A program made the position numbers and the translations under genes. 64,000 nucleotides of DNA from Candidatus Eiseniibacteriota bacterium (GTDB lineage Bacteria; Eisenbacteria; RBG-16-71-46; CAIMUX01; VGJL01). Position 1 is the stretch's first letter, and each line of letters opens with the position of its first letter. The notes beneath the pieces were generated by a model. It was not told the DNA's origin. It was given only the letters and a program-made list of their open reading frames with translations, and made no database searches. The stretch is from the NCBI GenBank assembly GCA_963792585.1, contig CAWBWI010000003.1:934299-998298 (forward strand), read 5' to 3'. Of the stretch, positions 1-64,000 are shown piece by piece.

Positions 1-2
1 TG

Positions 3-413
3 ATAGGGAACATCGGCCACAAGTATGATTCGCTAGCGCTCACGCTGCTGCGCGTGATCGCCGGATTCCTGTTCGTCCCGCATGGTGCGCAGAAACTCTT
101 CGGCATGTTCGGCGGAATGGGCGGGACGGGGGCGGTAGCGGCGTTTCCGGCACTCACGTGGTTCGCGGGGGTCTGCGAGTTCTACGGCGGGCTGCTGCTG
201 CTGCTGGGGATCTTCACGCGGCCGGTCGCATTTCTGCTGTGCGGGCAGATGGCCGTCGCCTACTTCAAGGCCCACGCACCGAATGGGTTCTGGCCGTTGG
301 TCAACCGCGGGGAGCTGGCCGTCCTCTACTGCTTTGTCTTCCTCTATCTGGCGGTCGCAGGGGGAGGGCGCTACAGGCTTGAGTCCCTTTGGCATCGCCG
401 GGCAAAGGAGTGA
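3..413 (+). CDS. DoxX family membrane protein, 5' end probably just off the window
   Basis: The frame of the listed 54..413 ORF stays open back to base 3 (IGNIGHKYDSLALTLLRVIAGFLFVPHGAQKLFG). The conserved DoxX N-terminal helix (LLRV.AG.LF..HG.QKLFG) therefore begins upstream of the GTG at 54. The rest is hydrophobic helices. Stop at 411-413. Confidence 0.7.
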   Translation: MGNIGHKYDSLALTLLRVIAGFLFVPHGAQKLFGMFGGMGGTGAVAAFPALTWFAGVCEFYGGLLLLLGIFTRPVAFLLCGQMAVAYFKAHAPNGFWPLVNRGELAVLYCFVFLYLAVAGGGRYRLESLWHRRAKE

Positions 414-470
414 TAGCGGGCGCCTGAGCCGGTCGCACGTGATGTCCGCGAGCGTCTCCGATCTTTGGCC

Positions 471-502
471 TTGACTTTCATCCATACTCGAATAATTATT
501 CG
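471..502 (+). promoter_or_regulatory. sigma-70-like promoter candidate overlapping a perfect 14-bp palindrome
   Basis: TTGACT at 471-476, 16-nt spacer, TAATTA at 493-498. Perfect palindrome CGAATAATTATTCG at 489-502. Conspicuous AT-rich pocket. The next ATG is at 506 with no Shine-Dalgarno. Confidence 0.35.
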
Positions 503-505
503 ACT

Positions 506-1750
506 ATGACAATGGATGAATACCATCTCAGCTATCACAAGTGCCGCGACATGCTTGCGAAACGCCTTCGGGAACCCGCCCCGGGGCGCATCCAGTTGCT
601 TTCAGGCCCACGCCAGGTCGGCAAGACCACGCTTCTCCTGGAGTTGTCCGGCAAGCTCGGCAAGCAGGCGATCTATGCCGCCGCGGACGCGCCGGAGGCG
701 GCTCTGCCGGGATTCTGGGAACGGCTGTTCATCCTTGCCGAGGAGAGGGCCGGAAGTCAGGGACGCGCCGTCGTTCTGCTCGACGAAGTACACATGCTTC
801 ATGATTGGGCCGCGCGGCTCAAGGGAGTCACGGATCGCTTCAAACGCGAGAAGATCCCGATTCACGTCGTGGCTACGGGTTCGTCGGCGCTCCATCTTGT
901 CGCGGGTTCTCGGGAGACTCTTGCGGGTCGGTTCGAACGGCTGACGCTCACCCACTGGTCCGCGGCCGCCTTGGCGCGAGGTTTCGATCTTGGAGCGGAG
1001 GAAGCAACCGGGCTCATCGTTCGGATGGGTTCGTATCCCGGCGCCTTCCCGTTGCGAAAGGACCTGGGTCGCTGGTCTGCATATGTGCGGGATGCGATCC
1101 TTGATCCGGCGATCGGTCGGGACATCCTCGCCCTGTCAGCGGTAAGAAGGCCGGCGCTGCTCCGTCAGGTATTCGGCGTCGCCGCATCATCACCAGCCCG
1201 AATCGTCTCGCTGCAGAAGATTCAGGGACAGCTTCAGGACGCCGGGGCCCTCGAGACCATCGCGCACTACCTGGTATTGCTCGAGGAGGCGTTCCTTGTC
1301 GCCGCTGCGCCGAAGTACTCGAAACAGGACGCGCGACGACGAGCGTCCCCTCCCAAGCTGATCGTACTGAGCAATGCCTTCCTGGCCGTGATGGATCCAC
1401 GCGGGATTCCGGCGGATCGCTCCGATCCGGAGAGATTCGGGGCGTGGGTCGAGAATGCCTGTCTGGCGCACGCGTGGAACTCCGGCCAGGACGTTTCATA
1501 TTGGCGTGAGGAACCGCTCGAAATTGATGGCGTCTGCGAAGGAAGCTGGGGTTCGTGGGCGATCGAGGTCAAGACGGGCAAGTTCGTCATGACCGACCTG
1601 AAGGGGCTCTTCGAATTCGTCCGAAGGTACCCCAGATTCCGGCCGCTCGTCGTCTGCGGAAGTGCAGGTCGCGCGACGGCGGAACGCGCAGGAGTTCAAA
1701 GTGTGACATGGCAGGAATTCCTTCTTGATGGACCGCCCCGGTCTGGGTGA
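506..1750 (+). CDS. AAA-type ATPase of the AAA_14/DUF4143 kind
   Basis: Walker A LLSGPRQVGKTTLL and Walker B VVLLDEVHML. Size and C-terminal half (..WREEPLEIDGV..WAIEVKTGK..) fit the stand-alone DUF4143 ATPases as I recall them; not searched. Confidence 0.75.
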   Translation: MTMDEYHLSYHKCRDMLAKRLREPAPGRIQLLSGPRQVGKTTLLLELSGKLGKQAIYAAADAPEAALPGFWERLFILAEERAGSQGRAVVLLDEVHMLHDWAARLKGVTDRFKREKIPIHVVATGSSALHLVAGSRETLAGRFERLTLTHWSAAALARGFDLGAEEATGLIVRMGSYPGAFPLRKDLGRWSAYVRDAILDPAIGRDILALSAVRRPALLRQVFGVAASSPARIVSLQKIQGQLQDAGALETIAHYLVLLEEAFLVAAAPKYSKQDARRRASPPKLIVLSNAFLAVMDPRGIPADRSDPERFGAWVENACLAHAWNSGQDVSYWREEPLEIDGVCEGSWGSWAIEVKTGKFVMTDLKGLFEFVRRYPRFRPLVVCGSAGRATAERAGVQSVTWQEFLLDGPPRSG

Positions 1751-1842
1751 TCCGGTCGAAGGGGCGCCGGATATGCTTCGTCACTCCGGGCTCCGGGCCA
1801 TCGCATCAAGTGCGCGTCGATCGGCGAGCCCCTACCACCGAA

Positions 1843-1871
1843 TTGACCTGAGCGTCCCTGGGCCCTAGCAT
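1843..1871 (+). promoter_or_regulatory. sigma-70-like promoter candidate (TTGACC-N17-TAGCAT)
   Basis: TTGACC at 1843-1848, 17-nt spacer, TAGCAT at 1866-1871. The ATG of the 1101-aa ORF follows 7 nt later at 1879 with no Shine-Dalgarno. Confidence 0.3.
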
Positions 1872-1878
1872 CATCCGG

Positions 1879-4800
1879 ATGTCAACCCGACACCTCCTTG
1901 CCATGCACGGGCGGGACCGTGGCTTCCGGCGCGCCAACGCCGATTTCGCCGTTGGCCGAGGTTGCCTGTTGATGCTTGCTGGACTGGTCGCGTTTTCGTC
2001 TGCGAGAGCCAATGCAGGGGAGCTTGCAACCAAGCGCGATCGCCCTCGCGTCGGTTTCTCCGTTGTCGGACTGCTTCCCCATGATGACCGGGCCATCCTC
2101 TTCGGAGGAGTGGACAAGTTTGCGCGGATGCTTGCCGTCACACCGGCGACCTATGAAGAAGTCTCGATTCGGCTGGGGGGGCCGTTCGATCCGACGGCAC
2201 TTGCCCTCCACAATCGCGGCGATATGAGGACCGCTTACGGCTTCATCGGTTCGGTCGCCTGGGAACCCGTGGAGCGCTGGGACCTGAATGCTCTCCTCGG
2301 GATGACAGCCGGGGAGGCTCGGGTCGGTTTCCGCATCGATGTGGCGGAAGGTGAGCGGCAGGAGAAAGGCCGCGTGACGACGCCGGTGACCACGTTTCAC
2401 GCGGGGGTCGAGGCGCGGCGCCTGTTCGGCGGCGCGCTGGTCCGCCCGCTCCTCGGCATCGGTTTCCGGAGCGCATGGCTCTTCGGTGGAGAGGTGGAGG
2501 CGGAGGTGGCCGGCCTCAAGGTCAAGGCGGGCGATGCGCGGGACCGAGCGTCCATCGGGCCGGCACTGGGTGGCGGCGCCGAGTGGCGTCCAAGCGCGGG
2601 ATCGCTCCGCGTGCGTGCCGAAGTCTGGTGTGTCGGCTCGCTGCTCGATCGTGACCCGGACGCGGCAGGGGGTTCGCATCTGCGGATCGAGCCCGAAGCG
2701 CGCTTGGGCATCGCGACGGGGATCGGCCGGTCCGATCGACTGCGTTCGGGGCGCGCAACGCGACCGAATACCGCATCGGCGGAATGGATTCATGCGGGCG
2801 ATCGTGTCCGCTTCGAGATCTCCCTCGAGAATCGGACGCCGCAGCCGCAGCCGGCGGTCGTCGAGGATCCGATTCCTGCAGGGGCCAGCCGGTTGGACGT
2901 CGGTTCGATCCAGGTGATCGGTTCGACCACGCCGGTCACGGATGCGTCCTCGCCGCACGGCGGCGTGTCGATTCGCGGCATCATGGTGCCGCCGGATGGA
3001 CGGGCGACGGTGCGCTATGTCGTCTACATCTCCGAAGACCTTGTGGACGGCGCCGTTCTGGAAAACAGAGCCACGGTCAACGGGCGTCCGACGAATCGGG
3101 CGACGACGCCGCCGGTGGTTGGTCATGCCGAGGAGGAAGGGGCGATCGACGCGGCAAAGCGATACGTGGGTCGCGAACCATCGGGCGCGCCCGGCGGCTC
3201 GCCCGAGGAGATCCCGCGCGGCATCACCACCGCGCCGCCCGACACGGTGCCCGTTCCACCGGTTCCCCCGGTCCCTCCGGGGCAACCGCCGCGCGTCCCG
3301 CCGGCGGAAGGATGCGACTGCTGCTGCCACCTGGTCCCGGTCTGGTCGAGGGGTCCCTCGATCGAGGTGCAGATCGTCACCCCCGTGGGGGACAGCCTGC
3401 AGGTTCCGATCGGCGGCATGCTGCCGTTCGCCGTCGACGGATCGGATCGCGATCTGCTGACGCTGCGGTGCATCAAGGAAGGGTGCGGCGAGAAACCCTG
3501 TGCGGGCTGTTCCGGTGCAGGGGAGATCGATCTGCCGGGCACGTTGCGGTACCGGTGGGAGGTCGTCGATGGTCCGGGGGCGCTGGTGACGTCGCCTCCC
3601 TTTCCGCACCCGCACTCGGCGCTGGTTGAAGGACCGGCAACGATCTACGTGGCCCCGGACACGCTGGTGGATGGAGCGAAGGTGACCCTCCGTCTGACGG
3701 TGGATGATGGCCCCGAGTACATCGCGGACATTGACGATGCGCCCGTCGAGCGGATCTTTCACATAATCCTCAGGGCCCAAGTCGACCACGAGCCTCCGAC
3801 GGTAGCGCCGAGGTCGGGGCCTGCGAGATCTTCCGCCCACACCTCCGAGGGTGGCTGCTCCTGTCGTCCGGTGCCGGCATGGGCGGCTGCGTCGCCCCCA
3901 TCGCCGCGCGCGACGCCGCCCGATACGGTCGTCGTCTGCGCGCGGGGGTACGTCGTCCTGGCAGCCGCCGGGAGCGATGTCGATCGCCTGTCCGCGCGGT
4001 GCGTGGATCCGAAGTGCGCCTCTCCGGAGCAAGCCTGGATGCTGAACGATGCGCCGCGATATCTATGGAAGACGGGCCGTGGCCGGATCTTCGGAACGTC
4101 GGAGAAGGTCGTCTACGAAGCGCCCGATGCGCCGGGCCGGGACACCGTGTCGCGAACCCTCGACGACAGCGGGGTTCATCCCGGCCCTGCAGACGAGGCC
4201 CCGGTCCCTGCGAAGCCGGTCACCATCTTTGTCTTCAAGTCCGCGCTGCTCGCCGTGAAGCCGATCCGGACCGGCCTCGGAAAGGGGTACGAAATCCAGT
4301 ATGCGGTGGATCCTCCTCCGGCCGACGCCGCGCGGATCGAGATCTTCGATGCGAAAAACCGGCGCATTCGGACGCTCGATGATCTGCCTGTCGGGCCCGA
4401 TTACGTGCCGGGTGTGATGAGAGCGCGGTGGGACGGGCTCGACGATGCGGGACGGCCCGTCGTCGAAAGGGGAGGCCGATTCCGGGCGGTGCTGGTGACG
4501 CGCCGCGGGACGGCGGAATGTAGATCGGAAAAGGACGTTCCGCCTTGGGAGAGGGTCAGGCAGGACAAGGCTTTGTGCGGCGGCATAGAGGGAACGATTG
4601 ATTTTCCGGCGTCGGCGCGCAAGAAACCTCGATTGGTGGTCGTCTATGTCGAGGGTGAGTGCGAGGCTTGCGCCCGCGTTCCGCATTCCGACAGCCTTGT
4701 CATCCATTACTATGGGATGCGCGAAACCCTCAATGGTATTCAACCGCATCTCGGTGCCGTGCCTGCGGGAACCCCAATCGTTCTCGTCAACGGTGAGGAA

Positions 4801-5184
4801 AAGGAGATCGACCATGCGCCGCGCGTCATTCCCGAGGCGCACATCGACTGGCAAGGCGATCGTCGCAGGATGCTCGGCGACGTGGGGGTTCTCCGCCGGG
4901 GGGAACGCGCGACCATCGGATACTCGCGCCCGGGACGCATCACCCTTCATTGCGAACTCCACAAGTTCGAGGACGCAACGTTCTTCGTCACGCCCAACGA
5001 ATGCTATAGCGCGATCGTGGTGCCTGAAGGGGTCAGCTCCGTGGATTACAGTCTCGAGAACCTGCTTGCAGGGACATACACGATCCGTGTCTTCGCCCTT
5101 GCGCCGCACCGTGATGTCGGCCCCATCGCCGTGACCGTCGAGAAGGGCAACATCACGAGGCGAGACATAAAGATCACGCGGTGA
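1879..5184 (+). CDS. large secreted/surface multidomain protein, function unknown
   Basis: - N-terminal hydrophobic signal-like segment (CLLMLAGLVAFSSARANA), then a proline-rich linker (PVPPVPPVPPGQPP).
- Two related Cys-containing modules.
- An internal FlgD-Ig/T9SS-type segment (ARIEIFDAKNRRIRTL..RARWDGLDDAGRPV).
- A C-terminal cupredoxin-like segment (..RITLHCELHKFEDATFFV..) plus a CarboxypepD_reg-like end (LLAGTYTIRVFA). Confidence 0.6.
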   Translation: MSTRHLLAMHGRDRGFRRANADFAVGRGCLLMLAGLVAFSSARANAGELATKRDRPRVGFSVVGLLPHDDRAILFGGVDKFARMLAVTPATYEEVSIRLGGPFDPTALALHNRGDMRTAYGFIGSVAWEPVERWDLNALLGMTAGEARVGFRIDVAEGERQEKGRVTTPVTTFHAGVEARRLFGGALVRPLLGIGFRSAWLFGGEVEAEVAGLKVKAGDARDRASIGPALGGGAEWRPSAGSLRVRAEVWCVGSLLDRDPDAAGGSHLRIEPEARLGIATGIGRSDRLRSGRATRPNTASAEWIHAGDRVRFEISLENRTPQPQPAVVEDPIPAGASRLDVGSIQVIGSTTPVTDASSPHGGVSIRGIMVPPDGRATVRYVVYISEDLVDGAVLENRATVNGRPTNRATTPPVVGHAEEEGAIDAAKRYVGREPSGAPGGSPEEIPRGITTAPPDTVPVPPVPPVPPGQPPRVPPAEGCDCCCHLVPVWSRGPSIEVQIVTPVGDSLQVPIGGMLPFAVDGSDRDLLTLRCIKEGCGEKPCAGCSGAGEIDLPGTLRYRWEVVDGPGALVTSPPFPHPHSALVEGPATIYVAPDTLVDGAKVTLRLTVDDGPEYIADIDDAPVERIFHIILRAQVDHEPPTVAPRSGPARSSAHTSEGGCSCRPVPAWAAASPPSPRATPPDTVVVCARGYVVLAAAGSDVDRLSARCVDPKCASPEQAWMLNDAPRYLWKTGRGRIFGTSEKVVYEAPDAPGRDTVSRTLDDSGVHPGPADEAPVPAKPVTIFVFKSALLAVKPIRTGLGKGYEIQYAVDPPPADAARIEIFDAKNRRIRTLDDLPVGPDYVPGVMRARWDGLDDAGRPVVERGGRFRAVLVTRRGTAECRSEKDVPPWERVRQDKALCGGIEGTIDFPASARKKPRLVVVYVEGECEACARVPHSDSLVIHYYGMRETLNGIQPHLGAVPAGTPIVLVNGEEKEIDHAPRVIPEAHIDWQGDRRRMLGDVGVLRRGERATIGYSRPGRITLHCELHKFEDATFFVTPNECYSAIVVPEGVSSVDYSLENLLAGTYTIRVFALAPHRDVGPIAVTVEKGNITRRDIKITR

Positions 5185-5238
5185 CGTGGAGGGCGCTTCA
5201 TCGGATGCGATCCCCGTCCCCTGCCGTTGGGGCCTTTC

Positions 5239-6213
5239 TCAATGTCGATGCCGATGATGAACGTCGTGGACGTGCCCGTGCCCGTGTTTGATCGGCAGGT
5301 GACGATGCGCATGCGCGTGCGGCGCTTCCGTGAGTTCCTCAGGGGTATGCTCGTGCTCGTGGTGTTCATCGTGCGCGTGCTCGTGCGCATGCTCCGTCGC
5401 CCCGTGTTCGTGCAGGTGCTCGTGCCGGTCGAACACGAGAAGGAGGGCGCCGGCGGTCATCACGCCGAGGGCGAGTAGACTTTCCGCGGCGGCCCGCTCG
5501 CGCAATAGGCTCCAGGAGAGAATAGCGGCAAAGCCCGGGGCGAGCGCGAACAACATCCCGGTCTGCAGGACCCCGAGTCTGCGCAACCCGCGCACGAAGA
5601 GGACGATCGAGAGGCCGTAGGAAACCGCCCCCACCGCGATCGCGGCAAGGAGGCGCGGCGTGTTCCACTCTCCGAACCCGCCGAATGCGGCGGCGAGGGC
5701 GAGGCTCGTGAGCCCCCCGACGATCCCCTTCACGGCGACGATCTGCCGCGCGTCGCGCACGCTCACACGCTGGGTCAGGTTAGTGTCGAGGCCCCACAGC
5801 GCGCAGGCGCCGACGACGCAGGCGGCGCCCGCCCAGCGCGTCGGCGCGGATGTCGCCGCCTCGCCCGGGAGCGATAGAATGACCGCGCCGCCGAGGATCG
5901 CCAGCGCCCCGATCCATCCCCGACGGCCGAGGTGTTCGCCCGAGAGCAGAACCCCGAGTCCGATCGTGAAGACGGCTTCGAAGTTGAGGAAGAGACCCGT
6001 CACGTGCCCGCTGACCTGTCGGACGCCGATGAGGAACAATAGCGGCGCGAGGACGGCCCCGGAAAGGATGGCGCCTCCCATCCAGACCCATTCTCCAGGG
6101 CGGATGAAGTTCCGTGCGGGGTTGCCGCGCGGGTGGGGCGAGAGGCCGACCAGAAGCGCGCCCAGCGTCCCGGCGGATAGGTAGAGGACGGCGGAGAGCG
6201 CCAACGGTTGCAC
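5239..6213 (-). CDS. EamA/DMT family transporter with a histidine-rich C-terminal tail; true start probably upstream (CTG near 6339)
   Basis: Repeated hydrophobic helices typical of DMT. The last ~63 residues are HEHLHEHGATEHAHEHAHDEHHEHEH..HAHAHRH..HGHGHVHDVHHRHRH. A helix-like segment (IEVIAAALAFAASVPAIKLLL) lies in frame upstream of the GTG at 6213. Confidence 0.7.
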   Translation of the reverse strand: MQPLALSAVLYLSAGTLGALLVGLSPHPRGNPARNFIRPGEWVWMGGAILSGAVLAPLLFLIGVRQVSGHVTGLFLNFEAVFTIGLGVLLSGEHLGRRGWIGALAILGGAVILSLPGEAATSAPTRWAGAACVVGACALWGLDTNLTQRVSVRDARQIVAVKGIVGGLTSLALAAAFGGFGEWNTPRLLAAIAVGAVSYGLSIVLFVRGLRRLGVLQTGMLFALAPGFAAILSWSLLRERAAAESLLALGVMTAGALLLVFDRHEHLHEHGATEHAHEHAHDEHHEHEHTPEELTEAPHAHAHRHLPIKHGHGHVHDVHHRHRH

Positions 6214-6401
6214 TCCCGCGAGCAGAAGCTTGATCGCGGGGACACTTGCGGCGAAGGCGAGAGCCGCGGCAATGACCTCGATCTGCCCGCGTAGGTTCCG
6301 CCGGTGAACCGGCGTGGCTACCCGATCGCTGATGTCCAGGCTTCCTCCGCCGCGTCGATCCGGTCGGCTTCCCGCTCGGATCGCGCAGAACGCAGCCTCA
6401 C

Positions 6402-6923
6402 TCAGTCCAAGGGGAAGTCCAGATTCCCCGGCCCGGGCCTACCCAGGAGGCGGCACATCGCAAGCACCTGACCCTGGTGCTGGTAGATGTGCGTCGTCGT
6501 GCGTACGAAGACCAAGGCCGGCACGAGCGGACGCATCTTGCCGGGCCACGTCCACATTTCCCGGGACGTGTTCAACTCCACTTCCGAAGCCTGACGCACG
6601 TAGGCGCCCGTCGATTCCGCAACCTGCGCACGGTACGCCTCGAGCGCGGCCACGGAGGCGTGGTTGGGATCGTCCACCTCGTCCTTGTAGAGACCGCGGA
6701 TCACGTTCATCCAGTACTCCTGCGCGCCGATGACGTGATTGAGCTGTTGGAGGAGATTCGGGTAGCCGAACCCCTCGAGTTCACGGGAGAGGTCCTCGTC
6801 GCCGAACGGCGCGCAGTGCTGGAGCAGCCTCTGCAGGCTGCGGTGTGCGCGTTCGTGCATGTCTAACAGTGCCGGTGCGGTATACATCAATTCTCCTCCT
6901 ATGCGACATCCGGCCGAACGCAA
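6402..6923 (-). CDS. DinB family protein
   Basis: 173 aa with a DinB-like helical pattern and spaced His residues (DMHERAHRSL, NHVIGAQEYW, TTHIYQHQGQ). Recalled family; not searched. Confidence 0.6.
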   Translation of the reverse strand: MRSAGCRIGGELMYTAPALLDMHERAHRSLQRLLQHCAPFGDEDLSRELEGFGYPNLLQQLNHVIGAQEYWMNVIRGLYKDEVDDPNHASVAALEAYRAQVAESTGAYVRQASEVELNTSREMWTWPGKMRPLVPALVFVRTTTHIYQHQGQVLAMCRLLGRPGPGNLDFPLD

Positions 6924-6939
6924 CCCGCCGGCGTCCCGA

Positions 6940-9900
6940 TCAAACCTCCCGGAGAATCCCGGGGCGCAGGAAGTAGAGCTGCGCGCTCACGGGCGAGCCG
7001 AAGAGGCTCCGTACGGCGCGACGATAGATCTCCATCTGGCCCTTGTACAATGCAACACGTCGCTCGAGGGTCTCGCCTTCGGAGACCCGGTCCGATTTCC
7101 AGTCGACCACGATCCAGCCGTCGTCGGCCGCGAGGATCAGATCGATCCTTCCCTGGACGAGGACCCAGGGATCGGCCGCCCTGGAATCGTCCTCGCGGGC
7201 GATGCGGAGCCCGCCGTCTTCTCCCCCCACGATCCAATCCTGCCAGTCCGGGGACGCGAGAATCTCCGCCCGAAGATCCGGCAGCCATCGCGCCACCTCC
7301 AGGAGCGGCAGGCGCAGGCTGAACGCGACCTCCCGGTGCACCGTCGGGTTCGTCGCGAGCGCTCCGCCGATCGGCATCGCGAGCAGGCGGGCGAGCGACT
7401 CTCGCAGCATCCGCGCCACCTCATTGGAGACCCCGCCGACGCGCGCGGCGGCAGCGGCGATCCGTGCCTCCAGATTGTCGGGATGCAGGTCGGTGAGATC
7501 GATCCTCTCGAGGAGCGCGTGAATCAGCGTTCCCTCGCTCGCGGCGGCCTCCGGCGCAATGAGCGGCGTCGCGGGTTCGTCGGGGGAGTCCTCGCCCGCG
7601 CCTGCCCCTTCGATGACCGCCTCGACGTCGCGGCCGCTCTTGAACTCCGTCGCCCAGATCTTCCCGCGCGCGGATGCGAGCAGACCGGGGGAGGGAAGGG
7701 GGGACTTCGTCGCGGCGAGGTCTACGGCTTCCGTCGCCTCGGGGTCCTCCCCGCCGGGAACCTCGACGGCCACGCCCCGGCGCAGCGCTTCCTCGATCGC
7801 GCGAATCCTGTTCGGCGGCGGCGGGAGTTCCTCGCGCTTCCGCGGCGAGATCCAGCGCACGCGGAGCGGGTGCCCCTCGACCGGTCCATCCGTCGCGGGC
7901 AAGCTCGGGAGCGCATAGATCATCCACGAGACGGGGTGGGGCTTCTTTCCGAGCAGACAGCGGATCGTCGCCCGCTCGACTTCGTCCCGCTGCCCCATCG
8001 AGGCCGCATACGTGCGGAAGAGAGGATCGGGGACCGACGAGCGCGGCTCGAGGATGCCTGCGAGGATCAGGCGGTCCCGCGCGCGTGTGAGGGCGACGTA
8101 GAGGACGCGCTTTTCCTCGGCAAGGTCGTCGTCCTTGGCGGTGTCGATCAACAGACGCAACGGGATCGGTTGGCGCAGAACGTAGGTCGCGCGATCCAGG
8201 AGGCGCACGCCGAGATACTCGCGTCCCGGGACGAGGGCGCTCGCGCGCGCGCCGAGCTGATAGCGTCGTCCCATCTCGGCCATGATGACGACGGGGAACT
8301 CGAGCCCCTTCGCCTTGTGCACCGTGAGGATCCGAACTGCGGGAACCGACTCGGACGAGACGGGCGCCTCGAAGATCTTCGCCTTCCCCGCGCGCAAGAG
8401 ATCGATCCAGCGGATGAACCGGGTGAGGCTCGGGCCGGCGTCCTGCGCGTAGCGGCGCGCGATGCCGTGGAACTTGCGGAGGTTCGCGCGCCGTCTGAGG
8501 CCGCCCGGGAGCGATGCGACGCTGCGCGGCAGGCCCGTCTCCGACAGGATCCTGCCCACGAGGTCGGGCAGCTCGCTCCAGCCTGCCGCTTCCCTCCAGC
8601 GGAGGAAAGCGCCGAGCGCCTCCGCGGCTCGTGCGGGGAGGGTCGAGAAGGGAGGCTCCTCGGGAAGATCGGCCGCATCACCAAGCAGCGTCCCGCGGGC
8701 GTCCTCATCCTCGGGGAAGAGGGCGCGGGCGTGTCGATCGTCGCCGGTCGCGCGGTCCGCGAGGCCCGCGAGGGCGAAGGCGAGGTGCATCGCGCGCGGG
8801 TAGGCCAGGCGCGCGGCGAGCAACTCGGCGTCCGCCCACTGAAATGCGGGGGACCGAAGGGCTGCGGCGAGCGTGATGTCATCGAGCAGATTGTCGACGC
8901 CGCGCAAGAGGTTGGTGATGTCCCGCACCTCCTGCGCCTCGAAGAACGACTCCCCGGTCGCGACGGAACAGGGGATCCCTTCCTCCTCGAGGCGTCGCGC
9001 GAGCGCAGGAGCGCTGGCGTGCGCGCGCATCAGGATCGCGATATCCGAAAAGCCGATGGAGCGCGTCTTTCCGCTGTCCTCGTCGCGCACCGTTCCCGAA
9101 GCGACGAGATCCCGGATCCGCGCGGCGATCGCCCCCCACTCCGCGTCGTGCAGGTCGGGCTTCTCCCCGGCAGCGCCCTCCTCCGTGAGTTCATCACCCT
9201 CCGCATCGCCGGAAGCTGGCGCGGCGGCGTCGCGGACGAGCATGACCTCCACGTCGGGATCGTCCGGCGTCGGCTTTCGTCCCGGGACGAGCGCCTGCCG
9301 GTCGTAGGGGGTGCCGATCTCCTCCTCGAAGAAGAGGCCCCGCGCGATCTCGTTGGCCACGCGAATCACCGGCGGGAGGCTGCGGTAGTTCTTCGGCAGC
9401 AGGACGTTCCATTCCGCGATGGCATCGGGCGCTTCCCCGCGCTCGCGCACGAGCGGTCGGCTGCGGCCGAGTTCGCGAATGATCGTCGGGTCGGCCAGGC
9501 GGAACTGGTAGATCGACTGCTTCACGTCGCCCACACGAAAGATCCGCGTTGGGTCGCAGAGCTGCTCGAGGAGCCGGTGCTGGAGACCGTTGACGTCTTG
9601 GAATTCGTCGATGAAGACCCTCTCGAACCGGATCGCCTGATCGGTCCCGGCGAGTCGCTCCACGAGGCGGAGCGCCTGGATCTGGAGATCCTCGAAATCG
9701 AGCCTGCCCGTGCGCCCCTTGGCGACCTCGTAGGCGGCGCCGACCTCGCGGGCGAGATCGATCAGGCCGAAGGCATAGCGCGACGCCTCGGATTCCTCAC
9801 GCAGAACGCGCCCTTCATCGATCGGCATCTCGACGATCCACGGCGACGTGAAGGCCTCGGAGACGAGCTTGCGCAGCGGCCCCACCCGGCCGCCTTCGCC

Positions 9901-10773
9901 GGCCGGCACGGCCGGCACAGCGATCTTCAGAGGATCGGTCCCCTTGATGAACTTCGCAGCCTCGAGCCGCGCGATCGCGGCCCGCTGGCCGTCCGGCGCG
10001 CCGAGGGAGTCCGGGTCGATCCCCTCCACTGCTTCCAGGAAGGCGGTCCAGCGGGCCGTCGCGGGAATCGCCTCGACGAGTGCCCGAAGGAGCCCGGTCG
10101 CCTCACGCCAGACGCGCGCCATGCGCGCCGCGTAGTCGAGGCGCCAGACGAGGTCTTGCCAGCCCGTGGGCTTGTGGGCGAGGCGCGCGGCATGCTGATC
10201 CAGATAGCGCTCGGGGGCCTCGGAGGCGCGGGCGCGTTCGAGCAGGTCCCGCACGACGCCGCGGAGCTTCTCGCCGTCGGTGTCGAAACCGCACATCTCG
10301 ACGAGCTGCTCGAAGATCTCCTCGCTCTGCTTTTGCAGCCCCCGCTCATAGCGGGCGTGGAACACGCGTGTCGTGGCGTCGGTGAGCAACAGCTGGGCGT
10401 CCTCGGCCGAGAGGACGCGGAAGCGCGGATCGACACCAGCGTGATCGAAGTGTTCACGCAGGAGTCGCTGGCAGAAGGAGTGGATCGTGGAGATCCGCGC
10501 CTGGGGAAGGCGCAGGCGGTGGTGCGCGAGATCGTCGCGCTTACCCAGGGCGCGGTAGATCTTGTTCTTCATCTCCGTGGCGGCCTTGTCGGTGAAGGTC
10601 ACCACGAGGATCTGATCGAGGGAGACGCCCTCCTGGAGGGCGGCGAGAACGCTCTCCACGAGGATCGTCGTCTTGCCAGAACCCGCGCCCGCGGAGACGA
10701 GAAGGTCCCGCTCGCGGTTGCCTGCAAGCTGCTCGACGACGAGCTTCTGGATGTCGGAAAGTGGAAAGCTCAC
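6940..10773 (-). CDS. addA: ATP-dependent helicase/nuclease subunit A (AddA-type, UvrD-like helicase plus C-terminal PD-(D/E)XK nuclease)
   Basis: Walker A VSAGAGSGKTTIL. UvrD-type helicase motifs (FTDKAATEM, IDEFQDVN, LPKNYRS, VHKAKGLEFPVV, LYVALTRA). C-terminal nuclease GRIDLILAADDGWIVVDWKSD. 4-bp overlap with the addB stop. Confidence 0.85.
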   Translation of the reverse strand: MSFPLSDIQKLVVEQLAGNRERDLLVSAGAGSGKTTILVESVLAALQEGVSLDQILVVTFTDKAATEMKNKIYRALGKRDDLAHHRLRLPQARISTIHSFCQRLLREHFDHAGVDPRFRVLSAEDAQLLLTDATTRVFHARYERGLQKQSEEIFEQLVEMCGFDTDGEKLRGVVRDLLERARASEAPERYLDQHAARLAHKPTGWQDLVWRLDYAARMARVWREATGLLRALVEAIPATARWTAFLEAVEGIDPDSLGAPDGQRAAIARLEAAKFIKGTDPLKIAVPAVPAGEGGRVGPLRKLVSEAFTSPWIVEMPIDEGRVLREESEASRYAFGLIDLAREVGAAYEVAKGRTGRLDFEDLQIQALRLVERLAGTDQAIRFERVFIDEFQDVNGLQHRLLEQLCDPTRIFRVGDVKQSIYQFRLADPTIIRELGRSRPLVRERGEAPDAIAEWNVLLPKNYRSLPPVIRVANEIARGLFFEEEIGTPYDRQALVPGRKPTPDDPDVEVMLVRDAAAPASGDAEGDELTEEGAAGEKPDLHDAEWGAIAARIRDLVASGTVRDEDSGKTRSIGFSDIAILMRAHASAPALARRLEEEGIPCSVATGESFFEAQEVRDITNLLRGVDNLLDDITLAAALRSPAFQWADAELLAARLAYPRAMHLAFALAGLADRATGDDRHARALFPEDEDARGTLLGDAADLPEEPPFSTLPARAAEALGAFLRWREAAGWSELPDLVGRILSETGLPRSVASLPGGLRRRANLRKFHGIARRYAQDAGPSLTRFIRWIDLLRAGKAKIFEAPVSSESVPAVRILTVHKAKGLEFPVVIMAEMGRRYQLGARASALVPGREYLGVRLLDRATYVLRQPIPLRLLIDTAKDDDLAEEKRVLYVALTRARDRLILAGILEPRSSVPDPLFRTYAASMGQRDEVERATIRCLLGKKPHPVSWMIYALPSLPATDGPVEGHPLRVRWISPRKREELPPPPNRIRAIEEALRRGVAVEVPGGEDPEATEAVDLAATKSPLPSPGLLASARGKIWATEFKSGRDVEAVIEGAGAGEDSPDEPATPLIAPEAAASEGTLIHALLERIDLTDLHPDNLEARIAAAAARVGGVSNEVARMLRESLARLLAMPIGGALATNPTVHREVAFSLRLPLLEVARWLPDLRAEILASPDWQDWIVGGEDGGLRIAREDDSRAADPWVLVQGRIDLILAADDGWIVVDWKSDRVSEGETLERRVALYKGQMEIYRRAVRSLFGSPVSAQLYFLRPGILREV

Positions 10774-13700
10774 GGCGCTCGCCTTTCCGTTTCGAGCCCC
10801 TCCTTGGGCGTCCTGCGCGTCGGGTTGTACATTTCGTCCACGCGGCAGAGGGCGCGAAATTCACAGCTATCGCACGGCGTTCTCCCCGCCGTCTCCGAGG
10901 GGGCGACGTCGATCCGTCCCGCGAGGATCGCGCGAGCGTAGAGAGCGAGCGTGTCGCGGGCCCCGTCGAGCAGAACGCGGAGTTCCCCGCGCGTCGCGAG
11001 CGGCGGGCGGGAGCCGCGGATCAGTTTCAGCTCGCCGGCGATCCGACCCCAGTCCTCCGTCGGGACGAGACCCGCGAGCCGGATGTCGAGCGGATTGCTC
11101 GCGTCGGCGGATGCCTTGGTTGCCGGCCGCGGTAGGACGGGCGCGTAGAGGGCGCCGAAGGGGCGCATCCCGAAGATCTCCTCGACGACGAGAAGATAGA
11201 CGGCGAGCTGCAGATCGGATCCGCGCGCCACGTCCACGGGGCGCCCCTTCTGGGCGACCGAGCCCGACTTGTAGTCGATCACGAGCGCTTCGAGGTGGGG
11301 CTCCTTGCCGAATACGTCGATCCGGTCGATCCGGCCCCGCAAGAGCAGTTCGGCGCCGTCCCCGAGCGAGATTCGCAACGGCGGCGTCTCGGCTGTGCCG
11401 AAGGCCTTCTCGAACGAGTCCGGGCGAAACTCGGAGGCGCCAAGACGCCGGGCCTCGATCTCGACGAAGCGGGCGAGCTGTCCGCGCGCGGCATCCCAGC
11501 GCAGGCGTCCTCCCGGAGTCACGCTGAAGACCCGCAGATTCGGATCGTCCTCGATCGACTCGAAGACCTTCTTGAGGCGCCGGGCGATCTCCTTGCGATC
11601 GTCCGGGGGAGGTCCCTGTTCCAGGAGGACCTCGAGGGCCCTGTGCGTCAGAAGCCCGCCCTCGAGCGGCGTGACTTCCGCCTCGGGGCGGCGCTGGAGT
11701 CGCAGCATGGAACGTGCAAAGTGCTGGTATGGGCAGCGCGCGAAGGACTCGAGGCGGCTAACGCTCGCCTCCAGCCGCCGATCGCGAATTGCCAGTCGCA
11801 CGATCTCCGGCGGCAGGGTTGGGTGGTTGTCGTATCCCCAAAGCCGACTCGTCTCGCGCAGAAACCTCGGCGCCGCTTCGGTCAGGCCGGGTGGGGGTAG
11901 GACGAGTCGGTTGTACACCGTGAGGATGCGCCGATCGTCCGGGGTGGCGCGCTCCGGGTCCGGCTCGCGGCCGCGTCCCGACGTGCGGCGATCGAGGCGG
12001 GAGGCGATGTAGGCGCCCACGCGGGCCGCCAGTTCCTCCGCGGTTTGCGCTTCGCGCAGGTCGGCCGGATCCTCCTCGATTGGCGGCGGCTGCTCTTCGA
12101 GTCCGGGGAGGGCGGCGCGGATTTCTTCGAGGAAGGGCGAGGGGTCGAGCGAAGACCCTTCGAGGTCGGTTGTGGGACGCGTGAGGACGAGTCGCTCGGA
12201 GGCGCGCGTGATCGCGATGTAGAGGAAGTACCCTTCCGCCTCCTGGCGCAACGGATCGGAAGGCCCCAGGTCGAGGCCGAGCCGCGTGAGTTCCGCGCGC
12301 TCGCGGTCGTTGAAGAAGCGCTCGGAGGCGACCGGACGGGGGAAATCGCGGGCGGAGAGTCCGCCCACGATCGCGCGGCGCACTTCCCCGAGTCGGGAGC
12401 GCTGCACCTCCGCCAGCGTGACGGTGTCCAGGCGTGTGGGCGTGCGACCGAGCTGGAGCGAGCCGAGCCCCGCGGCGAGCATGCGCGCGAACTCCTCGGG
12501 TGGGAGAGGGCCCGCCGCGATCTCCGCGGCGATCTGATCCAGGACATGCTCCACGGCCTCGACCTCGCGCCGGTGATCCGTGTCTTCGGACCGTGTTTCG
12601 ATCCCGGTCGAGGCGATCCAGGCGCGCAAATCACCCACGGCCGCGAGGCCGCTCAGGCCCGTCCTTCGGAGACGCCCCTCGAGACGCCGGAGCGGTTCGA
12701 GGTACTCACGGCGCAGGCGGTTGCTGATCGACGTGCGGATTTCTTCGCGCGCATCGACGTCGAGGCCGGAGGCGCCTTCGGACTCCTCTTCCTCGGCCGC
12801 TTCCGCCTCGGGGAAATCGGTCGTCGACGTTTCCTCGGGTCGGTCTCCGCTGCTGCGGGTGAATCGCGCGCGCGGGGGGCGGCGCAGCGGCCGCCATTCC
12901 GCGCCGGTCCACTGCTCGAAGTCGTAGCCGGTCTCGAGGGAGAGGTTCTCGAGGATGTCGACTTCGCCGCCACGCGCTCCCAGCAGCGGCGAGCGAAGGA
13001 GTGCGATCACGGATTCCCGTTGCCATCCGCTATTGATGACGTCGAGCGCATCCAGAATCGTCCGAACCATCGGCCGTGAGGAGATGTCCCAATGGCGGTC
13101 GACGAAGACGGGAATGTGAAAGCGCGCGAATGTCTCTTCGACGATAGGCCGATAGGTCTCGAGGTCGCGAACGATGATCACGATCTCGCCGGGACGGATG
13201 GAATCTTTGTCGAGTCGGATCCACCGATCGATCCGGCGCGCCCAGATTTCGACCTCGTGGGACGGATCGCGGGCAGCGAGCATCTCGACATCGGGGGAAG
13301 GGGGGAGCCCCGGAGATCCGTCGCCGGCCGCCGCCGTCGTCTTGGGGGTCTTCGGCGCACTCGCTGCGGATTCCCTCCCGGGGCGCTTCAACAGGCCCGC
13401 CTCGATCCGCAGCAAGTCGTCCGACCGGAAGCGTGGGGGCGGGCCCTCGAGCGCCTCGATCCGCGTGGAGAGCCCGGCGGCGTGAATGCGCGCGCGCACT
13501 TCCGCCAGCGTCCGTAGGGGCGCCAGGAAGGCCGGTCGATCGACCCGGCCGGCGAATCCGGTGGGCCACTCGTCGATGCGGCAACGGGGCGGCATGGGGG
13601 AGAGACTCGGGAGCAGGTCGGCCAACTTCGGGTCGACGCATATGGCGATCGTCAGAAAGGCGCCGGCCTGGCCGATCGCCGCGAGGATCTCGGTTTCCAT

Positions 13701-14366
13701 GCGGGTGAAGCTCAGAAAGCCGTCGACGATGATCGGTCGATCGCGGAAGAGCTCCGGACGCGCGGCGATTCGCGCGGGCGCGTCGAGAAGGAGCAACTCG
13801 GGATCGCGCAGCCCGCGGGCGGCGAGCGCTTCGTCGTAGGCCCGCCGAAGGCCCGCCAGCGTCGCGAGCTTTGCGCGCAGATCCTTCGAGACGTCGGTTC
13901 GGGTCCCCAGGCTGGCGAACCAATCGCCCGCCTTAGGCCCCGATTCGGCCCGGATCTCCTGCAGGACGCGCACCAGACTCTCGATGAACCCCGGTCGGTC
14001 GGCCACCGCCTCGAAGGGCCGGCGCAGCGAGGGGTCGAGGCGCCCGAAGAGTGCCCGCAGGAGGATCCGTCGCCCCGATCGATCGAGGGTGTGGGAGCGG
14101 GCCGCCGAGACGGGATCCTCGAGGAGGAGGGCCAGCCGTCGGAAGGAGACCACGCGGACGTGCCGGATGGCCTCGGGTCCCGGCGGCTCGAGGAGTTGGC
14201 GGTCCGCGAGATAGGTCGACTGCTCGGGGACGAGGTAGAAGGCGCTCTCCCCGACCGCTTCGGAAACGCGAAGTCGATCGATCGAGATGGCCGTCTTCCC
14301 CGACCCGGCGGGGCCGAGCAGAAAGACGACCTCGCGGGTGCGTTCGTCCTGCGCGTCCGGGATCAT
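10770..14366 (-). CDS. addB: helicase/nuclease subunit B (AddB-type, Fe-S cluster nuclease)
   Basis: LLGPAGSGKT about 20 residues after Met at 14366. Cys ligand set CPYQHF plus CDSCEFRALC (C-x2-C-x5-C). Nuclease motif RIDRIDV..LVIDYKSG. The track ORF extends to 14504 only by reading through a 12-bp tandem repeat. Confidence 0.8.
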   Translation of the reverse strand: MIPDAQDERTREVVFLLGPAGSGKTAISIDRLRVSEAVGESAFYLVPEQSTYLADRQLLEPPGPEAIRHVRVVSFRRLALLLEDPVSAARSHTLDRSGRRILLRALFGRLDPSLRRPFEAVADRPGFIESLVRVLQEIRAESGPKAGDWFASLGTRTDVSKDLRAKLATLAGLRRAYDEALAARGLRDPELLLLDAPARIAARPELFRDRPIIVDGFLSFTRMETEILAAIGQAGAFLTIAICVDPKLADLLPSLSPMPPRCRIDEWPTGFAGRVDRPAFLAPLRTLAEVRARIHAAGLSTRIEALEGPPPRFRSDDLLRIEAGLLKRPGRESAASAPKTPKTTAAAGDGSPGLPPSPDVEMLAARDPSHEVEIWARRIDRWIRLDKDSIRPGEIVIIVRDLETYRPIVEETFARFHIPVFVDRHWDISSRPMVRTILDALDVINSGWQRESVIALLRSPLLGARGGEVDILENLSLETGYDFEQWTGAEWRPLRRPPRARFTRSSGDRPEETSTTDFPEAEAAEEEESEGASGLDVDAREEIRTSISNRLRREYLEPLRRLEGRLRRTGLSGLAAVGDLRAWIASTGIETRSEDTDHRREVEAVEHVLDQIAAEIAAGPLPPEEFARMLAAGLGSLQLGRTPTRLDTVTLAEVQRSRLGEVRRAIVGGLSARDFPRPVASERFFNDRERAELTRLGLDLGPSDPLRQEAEGYFLYIAITRASERLVLTRPTTDLEGSSLDPSPFLEEIRAALPGLEEQPPPIEEDPADLREAQTAEELAARVGAYIASRLDRRTSGRGREPDPERATPDDRRILTVYNRLVLPPPGLTEAAPRFLRETSRLWGYDNHPTLPPEIVRLAIRDRRLEASVSRLESFARCPYQHFARSMLRLQRRPEAEVTPLEGGLLTHRALEVLLEQGPPPDDRKEIARRLKKVFESIEDDPNLRVFSVTPGGRLRWDAARGQLARFVEIEARRLGASEFRPDSFEKAFGTAETPPLRISLGDGAELLLRGRIDRIDVFGKEPHLEALVIDYKSGSVAQKGRPVDVARGSDLQLAVYLLVVEEIFGMRPFGALYAPVLPRPATKASADASNPLDIRLAGLVPTEDWGRIAGELKLIRGSRPPLATRGELRVLLDGARDTLALYARAILAGRIDVAPSETAGRTPCDSCEFRALCRVDEMYNPTRRTPKEGLETERRAP

Positions 14367-14470
14367 CGGGTATTCGCCCTCATGACGCGCGGAGTCTACG
14401 CGGCGCGTGCCCCTGAGGAAAGGCGCCTGCGGGGATCGCGCCGTGGGCCGGCCGGACTCGCCGGCGGCTC

Positions 14471-14504
14471 GCAGATCCACCCGCAGATCCACCCGCAGAT
14501 CCAC
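14471..14504. repeat. 12-bp tandem repeat GCAGATCCACCC, about 2.8 copies
   Basis: Read directly: gcagatccaccc gcagatccaccc gcagatccac. Lies in the divergent addB/fpr intergenic region. Confidence 0.9.
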
Positions 14505-14608
14505 GACGGTCGCCCTCGATTCCCTCTGCGCGACGGCCCGGGTCCGCTTGACGCCTCAGCCACGGCACGCCAGGATCAGGCCGTTCGCGCCCGGCCGGGA
14601 GGGAATCG

Positions 14609-15418
14609 ATGGCGGTCCTGGAGTACAACGCGACCTTGATCCAGCGCGTCGAAATCGCGCCGGGCCTCGTGATCCTTCGAATCGTCCCCGATCTCCTGCC
14701 GTTTCACTTCGAGGCGGGGCAGTACACGGTCCTCGGCATGAAGCAGGGCGAACCCCGGATCGCCAACGCCGAGATCGAGGATACGCCCCTCGAGCCAGAG
14801 AGGATGATCCGGCGAGCCTACTCGATCGCCTCCTCGAGCAAAGCGGACGAGTACGTCGAGTTTTATATCACCATGATGGCCAGCGGAGAGCTCACGCCGC
14901 GTCTCCTCAATCTGGCTGTGCGGGACCGGCTCTGGATGGGACCGAAGGCGACGGGGCTCTTCACCCTCGATCGCGTTCCGCCGGACAGACACGTCCTGTT
15001 GGTGGGAACCGGGACGGGGCTCGCGCCCTACATGAGCATGCTCCGCTCCGAGTTGGTATGCGGGGGGCCGCGCCGGTTCATCGTTCTGCACGGGGCGCGC
15101 TTTTCGTGGGACCTCGGGTACCGGACGGAGCTGACGACCCTATCGCGCCTCTGTTCGAACATGACCTATCTTCCCGTGATCTCCCGGCCGCAGGAGGACC
15201 CGACGTGGAGAGGTCTGGGAGGCTATTTGCAGGACGTCCTCGTTTCGGACGTGATCCCGGAGAGGACGGGACTCGCGGTCACTCCGGGGAATTTCCACGT
15301 CTTTCTCTGCGGGAATCCGGCGATGATCGATGAAGCGACCGCGAGGATGAGCGCCCGCGGCTTCGTCCCCGACAAAGGGCGCGTGAGCGGAAGTCTCCAC
15401 ACGGAAGTCTACTGGTAG
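14609..15418 (+). CDS. fpr: ferredoxin--NADP(+) reductase (Fpr type)
   Basis: RAYSIAS FAD-binding motif, GTGTGLAPYMSML NADP-binding motif, C-terminal ..HTEVYW, ~270 aa. Confidence 0.85.
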   Translation: MAVLEYNATLIQRVEIAPGLVILRIVPDLLPFHFEAGQYTVLGMKQGEPRIANAEIEDTPLEPERMIRRAYSIASSSKADEYVEFYITMMASGELTPRLLNLAVRDRLWMGPKATGLFTLDRVPPDRHVLLVGTGTGLAPYMSMLRSELVCGGPRRFIVLHGARFSWDLGYRTELTTLSRLCSNMTYLPVISRPQEDPTWRGLGGYLQDVLVSDVIPERTGLAVTPGNFHVFLCGNPAMIDEATARMSARGFVPDKGRVSGSLHTEVYW

Positions 15419-15428
15419 GAGGGGCCGC

Positions 15429-16484
15429 ATGCGGATGAGGGTGATTCTGATCTTGTTGACGGGCCTTGTTCTGTCGACGCGGGCGGGCGCCGACGCAGTT
15501 GTCTTCAGGCCGGCGGCGGAACCGCGCGAGAACGCCTTCACCGTGCTGGTTCCCGACGGCTGGCGCAGCGAAGGAGGCATCTTCCGTGTCGATCCGAACG
15601 CCGCGGGCGGGGCGCTCCAATCGATCGCTGCGAAGTGCGATTTCGCGATCAAGAGCGACGATGCCGGGACCGTCATGCTGCGCTGGTTGCCCGACATGCT
15701 CTACTTCGACTCCCGCGGGACGCCGATCGGACAGACCGGGCTCTTCCCGCCGGGGAGCAACTACAACGGCGCGACCGTCATGCCGCTCGTCTTGCCCGCG
15801 CAATTCCTGGCCGGGGTCGCCTTTCCGTACGCTCACCCGTGCGCCGGCGAGGTCCAGATCGTCGATCAAAAGTCCCTCCCGAGTCTGGCGGGGAAGTACC
15901 GGCAGTGGGCCTCGATCGCCATGGCCGGGATGACTTTCGGCTACGAGGCGGCCATGGCAACGGTCACGTATACCGAGGGAGGGACCGCGTACAAGGAGCG
16001 GATGCTCTGCGTCATCGAGAACTGGGGGCAGATGGGCGCCGGACTCTGGGGGAACAAGGAGACGCTCTTCTTCCGCGCCCCCGCGGCCGAGTTCGACCGG
16101 TGGGTTCCGTACTTGCACGTCATCCAGAACTCCGTGCGGATCAGCCCGGAATGGATGGAGGGGGAGATTCGGGGACAGATCCAGCGTGGCGAGATCGCGC
16201 GCCAGACGCAGCAGGAGATCGCGCGCATCGATCGGGAGATCGTGGAGCACCGCAGAAGCACCAACGCCGAAATCAACAACGACATGTTTCTCACCCTCAC
16301 GGGGCAAGAGGATTTCGTCAACCCGTTCACCAACGAAGTCGAGAGAGACACCGGCGAGTGGAAGTACCGGTGGACCGACGCGAGTGGCGTGCGGATCTTC
16401 TCGAACGAGGAGCGTTACGACCCGAACCACGATATCGAGCTCAACAAGACGGGATTCAAGCGGACCCCCGTCCGGGAACGGTAG
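15429..16484 (+). CDS. hypothetical secreted protein
   Basis: Signal-like N-terminus MRMRVILILLTGLVLSTRAGADA. Coherent codon usage. No motif I recognise. Confidence 0.5.
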   Translation: MRMRVILILLTGLVLSTRAGADAVVFRPAAEPRENAFTVLVPDGWRSEGGIFRVDPNAAGGALQSIAAKCDFAIKSDDAGTVMLRWLPDMLYFDSRGTPIGQTGLFPPGSNYNGATVMPLVLPAQFLAGVAFPYAHPCAGEVQIVDQKSLPSLAGKYRQWASIAMAGMTFGYEAAMATVTYTEGGTAYKERMLCVIENWGQMGAGLWGNKETLFFRAPAAEFDRWVPYLHVIQNSVRISPEWMEGEIRGQIQRGEIARQTQQEIARIDREIVEHRRSTNAEINNDMFLTLTGQEDFVNPFTNEVERDTGEWKYRWTDASGVRIFSNEERYDPNHDIELNKTGFKRTPVRER

Positions 16485-16492
16485 AGAAGGCG

Positions 16493-17272
16493 ATGACACA
16501 GTCCTGGATTCTCGCGACCTGGAACGTCAACTCGGTCAAGATGAGGGCCGATGCGGTCACGGCATGGCTCGAGGAACGAAAGCCCGGCATGCTCGCGTTG
16601 CAGGAAATCAAGCTGACCGAGGAGACATTCCCCGCGGCGGCCTTCGCTGGAGCCGGCTACGGCGCCGCGGTCCACGGGCAGAAGACCTACAACGGTGTGG
16701 CGCTCCTCTCTCCCGACGCGGTCGAGGAGGTCTCGAAGGGCCTGCCCGAGATGGAGGAGGATCCGCAGGCGCGGCTGATCAAGGCGCGCCGCGGGGATGT
16801 CACCGTCATCAATGTGTACGTTCCGAACGGTTCGGAGGTGGGCTCCGACAAGTACGCATACAAGCTGCGGTGGCTCGATGCGCTCGCGCGCCATCTGGAG
16901 GCGCGGCATCGCCCGGACGAGCCGCTCGCTGTCGTCGGCGATTTCAACGTGGCCCCGGAGGCGCGTGACATCTACGACCCCGTGGCGTTCAAGGACCAGG
17001 TCCTCTTCAGCGAGCCCGAGCGGGCCGCCCTCGGGCGCCTGACGGACTGGGGGCTCGTCGACCTGTTTCGTCGCTTCCACGAAGAGGCGGGACTCTATTC
17101 CTGGTGGGACTACCGCGCCGCGGCCTTCCGCAGGAAGATGGGAGCGCGGATCGATCTGATCCTCGCCACCCGGCCCCTCGCGGACCGTGCTCTGCGTTGC
17201 GAGATCGACATCGAGCCCCGCCGTCGCGAGAAACCCTCCGACCATACCCCCGTCTGGGCCGAGTTCTCCTAG
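16493..17272 (+). CDS. xthA: exodeoxyribonuclease III
   Basis: MTQSWILATWNVNSVK.., LALQEIK, VVGDFNVAP, PSDHTPVWAEFS. Only the last 259 codons of track ORF 15635..17272 belong to it. Confidence 0.9.
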   Translation: MTQSWILATWNVNSVKMRADAVTAWLEERKPGMLALQEIKLTEETFPAAAFAGAGYGAAVHGQKTYNGVALLSPDAVEEVSKGLPEMEEDPQARLIKARRGDVTVINVYVPNGSEVGSDKYAYKLRWLDALARHLEARHRPDEPLAVVGDFNVAPEARDIYDPVAFKDQVLFSEPERAALGRLTDWGLVDLFRRFHEEAGLYSWWDYRAAAFRRKMGARIDLILATRPLADRALRCEIDIEPRRREKPSDHTPVWAEFS

Positions 17273-17344
17273 CCGGGTTCCCCCAGGTTGCGACCTTCCC
17301 GCCGGCCCGCTACAGTCAGTGCGGGTTCGGTAAAGGAGGTTGTG

Positions 17345-18001
17345 ATGCCAAGAGCCGTCCCGCTCGTCGCGTCCGTTCTCGCGGGTTGCCTCGCCATCGG
17401 AACCGCGTGGGCGGGCTCCAATCGCGACGGGGCGTTGATCGTCCACGCAGATCCTCTGATCGTCTACTCTTCCGGGCGCGATTTCTGCGTGAGCGAGTAC
17501 CGCGGGCCGAGCACCTGCGGAAACGCTCGGACCGAAGTCGACGGGTTTCTCACGGATGCGATCCTCGTCTGGTTCATCGCGGCCTTCCCGAGGAATGCGC
17601 ATCCGGCCATCAATGCCGTTCAATTCGGGATCAGCTCGACCCTGCCGAACGGGGCGGTCGTCGCGCACGGGCCGTGCGGCTCGAGCCTCCTCGAGCTGGC
17701 CACGGGGGATTCCCCAGACTACGGCTGGGGGACGCTGGTCAGCTTCTCGACCATCAACGACACCTTTTCACCGATCTACTGGTTTGCGATCGAGGGGACC
17801 GGCGGGAGCACATTCGGATCGGCGAAATATCCCGGGGATGATCGCGCGGTCTTCGTCGACGACGGCAACCCGCCTGCGGAAGACGATATCACCCGCTTCG
17901 GCAGCGTCGGGTGGGGAACGAGCGGCGGCAATGACTGCCCGCCCGACGCATATGAGATCCGTCCATCGACCTGGGGAAAGGTCAAGGGCGGGTACCGATA
18001 G
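17345..18001 (+). CDS. hypothetical lipoprotein/secreted protein
   Basis: MPRAVPLVASVLAGCLAIGTAWAG (lipobox-like LAGC). No recognised domain. Confidence 0.5.
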   Translation: MPRAVPLVASVLAGCLAIGTAWAGSNRDGALIVHADPLIVYSSGRDFCVSEYRGPSTCGNARTEVDGFLTDAILVWFIAAFPRNAHPAINAVQFGISSTLPNGAVVAHGPCGSSLLELATGDSPDYGWGTLVSFSTINDTFSPIYWFAIEGTGGSTFGSAKYPGDDRAVFVDDGNPPAEDDITRFGSVGWGTSGGNDCPPDAYEIRPSTWGKVKGGYR

Positions 18002-18059
18002 GATCGAGGTCCTTCGACCGGGGCGCGGCGCGTAACGGGCGCCGCAAGGGGAGGTGTGG

Positions 18060-19526
18060 ATGAAGGCGCTGTTCGATCTCGTTTCCTGGTTGCCCGCGGT
18101 CATGATCCTGGTCTACGTCATGATGGACGTGTTCCGGGAGAACCCGGATGTGAGCCACTCCCGCGGGTTCAAGCTCCGCCGCATCGTCAACTGGGTCCCG
18201 CTGGGACTCGCCTACGCCTTCCTCTACATGGGCCGCTACAATCTCACGGTCTCGAAGAATGCCCTCGGCAATCTCATGACGAAAGAGGACTTCGGGATCA
18301 TCTTCGCCGTCGGGACGGTCACCTACGCCCTGGCCTTCCTGCTGAACGGCCCGTTGACGGATCGGATCGGGGGAAAACGCGCGATCCTGATCTCCGCGTT
18401 CGGCGCGGCGATCGCGAACCTCGCGATGGGGTTGGTCCTGCGCGGCATTCTCGTCTCCCACTGGTCGGTCGGGCTGACCTTCATCTTCTGCGTCCTCTAC
18501 GCGCTCAACATGTACTTCCAGAGCTTTGGCGCGGTGGCGATCGTGAAGGTCAACGCCGGGTGGTTCCACGTCCGCGAACGCGGGGTCTTCGGGGGGATCT
18601 TCGGAATCCTGATCTCGTTGGGGATCTTCTTTGCATTCGACTGGGGCGTGGCCATCATCAACGCGACCAAGACGGTCGCCGACGTCAAGCTCAACTGGGT
18701 CCAGTCGATGATCCGCTCCGCGACCGGCGTCGAGGGATCACCGATCGACCAGACCTGGTGGGTCTTCATCGTACCCGCGGTCATTCTGGTCTTGATCGGA
18801 CTCGTGAACCTCGTTCTGCTCAAAGACAACCCGAAGGATGCGGGCTTCAAGGACTTCTATACGGCCGATGCCTCGGCCGGCGAGGACGACAGGCCGTTCA
18901 CCCTCGGCGAGATTCTGAGCCGGATCCTGAAGAACCCGATCCTGCTTACGATCGCCTTCATCGAGTTCTGCACCGGCGTCCTGCGCAACGGCGTCATGCA
19001 CTGGTACCCGATCTTCCTGAAGGACTACATGAAGTTGCCGAGCGACGCGTTCATGCGCCTGCACTGGGGTCTCATCCTGATGCTGGCGGGCGTCTTCGGT
19101 GGGATGGTCGCGGGGGTCATGTCGGACAAAGTCTTCGGATCGCGTCGGGGGCCGGTCGCTGCGGTTCTCTATGGATTGATGTTCTTCGCGACCCTTCTGA
19201 TGATCTTCACGGTCAAGGGAGACCAGACGCTCCTCGCCATCGCGGTCGTCGCGATGTCCTTCTGCGTGATCGGGACGCACGGAATGCTCTCGGGCACATC
19301 CACGATGGACTTCGGCGGCAAGCGCGCGGCGGGCACGGCGGTGGGGTTGATCGACGGATTCGTCTATCTCGGCACCGGATTCCAGTCGCTCTCATTGGGC
19401 TTCATCACGACGCGCAACTGGAGCTGGTGGCCGATCTTCCTGATCCCGTTCTCGGTGATCGGATTCTACCTGGCCACGCGGATCTGGAAGGCGATGCCGA
19501 AGCCTCGGGGAGCGGCGGGGCACTGA
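18060..19526 (+). CDS. MFS transporter (organophosphate/oxalate-formate antiporter-like)
   Basis: 12-helix-like profile. LNGPLTDRIGGKRAIL loop motif. GGAGG 6 nt before the ATG at 18060. Confidence 0.8.
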   Translation: MKALFDLVSWLPAVMILVYVMMDVFRENPDVSHSRGFKLRRIVNWVPLGLAYAFLYMGRYNLTVSKNALGNLMTKEDFGIIFAVGTVTYALAFLLNGPLTDRIGGKRAILISAFGAAIANLAMGLVLRGILVSHWSVGLTFIFCVLYALNMYFQSFGAVAIVKVNAGWFHVRERGVFGGIFGILISLGIFFAFDWGVAIINATKTVADVKLNWVQSMIRSATGVEGSPIDQTWWVFIVPAVILVLIGLVNLVLLKDNPKDAGFKDFYTADASAGEDDRPFTLGEILSRILKNPILLTIAFIEFCTGVLRNGVMHWYPIFLKDYMKLPSDAFMRLHWGLILMLAGVFGGMVAGVMSDKVFGSRRGPVAAVLYGLMFFATLLMIFTVKGDQTLLAIAVVAMSFCVIGTHGMLSGTSTMDFGGKRAAGTAVGLIDGFVYLGTGFQSLSLGFITTRNWSWWPIFLIPFSVIGFYLATRIWKAMPKPRGAAGH

Positions 19527-19562
19527 GGGGTCGCTCGATCGAAGGGCCGCAGCTTGGATCAA

Positions 19563-19578
19563 GGGTGAGGAGTCACCC
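19563..19578. terminator. short hairpin between convergent genes
   Basis: GGGTGA-ggag-TCACCC (6-bp stem, 4-nt loop) between the MFS stop (19526) and the HDOD stop (19599). No U-tract. Confidence 0.3.
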
Positions 19579-19598
19579 CGTCGACGCGATCGGGAAGG

Positions 19599-20453
19599 CT
19601 ATCCGAGCAGAATCTTGGCCCGGGCGATCTGATCCGTGCAGACCTCGAGGATGGCGTCGGCGCTTTCCGCGGTGAGCGCGAGGCGCTTCCATGCCGGGTG
19701 CTCGGCGATGCTCAATCCTCTGGCCGGTTCCCGACGCCCGACCCCTTCGTGGGTCAGACAGGCCGTCGCAAGCGCGACCGTCAGCGTCAAGTATCCCACC
19801 TCGTCGGTCGGGTCTCCGGCGCCGTCGGGATTGTGGTGGTTCCGGATCACGCCGATCAGATTCGGCGGGAGATTCCACTTCGTCGCGATCAGGGCGCCCA
19901 ACTCCGCATGGTCGAACCCGAACTGATCCCGCTCCGCCTCGATGAAAGAGACCTTCTCGTTGTACACGCGCGCGACGACCTGCTCGTACTCATCCCGGTG
20001 GCTGTTCGCGAGAGCGCTCTTGCCGATGTCGTGCAAGAGGCCCGCGGTGAAAGCCCCGTCCGTGTCGACACGCCGTCCCATGGAGCGGGCGAGGGCCTCG
20101 GTCACCGGACCTGCCAGGGTAGAGTGCGTCCAGAGGAGCTTCTCCATCAGATCGAAGCGGCGGAAGACGCTCTTCAGCGAGATGCCGAGGACGAGATTCC
20201 GGACGGTTCGGCTTCCGACGAGACCGATCGCCTGGTGCAGGTTCTCGATCCTGCCGGAAAAGCCGTACATGACGGAGTTGGAGACCGTCAGGACCCGTGA
20301 GGCCAGGGACGCGTCCTGCTCGATCAGGGCCCGGAGATCATCGCGAGACGTGTTCGGGTTGTCGACCGCCGACATGACCTGCGCGGCGACCGCTGGAATC
20401 GCCGGGATGTCCTGGCTGGTGGACTCGAGATAGTCTTCGAGACGGGTCTGCAT
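19599..20453 (-). CDS. HDOD domain signalling protein
   Basis: IPAIPAVAAQVMSAVDNPNTS..LASRVLTVSNSVMYG and GLLHDIGKSAL are typical of HDOD. Confidence 0.8.
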   Translation of the reverse strand: MQTRLEDYLESTSQDIPAIPAVAAQVMSAVDNPNTSRDDLRALIEQDASLASRVLTVSNSVMYGFSGRIENLHQAIGLVGSRTVRNLVLGISLKSVFRRFDLMEKLLWTHSTLAGPVTEALARSMGRRVDTDGAFTAGLLHDIGKSALANSHRDEYEQVVARVYNEKVSFIEAERDQFGFDHAELGALIATKWNLPPNLIGVIRNHHNPDGAGDPTDEVGYLTLTVALATACLTHEGVGRREPARGLSIAEHPAWKRLALTAESADAILEVCTDQIARAKILLG

Positions 20454-20839
20454 GGACCGCGTCCTCCCATGATCTTCACGAGCTCAAGGTCGACAGCTGG
20501 GGTGGCCGGATGTACCGAAACCAACGCACGGGCACCGCGGCCGGCGACCCCTCTGTCCCCGATCATCCATCGTCCATTCGGCGCCCGATCCAAAGGGGAA
20601 TGTTCCTCGCTGCCCGATGCTATTGGCCGCCCTTCCGCGGTGATGAACCCGGCGCCGTGAACCGAGACCGATGCGGATCGTGCGGCCGCCGCGACAGGCG
20701 CGACGATCCGGCGATGGCTCTCCCCCCGAATCTGCTATCATCCGTTGTTTCTTTAGAGAATGGCCGCCACAACCCGGCGCCCGATCTTGCGGCGCCGTGA
20801 CTGCAGCGATGAACTGCAGCAGGTACGGGAGGTGGGCCA

Positions 20840-21562
20840 ATGAGAGCGCATGCCAACATCGTGTGCCTTTGCATCGCAGTCGGGTGCCTGGCGGGGTGCG
20901 GGAAGTCGAGCAACTCCCCTGAAGAGGATTGCACTCCGGATACTCAATACAACCCCTCGATCAACCCCGCCGCGTTCGTCCTGACCGTCGACAACCCGCT
21001 GTTTCCGTTGGTGCCGGGAACGGAGTACGTCTACCAGGGCGGCCAGGAGACGATTCGCGTCACCGTGACCTCCGACTCGAAGGTCATCCTCGGCGTGACC
21101 GCCACCGTGGTTCACGATGTCGTGTCCGTGGGCGACGAGACCATCGAGGACACGTACGATTGGTACGCGCAAGACACTGCGGGCAACGTCTGGTACCTCG
21201 GCGAAGACACCAAGGAGTACGAGGGTGGCGTGGTCGTCAGCACCGAAGGCTCATGGGAGGCCGGGGTGGACGGCGCCAAACCCGGAATTGTGATGTATGC
21301 GACACAGCCGGCTATCGGAGCGCCCTACCGCCAGGAATACTACGCCTGCGAGGCTGAGGACATGGCGGAGGTGGCTGGTGTGAACAGATCGGTCACGGTT
21401 CCCAGCGGCGCCTTCACCGGCTGTCTGCAAACGCGCGAGTTCACGCCCCTGGAAACCGACGTCAATGAGTACAAGTACTACGCCCCCGGCGTCGGTCTGG
21501 TGCTCGAAGTCGATGTCGAATCCGGTGCGCGCATGGAGCTCGTGACCGTGACGACTCCCTAG
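20840..21562 (+). CDS. hypothetical lipoprotein
   Basis: MRAHANIVCLCIAVGCLAGCGKSS lipobox. GGGAGG upstream of the ATG. Confidence 0.55.
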   Translation: MRAHANIVCLCIAVGCLAGCGKSSNSPEEDCTPDTQYNPSINPAAFVLTVDNPLFPLVPGTEYVYQGGQETIRVTVTSDSKVILGVTATVVHDVVSVGDETIEDTYDWYAQDTAGNVWYLGEDTKEYEGGVVVSTEGSWEAGVDGAKPGIVMYATQPAIGAPYRQEYYACEAEDMAEVAGVNRSVTVPSGAFTGCLQTREFTPLETDVNEYKYYAPGVGLVLEVDVESGARMELVTVTTP

Positions 21563-21608
21563 CGGGGTCCGCCCGGGACGAACCGGTCCGGAAGATCATC
21601 GTGGCCGT

Positions 21609-21630
21609 GCCGTTGCTCCCCGGCAACGGC
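21609..21630. terminator. hairpin between convergent genes
   Basis: GCCGTTGC-tccccg-GCAACGGC (8-bp stem) between 21562 (+ stop) and 21736 (- stop). No U-tract. Confidence 0.25.
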
Positions 21631-21735
21631 CGCGCAGCCCCGCCAGGGATCACGAGATGAGAATCCCCGGCGTGAGCACGCGCGCCCCCATCGAGTGGAT
21701 GAGGGCGCGCGTTTGTCGGTCGCGATTCTCGGTCG

Positions 21736-24700
21736 CTATGCCGTGCTGGGAGCGAGATCGGGCACGTCCGGCCCTGCGCCCATTCCCTCCTCGTTGGGAA
21801 CACTTGCCGCGACCGGCACGCGCGTCCGCGCAACCAGCATGTAGACCGCCGGGACGATGAAGAGCGTGAAGAAGGTGCCGATGATCATGCCGCTCACGAG
21901 CATGATCCCGATGCTGTTCCGCGCTCCGGCGCCCGGGCCGTGCGCGAAGACGAGCGGGAGGTGGCCGAACACCGTGGCCGCGGTCGTCATCAGGATAGGT
22001 CGCGAGCGCGTCCCCGCGGCCTCCATGACGGCCCGCAGCTTCTCCGCCCCCGTCTCCTGGAGGTGGTTCGCGAACTGGACGATCAGGATGCCGTTCTTTG
22101 CCACGAGCCCCACCAGAGTGATCAGGCCCACCTGGCTGTAGATGTTCAGCGTCGTGAGGCCCAGGAACGAGAAGAGGAGCGCGCCCGAGAGCGCCAGCGG
22201 GACCGAACCCGCCAGGATCACGAACGGATCTCGGAAGCTCTCGAACTGCGCCGCGAGCACCAGGTAGATCAGGATCGCCGAGAGGAGGAACACGGCAAGG
22301 AACTTACTTCCCTCCGTGCGGAGCTGGCGCGACTCGCCCGCGTAGTCGACCGTGAAGCCGGGCGGGAGCATCGTTCTGGCTTCGTTCTCGAGGAACTTCA
22401 ACGCCCGGTCCAGAGAAACCGACGGGGGAACCACACCCTGGATACGCACGGCGTTGAGCTGCTGGAACCGCTTCAGCTCACGCGGTTCGGTCGTGGTCCG
22501 AAGCGTCGCAAACGTGGAAAGCGGCACCAAGGCGCCGTCCTTACCGCTGACGTAGATTTGCTCCAGCTGGTCCGGCGTCAGGCGCTCGCTACGCTTGACC
22601 TGGGGGATCACCTTGTAGCTTCGTCCCTGGATGCTGAAACGGTTCACGTAGTCCCCCCCCAGAAGGGTGGACAGATCCTCCCCGGCCTGGCTCATGTTGA
22701 CGCCCTGCGAGCGCACCCTGTCGCGATTGAAGACAACCTCCGCCTGGGGCTGATCGAACTTGAGATCCGCGTCGGCGTACATGAAGAGCCCGCTCGCGAA
22801 CGCCTTCTGCACGAGCTGATTCGCGAACTCCCCGAGTTGCTCCGGCTCCGCCGTAGAGCAGATCACGAAGTCCACGGGGAAATCGCCGCCGCCGGGTAGC
22901 GCGGGCGGAATCAGGGGTATCACCCGCACGCCCGGAATCTGCGAGAGTCCTCCCGCGGATTCCATCTGGAGCTGGGCCGTGCTCTTGCTTCGCTCGCCCC
23001 AGGGCTTCGTCACCATGCCCCCGAAACCCCCAGTCGGGTAGGTGATCTGGAAGGTATTCTGTGTCTCCGGGAACGACTGGTAGACCTGATTGACCTTCGC
23101 GGCGAAGAGCTTCGTCTGATCGATGGTCGAGTTCGCCGAGGCCTGGACGATCCCGAAGACGATGCTCTGGTCCTCGCTCGGCGCCAGCTCACGCTGCGAG
23201 AACATGTAGAAGGGGACCATCATGACCACGACGATCGCCCACAGCACGAGCACGACCGGGCGATACTGCAGGGTCCAGGAGAGCGCGCGCCCGTACGCCC
23301 GACGGACGGCGTCGAAGTGCCGGTTGATCATGCCCGCAAAGCCATGCCCGGTGTGCTCGGCACGCAGGAGCTTCGATCCCATCATCGGCGACAACGTCAG
23401 GGCGACCACTCCCGATACCATCACGGCGCCGGCGAGCGCGAACGCGAACTCACGGAACAGAGATCCGGTCAGACCGCCCTGGATCGCTACGGGGGTGTAG
23501 ACCGCAGCCAGGGTGATCGTCATGGCGATGATCGGACCGACCAGTTCCCGCGCCGCATCGATCGCCGCCTGGACGGGTCGTTTCCCGTTTCGCAGGTGTC
23601 GCTCCATGTTCTCGACCATCACGATCGCGTCGTCCACCACGAGACCCACCGAGAGCACGATCGCCAGCAAGGTCAGCAGGTTGATGGTGAATCCGGCCAC
23701 CGCCATGATGAAGACGGCCCCGATGAGCGAGATGGGAATCGCCACGACGGGGATGACCACCGAGCGCATCGACCCCAAGAAGAGGAAGATGATCACGATC
23801 ACGATTAGGAGGGTCTCCGTGAGGGTCTTGAGCACTTCGTGGATCGCGTCCTGGATGTAGACGGTGGAGTCGTACGGGATGCCCGCCTTCATTCCCACCG
23901 GCAGTTGGGCCTGGATCTGCGGCATCGCCTCACGCACCCTGGCGATCACATCGAGCGAGTTCGCCGTCGGCAGGACCCAGACCCCCATGAAGGTGGCGGT
24001 CTCCCCGTTGAAGCGGACGTCCTCTTCATAGTTCTCGGCACCGAGCACGACATCCGCGATGTCGCCGAGGCGGACGACCGCGCCGTTGTCTTCCTTCACG
24101 ACCAACTGCCGGAACTCCTCGGGCGTCTGGAGTGCGGTGTTGGCGATCATGTTCACCGAGACCATGGACCCCTTCGTCCTGCCGAGGGCGGAGAGATAGT
24201 TGTTACGCGCGAGGGCGTCCCGAACCTGGGAGGGGGAGATCCCCAGCGACGCCATCCTGTCGGGTTTCAGCCAGACCCGCATGGCGAACGTGCGGTCGCC
24301 GAGGATATCGGCCCGCTGCACGCCTTCGATCGCCGACAGCTTCGGTTGCACGACGCGCGTGAGGTAGTCGGTGATCTGGTTCTGATCCAGGTCCTCCGAC
24401 GCGAAGCCGATGTACATCGCCGCGAACTGGTTGTCGGCAGTCTCCAGCTCGATGATCGGCGCCTCCGCCTCCGGAGGAAGGTCGTTACGCACCTGCGCCA
24501 CCTTCGCCTGGATCTGGGTCAGGGCGGCGTTGGTGTCGTAGTTGAGCTTCAGGTGCACGGTGATCGTGCTCACGCTCTGGGCGCTGGAGGACTCGAGATA
24601 GTCGATGCCGTCCGCGCTGGCGATCACACGCTCGAGCGGGCTCGTGATGAACCCGCGCACGAGATCGGCATTCGCGCCGATGTATGCGGTCGTGACACGG

Positions 24701-24834
24701 ATGACCGCGATGTCGCTACGCGGGAACTGGCGCACGCTGAGCGACCGGATCGACTGCAGCCCGGCGATCAGGATGATCAGGTTGACGACGATCGCGAGGA
24801 CGGGCCGTCGTACGAAGAGATCTGTGAATTTCAT
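21736..24834 (-). CDS. RND efflux transporter permease (AcrB/HAE1-like)
   Basis: 1032 aa. MKFTDLFVRRPVLAIVVNL.., SVGLVVDDAIVMVENM, and a duplicated 6-TM plus large-loop layout. Confidence 0.9.
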   Translation of the reverse strand: MKFTDLFVRRPVLAIVVNLIILIAGLQSIRSLSVRQFPRSDIAVIRVTTAYIGANADLVRGFITSPLERVIASADGIDYLESSSAQSVSTITVHLKLNYDTNAALTQIQAKVAQVRNDLPPEAEAPIIELETADNQFAAMYIGFASEDLDQNQITDYLTRVVQPKLSAIEGVQRADILGDRTFAMRVWLKPDRMASLGISPSQVRDALARNNYLSALGRTKGSMVSVNMIANTALQTPEEFRQLVVKEDNGAVVRLGDIADVVLGAENYEEDVRFNGETATFMGVWVLPTANSLDVIARVREAMPQIQAQLPVGMKAGIPYDSTVYIQDAIHEVLKTLTETLLIVIVIIFLFLGSMRSVVIPVVAIPISLIGAVFIMAVAGFTINLLTLLAIVLSVGLVVDDAIVMVENMERHLRNGKRPVQAAIDAARELVGPIIAMTITLAAVYTPVAIQGGLTGSLFREFAFALAGAVMVSGVVALTLSPMMGSKLLRAEHTGHGFAGMINRHFDAVRRAYGRALSWTLQYRPVVLVLWAIVVVMMVPFYMFSQRELAPSEDQSIVFGIVQASANSTIDQTKLFAAKVNQVYQSFPETQNTFQITYPTGGFGGMVTKPWGERSKSTAQLQMESAGGLSQIPGVRVIPLIPPALPGGGDFPVDFVICSTAEPEQLGEFANQLVQKAFASGLFMYADADLKFDQPQAEVVFNRDRVRSQGVNMSQAGEDLSTLLGGDYVNRFSIQGRSYKVIPQVKRSERLTPDQLEQIYVSGKDGALVPLSTFATLRTTTEPRELKRFQQLNAVRIQGVVPPSVSLDRALKFLENEARTMLPPGFTVDYAGESRQLRTEGSKFLAVFLLSAILIYLVLAAQFESFRDPFVILAGSVPLALSGALLFSFLGLTTLNIYSQVGLITLVGLVAKNGILIVQFANHLQETGAEKLRAVMEAAGTRSRPILMTTAATVFGHLPLVFAHGPGAGARNSIGIMLVSGMIIGTFFTLFIVPAVYMLVARTRVPVAASVPNEEGMGAGPDVPDLAPSTA

Positions 24835-25961
24835 CAGCTGTCCTCCGGCCGCGGCGCGGGGCTGTTCGAGGGCTGGATTTCATTGTTCACGAGGATGGCC
24901 GCGCCGTTGCGCAGCTTGAATACGCCCGAGGTCGCGACCTCCTGGCCCGGCGTGAGACCCGAGAGAACGGCGATCTGATCGCCGCGCGAACCGCCGAGTT
25001 TCACGAACTGCTGGCGGACGCCTTTGTAGTTCTGACCGTTGGGACCCTTCAGATCCTCCACGATGAATACGGAATCACCGTAGGGCGCGTAGCTGATCGC
25101 TGAGGCCGGAAGGGCGACCATGGGGCTTCCCGGCCCCATCACGACCTGGGTTTCGACGAACATTCCGGGGCGGAGCCTCCCGCCGGGGTTCTGGAAGGTC
25201 GCCTGAACCTGGACGTTGCGTGTCGACTCATCGACGCGCGCGTTGATCGCCGTGATCCTGCCGTGCGGCCCGGGGCCGTCCGTGCCATCCGCGATGAGCT
25301 CCACATCGCCGCCGACACGCAGATCCCCGACCTGCTGCTGGGGCACGGAAAAGTTGACGTAGATCGGGTCCAGCGACTCCAGGGGAACGACCGGATTCCC
25401 GCCCGTCAGGTACTGGCCCAGATTGACCTGGCGGATCCCCAGGATCCCCGAGAAGGGAGCTCGGATGGTCTTGCGCTCGATGGTGGCCTGGATCTCGTCC
25501 ACCCGGGCTTCCGCCTGTTTCAGCTCAGCAGAGCTGCGGTCGTACTCCGATTGCGAGGTGACTCCCTTCTCACGAAGTGCGCTGATCCGATCGAAGTTCA
25601 GTCGCGCTAGGTCACGCTGGGCCTCGGCGGCGGCCAGCTGCGCCTTCTCCTGGCGCGTATCGAGCGAGACGAGGAGATCGCCCTCCTTCACGGCCCGACC
25701 CGACTCGAATGCGATGCTGTCGACGATGCCGGGTAGATCCGCACTGACGGTGACCCCGTGGACCGCCTCCACGCTGCCGATGAAACCCAGCGTTGCGGGC
25801 CACTCATTCTGCTCGGTGACGATCGTGGTGATTGCCTCCGGTGGAGGCTGCCACGACATTCCCTGAGCGATGGCTGTCTGAATCTGCCGGTACTTCACGA
25901 ACCCGATGGCCCCGAGGAAGAATAGGGCGGCCACCAGCATCAATATCATGCGTCGCTTCAT
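24834..25961 (-). CDS. RND efflux periplasmic adaptor (MFP)
   Basis: Signal anchor, lipoyl-like hairpin (VTVSADLPGIVDSIAFESGRAVKEGDLLVSLD), coiled-coil and beta-barrel regions. Its stop overlaps the RND start. Confidence 0.85.
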   Translation of the reverse strand: MKRRMILMLVAALFFLGAIGFVKYRQIQTAIAQGMSWQPPPEAITTIVTEQNEWPATLGFIGSVEAVHGVTVSADLPGIVDSIAFESGRAVKEGDLLVSLDTRQEKAQLAAAEAQRDLARLNFDRISALREKGVTSQSEYDRSSAELKQAEARVDEIQATIERKTIRAPFSGILGIRQVNLGQYLTGGNPVVPLESLDPIYVNFSVPQQQVGDLRVGGDVELIADGTDGPGPHGRITAINARVDESTRNVQVQATFQNPGGRLRPGMFVETQVVMGPGSPMVALPASAISYAPYGDSVFIVEDLKGPNGQNYKGVRQQFVKLGGSRGDQIAVLSGLTPGQEVATSGVFKLRNGAAILVNNEIQPSNSPAPRPEDS

Positions 25962-25994
25962 TGTCGAACGTCTCCCTTGCTATCCGAACACAGT

Positions 25995-27554
25995 TCAGGG
26001 CGTGGCCTCGCCCAGGTCGATGCCCCTTGCCTCGATCAAGGATCCGGTCGCGCGCGCCATCTCGGTGCGTGCGGTCCGGTAGTCGATCAGAGACGAAATC
26101 TCGTCGAGCCGAGCGCGCGAGAGGTCGTTCTGTCGCGTGAGGACGAGAAAGTTCGTGGAGAGCCCCGCCGCGTATCGATCCCGTTCCGCCGAGAGCTGCA
26201 CCTGCGCCGCGTCACGACCCGCGCGGGCGGCGGTAATCCGCTGGCCGGCAGTCTCCAGTGCTGCCGCCGCATCGAGGACCTCGGCACGGATGATCTTGCG
26301 CACCTGTGCCAGGTTCGCTTCCGCTTGCCGCTCTACGCTTCGCGCCGAGACGGCGGCGGCGCGGGCCGTCCGATTGCGTATCGGGAAGCCCAGGACGAGG
26401 CCCACGCGGACCGCGTCGAAGTCGCCATCGCCCAGTTTCTCGAAAGACCGCCCGAGATCTCCTTCCATGCTGGACGGCAGCATCCCCTCCGGATTGGCGG
26501 GATTGCGCGAGCCGGCCAGACCGAATCGGTCGTAGGAAACGACGGCGTCGAGGGAAGGCCGGACGGTGTTGCGGGCGTAGGCCGTTTCGGCCCGGCGCCG
26601 CTCCACACCGGCTTCTCCCATCTGCAGCTCGGGCCTGACATGGAGAGCACTTTCCAGAAGCGAATCGACGTTCACGGGCGCGGGCTCGACCGTTGCGGCG
26701 TCGACCGGAACGATCGGGTCGTGCCATAGCGGGTCGTCATCGCCAAGGATCAGCAGCTTGAGCGCGTTCTCCGCGCGAGAGACCTGCTCGCGCGACGCGA
26801 GCTGGTCCCCCGTGCGCCGCTCCAACTCCGCCCGAGGCTGCGCCAGCTCGGTCTCCGGGACGGAGCCGCTCTCGACGCGCGTGCCCGTCTCGGTGAGCTG
26901 TTCCTGGGCAAGGCGCACGGCTTCGTCCCGCACCTCCTGCCCGAGCCGGGCGGCGACGAGCGCCCAGTAGGCCTCTTCCACGGAAGCGACCGCATCGGTG
27001 ACCGTTCGGCGCAGGTCCGCCGCGGCCGCCTGCCGTTCCGATCTCGCGACCCGCACGGAGAGTCGAGCCGGATCGGCCACGAGATCGCGCAGAAGGGGCT
27101 GCCGCAGCTCGACGCCGACCTGCGTGCCGTACGCCGGGGTGAGAAGGGCCAGCGTGCCGTCCGTCGTTTCCTTTGACGCCTTTCCTCCGACAGACACGGC
27201 CCCGCCCGTGGGGAGAAGCTGACGGATCGAAACGCTGCCGTCGGCGGCCTTGTTCGTCGGGGCGAACTCTCCCTCAGGCGCGCCGGAGAACGAGGAGTTC
27301 ACCGGCGCGGACGACCTCTGCCATCCGCCCGCGACCTCGAGCCGCGGATCATAGGCGCCCCTCGCGCCGCTCACAGCCGCGGTCGCGGCGGCCAGCGATT
27401 CCTTCCCGATCAGAATCTCGTTGTTGTTCTCGAGCGCCCGCTGAATCGCTTCCGTGAGCGTCAACGGATGATCTGCTCCTCGCACCGATCCGGCCGCGAT
27501 CGCGACCATGACCACGCCAAGTATGACGTGACGATTCCACCGCCGAACAATCAT
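25995..27554 (-). CDS. TolC family outer membrane efflux protein
   Basis: Signal peptide, then two OEP-like repeats (LTLTEAIQRALENNNEIL.., ..YAAGLSTNFLVLTRQNDL). Confidence 0.85.
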   Translation of the reverse strand: MIVRRWNRHVILGVVMVAIAAGSVRGADHPLTLTEAIQRALENNNEILIGKESLAAATAAVSGARGAYDPRLEVAGGWQRSSAPVNSSFSGAPEGEFAPTNKAADGSVSIRQLLPTGGAVSVGGKASKETTDGTLALLTPAYGTQVGVELRQPLLRDLVADPARLSVRVARSERQAAAADLRRTVTDAVASVEEAYWALVAARLGQEVRDEAVRLAQEQLTETGTRVESGSVPETELAQPRAELERRTGDQLASREQVSRAENALKLLILGDDDPLWHDPIVPVDAATVEPAPVNVDSLLESALHVRPELQMGEAGVERRRAETAYARNTVRPSLDAVVSYDRFGLAGSRNPANPEGMLPSSMEGDLGRSFEKLGDGDFDAVRVGLVLGFPIRNRTARAAAVSARSVERQAEANLAQVRKIIRAEVLDAAAALETAGQRITAARAGRDAAQVQLSAERDRYAAGLSTNFLVLTRQNDLSRARLDEISSLIDYRTARTEMARATGSLIEARGIDLGEATP

Positions 27555-27787
27555 CGCATCTCTCCTCGGAGATCACTCTTCTGCAATCGTGGGTCGAGAG
27601 TATCGGCGAAGCGTGAGAGCCGACGGGAATCGATGCAAAGCAGCCCTCGAATCTCGCAACCCGTCAGCTCCACGCCCCTCTCGACGAGTTCATGGAGAAC
27701 AGCACTCGGTTCCTGTGCGAAGCGGCGTCGCAACGCCTCGTCCGTCGCCAGCAATCCGATCACGCGCTCCACGTTCGTCTGGCTCAT
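27551..27787 (-). CDS. small (78 aa) NHLP/Nif11-clan-like helical protein, function unknown
   Basis: MSQTNVERVIGLLATDEALRRRFAQEPSAVLHELVERGVELTGCEIRGLL..SRFADTLDPRL. AAGGAGAGGGG precedes the ATG at 27787. The stop overlaps the TolC start (ATGA at 27551-27554). Confidence 0.55.
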   Translation of the reverse strand: MSQTNVERVIGLLATDEALRRRFAQEPSAVLHELVERGVELTGCEIRGLLCIDSRRLSRFADTLDPRLQKSDLRGEMR

Positions 27788-27858
27788 GGCCCCCTCTCCT
27801 TGCTCCTTCCTATCGATTTGTTGATTGCGCGCGCGCACGCCCGCCGGGGACGCCGCGC

Positions 27859-28503
27859 CTAGAACCGGTAGGCGAGACCGATCGTCCCGCGCTCCATCCA
27901 GATCTTGTCGGCAGTTCCGTCGACGGACAGGCCGGCCGCATCTTCGGCCGGAAACGCCACGAGCTCACGGAAGTCCGCCCGCAACGACCACGGGCCGCTC
28001 ACCGCATAGGTCACACCGGCCCCGAAGTTGAGGGCGAACGCCGTCTCCGACGACTTGATCTGCGGAAGACGATCGGCATCGGTGTTGGACAGGAAGGTGA
28101 CAGCTCCCGCGCCGCCCGTCAGATATGGCCGCACGGGCCCGTTCGCCGATGGCCATGTGGCCCGGAGGTTCGCCTGGTAGGCCAGGATGTCCGGCGTCTT
28201 CACGTCCAAGTTCGAATCCGATCCGACATCTATGCTCTGCTTGATCGGGACGACCCAGGTGAATTCACCCTCCGCCGCGAAGATCGACGTGAGGTGGTAG
28301 GTCAGCGCCGCAGTTACCGGGATGTTCACGAGATTGTCAGCGAGGGCGGTGTCGTTCTTGTTGAGGGCCTGAACTCCTCCCTGGAGTGAGTACTCGAGAC
28401 CCGATCCCGGGCCGTATCCCTGCGCGAAGGCGGTGAACGGCGTTCCCTGCGTGAGAATGACAAGCGCCCCTGCGAGTATCGCGAAAGCTTTCATGGACTT
28501 CAT
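27859..28503 (-). CDS. outer membrane beta-barrel protein (OmpW/OmpA-barrel-like)
   Basis: MKSMKAFAILAGALVILTQG signal, alternating beta-strand pattern, C-terminal ..IGLAYRF. AAGGAGGG before the ATG at 28503. Confidence 0.7.
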   Translation of the reverse strand: MKSMKAFAILAGALVILTQGTPFTAFAQGYGPGSGLEYSLQGGVQALNKNDTALADNLVNIPVTAALTYHLTSIFAAEGEFTWVVPIKQSIDVGSDSNLDVKTPDILAYQANLRATWPSANGPVRPYLTGGAGAVTFLSNTDADRLPQIKSSETAFALNFGAGVTYAVSGPWSLRADFRELVAFPAEDAAGLSVDGTADKIWMERGTIGLAYRF

Positions 28504-28622
28504 GACTTCCCTCCTTGAAGGAGGAGGAACCATGCGAGTGTCGATTCGGTCGGTGCCGGTCGCCGAGCGCGCCGGAGATCCTTCCCTGGATGCATGGCCC
28601 TCTCCTCTCGTCCAAAGCTCTA

Positions 28623-28638
28623 TACAAGAGGGATGCCA
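28623..28638 (-). promoter_or_regulatory. sigma-54-like -24/-12 element (TGGCAT-N5-TTGTA), candidate only
   Basis: The minus strand reads cTGGCATCCCTCTTGTAt, 120 nt upstream of the barrel gene start. The canonical GC at -12 is GT here. Confidence 0.3.
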
Positions 28639-28849
28639 GTCCGAGGACTTCGGTGCATTGCGCTCGTGAGTTCGTGCGCCTTCAGCAGTTGCGGGACGCG
28701 TGGCGCTGGGGATGGCGGGCAGGGGATGGCGGCCGGACTGCGGAGAAATCGACAGGTTGTCGCTTTACCCGCGGTTCTGTCGCGGCGAGTCCAGCGCACG
28801 ACGCATCGTCGCGTTTCGGCGAGCCCCGGCATGAACCGCTGAACGCCGC

Positions 28850-31036
28850 TTATTGAATGCTGTATTTCTCGAGGCGGGAATAGAGCTGCGCGCGGCTCAG
28901 GCCGAGCAGCCGTGCGGCCCTCGACTTGTTTCCCTTGGCTTGCTGGAGAGCCTTCTCGACGAAACCCCGTTCGACGGCATCGAGATCGATGCCTCTTGCG
29001 GGTAACGGAGCCTGTGCGTCGATGAGACCACCCGCGCCGGCATCGGCGGATGCCACCACATCTCCCCGCACCACGGCCGCGGGAAGGTGCTCCCGCGTGA
29101 TCAGGCCGCCGTCGCATAGGAGGATGGCGCGCTCGATCGCGTTTCGCAGCTCACGGGCATTCCCCGGCCACGGGTGCGCCACGAGCCAGCCGCGCGCGTC
29201 CTTTGAGATGCCCGCGGCGGGGCGGCCCATCGTCCGCCCCAGATCTTCGAGGAACACCTCCGCCATGGGGAGGATGTCTTCCGGTCGCTCGCGAAGGGGC
29301 GGGATGCGGATCTGGAACACATTCAAGCGGTAGTAGAGGTCCTCGCGAAACGCCTGCATCGCAATTGCCGCGACGAGATCGCGATTCGTCGCCGCGATGA
29401 TCCGGACATCCGCCCGGAGCGTGCGCGTGCCGCCGAGTCGCTGGAACTCCCGCTCCTGCAGCACGCGGAGGATCTTCGCCTGAACGAACTGGCTCATCTC
29501 GCCGATTTCGTCCAGGAACAGCGTCCCTCCCGCGGCCTGCTCGAGCCGCCCGATCTTCGTGGTGATCGCGCCCGTGAAGGCGCCCTTCTCGTGGCCGAAG
29601 AGCTCCGACTCCAGGAGGTGCTCGGGAAGAGCCGCGCAGTTGATCGCGACGAACGGCTTCGCCGCCCGGGGCGAGCCCTGATGGATCAAGTGGGCAAGGA
29701 CCTCCTTGCCGGTGCCGGATTCCCCCACGATCAGCGCGGTCGTCTCGGACGGCGCCACGCGGCCGACCTGCAGGAGGGCTTCCTTCCAGGGACCGGACAC
29801 GCCGACGACACGGCCTCTCCCGCGCGTCTCCATTTCGCGCGTCAGCGTCTCGACGGTGGCGGCGAGCCTCTCCGCCCGCTCGCGGGCCTCCGTCGCGGTC
29901 CGGGCCTCTTCGGAGAGTCTGTGGTGGGAGAGCATCAGCGCGACGCGATCGGCGAGCCGGCTCGCCACCTCCACGTCATCGCGATCGTATCGGGAAGGCT
30001 CGCGGTGGAGGAACCCGAGGCCCCCGCTAACCTTGTCCGATAGGCGCACGGGGACGCGCAGCCATGATCGCATTCCCGACTCGGCGAGGAGGTGCTCCTT
30101 CTCCGTCTCGGGTGAGAGCTCGGCGGGGATGTCCCGCATGATCTCGAAGTCGCGGGCCCGATGCTCCGCCTCCTCTTCCGTGAGGGGGATCGGTTCGGTC
30201 GGGGGCGCGACATCGGCACGGCCGGCAACCGCGATCACACGAATCGATCGCGCGTGCAGTTCCAGCTCTGTCAGGACCATCACGTCATGATCCAGCACCG
30301 GCTGGATCCCCTCGGAAATCCGCTCGAACACCTCACGGACATCCAGCGACTCGGCCATCGTCCCGAACAGCGTCTCGATCCGATCGAGCCGCGCCTGCCG
30401 CCGCCTGTCGGCGTCCCAGATCCGCCAGTGCTCCACCGCAGAACCAAGAATGGCGGCGATCGGCCGCATCACCTGCTGGTGCTCGTCCGTGAAGGCGTGC
30501 CGCGCGTAGGCGCTGAGCCAGACTCCGCCGCTGAACGGCTCCGTCGCCCGAAACGGTTCCCAGAGCGCGGATCGGGCGCCCCCCTGAAGCATCTGCGCGT
30601 CCCCCGGGAACGTCGGATCCAGCTCGATCTCCGCATCGCCGACCCGCTGGATGGCTCCGGCACGCGGTCGCATGCGTGGCGACCAGATCGATAGCGGACA
30701 CGGACCCGAGCAACCGGTCGCCTTTTCCCCGGGGCATTCATCCAGCGTGGTCGCGTGCATGACCGTCCACTGGCCCTCCAGAATGCGGATCACCCCCATG
30801 TGATCGACCGGGATGAGTTCGCGGACGGACGTTGCGATGCGCTCGAAGACATCCTGTAGCTCGAGTGTCTCCGACGCGGTCGTCGCGATGTCCGCAAGCA
30901 CGCGGGCTACGGCCTCCGGATGGATGAACGGAGGCCGGAGCTGCGTGGCCGTGTCGACCGCCTCGGCGGTCTTTTGCGGGCTCGAAGGGGTCATGATATT
31001 CACGTTAACAGATGGCACCTTGATTGTCTGCGTCAC
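28850..31036 (-). CDS. sigma-54-dependent transcriptional activator with a long N-terminal sensory region (GAF-like, FhlA-type layout)
   Basis: GESGTGKEV Walker A, GAFTGA sigma-54 contact loop, C-terminal Fis-type [27 protein letters not shown] ~390-aa sensory N-terminus precedes the AAA+ module. Confidence 0.9.
31013..31027 (+). promoter_or_regulatory. sigma-54-like element TGGCAC-CTTGA-TTGT, candidate only
   Basis: Read directly. It lies inside the first codons of the activator gene, faces the hydrogenase operon, and sits ~460 nt from its ATG. It lacks the -12 GC. Confidence 0.2.
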
Positions 31037-31249
31037 GATGCCGTCGAGTGCGGTCCCCGCGAAGCGATCGTGTGCGCCGCGCGAGGAATCAGGCGGGGCG
31101 CAATTTCACGTCTACTAAAACAGATCGGGGGTCTGAACCACCGTTTCTGATAGTGCCTCTTCCACCCGTCGATCGAACGGCGGATGGGGACATGCGTAGA
31201 ACGGGCGCTGATGGCCGCATGCGGGGGACGATCGCACGGACCCGCCCCG

Positions 31250-31267
31250 GTGGACTTCGGCGTCCAC
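31250..31267. promoter_or_regulatory. inverted repeat GTGGAC-N6-GTCCAC (possible activator/operator site)
   Basis: Perfect 6-bp arms in the activator/hydrogenase intergenic region. Confidence 0.3.
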
Positions 31268-31343
31268 GGAGCGAAATTCAGTACCGCCGGTGGAGAAACC
31301 CGGTCCCGCATCTCGGACGGGGCAAATTGCTGGTCCGCGATCC

Positions 31344-31365
31344 TGTGGCTTTTTTCATCAAGCCA
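31344..31365. promoter_or_regulatory. inverted repeat GTGGCTT-N8-AAGCCAC (possible activator/operator site)
   Basis: Perfect 7-bp arms around a T-rich spacer, 110 nt upstream of the hydrogenase small-subunit ATG. Confidence 0.3.
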
Positions 31366-31420
31366 CATTGCTCCGGACCCGACCAATTCTAACGGATCCA
31401 GCAGGATCGAACTGCCCATG

Positions 31421-31435
31421 GGGGATACGGATAGC
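31421..31435 (+). promoter_or_regulatory. weak sigma-54-like element GGGGAT-ACGGA-TAGC with correct GG/GC spacing
   Basis: GG at 31422-31423 and GC at 31434-31435, 41 nt before the ATG at 31476 and downstream of both inverted repeats. Poor match outside GG/GC. Confidence 0.2.
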
Positions 31436-31475
31436 CGAAAAGGGACGCTTTGAATTCTCTGTGAGGGCTTCGCAA

Positions 31476-32486
31476 ATGGCTGAAAAACCGAAGCTTGCGA
31501 TCTACTGGGCTTCCTCCTGCGGGGGGTGCGAGATCGCGGTGGCGAATCTCCACGAGAGGCTCCTCGACGTGGTGAGCTTCTTCGACTTCGTCTTCTGCCC
31601 CTGTCTCCTGGACACGAAGCGGCAGGACGTCGAAGCAATGCCGGACGGGAGTATCGCCGTCACGCTCTTCAATGGGGCCATCCGTACGGAAGACAACGCC
31701 GAGATGGCTCACCTGATGCGTCGCAAGTCGCAGCTCCTGATCGCGTATGGAGCCTGTGCCCATGGCGGCGGAATCCCCGCGCTGTCGAACCTGCACTCTC
31801 GTTCCGACCACATGGAAACGATCTATCTCAAAGGGCCCACGCTCGACAATCCGGATGGAGTTCTCCCGCGAGAGAGAGTCCAGGTGCCGGAAGGGGATCT
31901 CACCCTTCCCCGCTTCTTCGATGAGGTGATGTCCCTGTCCCAGGTCGTGCCGGTCGACTACTACATCCCGGGTTGCCCGCCCGCCACCGAGCAGGTCTGG
32001 AACGTCCTGCAAGTGGTGATGCAGGGCCAGGCGCTTCCGCCGGCGGGAGCGGCGCTGGGAGCGGGAACCTCGAGCGTGTGCGACGAATGCTCAAGGAAGC
32101 GCACCGAGAAAAAGGTGTCCCACTTCAATCGGATCTGGGAGATCGTCCCCGACGCGGATCAGTGCCTGCTCGAGCAGGGGATTGCATGCATGGGCGTGGC
32201 CACGCGCAGCGGGTGCGGCGGGCAGTGCCCGGAGGTCAACATGCCCTGCATCGGTTGTTACGGCGCCCCCGAGGGTGTCTACAGCCAGGCGGGGAAGATG
32301 ATCTCCACGCTGGGTTCGATCCTCGATATCGATCCGATTCGAGACCTGCGAGGTACCGAGGAGTTGAATGCGAGCGTGGACGAGGCCGAGAGAGGGATTC
32401 CGGATATTGCCGGCTTGACCGGCAAGTTCAACCTCGCGACCGCTGTCCGGCAACATTCCACGGATAGGAGAGCGGAGGAGAAATGA
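31476..32486 (+). CDS. mvhG: [NiFe]-hydrogenase small subunit (group 3, MvhG-like)
   Basis: MAEKPKLAIYWASSCGGCEIA.., YIPGCPP, and distal Cys clusters (CDEC.., CMGVATRSGCGGQCP, PCIGC). The first 62 codons of the track ORF are upstream read-through. Confidence 0.85.
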   Translation: MAEKPKLAIYWASSCGGCEIAVANLHERLLDVVSFFDFVFCPCLLDTKRQDVEAMPDGSIAVTLFNGAIRTEDNAEMAHLMRRKSQLLIAYGACAHGGGIPALSNLHSRSDHMETIYLKGPTLDNPDGVLPRERVQVPEGDLTLPRFFDEVMSLSQVVPVDYYIPGCPPATEQVWNVLQVVMQGQALPPAGAALGAGTSSVCDECSRKRTEKKVSHFNRIWEIVPDADQCLLEQGIACMGVATRSGCGGQCPEVNMPCIGCYGAPEGVYSQAGKMISTLGSILDIDPIRDLRGTEELNASVDEAERGIPDIAGLTGKFNLATAVRQHSTDRRAEEK

Positions 32487-34048
32487 GCATCGCGAAGGAC
32501 TTGAAAGAATCGGCGCCCCTGCCGCAGGTCCAGTCGGAGCCGGATCGGAAGACCGCCCGCAAGCGAGTGACGATCGACCCGATCACGCGTCTGGAAGGCC
32601 ATGGGCGCATCGAGATCTTCCTGAACGATGAAGGCAAGGTCGAGAACGTCTACTTCCAGGTGCCGGAGTTGCGCGGCTTCGAGCAGTTTCTCGTGGGACG
32701 GCCGGTGGAGGACATGCCCGTCATCACGAACCGCATCTGTGGCGTCTGTCCCGAGGCGCACCACCTGGCTGCCACGAAGGCACTGGACGACCTGTTCATG
32801 GTCGAGCCGCCTCCCGCCGCCCGGAAGATCCGGGAGCTGTTCTACAGCGCCTTCTATGTGACGGACCACACGACGCACTTCTACGTCCTTGGCGGCCCCG
32901 ACTTCATCGTGGGACCGGAAGCCCCTCCCTCCGAACGGAACATCGTGGGCGTCATCAACAAGGTGGGAATGGAGGCGGCGAAGCAGGTCATCGCATGCCG
33001 CTCGAGGAACCACGCGATCATCCGCAAACTTGGGGGCCGGGAGATCCACCCCACCGCCGGACTTCCCGGGGGGTGGAGCAAGCCGGTATCGGAGGAACTG
33101 CGTCGAGAGATCGAGGCGGCGGCGATCGAGAATCTGGACTTCGCGCAATTCACCCTGCAGGCCTTCGACGATCTCGTGCTGAAGAACTCCGCCTATCTGG
33201 AGATGATCTTATCCGACGTCTACCTGCACAGGACCTACTCCATGGGGACGGTGGATGCGGACAACAGGGCGAACTTCTACGACGGCCTCATTCGTGTCGT
33301 CGATCCGGACGGTCAGGAGATCCTCAAGTACCCGTGCCGCGAGTATCCTGATCACATCGCCGAGCGCGTGGAGCCTTGGACTTACCTCAAGTTCCCCTAC
33401 CTGAAGAAAGTGGGATGGCGGGGCTTCGTGGACGGCAAGGAGAGCGGGGTCTACTGCGCGACTCCGCTGTCGCGGCTCAATGTTTCCGATAGTCTCGCCA
33501 CCCCGAGAGCCAACGAGCACTTCGAGAAGTTCTACACGACCTTCGGCGCGAAGAGGGTCGACGGACGGTATCAGCCCGTTCACCATCGCCTGGCGACTCA
33601 CTGGGCGCGCCTCATCGAGCTGCTGTATGCCGCGGAGAGAATGGTGGAGTTGTCCCGCGACCCCGAGATCACTTCCCCGGATGTCCGGCGCATTCCGAGC
33701 GGGAAGATCAATCCTCTCGGAGGTATCGGATCCGTCGAGGCGCCGCGCGGAACCCTCACGCACCACTATGAAGCCGATGAACGGGGCCTCGTTACCCGGG
33801 CCAATCTCGTCGTCGGAACGACGAACAACTACGCCCCCATCACGATGTCGTTGAAGAAGGCGGCGGAGTCGCTCATCACCGGAAAAACGCCCATCGGAGA
33901 GGGCCTTCTCAACAAGATCGAGATGGCGTTCCGGCTCTACGATCCCTGCTTCTCATGCGCGACGCACTCCTTGCCCGGCGAGATGTCTCTGAAGGTCAAG
34001 ATCAGGGACGCGCGGGGCGCGATCGTACAGACTCTGCAGAGGGACTGA
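32483..34048 (+). CDS. mvhA: [NiFe]-hydrogenase large subunit (group 3, MvhA-like)
   Basis: ITRLEGHG, RICGVCPEAH (L1), DPCFSCATHS (L2) followed by a 26-residue tail. ATGA overlap with the small subunit. Confidence 0.9.
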   Translation: MSIAKDLKESAPLPQVQSEPDRKTARKRVTIDPITRLEGHGRIEIFLNDEGKVENVYFQVPELRGFEQFLVGRPVEDMPVITNRICGVCPEAHHLAATKALDDLFMVEPPPAARKIRELFYSAFYVTDHTTHFYVLGGPDFIVGPEAPPSERNIVGVINKVGMEAAKQVIACRSRNHAIIRKLGGREIHPTAGLPGGWSKPVSEELRREIEAAAIENLDFAQFTLQAFDDLVLKNSAYLEMILSDVYLHRTYSMGTVDADNRANFYDGLIRVVDPDGQEILKYPCREYPDHIAERVEPWTYLKFPYLKKVGWRGFVDGKESGVYCATPLSRLNVSDSLATPRANEHFEKFYTTFGAKRVDGRYQPVHHRLATHWARLIELLYAAERMVELSRDPEITSPDVRRIPSGKINPLGGIGSVEAPRGTLTHHYEADERGLVTRANLVVGTTNNYAPITMSLKKAAESLITGKTPIGEGLLNKIEMAFRLYDPCFSCATHSLPGEMSLKVKIRDARGAIVQTLQRD

Positions 34049-34052
34049 TCCG

Positions 34053-34529
34053 GTGCGCACGATCGTGATCGGGCTGGGGAATCCGGTGCGGGCCGACGAC
34101 GGCGTGGGACTCGCGGTGGCCCGGCTCCTCCGGGAGCGCCTGGAAGGTGTCGATGACATCGATGTGACGGAGCTCTGGGCCGGCGGACTGCGCCTGGCCG
34201 AGGCGATGTCCGGCTACGATCGGGCGATCGTGATCGACGCGCTCTGTACGGGAGACAAGAGGCCCGGTTCGGTCTGCCGGTTGGATCTCTCGGATCTGGG
34301 AAGCGCGCGCACGACGACATGCGTTCACGACACCTCCCTCCCCACGGCCATCGAGGTCTGGCGCCGGCTGGGTGCCCCCCTGCCGGAAGAGATCTCCGTC
34401 TGGGGAATCGAGGTCGAGAGCGTGGACGTGGTCAGCGAGCAGTTCACGGAACCCGTGGCCCAGGCGGTTCCACGGGCGGCCGAAGCCATTTTGGATCAAC
34501 TGAATCAGCACGGAGGGCGGGTCGCATGA
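34053..34529 (+). CDS. hydrogenase maturation endopeptidase
   Basis: MRTIVIGLGNPVRADDGVGLAV.. and ..AIVIDAL, 158 aa, placed directly after the large subunit. Confidence 0.85.
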   Translation: MRTIVIGLGNPVRADDGVGLAVARLLRERLEGVDDIDVTELWAGGLRLAEAMSGYDRAIVIDALCTGDKRPGSVCRLDLSDLGSARTTTCVHDTSLPTAIEVWRRLGAPLPEEISVWGIEVESVDVVSEQFTEPVAQAVPRAAEAILDQLNQHGGRVA

Positions 34530-36475
34530 AGGTCGGCGTCTACTTTTGCCGATGTGGCGGGATCGTCTCGGACAAGATCGACTTCGACGAGTTGGCGCGA
34601 CGGGTCCATGACAGCGATTGCGTCGCCTACGTGAAATCCGTGGATCTCGGATGCGACGAAAGCGGCAAGGCGTTCCTTGTCCAGGATCTTCGCGAAAACC
34701 AGCCGGATCGAGTCGTCATCGTCGCCTGCACCCCCAGGGAGCACGAAGGGACGTTCCGCGGCATTCTCGCCGAGGCGGGAATCAATCCATTCCTCATGCA
34801 GATGGTCAACGCCCGCGAGCAGGTCGCGTGGGTGACGGATGACGCTCACGAGGCGACCGAGAAGACGATTCGTTACGTGCGCGCCGCCGCGGCACGGGTC
34901 GTGCATCAGGAGCCCCTGGAGACTCCGGAGGTGGACGTCTGCACCGACACGCTCGTGATCGGGGGCGGGCCCGCCGGATTGAAGGCGGCGCTGACTCTGG
35001 CTGAGGCGGGCCGCCGGGTGATCCTCGTCGAGAAGGGTCCCATCCTGGGCGGGATGCCCGTCCGATACGATGAGATCTTTCCCCGGATGGAGTGCGGGCC
35101 CTGCGTCCTCGAGCCGTTCATGGCGGAGGTTCTGCATGGACCCCACGCGAGCAACATCGAGATCCTGCTTCAGTCCGAGGTCGTCGAGGCCGCCGGATCC
35201 TTCGGAGACTTTCGCGTGAAGATCCGCAAGAATCCGCGCTACGTGGATCTGCGAACCTGCATCGGTTGCGCCGAGTGCATCGGGGCCTGCCCCTCCTCGG
35301 CGAAGAATCCCGTCAACTGCGGAATGGACGAGCGCAAGGCGATCGACTTCGTCTTCTTCGGCGGCCTGCCGAACGCGCCCTATCTCGACCCTGTCGCCTG
35401 CCGGCGCTCGGGCGGGGAGGAGTGCACGAGTTGTCGGGAGGCGTGTCCGGTGGAGGGGGCGATTCGCTACGACGATCGCGAGGAGATCCTGGAAAGGCAA
35501 GTGGGAGCGGTCCTTCTTGCGACGGGAGGCGGTCTCTACGACACCGCGAACATGCCCGAGCTCGGGCACGGATCTCTTCCCTCCGTCGTGACGAGCCTGG
35601 AGTTCGAGAGAATCCTGGCGACCAACGGGCCGACCGGCGGCGCTATCCAGCGAGCGGACGGCGGCGCCCCCAGCCGGTTCGCGGTCGTGCACTGCGCGGG
35701 CAGCCTGGACGCGAGCCACCGGCAGTATTGCTCCGGGGTCTGCTGCCTCGACGCCTTCAAGTTCAATGTCCTCATCTCTCACAACCTGCCGGATGCTCGG
35801 GTCACGCACTACTACAAAACCTTCGCCGTCGCCGGCAAGGAGGAGTACGAGCTGTTCGGCAGAGTCAAGGCGGGCAAACAAACCGAGTTCGTTGCCTACC
35901 AGGATCTCCGCGATCTTTCCATCCAAGCGGGCAAGGACGGGTGCGCGACGATACAGACGGGAGGCGAGAGCAAGACCTTCGACCAGGTCATCCTGATGAC
36001 CGCGCTCGTGCCCGGTTCCGACACCAAACCCCTGGCGCGCGTGTTCGACGTCGGCCTGGATCGACAGGGCTACTTCGAGGAGTTGCACGGCCGGGTCGAT
36101 GCGACCAGAAGCAAAGTGCGGGGAATCTACCTGGCCGGCACCTGCCAAGGCCCGATGGATCTGGGAAGGGCCATGACGCAGGGGGCCTCCGCCGCCGGCG
36201 CGATCCTCGCCGCCCTCGTTCCAGGGAGGAAGCTCACCCTCGAGGCCATCCACGCCGAGGTGGACCAGGACCGCTGCTCCGCCTGCAAGTGCTGTCTGTC
36301 CATCTGTCCGTACAAGGCCATTTCGTTCGATGCCGAGAAGGACGCGACGGAGGTGGATCCGATCCTCTGCGTGGGATGCGGCACATGTGTGGCCGCGTGT
36401 CCTTCCGGGGCGATTCAGGGCAAGCATTTCACGAACGACCAGATCTTCGCCGAGATCGAGGGAGCACTCGCATGA
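34526..36475 (+). CDS. hdrA: HdrA-like FAD/Fe-S oxidoreductase
   Basis: DTLVIGGGPAGLKAALTLAEAG. Three CxxCxxCxxxCP motifs (CIGCAECIGACP, CSACKCCLSICP, CVGCGTCVAACP). Cys-rich N-terminal domain (YFCRCGG). ATGA overlaps at both ends. Confidence 0.8.
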   Translation: MKVGVYFCRCGGIVSDKIDFDELARRVHDSDCVAYVKSVDLGCDESGKAFLVQDLRENQPDRVVIVACTPREHEGTFRGILAEAGINPFLMQMVNAREQVAWVTDDAHEATEKTIRYVRAAAARVVHQEPLETPEVDVCTDTLVIGGGPAGLKAALTLAEAGRRVILVEKGPILGGMPVRYDEIFPRMECGPCVLEPFMAEVLHGPHASNIEILLQSEVVEAAGSFGDFRVKIRKNPRYVDLRTCIGCAECIGACPSSAKNPVNCGMDERKAIDFVFFGGLPNAPYLDPVACRRSGGEECTSCREACPVEGAIRYDDREEILERQVGAVLLATGGGLYDTANMPELGHGSLPSVVTSLEFERILATNGPTGGAIQRADGGAPSRFAVVHCAGSLDASHRQYCSGVCCLDAFKFNVLISHNLPDARVTHYYKTFAVAGKEEYELFGRVKAGKQTEFVAYQDLRDLSIQAGKDGCATIQTGGESKTFDQVILMTALVPGSDTKPLARVFDVGLDRQGYFEELHGRVDATRSKVRGIYLAGTCQGPMDLGRAMTQGASAAGAILAALVPGRKLTLEAIHAEVDQDRCSACKCCLSICPYKAISFDAEKDATEVDPILCVGCGTCVAACPSGAIQGKHFTNDQIFAEIEGALA

Positions 36476-36930
36476 ACCCGCAGGCCGGACGCATGGAACG
36501 GGAGGAGACTCCCTTCATCGGATTCGAACCGAGAATCGTGGGATTCCTCTGCAACTGGTGCTCCTACGCCGGAGCGGACAAGGCGGGGGCCGCGCAGACC
36601 CCGTATCCGCCGAACGTCCACGTCGTCCGGATGATGTGCACCGGCCGCATGGACCCGCAGTTCGTTCTGAAGGCATTCGATGAAGGCGCGGATGGCGTGC
36701 TGATCCTCGGGTGCCATCCGGGTGACTGTCACTACAAGGAACAGAACTTTCGAATGATCCAGCGTCACCGCTTGATCTTGTCGCTCCTGGGGCAGCTCGG
36801 GATCGAGGAAGAGCGGTGCCGGCTCGATTTCGTCTCCGCGGCGGAAGGGGAGAAGTTCGCCCAGGTCGTCACGGAGATGGTAGAGACCACGCGGAGGCTT
36901 GGTCCTCTGCGGGGTCGATTGGCCGCATAG
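36472..36930 (+). CDS. mvhD: MvhD-like hydrogenase iron-sulfur subunit
   Basis: IVGFLCNWCSYAGADKAG, MMCTGRMDP, ILGCHPGDCHY. Only the last 152 codons of track ORF 35092..36930 belong to it. Confidence 0.85.
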   Translation: MNPQAGRMEREETPFIGFEPRIVGFLCNWCSYAGADKAGAAQTPYPPNVHVVRMMCTGRMDPQFVLKAFDEGADGVLILGCHPGDCHYKEQNFRMIQRHRLILSLLGQLGIEEERCRLDFVSAAEGEKFAQVVTEMVETTRRLGPLRGRLAA

Positions 36931-36956
36931 CAATGGAAAGGCGGAGGTGAACTCAG

Positions 36957-37187
36957 ATGGCAACTGTCGAGATCGACGCCAGGGGCCTCAAGTGCCCGAT
37001 CCCCGTGCTCAAGATGACGAACCTGGTCATGGCGAAGAAGATCAACGCCGGTGACACCATGGTCGTGACAGCGGACTGCCCGACGTTCGAGAAGGATGTC
37101 CGGCAGTGGTGCCAGACCATGAAGAAGACTCTGATCGTCCTTCGCGACGAAGGAAACAACGTCAAGCACGCGGAGGTTCGGATCTGA
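36957..37187 (+). CDS. tusA: TusA/SirA family sulfur-carrier protein
   Basis: 76 aa, IDARGLKCPIPVLK (CPxP active-site Cys). GGAGG upstream. Confidence 0.8.
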   Translation: MATVEIDARGLKCPIPVLKMTNLVMAKKINAGDTMVVTADCPTFEKDVRQWCQTMKKTLIVLRDEGNNVKHAEVRI

Positions 37188-37399
37188 CGCAGTAATTCCG
37201 ATAATTGTACCGCACCGACCCAACCCCCATCGGGAAGCCTGCGGAACCCTGACTGGGCGGCAGTACATGAGCGTCCCGTAGTGCTCGATCGAAGCGCGAG
37301 GACCGCGGTTCTCGAGCCGCTCCTCACGGAAATACGCTGTTGCCGTTCAAGGTGATCATGAACAGACGCCGCCGGCGCGAATACGCAAGGAGATGGTCC

Positions 37400-39508
37400 A
37401 TGCGAGGTTTGAAGGATTTGGGGGTCCGTCAGAAGCTGATCCCGCTGATCGGGATCTTTTGCATCGGGTTCGTGTCGTATTCGATGTTCTCCTACCGGAC
37501 GCAAAACCTGGTCAAGGTCAATGGACCCACCTACGAGCGGATCGTCCAGGGCAAGGACTTGCTTGCGGACATCCTGCCTCCGCCAGGGTACCTGGTGGAG
37601 TCGTACATGGTTGTCCTGCAACTGACGCAGGAGACGGATGCGCGCGCCCGGGGAGAAATGGTCGACCATCTCACTCGACTCGAAGCAGAATACAACGCGC
37701 GACACGACTACTGGAACGGCGAGTTGGATCGGGGAACGCTGAAGGAGACGCTGACCTCCACCGCGCACGCCCCCGCGATGGCATTCTGGAGGACCGTGCA
37801 CTCCGACTTCCTCCCGGCGATCCTGAGAGGCGACCGGGCGAAGGCCGAGGAGGTGGTCCAGGGTCCTCTCAAGGCCCAGTACGAGGAGCACCGTCGCGCG
37901 GTCGACGAGGTGGTTCGCATGGCGGCCGCGCGCAATCTGGAAGACGAGAAGCGCGCCGCGATGACCATTCGGCAAGGTTCGATCACCTTGCTCCTGCTCG
38001 GGATCGTCTTCGTGGGGCTGATCCTCGGCATGAGCTGGGTGATCACGGAGGGGATCGCCAAACCGCTCCGGCAAGCGCGGGAAGTGCTGCGGGCCGTCGC
38101 GGTCGGCGATCTCGAGCAGAATCTGGCCTATGACGGTCGGGATGAGATCGGAGATCTGGCCCAGTCGATTCGCAGCCTCGGGACCAGTTCGCGGGAGCAG
38201 GCGGAGCTGGCTCGGAGGTTGGCGGAGGGCGACCTCTCGGTTCAGGTCTCGGCCCGCTCGGAGCGGGACATTCAGGTGCAGAGCTTCCAGCGAATGGTCG
38301 TGACCCTGAGAGAGTTGACTTCCGAGATTGGAACACTCAATCGGGCTGCCGTGGAAGGACGGCTCTCGGTGCGCGGAGATGCTGGCAAGTTCGATGGTGG
38401 GTATCGCGAAATCGTCCAGGGTATCAACGACACGCTCGACGCGACCGTACGACCAACGCAGGAGGCGGCGGGAGTCCTGTCCCAGCTGGCTGCACGAGAC
38501 CTTTCCGCGCGAATGCACGGCGACTATCAGGGCGAGCACGCCATGCTGAAGGAATCACTCAACCAGGCGGTGCAGAACCTGGACGACGCTTTCTACCAGG
38601 TCGCTGGGACCATCGACCAGGTGGCCGCGGCCGCGGCCGAGGTCGGATCCGGCAGCCACTCCGTGGCCGCAGGCGCGAGCGAGCAGGCCAGCACCCTGGA
38701 GGAGATCGCCAGCAGTCTTCAGATGATGTCCGCCATCACCCAGCAGGGCGGGGTCAACGCAAAGGAGGCGCATCAGCTAGCGGGGTGCACACAAGGGAGC
38801 GCCAAGGACGGATTGGAGACGATGCATCGGATGAGTGGAGCGATGGAGAAGATCAAGAACTCCTCCGATTCCACCGCGAAAATCATCCGAACCATTGATG
38901 AGATCGCCTTCCAGACCAATTTGCTTGCCCTGAACGCGGCGGTGGAGGCCGCTCGGGCTGGGGACGCCGGCAAGGGATTCGCGGTCGTTGCGGAGGAGGT
39001 TCGGAACCTGGCCATGCGAAGCGCTCGAGCGGCCAAGGACACGGCGGACTTGATCGAGGAGTCGGTAGGCAACACCGAGGGGGGCGTGAGCCTGAACAAG
39101 GAGGTGTTGTCGGGTTTGGAGGAAATCACCGGCCAAACGACACGCGTGGGCGAGGTCATGCAGGAAATGGTGGTCTCCTCGGAAGAGCAGCAGACCGCGA
39201 TCGAGCAGATCACTCAGGCGGTGGCCCAACTGAGTCAAGTGACCCAGCAGAACGCCGCGAGTTCGGAAGAGTCGGCCTCTGCCGCGCAAGAACTCTCGAG
39301 CCAGACTCAGGAGCTGCGCTCGGCCATCGGCCAGTTCTCCCTGACTTCCCATGCTCCCGGCCGATCGGGGACGACCCAGGCATCCTCGGGCTCGGCTCCG
39401 CGCCCTCAGAAGGCGCGGATCGTGCCCTTCAAGGGCCGGGAGCGCCAAGCCCCGGCGGCAGGGGACACCCTCGACGACGAAGACCGGAGGGCTCTGGGCA
39501 GCTTCTGA
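37400..39508 (+). CDS. methyl-accepting chemotaxis protein
   Basis: AAGGAG 7 nt before the ATG at 37400. N-terminal TM, HAMP-like repeats, and the signalling core [38 protein letters not shown]. Confidence 0.85.
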
Positions 39509-39634
39509 CGGGGTCTTACCGGTGATGGCGCGAGGCCACCGCCCCACCCGTGTCATACGGAATCCAAGGAGCTTCTGGGCCGCACCGGATTAGGGCCGCC
39601 ACGCCTCGTGTGGCGGACGGCGACCAGCGACGAC

Positions 39635-39667
39635 AACGCCCCCACCCGGGACCGGGTTGGGGGCGTT
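39635..39667. terminator. GC-rich hairpin between convergent genes
   Basis: AACGCCCCCACCC-gggacc-GGGTTGGGGGCGTT (13-bp stem with one bulge) between the MCP stop (39508) and the LVIVD stop (39694). No U-tract. Confidence 0.45.
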
Positions 39668-39693
39668 CGCCTGAACCACCAAACTCGCCACTG

Positions 39694-41925
39694 TCAATCG
39701 ATGCGCACGAGACGAACCGATTCCGCTTGGCCACCGCAGCGCAACCGCGCGAAGTAAATCCCACTGGGGACCCGGACGCCGCCCTCGTTGCGGCCGTCCC
39801 AGGAGAGGTCGGAAACGCCCGCCGGCATCGTCCCGTCGTGCAGCACCCGCGCTTCCCGGCCCTGGACATCATGGACCGAGAGGCGCACCGACATGGTCGT
39901 AGGCAGGTCGAGCCGCAGCACGGAGGGACCCGTCGACGGGTTGGTCATCGCGCTCAAGATCCTCGTCTCGGCCGCCACTCCGTCCTCCGCTCCGGCCGTG
40001 AACCTATGCCGGGGCATGAGGATCAGTCCCTGGGCGCGATCGCTCAGTACGATGCAGTTGGACGCCAGCGCCACGCGAGTCGCACCCGCTGCATGCTGAC
40101 CCTCGCGGAAGCCGATGTACGAGCCGCCGATCACATAAGGATGCGACGGGTCCGAGACATTGATGATGTAGATCCCTCCGCCGGCATCGCAACTGACATA
40201 GGCGATATCACCTTCGATCTGCACACCGCCCGCGCTGTTCGGTCTCTGTGCAAACGGCATCGTCTCCAAGGTTACCGGGTTCTCCGGGTTGGTGATGTCG
40301 ACGAACCACAGCTCCCCGCCCCACAAAGTCAGCAGCGCGAGGTTTCCGGACACCGCCATCGCCTCGGCGTACGGGACATCCTGGCCGTCCAAGGAAGCGA
40401 TCTGGATCGGGGAGCTGGGATCGCTCACGTCGGCAACCACGAAAGTGGCGTCCACGGCCACGTAGAGATAGGAACCCTGCGCGGCGATTTCGCGGACTTC
40501 CCCCGTGGTCGGCAGCATACCGAGCGTGGTCGGGCTGCACGGGTCGGTCACATCGACCAGGTAGACGTTTCCCGATCGTGGCGCGACAAAGAGAGTGTTC
40601 CCCTCCAGGGCGATGTGGTCGGTAACGGCGTACTGAGGATCTTGCGCGCACCAATGGACGAAGTTCGGATTGAGCAGCCGACCGTAGTGGAGTCGTTGAA
40701 AACCGCAAGCGAACATCGCGCTCGGTGTGACTTCGAGATCCGCGAATGCGTCCGCCAGGGGAATCCACCCGGTCGTGATCGGATTGCGCGGATCCGATGC
40801 GTCGACGACGCGAATCGAACCGCTCGGGTCGGTGAGGTAGATGCGGTTTCCGAGGACGTCCATGCCACTGAATCCGTCACCCTGGAGCAGGACCTCTCCG
40901 AGCGCATGGTCTTCGAGATTGACCCCACGATAGACCTCCAATAGCCCACCGCCCGAGTAGTAGGCGCGAATGAAGCACGCGCCGCCACCCTCGATCATGG
41001 CCAGATCCTCACCGCCGATGAGCTGCGTGCGCAGCACGGTCACGTCCCCAGGGTCCGAAACGTCGAGGATCGTCATCTGGCCATACTCGCCGACGGTGTA
41101 CGCCACGTTCCCCTGGAGGACGATCCGGACGGGAGAGTCGATTTCTGAGATCCCACCCGCCCGGACCGGATGGCTTGGGTCCGTTACGTCGAAGTTGAAC
41201 ATGCCCGACGTTGGCTCGGTGCTACAGGTGCGATAGCCGACATAGACCCGTCCGGCGGCCATCGCGACCCCGTGCACTTCACATTCGACATAGGTGCTCG
41301 AGAGTTGATGGGGAACGGAAGGATCCGCGAAGTCCACGAGGATCATGTCGCTGAACGAGGTGAGGCAGACGAGATCATCGTCGACCGCCATATTGTCAAT
41401 GGCATACGCCGGCGCGAACGTGGCGAGAAGGGCGGGAGCGGTCGGCACGGAGACGTCGACCACGCGCAGCCGATCCAACGACTCCCGGATGTATGCCCGA
41501 TTGCCACTGAGGGCGATCTGAACCGCCTCCGTTGGGTCCCCGAGTGTTCCTACAATTGCGGGGGAGCCCGGATCGCTCACATCGATGACGAGAAGGCCCG
41601 CGCCCCCGGACACGACATAGGCAAAGCCGTCTCGCACGACCAGGTCGGCGGGCGAGCCCGGCAGATTCAGCGTTCCGACGTGCGTTGGAGCGCCTGGGCC
41701 TGCAACATCCATTGCCTCGAGCCCCTGCGGAAGCAGAATGAAGGCGATTCCTCCGTCTTCATCTACGGCCCGGGGTACTTGATCGAACGACACGCTGCTC
41801 GACCAATGAAACAGGGTCGAGTAGTCGATGCTCTCCGCGCGTGGTGATTGTGTCAGCGCGCCTCCCGCCACGACGATCGCGGCAACGATGAGCGCGATGC
41901 GACACTTCTGAAACGGGGCATTCAT
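39694..41925 (-). CDS. LVIVD-repeat beta-propeller protein with FlgD-Ig/T9SS-type C-terminal domain
   Basis: Repeated ..AYVV..GAGLLVIDVSDPGSPAIVG.. units. Signal peptide (RIALIVAAIVVAGG), then RAESIDY. C-terminus VRLSVHDVQGREARVL..LSWDGRNEGGVRVPSGIYFARL. The start could be the GTG at 41934. Confidence 0.75.
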   Translation of the reverse strand: MNAPFQKCRIALIVAAIVVAGGALTQSPRAESIDYSTLFHWSSSVSFDQVPRAVDEDGGIAFILLPQGLEAMDVAGPGAPTHVGTLNLPGSPADLVVRDGFAYVVSGGAGLLVIDVSDPGSPAIVGTLGDPTEAVQIALSGNRAYIRESLDRLRVVDVSVPTAPALLATFAPAYAIDNMAVDDDLVCLTSFSDMILVDFADPSVPHQLSSTYVECEVHGVAMAAGRVYVGYRTCSTEPTSGMFNFDVTDPSHPVRAGGISEIDSPVRIVLQGNVAYTVGEYGQMTILDVSDPGDVTVLRTQLIGGEDLAMIEGGGACFIRAYYSGGGLLEVYRGVNLEDHALGEVLLQGDGFSGMDVLGNRIYLTDPSGSIRVVDASDPRNPITTGWIPLADAFADLEVTPSAMFACGFQRLHYGRLLNPNFVHWCAQDPQYAVTDHIALEGNTLFVAPRSGNVYLVDVTDPCSPTTLGMLPTTGEVREIAAQGSYLYVAVDATFVVADVSDPSSPIQIASLDGQDVPYAEAMAVSGNLALLTLWGGELWFVDITNPENPVTLETMPFAQRPNSAGGVQIEGDIAYVSCDAGGGIYIINVSDPSHPYVIGGSYIGFREGQHAAGATRVALASNCIVLSDRAQGLILMPRHRFTAGAEDGVAAETRILSAMTNPSTGPSVLRLDLPTTMSVRLSVHDVQGREARVLHDGTMPAGVSDLSWDGRNEGGVRVPSGIYFARLRCGGQAESVRLVRID

Positions 41926-41982
41926 TGCGGTCACGGCGTCCTCCTCTCCCGTCCGGGTGGACACGCATCTTAGTCCGAGGGA

Positions 41983-41988
41983 ATTATA
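41983..41988 (-). promoter_or_regulatory. perfect TATAAT -10 box on the minus strand upstream of the LVIVD gene
   Basis: The plus strand reads attata at 41983-41988. I found no good -35. It is preceded by the hairpin CTTGCCG-gcg-CGGCAAG (41991-42007). Confidence 0.3.
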
Positions 41989-42093
41989 GGCTTGCCGGCG
42001 CGGCAAGTACAGACAACGACGAAGCCGTCCGATGCCAGCCAGGATGGGGTTCTCGGTGATGAAGTTCTTGGGGCGACAGCCCCCAACCTCGGG

Positions 42094-42109
42094 TCACGAG
42101 ATCTCGTGA
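42094..42109. repeat. perfect 16-bp palindrome TCACGAGATCTCGTGA
   Basis: Read directly, 25 nt downstream of the aminotransferase stop. Could be an RNA hairpin or a protein binding site. Confidence 0.6.
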
Positions 42110-42134
42110 GGAATCGAAAACGCTGTGTGACTCT

Positions 42135-43616
42135 CTATAGGAGGATCATTCTACGCGTCTGGCTCACCTCCGCGGCGCCCAGTCTATAGAAGTAGCACCC
42201 CGCCGGGACACGGCGGCCTCTCTCGTCGAGGCGATCCCACTGCGCATCGAAGAATCCGGGCGCGCGTTCCGCATCGACCACTGTCCGTAGCAAGCGTCCC
42301 TGCGCGTCGAAGATGCGCAGTTGGACCTGCGACGGCCGCCCAATCGAATAGACGATCCGGGTCGAGGAGATCACCGGATTCGGGTAGTTACCGTACAGGG
42401 CCGTAATCCGAGGGGAGGTCTCGCTCGCGACACCCGAAGGGCCAAGGATCTCGCGAAGCGCTGTGATGAACGCCTGCATGTCCTCCATGGTCCCCGTGGA
42501 GACGCGCAGGTGCTGCGACATTCCCCACCCGGTGCGCACATTGATGCCCCTGGCCGCCAGTTCCGCCGCCACTGGGCCTGCGCTTCTGCCGACGTTCACC
42601 ATGAAGAAGTTCGTCTCCGAAGGGATGTAGGTCAGACCCATGGAGCCGAACTCGGCGAAGCAGTAAGCCTTGGCCTGATCGTTGAGGGACACGGTGTCGC
42701 TGATGTGCAGGCTGTCGTTGAGGGCCGCCCTGGATGCGTCCAGCGCCGGCCGGGAAACGGTTCCCCAGGTCTGCCATGCGCCGGCGGCGGCCATCCGATT
42801 CGCGGGGCCGACGGCATATCCGACCCGCACCCCCGCCAGGCCGAAGATCTTGGAGAAGGTGCGGATGACGACGACGTCCTTCCCCTGGCGCACGAGTTCG
42901 ACGGCCGAGGTGTAATTGGGATCGTGCACGTACTCGTGATAGGCCTCGTCGATGACCGTCACGACCCCCGACGGGAGGGAGTTCACGAAGGAGGCGACAG
43001 CGGACGCGGACAGAGCGGTCGCGGTGGGATTGTTGGGGTTCGTGAGGCCCACCGCGAAGGTGCCGCCGTCGACCTGCGAGGCCATGGCGTTCAGGTTGAT
43101 GCGATGATTCGCGTCCAGCGGCACATAGCGGACGCTCGCGCCCATGAATGCGCAATCGGTGTCGAACTGCCCGTAGGAAGGGACCGGATAGATGACGTTT
43201 CCTCCCGGCTCGGCGAATCCCAGCGCGCAGAGGTGCAGCATCTCCGTGCCCCCGCAGCCGGCCAGTATTTGAGCGGTGCCCACCTGGTGAATGCCGGCCA
43301 GATCCTGACGGAGGGACTCGGCGTACCAGTCGGAATATCGGTGCCCGAGATCCAGGCCTTCGCTCATGGCCGCCCGGGCCAGAGGCGAAGGTCCTAGAGG
43401 GTTCTCGTTGTAGCAGAGGCGGCCGATGTAGTCGCGCCACAGATCGACTGCGGCGGGCCCTGCGGGCGACGTTTGGGTGAGGAGCTGCGTTGCCCCCGAC
43501 GCCGGTGCAAGGGGCAATTCGCTCAGTGCGAGGGCCGCGGTCCCCGCGGCCAGGCCGAAGAAGTTGCGGCGAGAGATACCGTGCGGTTCTCCAGAGGGGG
43601 GAGGGAACGCGTTCAT
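42135..43616 (-). CDS. class I/II PLP aminotransferase (HisC-like) with Tat signal and FlgD-Ig/T9SS-type C-terminal domain
   Basis: SRRNFFGLAAGTAALAL twin-arginine signal. NENPLGPSP, TNPNNPT, SKIFGLAGVRVGY (PLP Lys). C-terminal YPNPV..VQLRIFDAQGRLLRTVV..WDRLDERGRRVPAGCYFYRL. AAAGGAG before the ATG. Confidence 0.8.
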   Translation of the reverse strand: MNAFPPPSGEPHGISRRNFFGLAAGTAALALSELPLAPASGATQLLTQTSPAGPAAVDLWRDYIGRLCYNENPLGPSPLARAAMSEGLDLGHRYSDWYAESLRQDLAGIHQVGTAQILAGCGGTEMLHLCALGFAEPGGNVIYPVPSYGQFDTDCAFMGASVRYVPLDANHRINLNAMASQVDGGTFAVGLTNPNNPTATALSASAVASFVNSLPSGVVTVIDEAYHEYVHDPNYTSAVELVRQGKDVVVIRTFSKIFGLAGVRVGYAVGPANRMAAAGAWQTWGTVSRPALDASRAALNDSLHISDTVSLNDQAKAYCFAEFGSMGLTYIPSETNFFMVNVGRSAGPVAAELAARGINVRTGWGMSQHLRVSTGTMEDMQAFITALREILGPSGVASETSPRITALYGNYPNPVISSTRIVYSIGRPSQVQLRIFDAQGRLLRTVVDAERAPGFFDAQWDRLDERGRRVPAGCYFYRLGAAEVSQTRRMILL

Positions 43617-43776
43617 GGTGGCTCCTTTCGGCTATGAGCCCCTCGGCATCGTTTCAGCTCCGGCCCGTGCGCGGCTTCGCTCCGGCCGCATCCCAACCGG
43701 AGCGGACGCTGAACCATGATATACCTTGCCGCGGCGGTCGGAGAGCAGGGAGATCGGGAGTGTCATCCGGCCAAGG

Positions 43777-44787
43777 TCAAGCGCTCCCGCGCTTTCCCTT
43801 CCGCCACGCGCCGGGTGACAGGCCCGCGACCCGCTTGAAGGCCCTCGAGAAGGCGGCTTCGCTCTCGTAACCGACCTCGATCGCCACCTCGACCAGCTTC
43901 GCATTCGTGTCGCGCAGCAGCCCCGACGCCAGCTGCATGCGCCACTGGGCCAGATACTGCATCGGCGGCTGACCGATGAAGTGCACGAAGCGCTCGTGAA
44001 GCGACGATCGCGAGAGCCCCGCCTCCTCGCCCAGACGCTCGAGCGTCCAGGCCTCGGCGGGCCGCTCGTGAAGGATCGAGAGCGCGCGTCCTACGGCGGG
44101 ATCCCGCATCCCTGCGAGCCACCCCGTCTGCTCCGGCGGCAGGGAGTCGACGTAGCGGCGCAGGATCTCGACGAAGAGCATCTCACTCATCCGCTCGAGT
44201 ACCGCCTCGCCGCCGGGCCGCCGCGCGTTCGACTCGACGACGACGGCCCGCAGAAACGTCGTGACCCACGAGTCCGCTCCCAGTGCGCTCCCTGGAACCC
44301 GCAGGACGCGCGGGAGCGCCGCGAGCAGCGGATTGAAGGGCCGCGCATCGAGTCCTAGAAAGCCGCAAACGACCGTCGTCCGGTCGCGGCCGCCGCCTTC
44401 CAGGCGGGCAGTCGTCACCTCCGCCCCTTCCATGCTCAGCGCGTAAGGCAACTGGGGTGGACGCGGCGAAAAGAAGATCTTCGTATCGACGGTCGGCGCG
44501 CGCATTCCCGGCGCGCTCGACATCACGTGCGCGTCACCCTGTGGGAACAGGATGATGTCGCCCGCCTCCAGGCGATTCGGCGATTCCCCGGCGATCGCGC
44601 CCCAGCAGGAACCCTTGACGATCCCGTGGAACTCGATCATGTGCTCCGCGCCCGGCATGATGGCGGGGATGATCTCGCGCGCCTGGGGAGCTTCCGCCAC
44701 CCACGGTGGGGCGCCGTCGAGGTAATAGAAGACCGCACCATGAAGCCGCACGGCGCGGAGCAGATCGGAAAGAGTGTCTCCGCTCAT
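43777..44787 (-). CDS. AraC family transcriptional regulator (N-terminal cupin, C-terminal HTH)
   Basis: MSGDTLSDLLRAVRLHGAVFYYL.. (AraC-type cupin) and SLHERFVHFIGQPPMQYLAQWRMQLA (HTH). Start moved to the Met at 44787 behind AGGGGGA. Confidence 0.8.
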   Translation of the reverse strand: MSGDTLSDLLRAVRLHGAVFYYLDGAPPWVAEAPQAREIIPAIMPGAEHMIEFHGIVKGSCWGAIAGESPNRLEAGDIILFPQGDAHVMSSAPGMRAPTVDTKIFFSPRPPQLPYALSMEGAEVTTARLEGGGRDRTTVVCGFLGLDARPFNPLLAALPRVLRVPGSALGADSWVTTFLRAVVVESNARRPGGEAVLERMSEMLFVEILRRYVDSLPPEQTGWLAGMRDPAVGRALSILHERPAEAWTLERLGEEAGLSRSSLHERFVHFIGQPPMQYLAQWRMQLASGLLRDTNAKLVEVAIEVGYESEAAFSRAFKRVAGLSPGAWRKGKRGSA

Positions 44788-45017
44788 CGTTCCCCCTGGT
44801 CGGCCGGTGAATCTCGGCGGCGCGTGGCGGACGTTCGGCAATGGCCGGCGGACGACCGGTCATGGCGGCGGCGAAATCCGGACGCTCGATCAAGTTTTCC
44901 CGACGCGCGGTCAGACGTCAACGCCGCAACATCGGCATGCTTCTCCTGTGACCGCGGCCCCCCTCGGTGGGTCGTGAGATTCCCAAAACCCTTGATGAGA
45001 CAGGATGGAATCAAAGC

Positions 45018-45885
45018 ATGAATACCAAGACCCTCGACAATACAACGGTCCGCCCGCCCGCGCACCTCTCGAACCGGCCGGTGAATCCCGATCTGGAAGC
45101 GATCAAGGCCCGCCAGCAGGCGACGTGGGCCTCCGGCGACTTCGGCCAGATCGGCGTGCGGCTCCAGATGGTCGGCGAATCGCTCTGCGAAGCGGTCGAT
45201 CTCCTCGCTTTCGAGCGGGTGCTCGACGTTGCGGCCGGCAACGGCAACGCCTCGCTCGCGGCGGCGCGTCGATTCGCCGATGTCGTCTCGACCGACTATG
45301 TGCCCGATCTCCTCGAGCAGGCGCGGCGACGCGCCGAGGCCGATCGGCTTCCCATCACCTTCCAGATCGCCGACGCGGAGAACCTTCCCTTCGCCGACGA
45401 ACACTTCGACGTGGTCCTCTCGACCTACGGGGTCATGTTCGCGCCGAATCAGGAGCGCGCGGCGGCCGAGCTCCTGCGTATCGTCAGGCAGGGTGGGCGA
45501 ATCGGACTCGCAAACTGGACGCCCGAGGGCTTCATCGGGCAGCTCTTCAAGGTCGTGGCCTCGTTCGTGCCGCCGCCGGCAGGGCTGCGTTCGCCGATGG
45601 AGTGGGGGACGGAGACCCGACTGGTCGAGCTTTTCGGACCCCACGCCTCCGATATCCGCACGGAGCGGAAGAACTATCCGTTCCGATACGGCTCGGCCGA
45701 GCACTTCATCGACTTCTTCCGGAGCTTACTACGGACCGACGCACAAGGCGTTCGCCGCTCTCGACGAGGCGGGGCAGAAGGCGTTCCACGCCGCGCTGCT
45801 CGACTTCCTGCACGACCAGAATCGGTGCAAGGGCGCCGCGCTCGTCATTCCCGGTGAGTACCTGGAGGTCGTGGTGACGAAATAG
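45018..45885 (+). pseudogene. class I SAM-dependent methyltransferase interrupted by one frameshift near 45723
   Basis: VLDVAAGNGNASL motif I. The reading frame ends ..AEHFIDFFR and continues in the next frame as AYYGPTHKAFAALDEAGQKAFHAAL..EYLEVVVTK (tail of track ORF 45229..45885). Confidence 0.7.
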
Positions 45886-45890
45886 CATGG

Positions 45891-45928
45891 GCAGTGCGGA
45901 GAGGGAGCCCGGGCTCCCTCTCCACTGC
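45891..45928. terminator. long GC-rich hairpin between convergent genes
   Basis: GCAGTG-c-GGAGAGGGAGCCC / GGGCTCCCTCTCC-CACTGC, about 19 bp of stem with one bulge, between stops at 45885 (+) and 45946 (-). Confidence 0.55.
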
Positions 45929-45945
45929 GGAATCGCGGCCCCTTC

Positions 45946-48153
45946 CTACCGAATGACGACGACCGAGCGGGTAGCGTCCATCCCCGGCCCGCGCAGCCGC
46001 ACAAAGTAGGTCCCCGCCGCCACGGGTCGGTTCATGCCGTCGCGCCCGTCCCAGGTAAGCGACCGCCGACCGCTTTCCGAGATCTCCCCGTCGCCGAGGG
46101 TGCGGATCCTGCGCCCGGCCACGTCGAGCACCTCGACCGACGATGAGCCTCGAGTCGACTGCTGGAACTCGAGCCGCACCGGGCACCGGGTCGGATTCGG
46201 TTCGATCGTGAACAAGCGGGACGCCGCTTCTTCTCCTGGGACCGAGGCCGTCAAGCGGTGCAGCGGCACGACCTGAATCCCTTCCCTCTCGTCCGCGATG
46301 AAGATGGACTCGGGACCGACATCCATTCCGTAGACCTGACCCGCAGTATCCACCTCGCCGATCAGCTGTGGGTTCGAGGGATCGGGTCCGAGGTCCCATA
46401 GCTGCATGCCGAGATCGAGCCGAGCCGTATAGAGGATCGACCCTATGACGGCGCAATCGAGGGTCACGAAATTCGGATGCACGCTCGCGACCACCGGATG
46501 GTCCGGGTCGGCGACATCCGCGACCCACATGCCGGAATACCCGTCCGCGATGTATGCATACTGCCCGCTGACCGCCACGCCGCCTGCATATCCCCAGGAT
46601 TGGAGGGGTGACGACAAGGTGCCCCGCCCCACGGGATGCGCCGGGTCGCTGACGTCCACGATGGCCAACTCGTGCCAGGAGCCTCCCAGGTAGACGAAGG
46701 GCCAGGCGACGTCCACCCCACGCGCCTCGCCGATCGAGCCCGGGTAGGTCGAGAGGACGACCGGATGGGCCGTGTCCGTCGCATCGACGACGACGAGATT
46801 CACGCTGCCGTTCGCGATGAAGACGTAGTTGCCGGAAACCGCGAGATCGTACTCGTACTCGCCCGGCATCGCCGTGTGTGACAGGTAGTGCGGCTGGTCG
46901 GGGAGCGTGACATCGACAAGGTGAAGCCCGGTGGTCCCGAGGACGTAGGCGAGATTCCCCACGAGCACCAGATCGTACGCGTCTCCGGCCTCCGGAACTT
47001 GCGCGACGATCCCGCCCCCGACCAGGTCGATCACCGAGAGGCCCTCGCCACGATCCGCCACGAGCGCATAGTGATCAACGAGCGCAACATCCTCCGCGAA
47101 GTCCCCGGTCGGGTACCGGTCCAGGATCGGGACCCCTCGCGGATGCGAGACGTCGACGATGTTGAGGCCCCAGATGTCGTCGGCCACATAGGCGATGCCG
47201 TCCTCCACCGCGACATCCGTGACGTCCCAGAAGCCTCCGGCCGTATGTCCGACCACCGTCGGGAGAGCGGGATCGCTCACGTCGATCGTCTCGAGGCTCA
47301 TGTTCGTCCAGAAGCCCGCGGTGCAGGCATACACATACGGATAGGCGGCGTCGATCGCGCGCGCGATCGGATACTGGAGGGAATGAGAGGAAACCTCCGT
47401 AGGGTTCGCGGGGTCGGAAACGTCGTAGATCGCAAGCTGGCTCAGGTTCTGGTTCGCCTGGCGGATCGCATAGAGCATGCCTCCCTCGAAAGTCAGGCCG
47501 CGAATCCCGGATCCGCCGATCCGGGAAATCTGGACGACATGCGTCGGATCGCTCGCATCAAGAATGTACAAGTATGGTGGAGCCGCCAGGAAGACGGTCG
47601 TGCCGGAGACCTCGACCGCAGTTCCGGCGCTCGCCCCGAAGGCGCCCACGGCGGTTCCTTGCCCGATGACGGAGCCGACGTCGATCACCCTCAGGCCACC
47701 GGCATCCGCGACGTAGGCGTACCCGCCCTCCACGGCGACATCATTGGCGTTGCCCGACACCGCCACGCGGTCCGTGATGGTAGGGCTGGCCGGAACGACA
47801 ATGCGGACGATATCGAGACCGCGGGATCCGACGGCGACGTAGGCATAGAAGCCCGAGACCGCGATGGCCGTCGCCTGTTCGGAGAGGGTGACATGTCCAA
47901 CCGTCCAGGGCGCCGTGGGGACGCCGGTGTTGATCACCCAAAACTGGTGGCCGGCCACGAACGCCCGGCCCCCGAGGGTGGCGACGGCAGTCGCTTCATC
48001 GCCTCCATCGTCCACGAAGTGGTTGGCGACGATTCCCTTCAGGAAGTCGCCGTAATCGATCGACTCCGCCCGCGCGATCGAGGGTGGGGTCGCGATCATC
48101 CAGAGCAGAGAGAGGGGGGCGAGGGCGCGCACGAAAGTGCTTCCAACACGCAT
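45946..48153 (-). CDS. LVIVD-repeat beta-propeller protein with FlgD-Ig/T9SS-type C-terminal domain (paralogue of 39694..41925)
   Basis: Signal peptide, then RAESIDY. Repeated ..AYVAD..GGLRVIDV.. and ..IVDVSDPAHPV.. units. C-terminus VEVLDVAGRRIRTL..LTWDGRDGMNRPVAAGTYFVRL. Confidence 0.75.
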   Translation of the reverse strand: MRVGSTFVRALAPLSLLWMIATPPSIARAESIDYGDFLKGIVANHFVDDGGDEATAVATLGGRAFVAGHQFWVINTGVPTAPWTVGHVTLSEQATAIAVSGFYAYVAVGSRGLDIVRIVVPASPTITDRVAVSGNANDVAVEGGYAYVADAGGLRVIDVGSVIGQGTAVGAFGASAGTAVEVSGTTVFLAAPPYLYILDASDPTHVVQISRIGGSGIRGLTFEGGMLYAIRQANQNLSQLAIYDVSDPANPTEVSSHSLQYPIARAIDAAYPYVYACTAGFWTNMSLETIDVSDPALPTVVGHTAGGFWDVTDVAVEDGIAYVADDIWGLNIVDVSHPRGVPILDRYPTGDFAEDVALVDHYALVADRGEGLSVIDLVGGGIVAQVPEAGDAYDLVLVGNLAYVLGTTGLHLVDVTLPDQPHYLSHTAMPGEYEYDLAVSGNYVFIANGSVNLVVVDATDTAHPVVLSTYPGSIGEARGVDVAWPFVYLGGSWHELAIVDVSDPAHPVGRGTLSSPLQSWGYAGGVAVSGQYAYIADGYSGMWVADVADPDHPVVASVHPNFVTLDCAVIGSILYTARLDLGMQLWDLGPDPSNPQLIGEVDTAGQVYGMDVGPESIFIADEREGIQVVPLHRLTASVPGEEAASRLFTIEPNPTRCPVRLEFQQSTRGSSSVEVLDVAGRRIRTLGDGEISESGRRSLTWDGRDGMNRPVAAGTYFVRLRGPGMDATRSVVVIR

Positions 48154-48483
48154 GATTCACCTCCGGAAGCGGTCCGGTTCCATGGAGCTTTGGCGCGCGA
48201 CCAGTCTACCGGCGAACGGATCTCGATACAAGCCGCGGCCACGACCGCAGCCGCCGCGTCCGCCGCGGGTGATGCGTCAGGTTTTGTGTCAGGCGACGAG
48301 AAGGAGCCGGTCTCCAGCGGTCCTGAGCGGATCGCAGGAACGTGTTACCCCAGGTCGCCGTTCGCGACGGTCGAGAGGGTGCGTCTCGCGGGCCGGGTGA
48401 CCAAGGGGCGGATGAACCGATACATCGGCGAGACTCTGCCGATCCGGGGATGCAGAGCGGACCACTCAAGGGCCTCAAACGGG

Positions 48484-50019
48484 CTATGCCGCTCGAACCC
48501 CCTGCGCCTGCCTGCGCACCATCGTGTCGCGAATCACCTCGAGCGTCCGCACGCAAGCGGGCATCCACTCACCGGCGCGCTCCTGGGCGCACACGGTGAC
48601 ATTCGGATACCAGTGCGCCCAGCGCCAGTCCCAGTCGGGGCTGGCGAGAATACAGGTGGGGACGCCCATCGCCGCCGACAGGTTCGGTATCGCGGTCTCC
48701 GTGGAGACGACGAGGTCGAGGTCACGGATCACGCGCGCGGTATCGAGGAAGTCGCTCGCCTCGCGTAGGGGCCGCGGCAGCCCGACCGCCTCAGCTTCCT
48801 CCTCGAGGTGCCCCTTGTGAAGGGAGACCCATTCGACACCGGCGGCCTGCAGCAGGATCGAGAAGGACGACAGGTGCGTGGAGCGCACTGCGTCGAACGC
48901 GAACTTGGGGTTGCCCGCCCAGTTGAGGCCGACACGCAGCGACGCGTCGCGCCCGTTTTCGGCGCCGTCCAGCGGTGACGAATCGGCTGGAGCGGACTCC
49001 GGCAACCGGATCCACGGCGCGCGCGGGATCCGCTCTACGGAATCGACGCCGAGCAACCACGGCAGGCTCATCGTCGCGCACCAGTGTCCGTAGCGAATGC
49101 CCTCGAGCGTGGTGACAACCTCGATTTCGGGGAACACCGCTTCGAGAAGCCGTGCCAGCGGGGGCTGCACGAACGCGACCACGTGCGCGAACCGTTCCCT
49201 CAGCGCGGGCCAGAACCGACACATGAGAAGCGTGTCGCCCATTCCCTGCTCGTGCACGACCAGAAGGGTCTGCTTCGGGTGCGCCTTGCCGGTCCACTCC
49301 GGTTTCGACAACCCGCGGCCGACGCCCAGCAGCGATTTGCGCATCTCCAGGAGCGGCAAGCCTTCGGCAATCGCCCCCTCCAGCATCAGCGCGTAGCCCA
49401 GATTGAAGCGCGCCCGGGGGTCGGATCCGGCGGAGCGAAAAGCTTCCTTCGCCTCCTCCAGCCTGCGCTGTGCCTTGAGCGCGAGTCCCAGGTTCAACCA
49501 AGCCGCGGTGTGGCCCGGTGCGATGCGGAGTGCCGATCGCGACCACTTTTCCGCGGAAGCCCAATCGCCGGCGCGGTGGAGGGCGGAGGCCATGTTCACC
49601 ATGGCGTCCAGGTTCGGCATTTCCATCGTGGCGGCCTCGGAGAAGTAGGCCATCGCCGTCTCGAGATCTCCGCGCTCCATCGCCGCAAGGCCCAAGAGAA
49701 GGACCGGCCGCGCCCGATCGGGACCGCAGCGCTTCGCCAGCATGGCCTCGCGTTCGGCGCCGTCGAGATCCCCTCGTTTCAGGAGCGTCGCCGAGAGGGC
49801 CTCGAGCAGCTCGGGTCGCATGGGCGCGAGACCTACGGCCCGCTCGAACAGCTCGATCGCCTCGTTGACGTGGCCGCCATCGCGCCGCAGGCACCCGAGC
49901 AGGTAGATCAACTCGGCATGGTCGGGATTCATTGACAACAGAGCGCGGGCGTCACGCTCGGCCCTGCGATGATCGCCGGTGCGGTACAGCGACCGCACGG
50001 ATTCAATGGACGGCTTCAT
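48484..50019 (-). CDS. TPR-repeat protein fused to a GT9-like (heptosyltransferase-fold) glycosyltransferase domain
   Basis: N-terminal TPR-like helices (AELIYLLGCLRRDGGHVNEAIELFERAV..). C-terminal LLVVHEQGMGDTLLMCRFWPAL resembles the GT9 G.GD motif. Start uncertain (50019, 50028 or 50046). Confidence 0.65.
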   Translation of the reverse strand: MKPSIESVRSLYRTGDHRRAERDARALLSMNPDHAELIYLLGCLRRDGGHVNEAIELFERAVGLAPMRPELLEALSATLLKRGDLDGAEREAMLAKRCGPDRARPVLLLGLAAMERGDLETAMAYFSEAATMEMPNLDAMVNMASALHRAGDWASAEKWSRSALRIAPGHTAAWLNLGLALKAQRRLEEAKEAFRSAGSDPRARFNLGYALMLEGAIAEGLPLLEMRKSLLGVGRGLSKPEWTGKAHPKQTLLVVHEQGMGDTLLMCRFWPALRERFAHVVAFVQPPLARLLEAVFPEIEVVTTLEGIRYGHWCATMSLPWLLGVDSVERIPRAPWIRLPESAPADSSPLDGAENGRDASLRVGLNWAGNPKFAFDAVRSTHLSSFSILLQAAGVEWVSLHKGHLEEEAEAVGLPRPLREASDFLDTARVIRDLDLVVSTETAIPNLSAAMGVPTCILASPDWDWRWAHWYPNVTVCAQERAGEWMPACVRTLEVIRDTMVRRQAQGVRAA

Positions 50020-50812
50020 GCAACCCATCCTGGAGTTCGAGAACACGGAGATAGCAGTCGAGCCGGTTGCGTTCGAGCCGGGCGAGCAACGGGTTCAAGT
50101 GGTACGGCCCCAGCAAACCAGCGAGTTCCTTGGACCATGGCGCGTCCCGTTCGAATAGGACACCCAGACCGAAGACCGCCGGGATGTGCGCCCACAGGAG
50201 CCGCTCCTCCTTGCCGATGACGAAGTCCTCGATCGCGGTCAGCACCCCGTTCTTTGGTCCGCCTTCGCGCAGCGCGCACGCCCACCGGCCTTCGCCGCGA
50301 AATCCACCCAAGACGGCCTCCGGCACATCCAGGGTGACGCCACGGTCGAAGGCGTGGGGGTGCCGGAAGCTCGGCGGGATCCGGTCCGGGGCGTAGTAGA
50401 GATCGCGTCGTCCCCAGGGCCAGCCCACGTCGTGATAGAAGACCAGGAAATCGCCATCCTTCTCCCGGACCCGCTCCCAAATGGCCTGCGATTCGTGGTA
50501 GACGGTCCACCAGTTATGGTCCCCGTCGATGATCCAGGCGTCGGCGTTCAGCGACGAGATCGAGGCGATGGAGGTGTCGCGCACCAGGCGCGCGTGGCTT
50601 GCCGAGGCGAAGAGGGCCTCCACGTCCGGGTCCGGCGATGGATCGATGCTGACGAAGCTTCCGCCGGTTTGCTGCGTGTGGTCGAGCAACAGTCGCGTCA
50701 TCGTCCCCGCCTCCGCGCCGACCTCGACAACATGGCGCGCCCCGGCGATGGACAAGGCGGGGAGAATCAGATCGGAGAACTCCGCCATCGAGTGAATGAG
50801 CAGGTTCGACAT
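50003..50812 (-). CDS. putative class I SAM-dependent methyltransferase
   Basis: HVVEVGAEAGTMTRLL glycine-rich motif and IIDGDH. Only the last 269 codons of track ORF 50003..51490 belong to it. The start lies 1 nt after the upstream stop. Confidence 0.55.
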   Translation of the reverse strand: MSNLLIHSMAEFSDLILPALSIAGARHVVEVGAEAGTMTRLLLDHTQQTGGSFVSIDPSPDPDVEALFASASHARLVRDTSIASISSLNADAWIIDGDHNWWTVYHESQAIWERVREKDGDFLVFYHDVGWPWGRRDLYYAPDRIPPSFRHPHAFDRGVTLDVPEAVLGGFRGEGRWACALREGGPKNGVLTAIEDFVIGKEERLLWAHIPAVFGLGVLFERDAPWSKELAGLLGPYHLNPLLARLERNRLDCYLRVLELQDGLHEAVH

Positions 50813-50813
50813 T

Positions 50814-53294
50814 TCAAGCTCCCGGGAGAAGGCCAAAGAAGACATCCGCGTCCACGGCGCCGCGAAAATCGGCGGGATGCCGGGCGGGGATCGTGATCCG
50901 GTGCGGGTCGCCCTCGACAAGCCACAGGAGTCCGTACAGGTGGCGGAAGCCGTGCATCTCGAGATCTGCGGGCTCGAGAGTGTCGACCGCGACCTCGCCC
51001 GACGCCGAGCGCCAGTGCAGCCTGATGCCTGCGAGCCGCAGGGCTTCGCCGACCGTGCCGATGCTGATCGCAAAGCCTCCCGGCGGGCGGTCGTCAACGG
51101 TGAGGGTGAAACGCTGCCAGCGCCTGCCGCGATGGTTGAGCGTGTACGAGACGGTGCTGGACTGGCGCCGTGTGAATCCGGCGCCCGAGTCCCACCAGAA
51201 CGTCGCCTCGCGCGGAGCTTCGGCAGCCTCGAAGATTTCCGGCGGCACGGTGCGCATGTATATGTGCGCAACGGCGTCCCCCAGCCCTTGCGACATCGAG
51301 GCGGCGAGCCCGAACGGCCAGTATATCCGGGTGTGCGGCAGACTCGCGAGCTGGTGGGCGGAGATATGTTCCCGCTCCCACTCGTGCATTCCGACGGAGG
51401 TAAGGAGCGTTCGAACTTCTTCCGAGCCGAAGTTCTCGTCGTGACTCCAGGCGCCGAAGAGCTCCAGCTCGATCGGTAGCGGCTGCGCAACGGCGTTCAT
51501 CGCGATCGATCGGTAGAGCGTGTGGAGCGACTCCACGTCCGAGATGCCGTGCGCGGCCCGGTGCGCCGCCCAACCGCGCGCCCAGTTCAGCAACCCGCGC
51601 TGCACATCGGCGATTGCCAGCCGCTGAGCAGACGCGACGTGCAGGGCGTCCAGCACCGGAGTGCCGTCCTCCGCGTGACCGATCGTCGTGCCGCAATCGG
51701 CCATCAGGCTCTGCTCGGCGATCTCGGGCGACCGCACGAACGTGTGCGCCATGCAGGTCGGCTGGCCGTTTTCCGCAAGCCAGCCCTCGAGCACCGTACC
51801 CGTACGCTGGGTCTCGGAAGCCTCGGTCCCGGTGACCAGGTAGAGCCCGTGAAGCGCGAGCCCCTTGCGTTCGCGGGCCAGGATCCGTTGCAGGCAACCT
51901 TGGATGGTGCCCTTGTAGCCCAGGTCGACCACTGCGACCGTTCCGCCGTACTCGGGGCCGAGCAGCGAATCCAGGTGCGCGAGGAGCCGGTTGCGGGTCA
52001 CGCGACTCTCATCGACCACCTTGCGCCGGAGATCGTGATCCCGCGCGATTCGCCTGACGAGGGCCATGCACTCCGCAGGCTGCAAGCGCTCATCCGGGTC
52101 GCCAGGGACATCGTCGACAGTGAGCCCCAGTTGCCGGAGGATGCGACCGCGGAGCTGCGCGGACGGGCGGAGCACGAATGCCCGAAGCTCATCTTCCGAT
52201 CCATCGATGATGGCCGACTTGAGGGTGACGTAGCGTGACACAAAGCACTCATGCGTGATCGGTCCGTCCGAGTGGGTGTCGATGACCTGCTTGAAGACAC
52301 GGCCCTCCCGCATGAGGCAGAGGGCATGCCGGATCTTGAGATCGGCGCAGCGTTCCACCACCCAGTCGCCGAATCCGGCGATCACCGGCCCAAGGACGCC
52401 GGCTCCCCAGCGTTCATGGGGCGACACGTCCTGGAACAGGGCGCGACCGCGCAGCGCGGTGAGGCCCGCATCATCGGCGCGGACAAACTCCTCACGGCGG
52501 CTCAGCGACGCCGGCCATTCTCGCGTGATCAACCGCTCGTATTCCGGAGGGAACTTGCCGAGATGGAACCCCTCGATGCGGGACGCCTTCGGCCCCTCGA
52601 CGTCCGCCTGCTCGTTGTCGCCCACGTGCAACACACGGTTGGGGGGAACCTTGCACTGGGCCAGGAGGATTCGGTGCAGCCCGTGGTACTTGGAGACGCC
52701 GTGCGCGCATGACGGGATCACGAAATCCGCCTCGATACCGGCCAGAAGACGCAATTGCGGCGCCGTGAAGTAGGTGTCGGAGACGAGCGCGACCTTGAGA
52801 CCTCTGGAGCGCGCGTGCTGCGCGAGGGCCGCAACGTCAGGATGCGGCGACACGAGCGCGCGCTCGATCTCGAACTCCAAGGAGGCGCCGGCAGCGGGGC
52901 CGACTCCGCGCAGGTAGCCGGCGGGAAACTGCTCCCAGATCTGCTCGAGCGTAACTTCCATCCCGCGCACTCGCTCGCGCGCACGGATCTCAGCCTGGAT
53001 ACGAACCTGAACGAAACTGGCGCGCGTACTCGAGGGCCAGATCGCGCCACGTTCGATGAGGCTGTCGGCGATCAGGAAGAACGCATCGGTCGGCAGGGCC
53101 ACACGCCGCCAAACCAAGGTATCGAAGACGTCGAGGCTGAGCACGTCATAGGCGCCGGACTCGATGCGCCGGGTGAGTTCGGCAATGCGGGCGTCGGCGA
53201 ACGGCGCGGCCGTAGTCGGTGAAGCCGGCGGGTTCATCGGAGCCGTCACCGTGCAACCAGTGGCCGGAACTGACGTTGGGATGGGGTTGATCAT
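50814..53294 (-). CDS. 826-aa protein with N-terminal HAD-like hydrolase domain (COG5610-like), remainder unknown
   Basis: LSLDVFDTLVWRRV (HAD motif I), LVSDTYF, HVGDNEQADVEG (motif IV-like). Start moved to MINPIPTS at 53294. Confidence 0.6.
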   Translation of the reverse strand: MINPIPTSVPATGCTVTAPMNPPASPTTAAPFADARIAELTRRIESGAYDVLSLDVFDTLVWRRVALPTDAFFLIADSLIERGAIWPSSTRASFVQVRIQAEIRARERVRGMEVTLEQIWEQFPAGYLRGVGPAAGASLEFEIERALVSPHPDVAALAQHARSRGLKVALVSDTYFTAPQLRLLAGIEADFVIPSCAHGVSKYHGLHRILLAQCKVPPNRVLHVGDNEQADVEGPKASRIEGFHLGKFPPEYERLITREWPASLSRREEFVRADDAGLTALRGRALFQDVSPHERWGAGVLGPVIAGFGDWVVERCADLKIRHALCLMREGRVFKQVIDTHSDGPITHECFVSRYVTLKSAIIDGSEDELRAFVLRPSAQLRGRILRQLGLTVDDVPGDPDERLQPAECMALVRRIARDHDLRRKVVDESRVTRNRLLAHLDSLLGPEYGGTVAVVDLGYKGTIQGCLQRILARERKGLALHGLYLVTGTEASETQRTGTVLEGWLAENGQPTCMAHTFVRSPEIAEQSLMADCGTTIGHAEDGTPVLDALHVASAQRLAIADVQRGLLNWARGWAAHRAAHGISDVESLHTLYRSIAMNAVAQPLPIELELFGAWSHDENFGSEEVRTLLTSVGMHEWEREHISAHQLASLPHTRIYWPFGLAASMSQGLGDAVAHIYMRTVPPEIFEAAEAPREATFWWDSGAGFTRRQSSTVSYTLNHRGRRWQRFTLTVDDRPPGGFAISIGTVGEALRLAGIRLHWRSASGEVAVDTLEPADLEMHGFRHLYGLLWLVEGDPHRITIPARHPADFRGAVDADVFFGLLPGA

Positions 53295-53561
53295 GCTGCC
53301 TCGATATCGGCCCGAGGCGGGTCGGAGTTGAGCAAAAATCACCAATTCCGGGTCTGGATCATGGATTTTGCACGATGGGGGAGTTCCACGGGGGGTGTGG
53401 GGCAGGGAGCGCGTGCGGGCGCTCGCCCCCAACCGGCCGCCTTCACATCGGCGGATTCGTGGCTTCGCGCCAACAACTGTCACTGCCGCAACGGAATGCC
53501 GATGAGCCGAGGCTTTGGGCGGTCAACCCGGGGCGTGCGTCACCTTCGAGTCTGTGGCGCC

Positions 53562-54071
53562 CTAGTGCCCGTAGTCCTTCAGATAGTCGATGAACTCCTC
53601 GACCTCGAAGGACTCGATCGGCCGGGACGGCTCGGTGTCCCCGTCCCCTTCGTCGTCGTCCTCGTCCACCGCGTCCCCTTGGGACTCGCGGAACCAGCCG
53701 CGGAGATCGGTCTCGAATTCCCCCGGGCCCTTCAGGAGTTCGTCGAACTTGCCCCACCACTCGAGATCCGCATTGTCGTCGAGGATCTCGTTGATCTCCT
53801 GGCGAAGCTTCTCGGTGAGCGCGACGGGGCGCTTCACGCGGCGGCGGATCTCCTCGAGGCCCACGGTCAGTTTGTCGAGGTCGGGCTCGGAGCCCGCGGC
53901 GTAGACGGCCGGCTCGGCGTCGACGAATGTGTCGAGCAGTTCGTCGGCCGTGCGAAACCAGGTGAAGATCCCGACGACGTCGCTGACGAAGCAGCCGAAG
54001 GGATACTCGCGGGGATCCCGGTCGCTCGCCTCCTCCAGCACCTGCGGGAAACCGAACTCGTTCAGGTCCAT
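53562..54071 (-). CDS. acidic hypothetical protein
   Basis: 169 aa, rich in D/E (..DAVDEDDDEGDGDTEP..). Lies 11 nt downstream of the esterase stop. No recognised motif. Confidence 0.5.
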   Translation of the reverse strand: MDLNEFGFPQVLEEASDRDPREYPFGCFVSDVVGIFTWFRTADELLDTFVDAEPAVYAAGSEPDLDKLTVGLEEIRRRVKRPVALTEKLRQEINEILDDNADLEWWGKFDELLKGPGEFETDLRGWFRESQGDAVDEDDDEGDGDTEPSRPIESFEVEEFIDYLKDYGH

Positions 54072-54082
54072 CGGATCCTCCT

Positions 54083-55087
54083 TCAGCCCGCGATTGCCTG
54101 GGAGATCAGGCCGAGCGAGCGCTCATATCGGTAGGTCACCCGCATGTGACCGTCGTCGAACTCCTCGTGCACGTGCGCGATCCCGAGCGCGCGCAGGCGG
54201 CTGGTGAAGATCCGCGCCCCGATATGGAGATTCCACTCGTCGCGCGTCCCGCAGTCAAGATAGACGAGCCGGAATCGGCGCAGGGCATCGGCCCGCCCCG
54301 CGAGCATCCGGATGGGGTCGTGGGGGAGCCAGCGCTCCCAGATCTCCGGCCGCATTTCACCCGTTTCTTCGTGGAACGGAAGATCGATGCCGAGCGCCGG
54401 GCTCAGGGGATTCGGGGAGTAGCAGGCGGACATCGCCAGGATGTTGAGGACGTCCATGCTCTCGCTCGACTTCTTGGTCTCGCGGTCGAAATGCTCGAGG
54501 AATGCATGCACTCCGCCCCGCTTGCGCAATCCGTTGATCGCCTTCGGGAAATCGGGGAGGTAGCAGTACTCGAAATACATGTCTCCACTATGGCACGCGA
54601 CGGCGCCGAAGAGCTCCGGATGCTTCATCGCGTGGACGATCGCGCCGTAGCCGCCGCTCGACTTGCCCATCACTGCGCGGTGCGCGGGATCGGCAAGCGT
54701 GCGGAAGCGCGCGTCGATCATCGGGACGATCTCGTCGACGAGGTAGTCCTCGTAGCATCCGGTTGCGCTCGAGTTGATGAACTGACTGCCCCCAAGACGG
54801 GTGAAGCAGTCGGGCATGACGAGGATCATCGGCTCCGCCAGACCCTGGGCGCGCAGCCCTTCGAGGCGCTCCGGGAGGCTCGGCGTCCACGGCTCGACGT
54901 TCATGTACATCAGGCCGGTGCCGGTGAATCCCGTCAGGCAGTAGACGACGGGGAATCGCCGGGTGGCGTCGACGTACTCGGGGGGGAGATAGACGTGGAC
55001 GTCACGCACGCAGGGATCGCCGAGCGCGTTGCCCTCGAGGGCCGCGCTCGCATGCGCGACGGCGCGGATCGTTCCCTGGATCGCCAC
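54083..55087 (-). CDS. esterase family alpha/beta hydrolase (putative-esterase/enterochelin-esterase-like)
   Basis: [27 protein letters not shown] and nucleophile elbow GKSSGGYGA. Confidence 0.75.
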
Positions 55088-55148
55088 GGTGTCTCCCTTC
55101 CCGCCGGTCCGCGGCGGACTCTTCGGAGGCGGCGCCGGTCCTGGGGCG

Positions 55149-56067
<919 letters not shown>

Positions 56068-56071
<4 letters not shown>

Positions 56072-56547
56072 GGCTTTCCTCCTTCGGCCGTAGATCCGGC
56101 CTCCACCGGGGCGACGAACACCGTCACCCCCTCGATGCGCACCACGCGGACGCTGCGTCCGATCTCCAGCGGCACGTTTCCTTCGGCCGCCGCGCGCCAC
56201 TCTTCGCCTTCCCATTTGACCCGGCCGGCCCGGTCATTGGCGATCGGCTCGCTCACGAGGACCGTACGGCCGATCAAGGCATCCGTATTGCTGGGAAGTC
56301 CCCGACGCTGCAGGCGGGCGCGGATCCGCTTGCGCCCGAGCAGGACATATGCGAGCGAGAGGATCCCTGCCGCCGCGACGCCGACGGCCGGGGAATGCGT
56401 CAGGATGCCGAGAAGACCGCCGACGAGGACCGCGGAACCGATCAGGAGGAAGTCGAAACCGCTCACGGCTCCGAGCAGGACCTCCATGAGTACGAGCGCT
56501 GCACCGACGATGATCAAGATCCAATTGATCGATCGGGTCATGGGCAC
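56068..56547 (-). CDS. NfeD family membrane protein
   Basis: Hydrophobic N-terminal half and a C-terminal OB-like GRVKWEGEEWRAAAE..VRVVRIEGVTVFV. Placed upstream of the stomatin gene, as is usual. Confidence 0.75.
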
Positions 56548-56717
56548 CTCCCCGAGTCCATGCGTTTACCGCATACGGGACTCTAGGGTGGTCCCCCGGG
56601 GAGGTCAAGACGGATGACCCTGTCTGCGGATGGCCCTGTCGATGTGGCGCGGTCGCTTCCGACATGGCAGAATCCGGCGCATGCGGCCGAGCACGGCCGC
56701 GCCGGAAGGAGGCTCCC

Positions 56718-57296
56718 GTGCCCGGACCATTCCTGATCGGCAAGCGTGTCCAGCTCCGGCCATTGACGGACGAGGATGCTCCACTCCTCGCGGATTGGAT
56801 CAACGATCCGGAAATCCGCAGGCTCGTGCTTTCGCGCTTCGCGAAATCGATCAAGGACGAGAAGGAATGGCTCGCGTCGATGTCCTCGACGGGAACGCCG
56901 CAGAACATCGTCCTCGGCGTCGAGGTGAAGCGCGGCAAGCGCCTGATCGGAACGGTCGGCCTGCACACGATCGATTGGGTGCAACGTCGCGCGATGACGG
57001 GAATCCTCATTCACCCCCTCGCCTTCCGCGGCAAAGGATACGGGACCGAGGCGAAGAACCTGATGCTCGACTACGCCTTCGGCGAGCTGGGGATGCTGTC
57101 GCTCTGGGCGCTCGCCGTGGAAGGGAACGTGGCGTCGATCAGGGCCCTGCTCGAACAGGGGTACAAGCGCAGCGGCGTCCACCGTAAGTCGACCCTCGTG
57201 CAGGGAGCCTGGGTCGACTCGATCTACTTCGACATCCTTCGCGAGGAATGGGAAGAGCTGCGCGGCGGCGCACGCAGGCGGAGGACCGGAAGGTGA
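56718..57296 (+). CDS. GNAT family N-acetyltransferase (RimJ/RimL-like)
   Basis: KRVQLRPLTDEDAPLLADWINDPEI and FRGKGYGTEA acetyl-CoA motif. GTG at 56718 behind GGAAGGAGG. Confidence 0.8.
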   Translation: MPGPFLIGKRVQLRPLTDEDAPLLADWINDPEIRRLVLSRFAKSIKDEKEWLASMSSTGTPQNIVLGVEVKRGKRLIGTVGLHTIDWVQRRAMTGILIHPLAFRGKGYGTEAKNLMLDYAFGELGMLSLWALAVEGNVASIRALLEQGYKRSGVHRKSTLVQGAWVDSIYFDILREEWEELRGGARRRRTGR

Positions 57297-58912
57297 GACG
57301 CCGCCTCCTTCTACTGCTGATCGCCCTGCTGGTCATCGCCGGTCATGCGCGGGCGAAGTCCTACTCGGCCGAGCTGTACACGAGCGAGCTTCGAATTCTC
57401 GAGGATGGAACGCTCGCCGTGACCGAGATCGTCCGCATGCGCTTCGAGCGCGGCGAGTTCACGCATCTCTGGCGGACCCTCCCCTTGCGAAGGTTGGATC
57501 GAATCGACGGGATCGAAAGCCCCGACCCGATCCGTGTGCGGACGAATCGACAGCGGATCTCCATCCGATGGGAGTTTCCCGCGCTTCACGACACGGTTCG
57601 AACGTTCGCGCTCTCGTACCGCGTCCACGGCGTGTTCGGGAACGCCAACGGTCGGCCGGTTCTGCGATGGGTCGCCTTCCCCCGGGAGCACGCCTACCGG
57701 ATCGATCGAGCGCGCGCCGTGCTGTCCTGGCCCTCTGGATGGCCCGCGCCGGAGCAACTGGAGGTGAGCGGCTCCGACCTGCGTCCGATGCGGAGCGCTA
57801 ACGGCGCGCTCTTCGAGATCGGTCCGCTCCGATCGGAGCGATCGGTCACGATCCAAGCGGTCCTTGCGCCCGGGACGATTGCGGTCGAGACCCCCGCCTG
57901 GCAAGTGCGTCGGCAGCGCTGGGACAAGCAGATGCGGATGATGCTCGCGATCGCCGGCGTCATCCTCGTCTTGGGCATCTTCGTGATCGTGCGGATGCGC
58001 AGCGCGGCGGTCGCGTCCGCCCCGAGTTCCGGCGACCTCACGTCGCGACCGGGCCCGCCGAGCGATCTGCCCGCCGTCCTCGCCGGCCCCGTGTGCGACG
58101 GCAGGGTCTGGCTCCGCCACGCCATCGCGGGGTTGATCGACCTCGGGGCCTGCGGCGTCCTGCGATTCGAGTCTCAGCCGCAGAAATCACGATGGTCGGG
58201 CAGGACCTTCCGGATCCGGCGTCTCGCCGATCCTGCGACCCTCGGAACCATCGAGCGCGCCGCGTTCGAGAGCGCCTTCCGGAAGGGTGACGTGGATGGG
58301 ACGGTCGACATGCGCAAGGCGTGGCCTGCGCTGATGCGGGACATGAAGGGCTTCGAGCGCCTCGTTCGCGCGGAACTGGAGGCGCGCGGCGAGTACGATC
58401 CCCACGTCGCGGAAGGGGGTCGGCGGATCGCCCGGTTCGGATACCTGCTGTTCGCGCTCTGCGCGGCGGCCGGGGTCCTGGTCGGCCTTGCATTCGACCG
58501 CCTCGGCCCGAGCGCGATCGCGGCGGTCGGGGTCCTGGCGATCCTGGGCGCGGTCGCCGTCGGCATCGGCATGACCCTGCCGCTGCAGAGCGCCTCGGGC
58601 CGCGCCCACGCCGCGGAGTGGAAGGGGTTCGCGCGGTATATGAGAGACGCGGCGAAGGGGTCGGTCCCGCTGGATGCGGAGCGGTTCCATCGATGGTTGC
58701 CGTATGCGACGAGTCTCGGCATCGCCGATGCGTGGCTCCGCGCAGGCAAGAAGTCGAAGATCGCCCCGCCACCGTGGCTCGAGGGTCTCGAAGGGGACAA
58801 AGACGGAATGGCCGCGTGGCTGCCGGTATTCGGCGTGAGCACTTCGGGCCACGGAGGCATGGCGACCGGAGGCGGTGGAGCCGCCGGAGGAGGAGGAAGC
58901 GGTGCCGGGTGA
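57293..58912 (+). CDS. DUF2207-like membrane protein
   Basis: Signal/anchor RRRLLLLLIALLVIAGHARA, extracellular N-domain, TM helices, and a Gly-rich tail GGGGAAGGGGSGAG. GTGA overlap with the GNAT stop. Confidence 0.65.
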   Translation: MRRRLLLLLIALLVIAGHARAKSYSAELYTSELRILEDGTLAVTEIVRMRFERGEFTHLWRTLPLRRLDRIDGIESPDPIRVRTNRQRISIRWEFPALHDTVRTFALSYRVHGVFGNANGRPVLRWVAFPREHAYRIDRARAVLSWPSGWPAPEQLEVSGSDLRPMRSANGALFEIGPLRSERSVTIQAVLAPGTIAVETPAWQVRRQRWDKQMRMMLAIAGVILVLGIFVIVRMRSAAVASAPSSGDLTSRPGPPSDLPAVLAGPVCDGRVWLRHAIAGLIDLGACGVLRFESQPQKSRWSGRTFRIRRLADPATLGTIERAAFESAFRKGDVDGTVDMRKAWPALMRDMKGFERLVRAELEARGEYDPHVAEGGRRIARFGYLLFALCAAAGVLVGLAFDRLGPSAIAAVGVLAILGAVAVGIGMTLPLQSASGRAHAAEWKGFARYMRDAAKGSVPLDAERFHRWLPYATSLGIADAWLRAGKKSKIAPPPWLEGLEGDKDGMAAWLPVFGVSTSGHGGMATGGGGAAGGGGSGAG

Positions 58913-59663
58913 TGATGTCTACGGATTGCTGGCCCCTGCCTACGAAATGCTCGCCTCGCCCGGACGGATCGCGGCGGAGATCGACGCCCTCGAAATCCCG
59001 CTGCGCGCCGTCGGGGCCGTGAGGATCCTGGATGCGGGATGCGCGGTGGGGTTTCACTCGAGCGAGCTGTCGAGGCGCGGCTTTCGCCCGACCGGGATCG
59101 ATCTCTCCCGCGCCATGATCCGCGAGGCGCGCGCGCGGGCGGCCACCGAGGGGCGTCCGATCCGTTTCCTGGTCAAGGACTTGAAAGAAGCCGACCGCGT
59201 GGCCGGCGGCGCCTTCGACGCTGTTCTGTGTCTGGGGAACACGATGGCATCGGTCCATACCGCCTCGGACAGACTCCGCGTCTTTCGCGCGTTCCACGGC
59301 GCTCTGCGAAGCGGCGGGTTGCTGGTCCTGCAGCTTCGCGACCTCTCCTCGGTTCCCAAGGAGGGATTCGTCTTTCCGACGCGCGGATTCCGGCGGGGAC
59401 AGGAGGAGTGGATCCTCCTGCGACGCCAGGACCCGATCGGCGGGCGGATTCGGTTCACATCGACGCTGCTCTACCGCCCCCGCGCCGAGGTCCCCTGGGA
59501 GACGCGGATTTCGGAATCGCTCGCCGAGATTCTGCCGATGACCGCATGGCGGACCGCGCTCGCGAAGGCGGGATTCGGCCGCGTCCGCCTGGCCGGTGAT
59601 CTGCGCGGCACCCCGCGTCGCGGCCGCGCGCCGGATCTCGTCGTCTTCGCAAGGAGTCTCTAG
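58902..59663 (+). CDS. class I SAM-dependent methyltransferase
   Basis: VRILDAGCAVGFHS motif I and FDAVLCLGNT. GTG at 58902 behind GGAGGAGGAGGAAG. The stop TAG abuts the left IS end. Confidence 0.8.
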   Translation: MPGDDVYGLLAPAYEMLASPGRIAAEIDALEIPLRAVGAVRILDAGCAVGFHSSELSRRGFRPTGIDLSRAMIREARARAATEGRPIRFLVKDLKEADRVAGGAFDAVLCLGNTMASVHTASDRLRVFRAFHGALRSGGLLVLQLRDLSSVPKEGFVFPTRGFRRGQEEWILLRRQDPIGGRIRFTSTLLYRPRAEVPWETRISESLAEILPMTAWRTALAKAGFGRVRLAGDLRGTPRRGRAPDLVVFARSL

Positions 59664-61034
59664 GTTGTGGTTCTTAGATTGGTGTTTGGACGCACTGCCG
59701 GCAGGGCGGTGCTCCGTGGTGTGGCACGCCCTTGGCCTCTCCTTCGCCTCGTGTCCAGACGACGTACATCCCTCCACCAGGTCCATGGGACCTGCCGCCC
59801 ACCCCATTGCCCCAACTCCGCCTGCAATTTCTACACACCCCGTCCCGATTGGCGCCCGGCCTACGACGGTTTCTTCCGTCGGCCTTCCGACGGGCGCCTC
59901 TTCCAACGCTTCCGATGCCCCCATTGCGGCCGCCGATTCTCGTCTCGAACCTTCGCCGCTGACTACTGGCTCAAACACAGGAGTCTCTTCTGCGACATCG
60001 CCCGACTTTCTGCCGAAGGACCCGGTCTCCGTCAGATCGCGCGTCTCCTCGGCGTCTCCCACACGACCGTCCTGCGCCACATCGCCCGTGCCGGCCGCCA
60101 CTGCATGCTCTTCCACCGTCAGATGCTGGTCGAGTACCGGACCGCAGAGCCCATCGTCATCGACGGATTCGAGTCCTTCGAGTTCTCCCAGTACTTTCCC
60201 TTTCACATCAACCTCGCCGTCGATGCCCGGAGTTGGTTCATCTTCCACTTCACCGACAGCCCTTTGCGACGCAAGGGGACCATGAGACCCGAGCAACGGC
60301 TTCGCAGGGAGCATCTGGAAGCCCAACTGGGCCGCCCCGATCCCAAGGCGGTCGAGAAAGGCGTCTTCGACCTACTCCGGTCCGTTCTGGAGGATCCATC
60401 CTCGAGGAGCGACCGGGAGCAACTCATCCACAGCGATGACCATCCCGCCTATCGCCGCGCGCTCCTTCGCCTCCGCAGACTTCCGGAGTTCCCACAAGTG
60501 CGGCATCAGATCACTCCGTCGACCGAGCGTCGAACCACGCGCAATCCGCTCTTCCCCGTCAACCTGACCGACCTGCTCCTTCGACATGGTCAGGCCAACC
60601 ACCGCCGGGAGACCATCGCATTCAGCAAGCGGCGGCAGGCGGCGATCGAGCGGCTGGCGATTTTCACGGTGTGGCGCAATGCCATCAAGAGCCGGAGAGA
60701 GAAGGCACCGGGGGAGACCGCTGCCATGGCCGTTGGGATCCTATCGAGGCCTTTGGGGTGGGCAGAGATCTTTGCGGATCGGACATTCCCCAGGAAAGAA
60801 GTCCTACCCGGGCCCTGGTGGTCCTACTACTGGAGGCGGGTCCGAACGGTGGCGCTGGGTCCAAGCCAAAGGGGACACCAGCTCAAGTACGCATTCTGAG
60901 AAGAACTGGAGTGGTTCGGCACGGGCGAAGCCGGACCACTCTCCGCTCAACTTCCTGTCACGGTCGTTTCCGCAAGAGCCGAAGGGGTGGCCGTTGCTTC
61001 GTCAGCTGCATCCACCAATCTCCGCACCACAACC
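59663..61034 (+). mobile_element. insertion sequence, 1372 bp, with 22-bp imperfect terminal inverted repeats (IS1-like?)
   Basis: Left end GGTTGTGGTTCTTAGATTGGTG (59663-59684). The reverse complement of 61013-61034 is GGTTGTGGTGCGGAGATTGGTG, so 19/22 bases are identical. One transposase-like ORF inside. No target duplication seen. Confidence 0.6.
59667..60899 (+). CDS. putative transposase (Zn-ribbon, HTH, DDE-like core)
   Basis: HCPNSACNFY..FRCPHCGRRF zinc-ribbon pairs and an HTH (GLRQIARLLGVSHTTVLRHIARAG). Acidic candidates at VIDGFESF and IHSDDHPAY, and ..RRETIAFSKRR.., reminiscent of IS1 InsB. Family call is from memory only. Confidence 0.5.
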   Translation: MVLRLVFGRTAGRAVLRGVARPWPLLRLVSRRRTSLHQVHGTCRPPHCPNSACNFYTPRPDWRPAYDGFFRRPSDGRLFQRFRCPHCGRRFSSRTFAADYWLKHRSLFCDIARLSAEGPGLRQIARLLGVSHTTVLRHIARAGRHCMLFHRQMLVEYRTAEPIVIDGFESFEFSQYFPFHINLAVDARSWFIFHFTDSPLRRKGTMRPEQRLRREHLEAQLGRPDPKAVEKGVFDLLRSVLEDPSSRSDREQLIHSDDHPAYRRALLRLRRLPEFPQVRHQITPSTERRTTRNPLFPVNLTDLLLRHGQANHRRETIAFSKRRQAAIERLAIFTVWRNAIKSRREKAPGETAAMAVGILSRPLGWAEIFADRTFPRKEVLPGPWWSYYWRRVRTVALGPSQRGHQLKYAF

Positions 61035-61105
61035 TTCCCCCTACACGGGACACGCCCCGGGTGATAAAGTGCGGGGCACTTCCCGGAACAACCATGGGGG
61101 ACTGC

Positions 61106-62959
61106 ATGGCTGGCATCTGTGGACAGATCACGCTCGAACCACGCCCAATCGACGAGGCGGTCTTGAATGGGGTGGTGGCCCGGATGGGTCACCGCGGGAC
61201 CCAGGTCAAGCGCCTCCAGCGACCGGCAATCTGGTTCGCCTCCATCGATACCGTTTCTCCCCTGATCTGGCCCCCGGACGGCCGGGAGTTGCCGAGCGAG
61301 TTCTCGGTCGTCATGGATGGTGTCATCGACAACGTCCGCGATCTCGTCCGCGACCTCGAGCGCGAGGGGCACGCCACCGCGCACGATCCCGCTGCGGTCC
61401 TTTCGGCGGGATTCCGCGCCCATGGAAGCGCGTTCCTCTCCCGCGTGCGCGGCGCCTTCGCCGCGGCGATCCACGATCACGACACCGAGACGACGTGGCT
61501 CGTGCGCGACCCGATCGGGGCGCACCCGCTCTACCTGCACCGGACCCGCTCGCGCGTCCTCTTCGCCACGGAACTTCGCCCGCTCCTCGCGGATCCGGCG
61601 GTGCGGCTCGATCTCGATCCCGCCCAGTTGCGGGTCTACCTCTCGCTGGGCTTCAACCCGGCTCCCCAGACACTTCTGAAAGGGATCCACAAGATGCCTC
61701 CGGGCAATCTCCTGGAGGTCAAGCGGGACACGATCAAGGTCGTCTTCTATGACCGTCCCTCGACGGACACGGAACTCGATCTCGATTTTGCGACCGCGAT
61801 CGATTCCTATCGCGCGACACTGCACCGCGTGGTCCGGCGTTGCGACGACGGCGACCCCCTCGGCATCCTCCTGAGCGGTGGCGCGGACAGCTCCGCGCTG
61901 CTTCTGCTGCGGACGCGCGAAGGGCGGCCCGCGTCGTCCTTCACCATCGGCTTCAGCGACGCACCGAGTGACGAGGACGAGAGGGGCGCCGCGTGGCACG
62001 CGGCCCGCCACCTCGGTTCGATGCACCGCGAGAAGGTCCTCGAGAGCGCCGAGATCGGATCTCTCTTCAGCGCGGTCGCGCGCGTCGTCGAGGAACCCGT
62101 GGCGGGGGGATGGATGCCCCCGTTCCTTCGCCTCGTCGAGTCGGCGGCCGGCCAGGTTCCCCTTCTCTGGTCGGGACAGGGAACCGGCCCGCTGCACGGC
62201 GAGGAGCCGAGCTGGCGCTGGCTCCAGCTGGGTGAATCGATGTCCGAGCTGCCGAACTTCGTCGGGAAGTTCGTCGGGGGCGTCGCGCGTCATCTTGGGG
62301 GACTGGGGCCGGCGATGGAGGGTTCGCGCATCCTCGCGGTGCCCGAGGAGCGGGAACGCATCCTGTCGTCCTTCTACATATTCGACGACGCGACCCTCGC
62401 GCAGCTCCTGCGGGCGGGCCACATGGGCGACCCGGAGCTCGCCCGCAAGCAACTCGAGCGCTGGCGCGAGCCGGTCGCGGACCGGGATCTTCTCGCTCAG
62501 GCACTCTACATCCGCACACGGACCTATCTCCCCGAGGCCGTCCTCACGCCCGCCACGCGCATGGCGGCCGAATCGCGCCTCGGGATTCGCTACCCTTACG
62601 CCGACGCGGAACTGGTGCACTGGCTCGAACGACTTCCTGCCATCTACCGCCTCGATGGCGGGCAGGGCAAGCGGCTGCACCGCGAGGCGCTGGCTGCATG
62701 GGTGCCGGCCGCCGTCATCACCGCGCACAAGCGCTCGTTGACCGACCCGGTCGCCCGCTGGCTCCGCGGACCCGGCAAGGAGCGTGCGTCCGACTGGCTT
62801 CTCGGCCCGAACTCCTGGATGCCCTCGGTTCTCGACGGCGTCCGCGTACGGCGGGTGATCGAGGAGTCGTGCCGCGGCCGCGCAAACGTAATCCCGCTCG
62901 TCCTGTTGCTTCACCTGGAACTCTGGGCCCGCGAGACCCTGCTTGGGGGACAACGGTGA
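61106..62959 (+). CDS. asnB: asparagine synthase (glutamine-hydrolysing)-like protein
   Basis: MAGICGQI.. N-terminal amidotransferase-like domain (VRDPIGAHPLYL), then synthetase P-loop ILLSGGADSSALL. Alternative ATG at 61094. Confidence 0.8.
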   Translation: MAGICGQITLEPRPIDEAVLNGVVARMGHRGTQVKRLQRPAIWFASIDTVSPLIWPPDGRELPSEFSVVMDGVIDNVRDLVRDLEREGHATAHDPAAVLSAGFRAHGSAFLSRVRGAFAAAIHDHDTETTWLVRDPIGAHPLYLHRTRSRVLFATELRPLLADPAVRLDLDPAQLRVYLSLGFNPAPQTLLKGIHKMPPGNLLEVKRDTIKVVFYDRPSTDTELDLDFATAIDSYRATLHRVVRRCDDGDPLGILLSGGADSSALLLLRTREGRPASSFTIGFSDAPSDEDERGAAWHAARHLGSMHREKVLESAEIGSLFSAVARVVEEPVAGGWMPPFLRLVESAAGQVPLLWSGQGTGPLHGEEPSWRWLQLGESMSELPNFVGKFVGGVARHLGGLGPAMEGSRILAVPEERERILSSFYIFDDATLAQLLRAGHMGDPELARKQLERWREPVADRDLLAQALYIRTRTYLPEAVLTPATRMAAESRLGIRYPYADAELVHWLERLPAIYRLDGGQGKRLHREALAAWVPAAVITAHKRSLTDPVARWLRGPGKERASDWLLGPNSWMPSVLDGVRVRRVIEESCRGRANVIPLVLLLHLELWARETLLGGQR

Positions 62960-64000
62960 TGCACGCGGGGGCGCTTTTCCTCGCCCTCGCGCTCGCGCAG
63001 CCTCCCGCATCCCTCCAGCAACGGATCGACGCTGCCGCGGAAGGCGACACGCTGCGCATCGCGCCCGGAGTCTACGAAGCGATGCCCGAGCCTTTCGTCG
63101 ATCCGCTGTGCGGCAACTGCCTCGAGCACGCCACCCCGGTCGATGCATCGACGGGTTTTCGGGTGATCGGCAAGCGGCTCGTCTTGATCGGCTCGGGGCC
63201 GACCGCCACAACCCTGATTACCCGCGCTGGCTATGGCGTCTATCTCGAAGATGCGGATGGGACGATCATTCGCGACCTCGCCGTGACCGGCGGACGTCGC
63301 GACCGCGACGGGAATGCGACCGACGCGGCGGTCGTCGTGCGCGGCGGGGACGTCCGCCTGGAGAATCTCCATCTGAGGGACAACGATGACCGGGCGCCCG
63401 ACGTCATCGTCGGGATCGCAGGCGTCGCGGGCCGCGAAGGGGCCGAGATCGAGATCCGCGGCTGCCGGATCGTGAACAACGGTTGGGACGGGATCGCCCT
63501 CTACCGCGGCGCCGTGGCGCTCATATGCGATAACGCGATCGAAAGAGGGCGCGGCGCGGGGATCGGCGTCACCTGGGATGCGACCGCCCTCATCGTGCGC
63601 AATCGCGTCTCCGGCTACTGGAAAGGGATCGGGACCTTCGGCGTCTCGCGCGCGGTCGTGCGCAACAACGCGGTCTTCGACAACCTCGGGTGGGGCGTGA
63701 TCGCAACCGGGCACTCGTACCTCGAGGCGAGCAACAACGTGATCGTGCGCAACGGCAACTGCGGCTTCGCCGTCTGGAGCGAGGAGTGCCGCGGAATCGC
63801 CGTCAACAATGTCGTCGCGGACAACGGGTGGCGCCGCGAGTGGGTCTGCCCGCGCGTCGGCGTCTGGCACAACGGAAGCCAGGAGGACTTCCCGATCCTC
63901 TTCAACGATCTCGCCGGAAACGTTCTGGGCGCCTGGCGATCGGAACTCGCCGAACCCCGCCCCGCTGCGAACCTCGAAGCCGATCCCCGCTTCCTCGGGC
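62959..64000 (+). CDS. right-handed parallel beta-helix repeat protein, 3' end off the window
   Basis: I translated it myself; it is not in the ORF track because no stop is reached. MHAGALFLALALAQPPAS (signal), then periodic repeats (IRGCRIVNNGWDGIALY, LIVRNRVSGYWKGIG, AVVRNNAVFDNLGWGV, NVIVRNGNCGFAV, IAVNNVVADNGW). The ATG overlaps the asnB stop (ATGA). Confidence 0.65.
   Translation, partial: MHAGALFLALALAQPPASLQQRIDAAAEGDTLRIAPGVYEAMPEPFVDPLCGNCLEHATPVDASTGFRVIGKRLVLIGSGPTATTLITRAGYGVYLEDADGTIIRDLAVTGGRRDRDGNATDAAVVVRGGDVRLENLHLRDNDDRAPDVIVGIAGVAGREGAEIEIRGCRIVNNGWDGIALYRGAVALICDNAIERGRGAGIGVTWDATALIVRNRVSGYWKGIGTFGVSRAVVRNNAVFDNLGWGVIATGHSYLEASNNVIVRNGNCGFAVWSEECRGIAVNNVVADNGWRREWVCPRVGVWHNGSQEDFPILFNDLAGNVLGAWRSELAEPRPAANLEADPRFLG

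Follow-up and report, generated by a model that had tools for sequence, protein, structure and literature searches.

A [NiFe]-hydrogenase-HdrA gene cassette with a two-cysteine TusA-family protein in place of HdrB and HdrC

Described systems and the hydrogenase-HdrA locus

In methanogens, the MvhAGD-HdrABC complex is an H2:CoB-CoM heterodisulfide, ferredoxin reductase (structures 5odc, 8rvv and 9sw2). The window, that is, the whole 64-kb stretch of DNA that we analysed, also encodes homologues of MvhA, MvhG and MvhD, and its HdrA is likewise full length and aligns end to end, with the FAD motif and the cluster ligands all in place. However, it lacks HdrB and HdrC, and hence the disulfide-reducing site and its relay, and has a TusA gene instead. 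The matches to VhuA/G/D and HdrA stay below the NCBIfam equivalog cut-offs, and the hosts of the cassette are bacteria without CoM and CoB. Bacterial clusters of the order hdrC-hdrB-hdrA-mvhD-mvhG-mvhA (L031-L083; Chloroflexota, Planctomycetota and others) have the hydrogenase, MvhD, HdrA and endopeptidase families in common with the window, but their hdrCB lies directly upstream of hdrA, they never contain tusA, they have no chemoreceptor genes nearby, and their HdrA belongs to another clade with 36-41% identity to that of the window. In the sHdr system (sHdrC1B1AHC2B2 with TusA, DsrE and LbpA; Hyphomicrobium, Aquifex and others), a TusA-family protein is likewise genetically tied to an HdrA-family flavoprotein, and DsrE is shared with sister clusters of the window type. 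Unlike the window cassette, sHdr always comes with HdrB/C pairs and LbpA and without a hydrogenase, and its sHdrA is a short protein with a single cluster: 6tjr_A (349 aa) can be aligned to residues 328-574 of the window HdrA only. We found no described system with hydrogenase-HdrA-TusA wiring in the searchable literature, in line with the earlier note on this DNA, which could not map the wiring onto one. The hydrogenase-HdrA module with a two-cysteine TusA instead of HdrB and HdrC recurs in many bacterial phyla and is seemingly undescribed.

In the window, six co-oriented + strand genes at 31476-37187 encode the small and large subunits of an Mvh-type [NiFe]-hydrogenase, an endopeptidase, HdrA, MvhD and TusA. 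The small subunit (31476..32486, 336 aa, MvhG/VhuG-like; Pfam Oxidored_q6, 88.8 bits) scores 211 bits against NCBIfam VhuG, below the equivalog cut-off of 450, and is 42-76% identical to its counterparts in related loci. The large subunit (32483..34048, 521 aa; NiFeSe_Hases/VhuA-like, group 3c-like) has the L1 motif RICGVCPEAH at residue 84 and DPCFSCATHS, with the L2 motif DPCFSCATH, at residue 487, followed by a C-terminal extension of 26 residues past CATH. Its nearest solved structures are 7t2r_D (2e-106), MvhA 5odc_F (1e-103) and VhuA 9sw2_F, and its VhuA score is 373 bits (cut-off 800). The maturation endopeptidase of the HycI/HybD family (34053..34529, 158 aa, GTG start; Pfam HycI, TIGR00072 111 bits) has the motif GLGNPVRADDGVG, and its gene keeps the same position across cassette loci. 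HdrA (34526..36475, 649 aa) carries IGGGPAGLKAAL and three CxxCxxCxxxCP motifs (245, 584 and 615); residues 2-648 align to solved HdrA (8rvv_A/5odc_A) at about 1e-125 with 26 of the 26 conserved cysteine columns retained, and its score is below the NCBIfam equivalog cut-off. MvhD, the [2Fe-2S] electron-transfer subunit (36472..36930, 152 aa; Pfam FlpD, 164 bits), carries FLCNWCSYAGAD and MCTGR and scores 123 bits against VhuD (cut-off 215). The last of the six genes encodes a 76-aa TusA-family protein (36957..37187; Pfam TusA, 54 bits with a cut-off of 28.6) whose CPxP-type motif is GLKCPIP. Start and stop codons overlap as ATGA at 32483, 34526 and 36472, and the remaining gaps are 4 and 26 nt. 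The tusA gene, 26 nt past mvhD, has its own GGAGG ribosome-binding site, and the short gap, the strong site and the lack of a terminator between the two genes fit co-transcription. The layout and every motif that had been reported in the earlier note were present in the sequence, and its assignment of an Mvh-type hydrogenase was upheld: the enzyme is group 3c-like and comes with a complete HdrA and MvhD.

That note had also seen neither HdrB nor HdrC in the 64 kb, which we could confirm. HMMs built from Pfam-verified genes of related loci gave nothing for hdrB or hdrC at E<1e-3 in the six-frame ORFs of the window, a regular expression for the CCG signature of HdrB had zero matches over all frames, and the Pfam scans, which covered about 40 ORFs of the window, showed no CCG, HdrC-type, DsrE, LbpA or hyp genes.

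Recurrence of the cassette and the two HdrA clades

The six genes are found again on contigs with unrelated flanks, where their proteins are 67-83% identical to those of the window, and the cassette is thus far beyond a chance arrangement. About 60 loci keep tusA beside mvh, hdrA and mvhD despite changes of gene order, in Nitrospirota, Acidobacteriota, Geobacterales, Thermodesulfovibrionales, Omnitrophota, WOR-3 and the window's own lineage. The earlier note had made its reading depend on whether tusA stays adjacent in relatives, and the linkage proved strongly conserved across phyla and rearrangements. In GTDB genomes, tusA lies beside the cluster in 19 of the 20 loci with the closest HdrA (L004-L023, where only L021, with an HdrA of the TusA clade, has no tusA within 10 kb) and likewise in L025, L027, L029 and L030. 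Its placement varies: after mvhD, upstream of the small-subunit gene on either strand, or after the large-subunit gene. Among these GTDB loci with tusA, hdrB and hdrC were absent within +-10 kb save in L025 (WOR-3), which has an HdrC-like ORF about 9.5 kb downstream. In a metagenome search seeded with TusA, 79 of the 80 best matches had an ADC or ANC motif, and tusA adjoined mvhD, hdrA or hydrogenase genes, typically 20-130 nt away, in 32 of the 35 matches that were flanked on each side by 1.5 kb or more. One homologous cassette contains a natural MvhD-TusA fusion (P0182), although a single case might stem from misassembly or a frameshift error. Since hdrA-tusA and mvhD-hdrA-tusA modules also occur without hydrogenase, the partner of TusA is the HdrA clade and not the hydrogenase. 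In 8 loci of sister clusters, the same TusA type stands beside DsrE and a pyridine-nucleotide-disulfide oxidoreductase, company that suggests chemistry on sulfur or disulfides.

A neighbour-joining tree of HdrA separated a TusA-linked clade of 61 tips, including the window protein, from an HdrCB-linked clade of 52 tips. Both clades have kept the FAD motif and every cysteine that ligates an Fe-S cluster, and the alignment contained no clade-specific cysteines that could replace the HdrB clusters. At the 52 loci with an HdrA of 36-41% identity to the window protein, hdrC-hdrB lies directly beside hdrA in 43, a larger HdrC-like ORF lies upstream in 6 more, and tusA was found at none. Conversely, hdrB and hdrC are missing within 8-10 kb at about 60 related TusA-type loci. 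In L109/L127, a canonical hdrCBA cluster with its own mvhD lies 2 kb from the TusA-type cassette, and the HdrA and MvhD that accompany this hdrCB are of the other clade. Given such genomes, the lack of HdrBC characterises the module and not necessarily the genome. In L124/L125, an ADC-type TusA and hdrC-hdrB stand together in one cluster. In view of both arrangements, TusA may be a substrate of HdrB-type sites and not their replacement.

The linked TusA proteins and a possible electron route

The window TusA shares with E. coli TusA (1dcj, 3lvj) the fold, the CPxP cysteine and the equivalents of Asp51 and Cys56; its AF2 model (pLDDT 86) has a TM score of 0.81 to 3lvj_C. In contrast, the identity is 25%, the score is 40 bits compared with the NCBIfam TusA equivalog cut-off of 78 bits, and the genomic partner is HdrA/MvhD and not the tRNA-thiolation genes. 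Of its three cysteines (Cys13 of CPxP, Cys41 and Cys52), Cys41 falls on Asp45 of the E. coli protein in the alignment. Asp45 is absolutely conserved, buried and hydrogen-bonded to the NH of the active-site Cys19 (PMC2854127). By analogy with the E. coli structure, Cys13 and Cys41 would lie side by side. Among the linked homologues Cys13, Cys41, Asp40 and Asp47 are invariant and Cys52 is near-invariant, being lost in several members of the subfamily; a cysteine occupies the Asp45 position in 63 of 70 single-domain subfamily representatives. Judged by sequence, the linked proteins are a distinct subfamily with Asp45 replaced by Cys (the ADC motif), and not the ordinary TusA of sulfur oxidisers. 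The TusAs of sHdr share the CPxP cysteine, and the paper on them mentions one further cysteine only, which corresponds to E. coli Cys56, and none at Asp45.

We give a probability of roughly 0.45 to a reading in which H2 electrons pass through MvhD to the HdrA flavin and a disulfide or persulfide at Cys13/Cys41 of TusA is the high-potential acceptor, replacing CoM-S-S-CoB and HdrBC. The six genes would encode one soluble complex, in which the cytoplasmic MvhA/MvhG oxidise H2 and the [2Fe-2S] cluster of MvhD reduces FAD in a dimeric HdrA. The HdrA has kept all cofactor sites of its methanogen counterpart. The retained FAD motif and cluster ligands make a flavin-based bifurcating core plausible. 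A low-potential electron would then leave through the ferredoxin domain of HdrA to ferredoxin, and the high-potential pair would go to the dedicated TusA and not to HdrC/HdrB and the heterodisulfide. TusA could carry an intramolecular disulfide or sulfane sulfur on Cys13 and Cys41; in the latter case Cys41 would resolve the Cys13 persulfide, H2S would be released, and the leftover disulfide would be re-reduced by the complex. TusA would thus be a protein-borne "heterodisulfide", and in net terms H2 would drive the reduction of a protein disulfide or of sulfane sulfur, possibly coupled to ferredoxin reduction. The reverse, a confurcating H2 production, is also conceivable. DsrC, a small protein whose two cysteines carry sulfur or a trisulfide and which is re-reduced by an Hdr-related enzyme (a DsrK/HdrD-type reductase, in dissimilatory sulfite reduction), resembles this by analogy only: its fold is unrelated to TusA, and it is reduced at a CCG-domain site that the window module lacks.

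Several observations count against this mechanism. None of the cassette proteins has an evident catalytic site at which a disulfide could be reduced, and to our knowledge every characterised Hdr reduces its disulfide at the non-cubane clusters of HdrB. Pfam scans detected no sulfur-related genes in the 64 kb besides the cassette, many of the hosts, such as Nitrospira and Terriglobia, are not sulfur reducers as far as we know, and an enrichment of chemosensory genes, given below, hints at a signalling role.

Neighbouring genes and alternative readings

A gene for a methyl-accepting chemotaxis protein (MCP; 37340..39508, + strand; two TM segments, HAMP, HAMP_2 and MCPsignal by Pfam) starts 152 nt downstream of tusA on the same strand, with no terminator-like site found between them. 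The earlier note had the operon end in TusA. The transcription unit may not end there, and the MCP gene is a candidate member. Among loci of at least 12 kb, an MCP gene occurs in 17/38 of the TusA type and 0/34 of the HdrCB type (p=2e-6), a comparison confounded by phylum because the latter are mostly Chloroflexota and Planctomycetota; CheA occurs in 10/38 and 0/34, and generic histidine kinases are not enriched (9/38 and 9/34). In several phyla, the MCP gene often adjoins tusA or the small-subunit gene directly, as it does tusA in the window. In L002 a complete Che cluster that includes RR-SpoIIE, anti-sigma and STAS genes lies downstream, in L141 STAS and anti-sigma-kinase genes directly follow tusA, in L098 and L148 an hdrA-tusA pair is followed by genes for a binding protein, a sensor kinase and a regulator, and in L100 and L136 (truncated contigs) the same binding-protein and kinase genes directly follow tusA. 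Hydrogenase-based sensors exist, and the module might be a redox or H2 sensor and not a bulk catabolic enzyme: H2 would set the dithiol/disulfide state of TusA through Mvh/MvhD/HdrA, and the TusA redox form or complex would signal to the adjacent chemoreceptor or chemosensory pathway, with hydrogen or energy taxis, or expression control through Che-like pathways with partner-switching outputs, as the result. An MCP annotated MvhV in the Mvh cluster of G. sulfurreducens (PMC7894505) agrees with such a role. We nevertheless consider it unlikely, since the MCP sensor domains are not conserved between loci, the window MCP resembles a common transmembrane receptor that has a periplasmic domain, the hydrogenase is like catalytic enzymes in its C-terminal extension and dedicated endopeptidase, a HdrA with six clusters and a ferredoxin domain is elaborate for sensing, and the neighbouring regulators may merely control expression of the operon.

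The replaced structural Asp, the two invariant cysteines so brought together, the near-invariant third, the invariant Asp40 and Asp47 and the fusion to a [2Fe-2S] protein would also suit a TusA that is a small electron-transfer or cofactor-binding subunit and not a sulfur carrier. An Fe-S cluster or a metal would then be bound by Cys13 and Cys41, perhaps joined by Cys52, within a single TusA, in a TusA dimer or jointly with MvhD/HdrA, and the high-potential branch of HdrA would gain an exit port to a diffusible acceptor. Electrons of Hdr-type flavins leave singly through clusters, for which a cluster-bearing acceptor fits better than a bare disulfide. This is quite unlikely in our view: we know of no TusA-family protein that binds a cluster, strict invariance is limited to two cysteines, with Cys52 lost in several members, and sulfur chemistry is favoured by the presence, beside the same TusA type in sister clusters, of DsrE, to which TusA proteins are linked in sulfur transfer. 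Only 64 kb of the genome was inspected, and a conventional Mvh-HdrABC with a split operon would draw HdrB and HdrC from elsewhere to this HdrA, with TusA delivering a sulfur substrate to HdrB. Although hdrC-hdrB lies about 2 kb downstream of the cassette in L109/L127, ADC-TusA accompanies it in L124/L125, and in G. sulfurreducens an Hdr cluster stands apart (PMC7894505), such an arrangement is improbable, as the hdrCB of L109/L127 has its own partners, HdrCB-type loci keep these genes directly adjacent while about 60 TusA-type loci lack them within 8-10 kb, and the two HdrA clades are cleanly separated. Finally, E. coli TusA mobilises sulfur for cofactor synthesis (PMC2854127) and the operon also encodes a maturation protease, so that TusA might be a maturation factor that supplies cofactor sulfur to this HdrA/MvhD/hydrogenase lineage from outside the working enzyme. 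This we regard as very improbable: the cofactor ligands do not differ in HdrCB-type Mvh-HdrA clusters, which contain no tusA, the change of Asp45 to Cys argues for new chemistry over an ordinary relay, and the MvhD fusion suggests a stoichiometric partner.

A divergent gene on the - strand (28850..31036) encodes a sigma-54-dependent activator (GAF, AAA+ and HTH_8 by Pfam) and is a possible regulator, with no convincing -24/-12 promoter found upstream of 31476. Activators of this kind occur in the neighbourhood of some TusA-type loci (L006, L022 and L104) and also of HdrCB-type loci.

Operon content and the absence of HdrB and HdrC

Six genes on the plus strand occupy positions 31476-37187, with ATGA overlaps at 32483, 34526 and 36472 and remaining gaps of 4 and 26 nt. 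This arrangement, described by an earlier note on this DNA, was confirmed in the sequence, and the motifs that the note had quoted, including the 26-residue tail after CATH, were all found in place. The genes encode a hydrogenase small subunit (31476-32486, +, 336 aa, Oxidored_q6/VhuG-like by Pfam and NCBIfam), a large subunit (32483-34048, +, 521 aa, NiFeSe_Hases/VhuA-like by the same databases), the endopeptidase HycI (34053-34529, +, 158 aa, GTG start), HdrA (34526-36475, +, 649 aa), MvhD (36472-36930, +, 152 aa, FlpD at 164 bits) and TusA (36957-37187, +, 76 aa, PF01206 at 54.1 bits against a gathering score of 28.6). The large subunit carries both NiFe-binding motifs, namely L1 RICGVCPEAH (consensus R-I/V-C-G-x-C-x3-H) and L2 DPCFSCATH (consensus D-P-C-x2-C-x2-H). 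Its best solved relatives are 7t2r_D, MvhA 5odc_F and VhuA 9sw2_F (1e-101 to 2e-106), with group 3d and group 1 enzymes ranking behind them. Both MvhD and a full-length HdrA share the operon with the hydrogenase, as is characteristic of group 3c. By its motifs, its closeness to MvhA/VhuA and the co-encoded MvhD and HdrA, the enzyme is predicted to be an Mvh-type hydrogenase of group 3c. Matches to the methanogen-specific NCBIfam equivalogs all fall below their curated cut-offs (373/800, 211/450 and 123/215 bits for VhuA, VhuG and VhuD, respectively). The proteins are therefore distant bacterial relatives rather than the methanogen enzyme itself. Residues 2-648 of HdrA align to the solved HdrA structures 8rvv_A and 5odc_A (about 1e-125), with the FAD motif and all conserved Cys columns for [4Fe-4S] cluster ligands in place; its closest named relative, at 62%, comes from a Polyangia MAG.

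In HdrABC, the disulfide is reduced at the non-cubane cluster site of HdrB, which is formed by two CCG domains. Starting from the hdrC and hdrB of L041, a related locus, which were verified with Pfam, we collected homologues, made HMMs of them and ran these against the six-frame ORFs of the window. Neither the HMM of HdrB, the subunit with two CCG domains, nor that of HdrC, the relay subunit with two [4Fe-4S] clusters, had a match in the 64 kb, and a regular expression of the CCG signature had zero matches as well. Pfam scans of about 40 window ORFs returned efflux, DNA repair, regulator, LVIVD-repeat and similar proteins and no CCG domain, HdrC, DsrE, LbpA, rhodanese or hyp gene. The claim of the earlier note that HdrB and HdrC are missing from these 64 kb therefore holds. 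Compared to the Mvh-Hdr hydrogenase, the system is alike up to the flavin and different beyond it. Compared to HdrABC, the window has the expected HdrA and lacks HdrB and HdrC, so that, strictly speaking, the system does not belong to HdrABC. The sHdr system of sulfur oxidisers has a short sHdrA, HdrB1C1/B2C2, LbpA and DsrE-type transferases, whereas the HdrA of the window is of the long methanogen type and the window has no HdrB/C, LbpA or DsrE; the cassette is not an sHdr system.

Linkage of tusA to one clade of HdrA

HdrA homologues with 67-75% identity lie in the same six-gene cassette on contigs with wholly different flanks. A scan with one genome per species gave 80 loci, which were searched by tblastn with the six proteins and with the HdrB and HdrC HMMs, and these loci split in two by identity to the HdrA of the window (at least 43% versus 36-41%). 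The first group comes from Nitrospira/Nitrospirota, Acidobacteriota, Geobacteraceae/Oryzomonas, other Desulfobacterota, Thermodesulfovibrionales and WOR-3. Its loci have tusA and no hdrB or hdrC within ±10 kb, except that L025 (WOR-3) has an HdrC-like ORF about 9.5 kb downstream of the cassette. Placement of tusA in this group varies: it follows mvhD, lies upstream of the small-subunit gene (just upstream and on either strand in several Acidobacteriota), or follows the large subunit, as in Thermodesulfovibrionales with the order hdrA-mvhD-small-large. In the second group, which is mostly Chloroflexota and Planctomycetota once L027 and L029 are set aside, no locus has tusA. The usual order there is hdrC-hdrB-hdrA-mvhD-small-large-protease, with a larger upstream HdrC-like ORF instead in a few loci. 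Although the HdrAs of L027 and L029 are only 38-40% identical to that of the window, they belong to the TusA-linked clade, and both loci have tusA: in L027 (Omnitrophota) it precedes hdrA, and in L029 (Desulfocicer) it follows the large subunit. The linkage of tusA outlasts rearrangement of gene order, which argues for function. Conservation of tusA next to mvhD, a check proposed by the earlier note, was thus borne out as linkage to the cassette, though not always directly after mvhD.

A neighbour-joining tree of 113 HdrAs separates a TusA-linked clade of 61 tips from an HdrCB-linked clade of 52 tips. Hosts of the former also include Geobacterales, Omnitrophota, Polyangia-like and other lineages. 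The exceptions to the split are L021, two truncated or complex loci and the second HdrA of L109 and L127. The clearest exception to linkage is L021 (Geobacter sp. H7geo, 2317-12309), where an HdrA of the TusA clade has no tusA within 10 kb and an insertion of about 4.7 kb separates the small- and large-subunit genes.

The same association was recovered from the side of TusA. Scanning metagenomes with nothing but the N-terminal CP motif as seed gave 80 TusA loci, 79 of which have the ADC/ANC motif around the second cysteine described below. Where at least 1.5 kb is present on each side, mvhD, hdrA or hydrogenase genes adjoin tusA in 32/35 loci, usually 20-130 nt away. Among the 13 loci with at least 6 kb on each side, the full hydrogenase cassette is present in nine; three lack the hydrogenase and have hdrA, alone or with mvhD, and one has neither. 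Since hydrogenase-free hdrA-tusA loci occur among these neighbourhoods, the constant partner of TusA is the HdrA clade, and the hydrogenase is one of several input modules. One hydrogenase-free locus (L141) has mvhD-hdrA-tusA alone. In two others (L098, 6191-11680; L148, 5913-11772), hdrA and an ADC-type tusA are followed by genes for a periplasmic Peripla_BP_6 binding protein and a sCache/HAMP/PAS histidine kinase and by a small ORF (about 125 aa). The binding protein and the kinase are also encoded right after tusA in L100 and L136, partial contigs that end just upstream of tusA. The ORFs after tusA in L154, L151 and L138 are similar to these in size.

Some clusters combine the special TusA with other modules. 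In L124 (1023-11378) and likewise in L125, a pyridine-nucleotide-disulfide oxidoreductase, a DsrE-like protein, an ADC-type tusA, mvhD and two HdrA-like genes are followed by two FrhB/FdhB-like Fe-S proteins, mvhD, hdrC and hdrB, so that this TusA shares a cluster with HdrCB and with a sulfur transferase. A DsrE-like gene is found in eight loci altogether (L124, L125, L025, L122, L133, L135, L140 and L158). A query of concatenated MvhD and TusA identified a natural fusion of the two (P0182, 227 aa; L165, 10001-10684) in a cassette ordered small-large-protease-HdrA-[MvhD-TusA]. This single metagenomic sequence supports a physical association of MvhD with TusA. A protein of 281 aa (P0167) has two tandem MvhD domains, and tusA occurs twice in tandem in L085 (6591-7058) and L091 (300-823).

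The second cysteine of TusA and the candidate acceptor

In the cassette TusA, Cys13 (KCPIP; the CPxP at the N-terminus of helix 1) aligns to Cys19 of E. coli TusA, and Cys41 falls on Asp45. In the paper on the IscS-TusA structure, the E. coli Asp45 is described as absolutely conserved and buried, with a hydrogen bond to the NH of the Cys19 backbone at the active site; Asp51 lies 4.2 A from the Cys19 sulfur (PMC2854127). The cassette TusA differs from the canonical protein in lacking Asp45, and the Asp51 equivalent is kept as Asp47. In all TusAs encoded beside mvhD, hdrA or hydrogenase genes, Cys13 and Cys41 are invariant and Cys52 is nearly so, with Cys41 in the motif A-D-C-[PSAG]-[TS]-F. The AlphaFold2 model (pLDDT 86) has the beta-alpha-beta-alpha-beta-beta TusA fold, with a TM score of 0.81 to 3lvj_C, and places Cys13 right before helix 1 and Cys41 right after strand 2. 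Given the contact between Asp45 and Cys19 in E. coli, a cysteine at the Asp45 position would place a second thiol beside the active-site thiol, and we infer by this analogy that Cys13 and Cys41 lie within bonding distance.

From 1.84 billion representatives, a profile recovered 210 proteins at E<=1e-10. Within the top 150, a cysteine occupies the Cys41 position in 63/70 single-domain matches, and the multi-domain matches are ordinary ADD-type TusA repeats. As signs of covariation, three double losses of Cys13 and Cys41 (SP...DSP) are suggestive, and the 2x2 table of the two cysteines among subfamily representatives (56/4/7/3) is weak, some of its rows being fragments. Carriage and transfer of persulfide by the cassette TusA is putative, from family membership, and the label "tRNA 2-thiouridine synthesizing protein A" that these genes now bear almost certainly does not fit the subfamily. 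In the full-text literature covered, we found no description of the gene arrangement or of a Cys-for-Asp45 subfamily, and a prior mention elsewhere is possible.

By homology with the solved Mvh-Hdr complex, H2 would be oxidised at MvhA and the electrons would pass from MvhG through MvhD to the FAD of HdrA. All HdrA cluster ligands are kept in both clades, which makes a bifurcating core plausible. What is missing relative to that complex is the high-potential branch of HdrC and HdrB. We propose, with a probability of about 0.45, that the Cys13/Cys41 pair of TusA carries the oxidant for the HdrA module, as a disulfide or as a sulfane sulfur whose resolution would free H2S and leave a disulfide. 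The linkage to the HdrA clade, the absence of HdrCB, the MvhD fusion and the DsrE genes of sister clusters all point to this reading. A more specific version, which we think unlikely, is a self-contained bifurcating hydrogenase that needs no HdrB and for which the two-cysteine TusA serves as the physiological "heterodisulfide". The HdrA module would then directly reduce either the disulfide between Cys13 and Cys41 or a persulfide that Cys41 resolves, and the neighbouring chemoreceptor may additionally sense the redox state of TusA in hydrogen or energy taxis. If true, bacteria would have an H2-driven reductase of protein disulfides or sulfane sulfur that makes reduced ferredoxin as well, a long-sought acceptor of bacterial Mvh/HdrA modules would be named, and disulfide reduction in the Hdr family would have a new mode.

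Several rival explanations have to be weighed against TusA as the acceptor. HdrBC may be provided in trans. For about 60 related cassettes, HdrB was likewise not found in the 8-10 kb on either side. L109 (1-6843) and L127 (484-9062) have a cassette end (mvhD-tusA) and, about 2 kb further downstream, a complete canonical hdrC-hdrB-hdrA-mvhD whose HdrA belongs to the other clade, so that both systems stand side by side in one genome. In HdrA of the TusA-linked clade, no clade-specific cysteines or insertions that could stand in for HdrB were found, all its Cys columns being common to HdrCB-type HdrA. The differences between the HdrA clades are modest (a signature near the CxxC at 190-193, and GSLD versus GSRD). 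The C-x7-C spacing of the inserted ferredoxin domain was discarded as a clade marker, as it is found in both bacterial clades.

TusA may instead be an electron carrier that binds a cluster or metal, or it may serve maturation. The role of the module may also be sensory or regulatory. An MCP (methyl-accepting chemotaxis protein) gene stands immediately next to tusA or to the gene of the small subunit in many TusA-type loci (mvh/hdrA/mvhD cassettes beside tusA) of many phyla, and the sensor domains of these MCPs have no similarity between loci outside the HAMP and signalling regions.

Mvh/HdrA modules are widespread outside methanogens, in bacterial hosts without CoM-S-S-CoB. For this reason no high-potential electron acceptor is known for them. 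A coherent HdrA clade that is without HdrB and HdrC and travels with a two-cysteine TusA, with exceptions such as L021, offers a testable candidate, and it raises the puzzle of an Hdr flavoprotein reducing a disulfide or persulfide without HdrB. The cassette is carried by the cultured Geobacter sp. DSM 9736 (LT896716.1, about 349.5-371.5 kb) and Desulfocicer vacuolatum DSM 3385, which makes direct biochemical testing possible.

Chemoreceptors and other neighbouring genes

The next gene after tusA is an MCP (37340-39508, +), on the same strand after a gap of 152 nt in which no terminator-like site was found. Among loci of at least 12 kb, MCP genes occur in 17/38 TusA-type versus 0/34 HdrCB-type loci (hdrC-hdrB directly beside hdrA; p 2e-6), CheA in 10/38 versus 0/34 (p 0.001) and a generic histidine kinase in 9/38 versus 9/34 (p 0.79), a comparison that is confounded by phylum. 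Besides the window, MCP genes adjoin the cassettes of L015, L017, L018, L020, L022, L023, L027, L030, L087, L090, L129, L159 and L164. The Mvh cluster of G. sulfurreducens has an MCP annotated MvhV (PMC7894505). The association of MCP genes with the cassette was unexpected and is real. Together with that of the Che genes it suggests that H2 metabolism in the cytoplasm is connected to taxis or to regulation, and it may reflect co-regulation, taxis or a signal passed on by TusA. Recurrent flanking ORF clusters without Pfam families were set aside as uninformative; where GC is high, such ORFs probably just mirror Che genes on the opposite strand.

A sigma-54 activator with GAF domains (28850-31036, -) lies divergently 440 nt upstream of the operon, and no convincing -24/-12 match for a sigma-54 promoter was found in the intergenic region upstream of 31476. 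Similar activators occur near both TusA-type and HdrCB-type clusters. An HDOD-domain signalling protein is encoded at 19599-20483 (-) in the window and another near hdrA-tusA in L098 (2870-3706, -), possibly by coincidence.

Four long ORFs (1852-5184, 15387-16484, 17273-18001 and 20813-21562, all +), one of them of 1110 aa, have coding-like GC3 and no Pfam family. Two large LVIVD-repeat proteins (39694-42006, -; 45946-48156, -) have FlgD Ig-like C-terminal domains, and similar tails are found on the Peptidase_C25 proteins that flank the cassette on the contig of P0003, a hint at where the window stands phylogenetically. Between the two, the protein at 42135-43631 (-) joins a class I/II aminotransferase domain to a C-terminal FlgD Ig-like domain whose weak match (26.5 bits) falls slightly short of the cut-off. 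Such a tail, otherwise seen in the window on the LVIVD-repeat proteins, is odd for a family of cytoplasmic enzymes.
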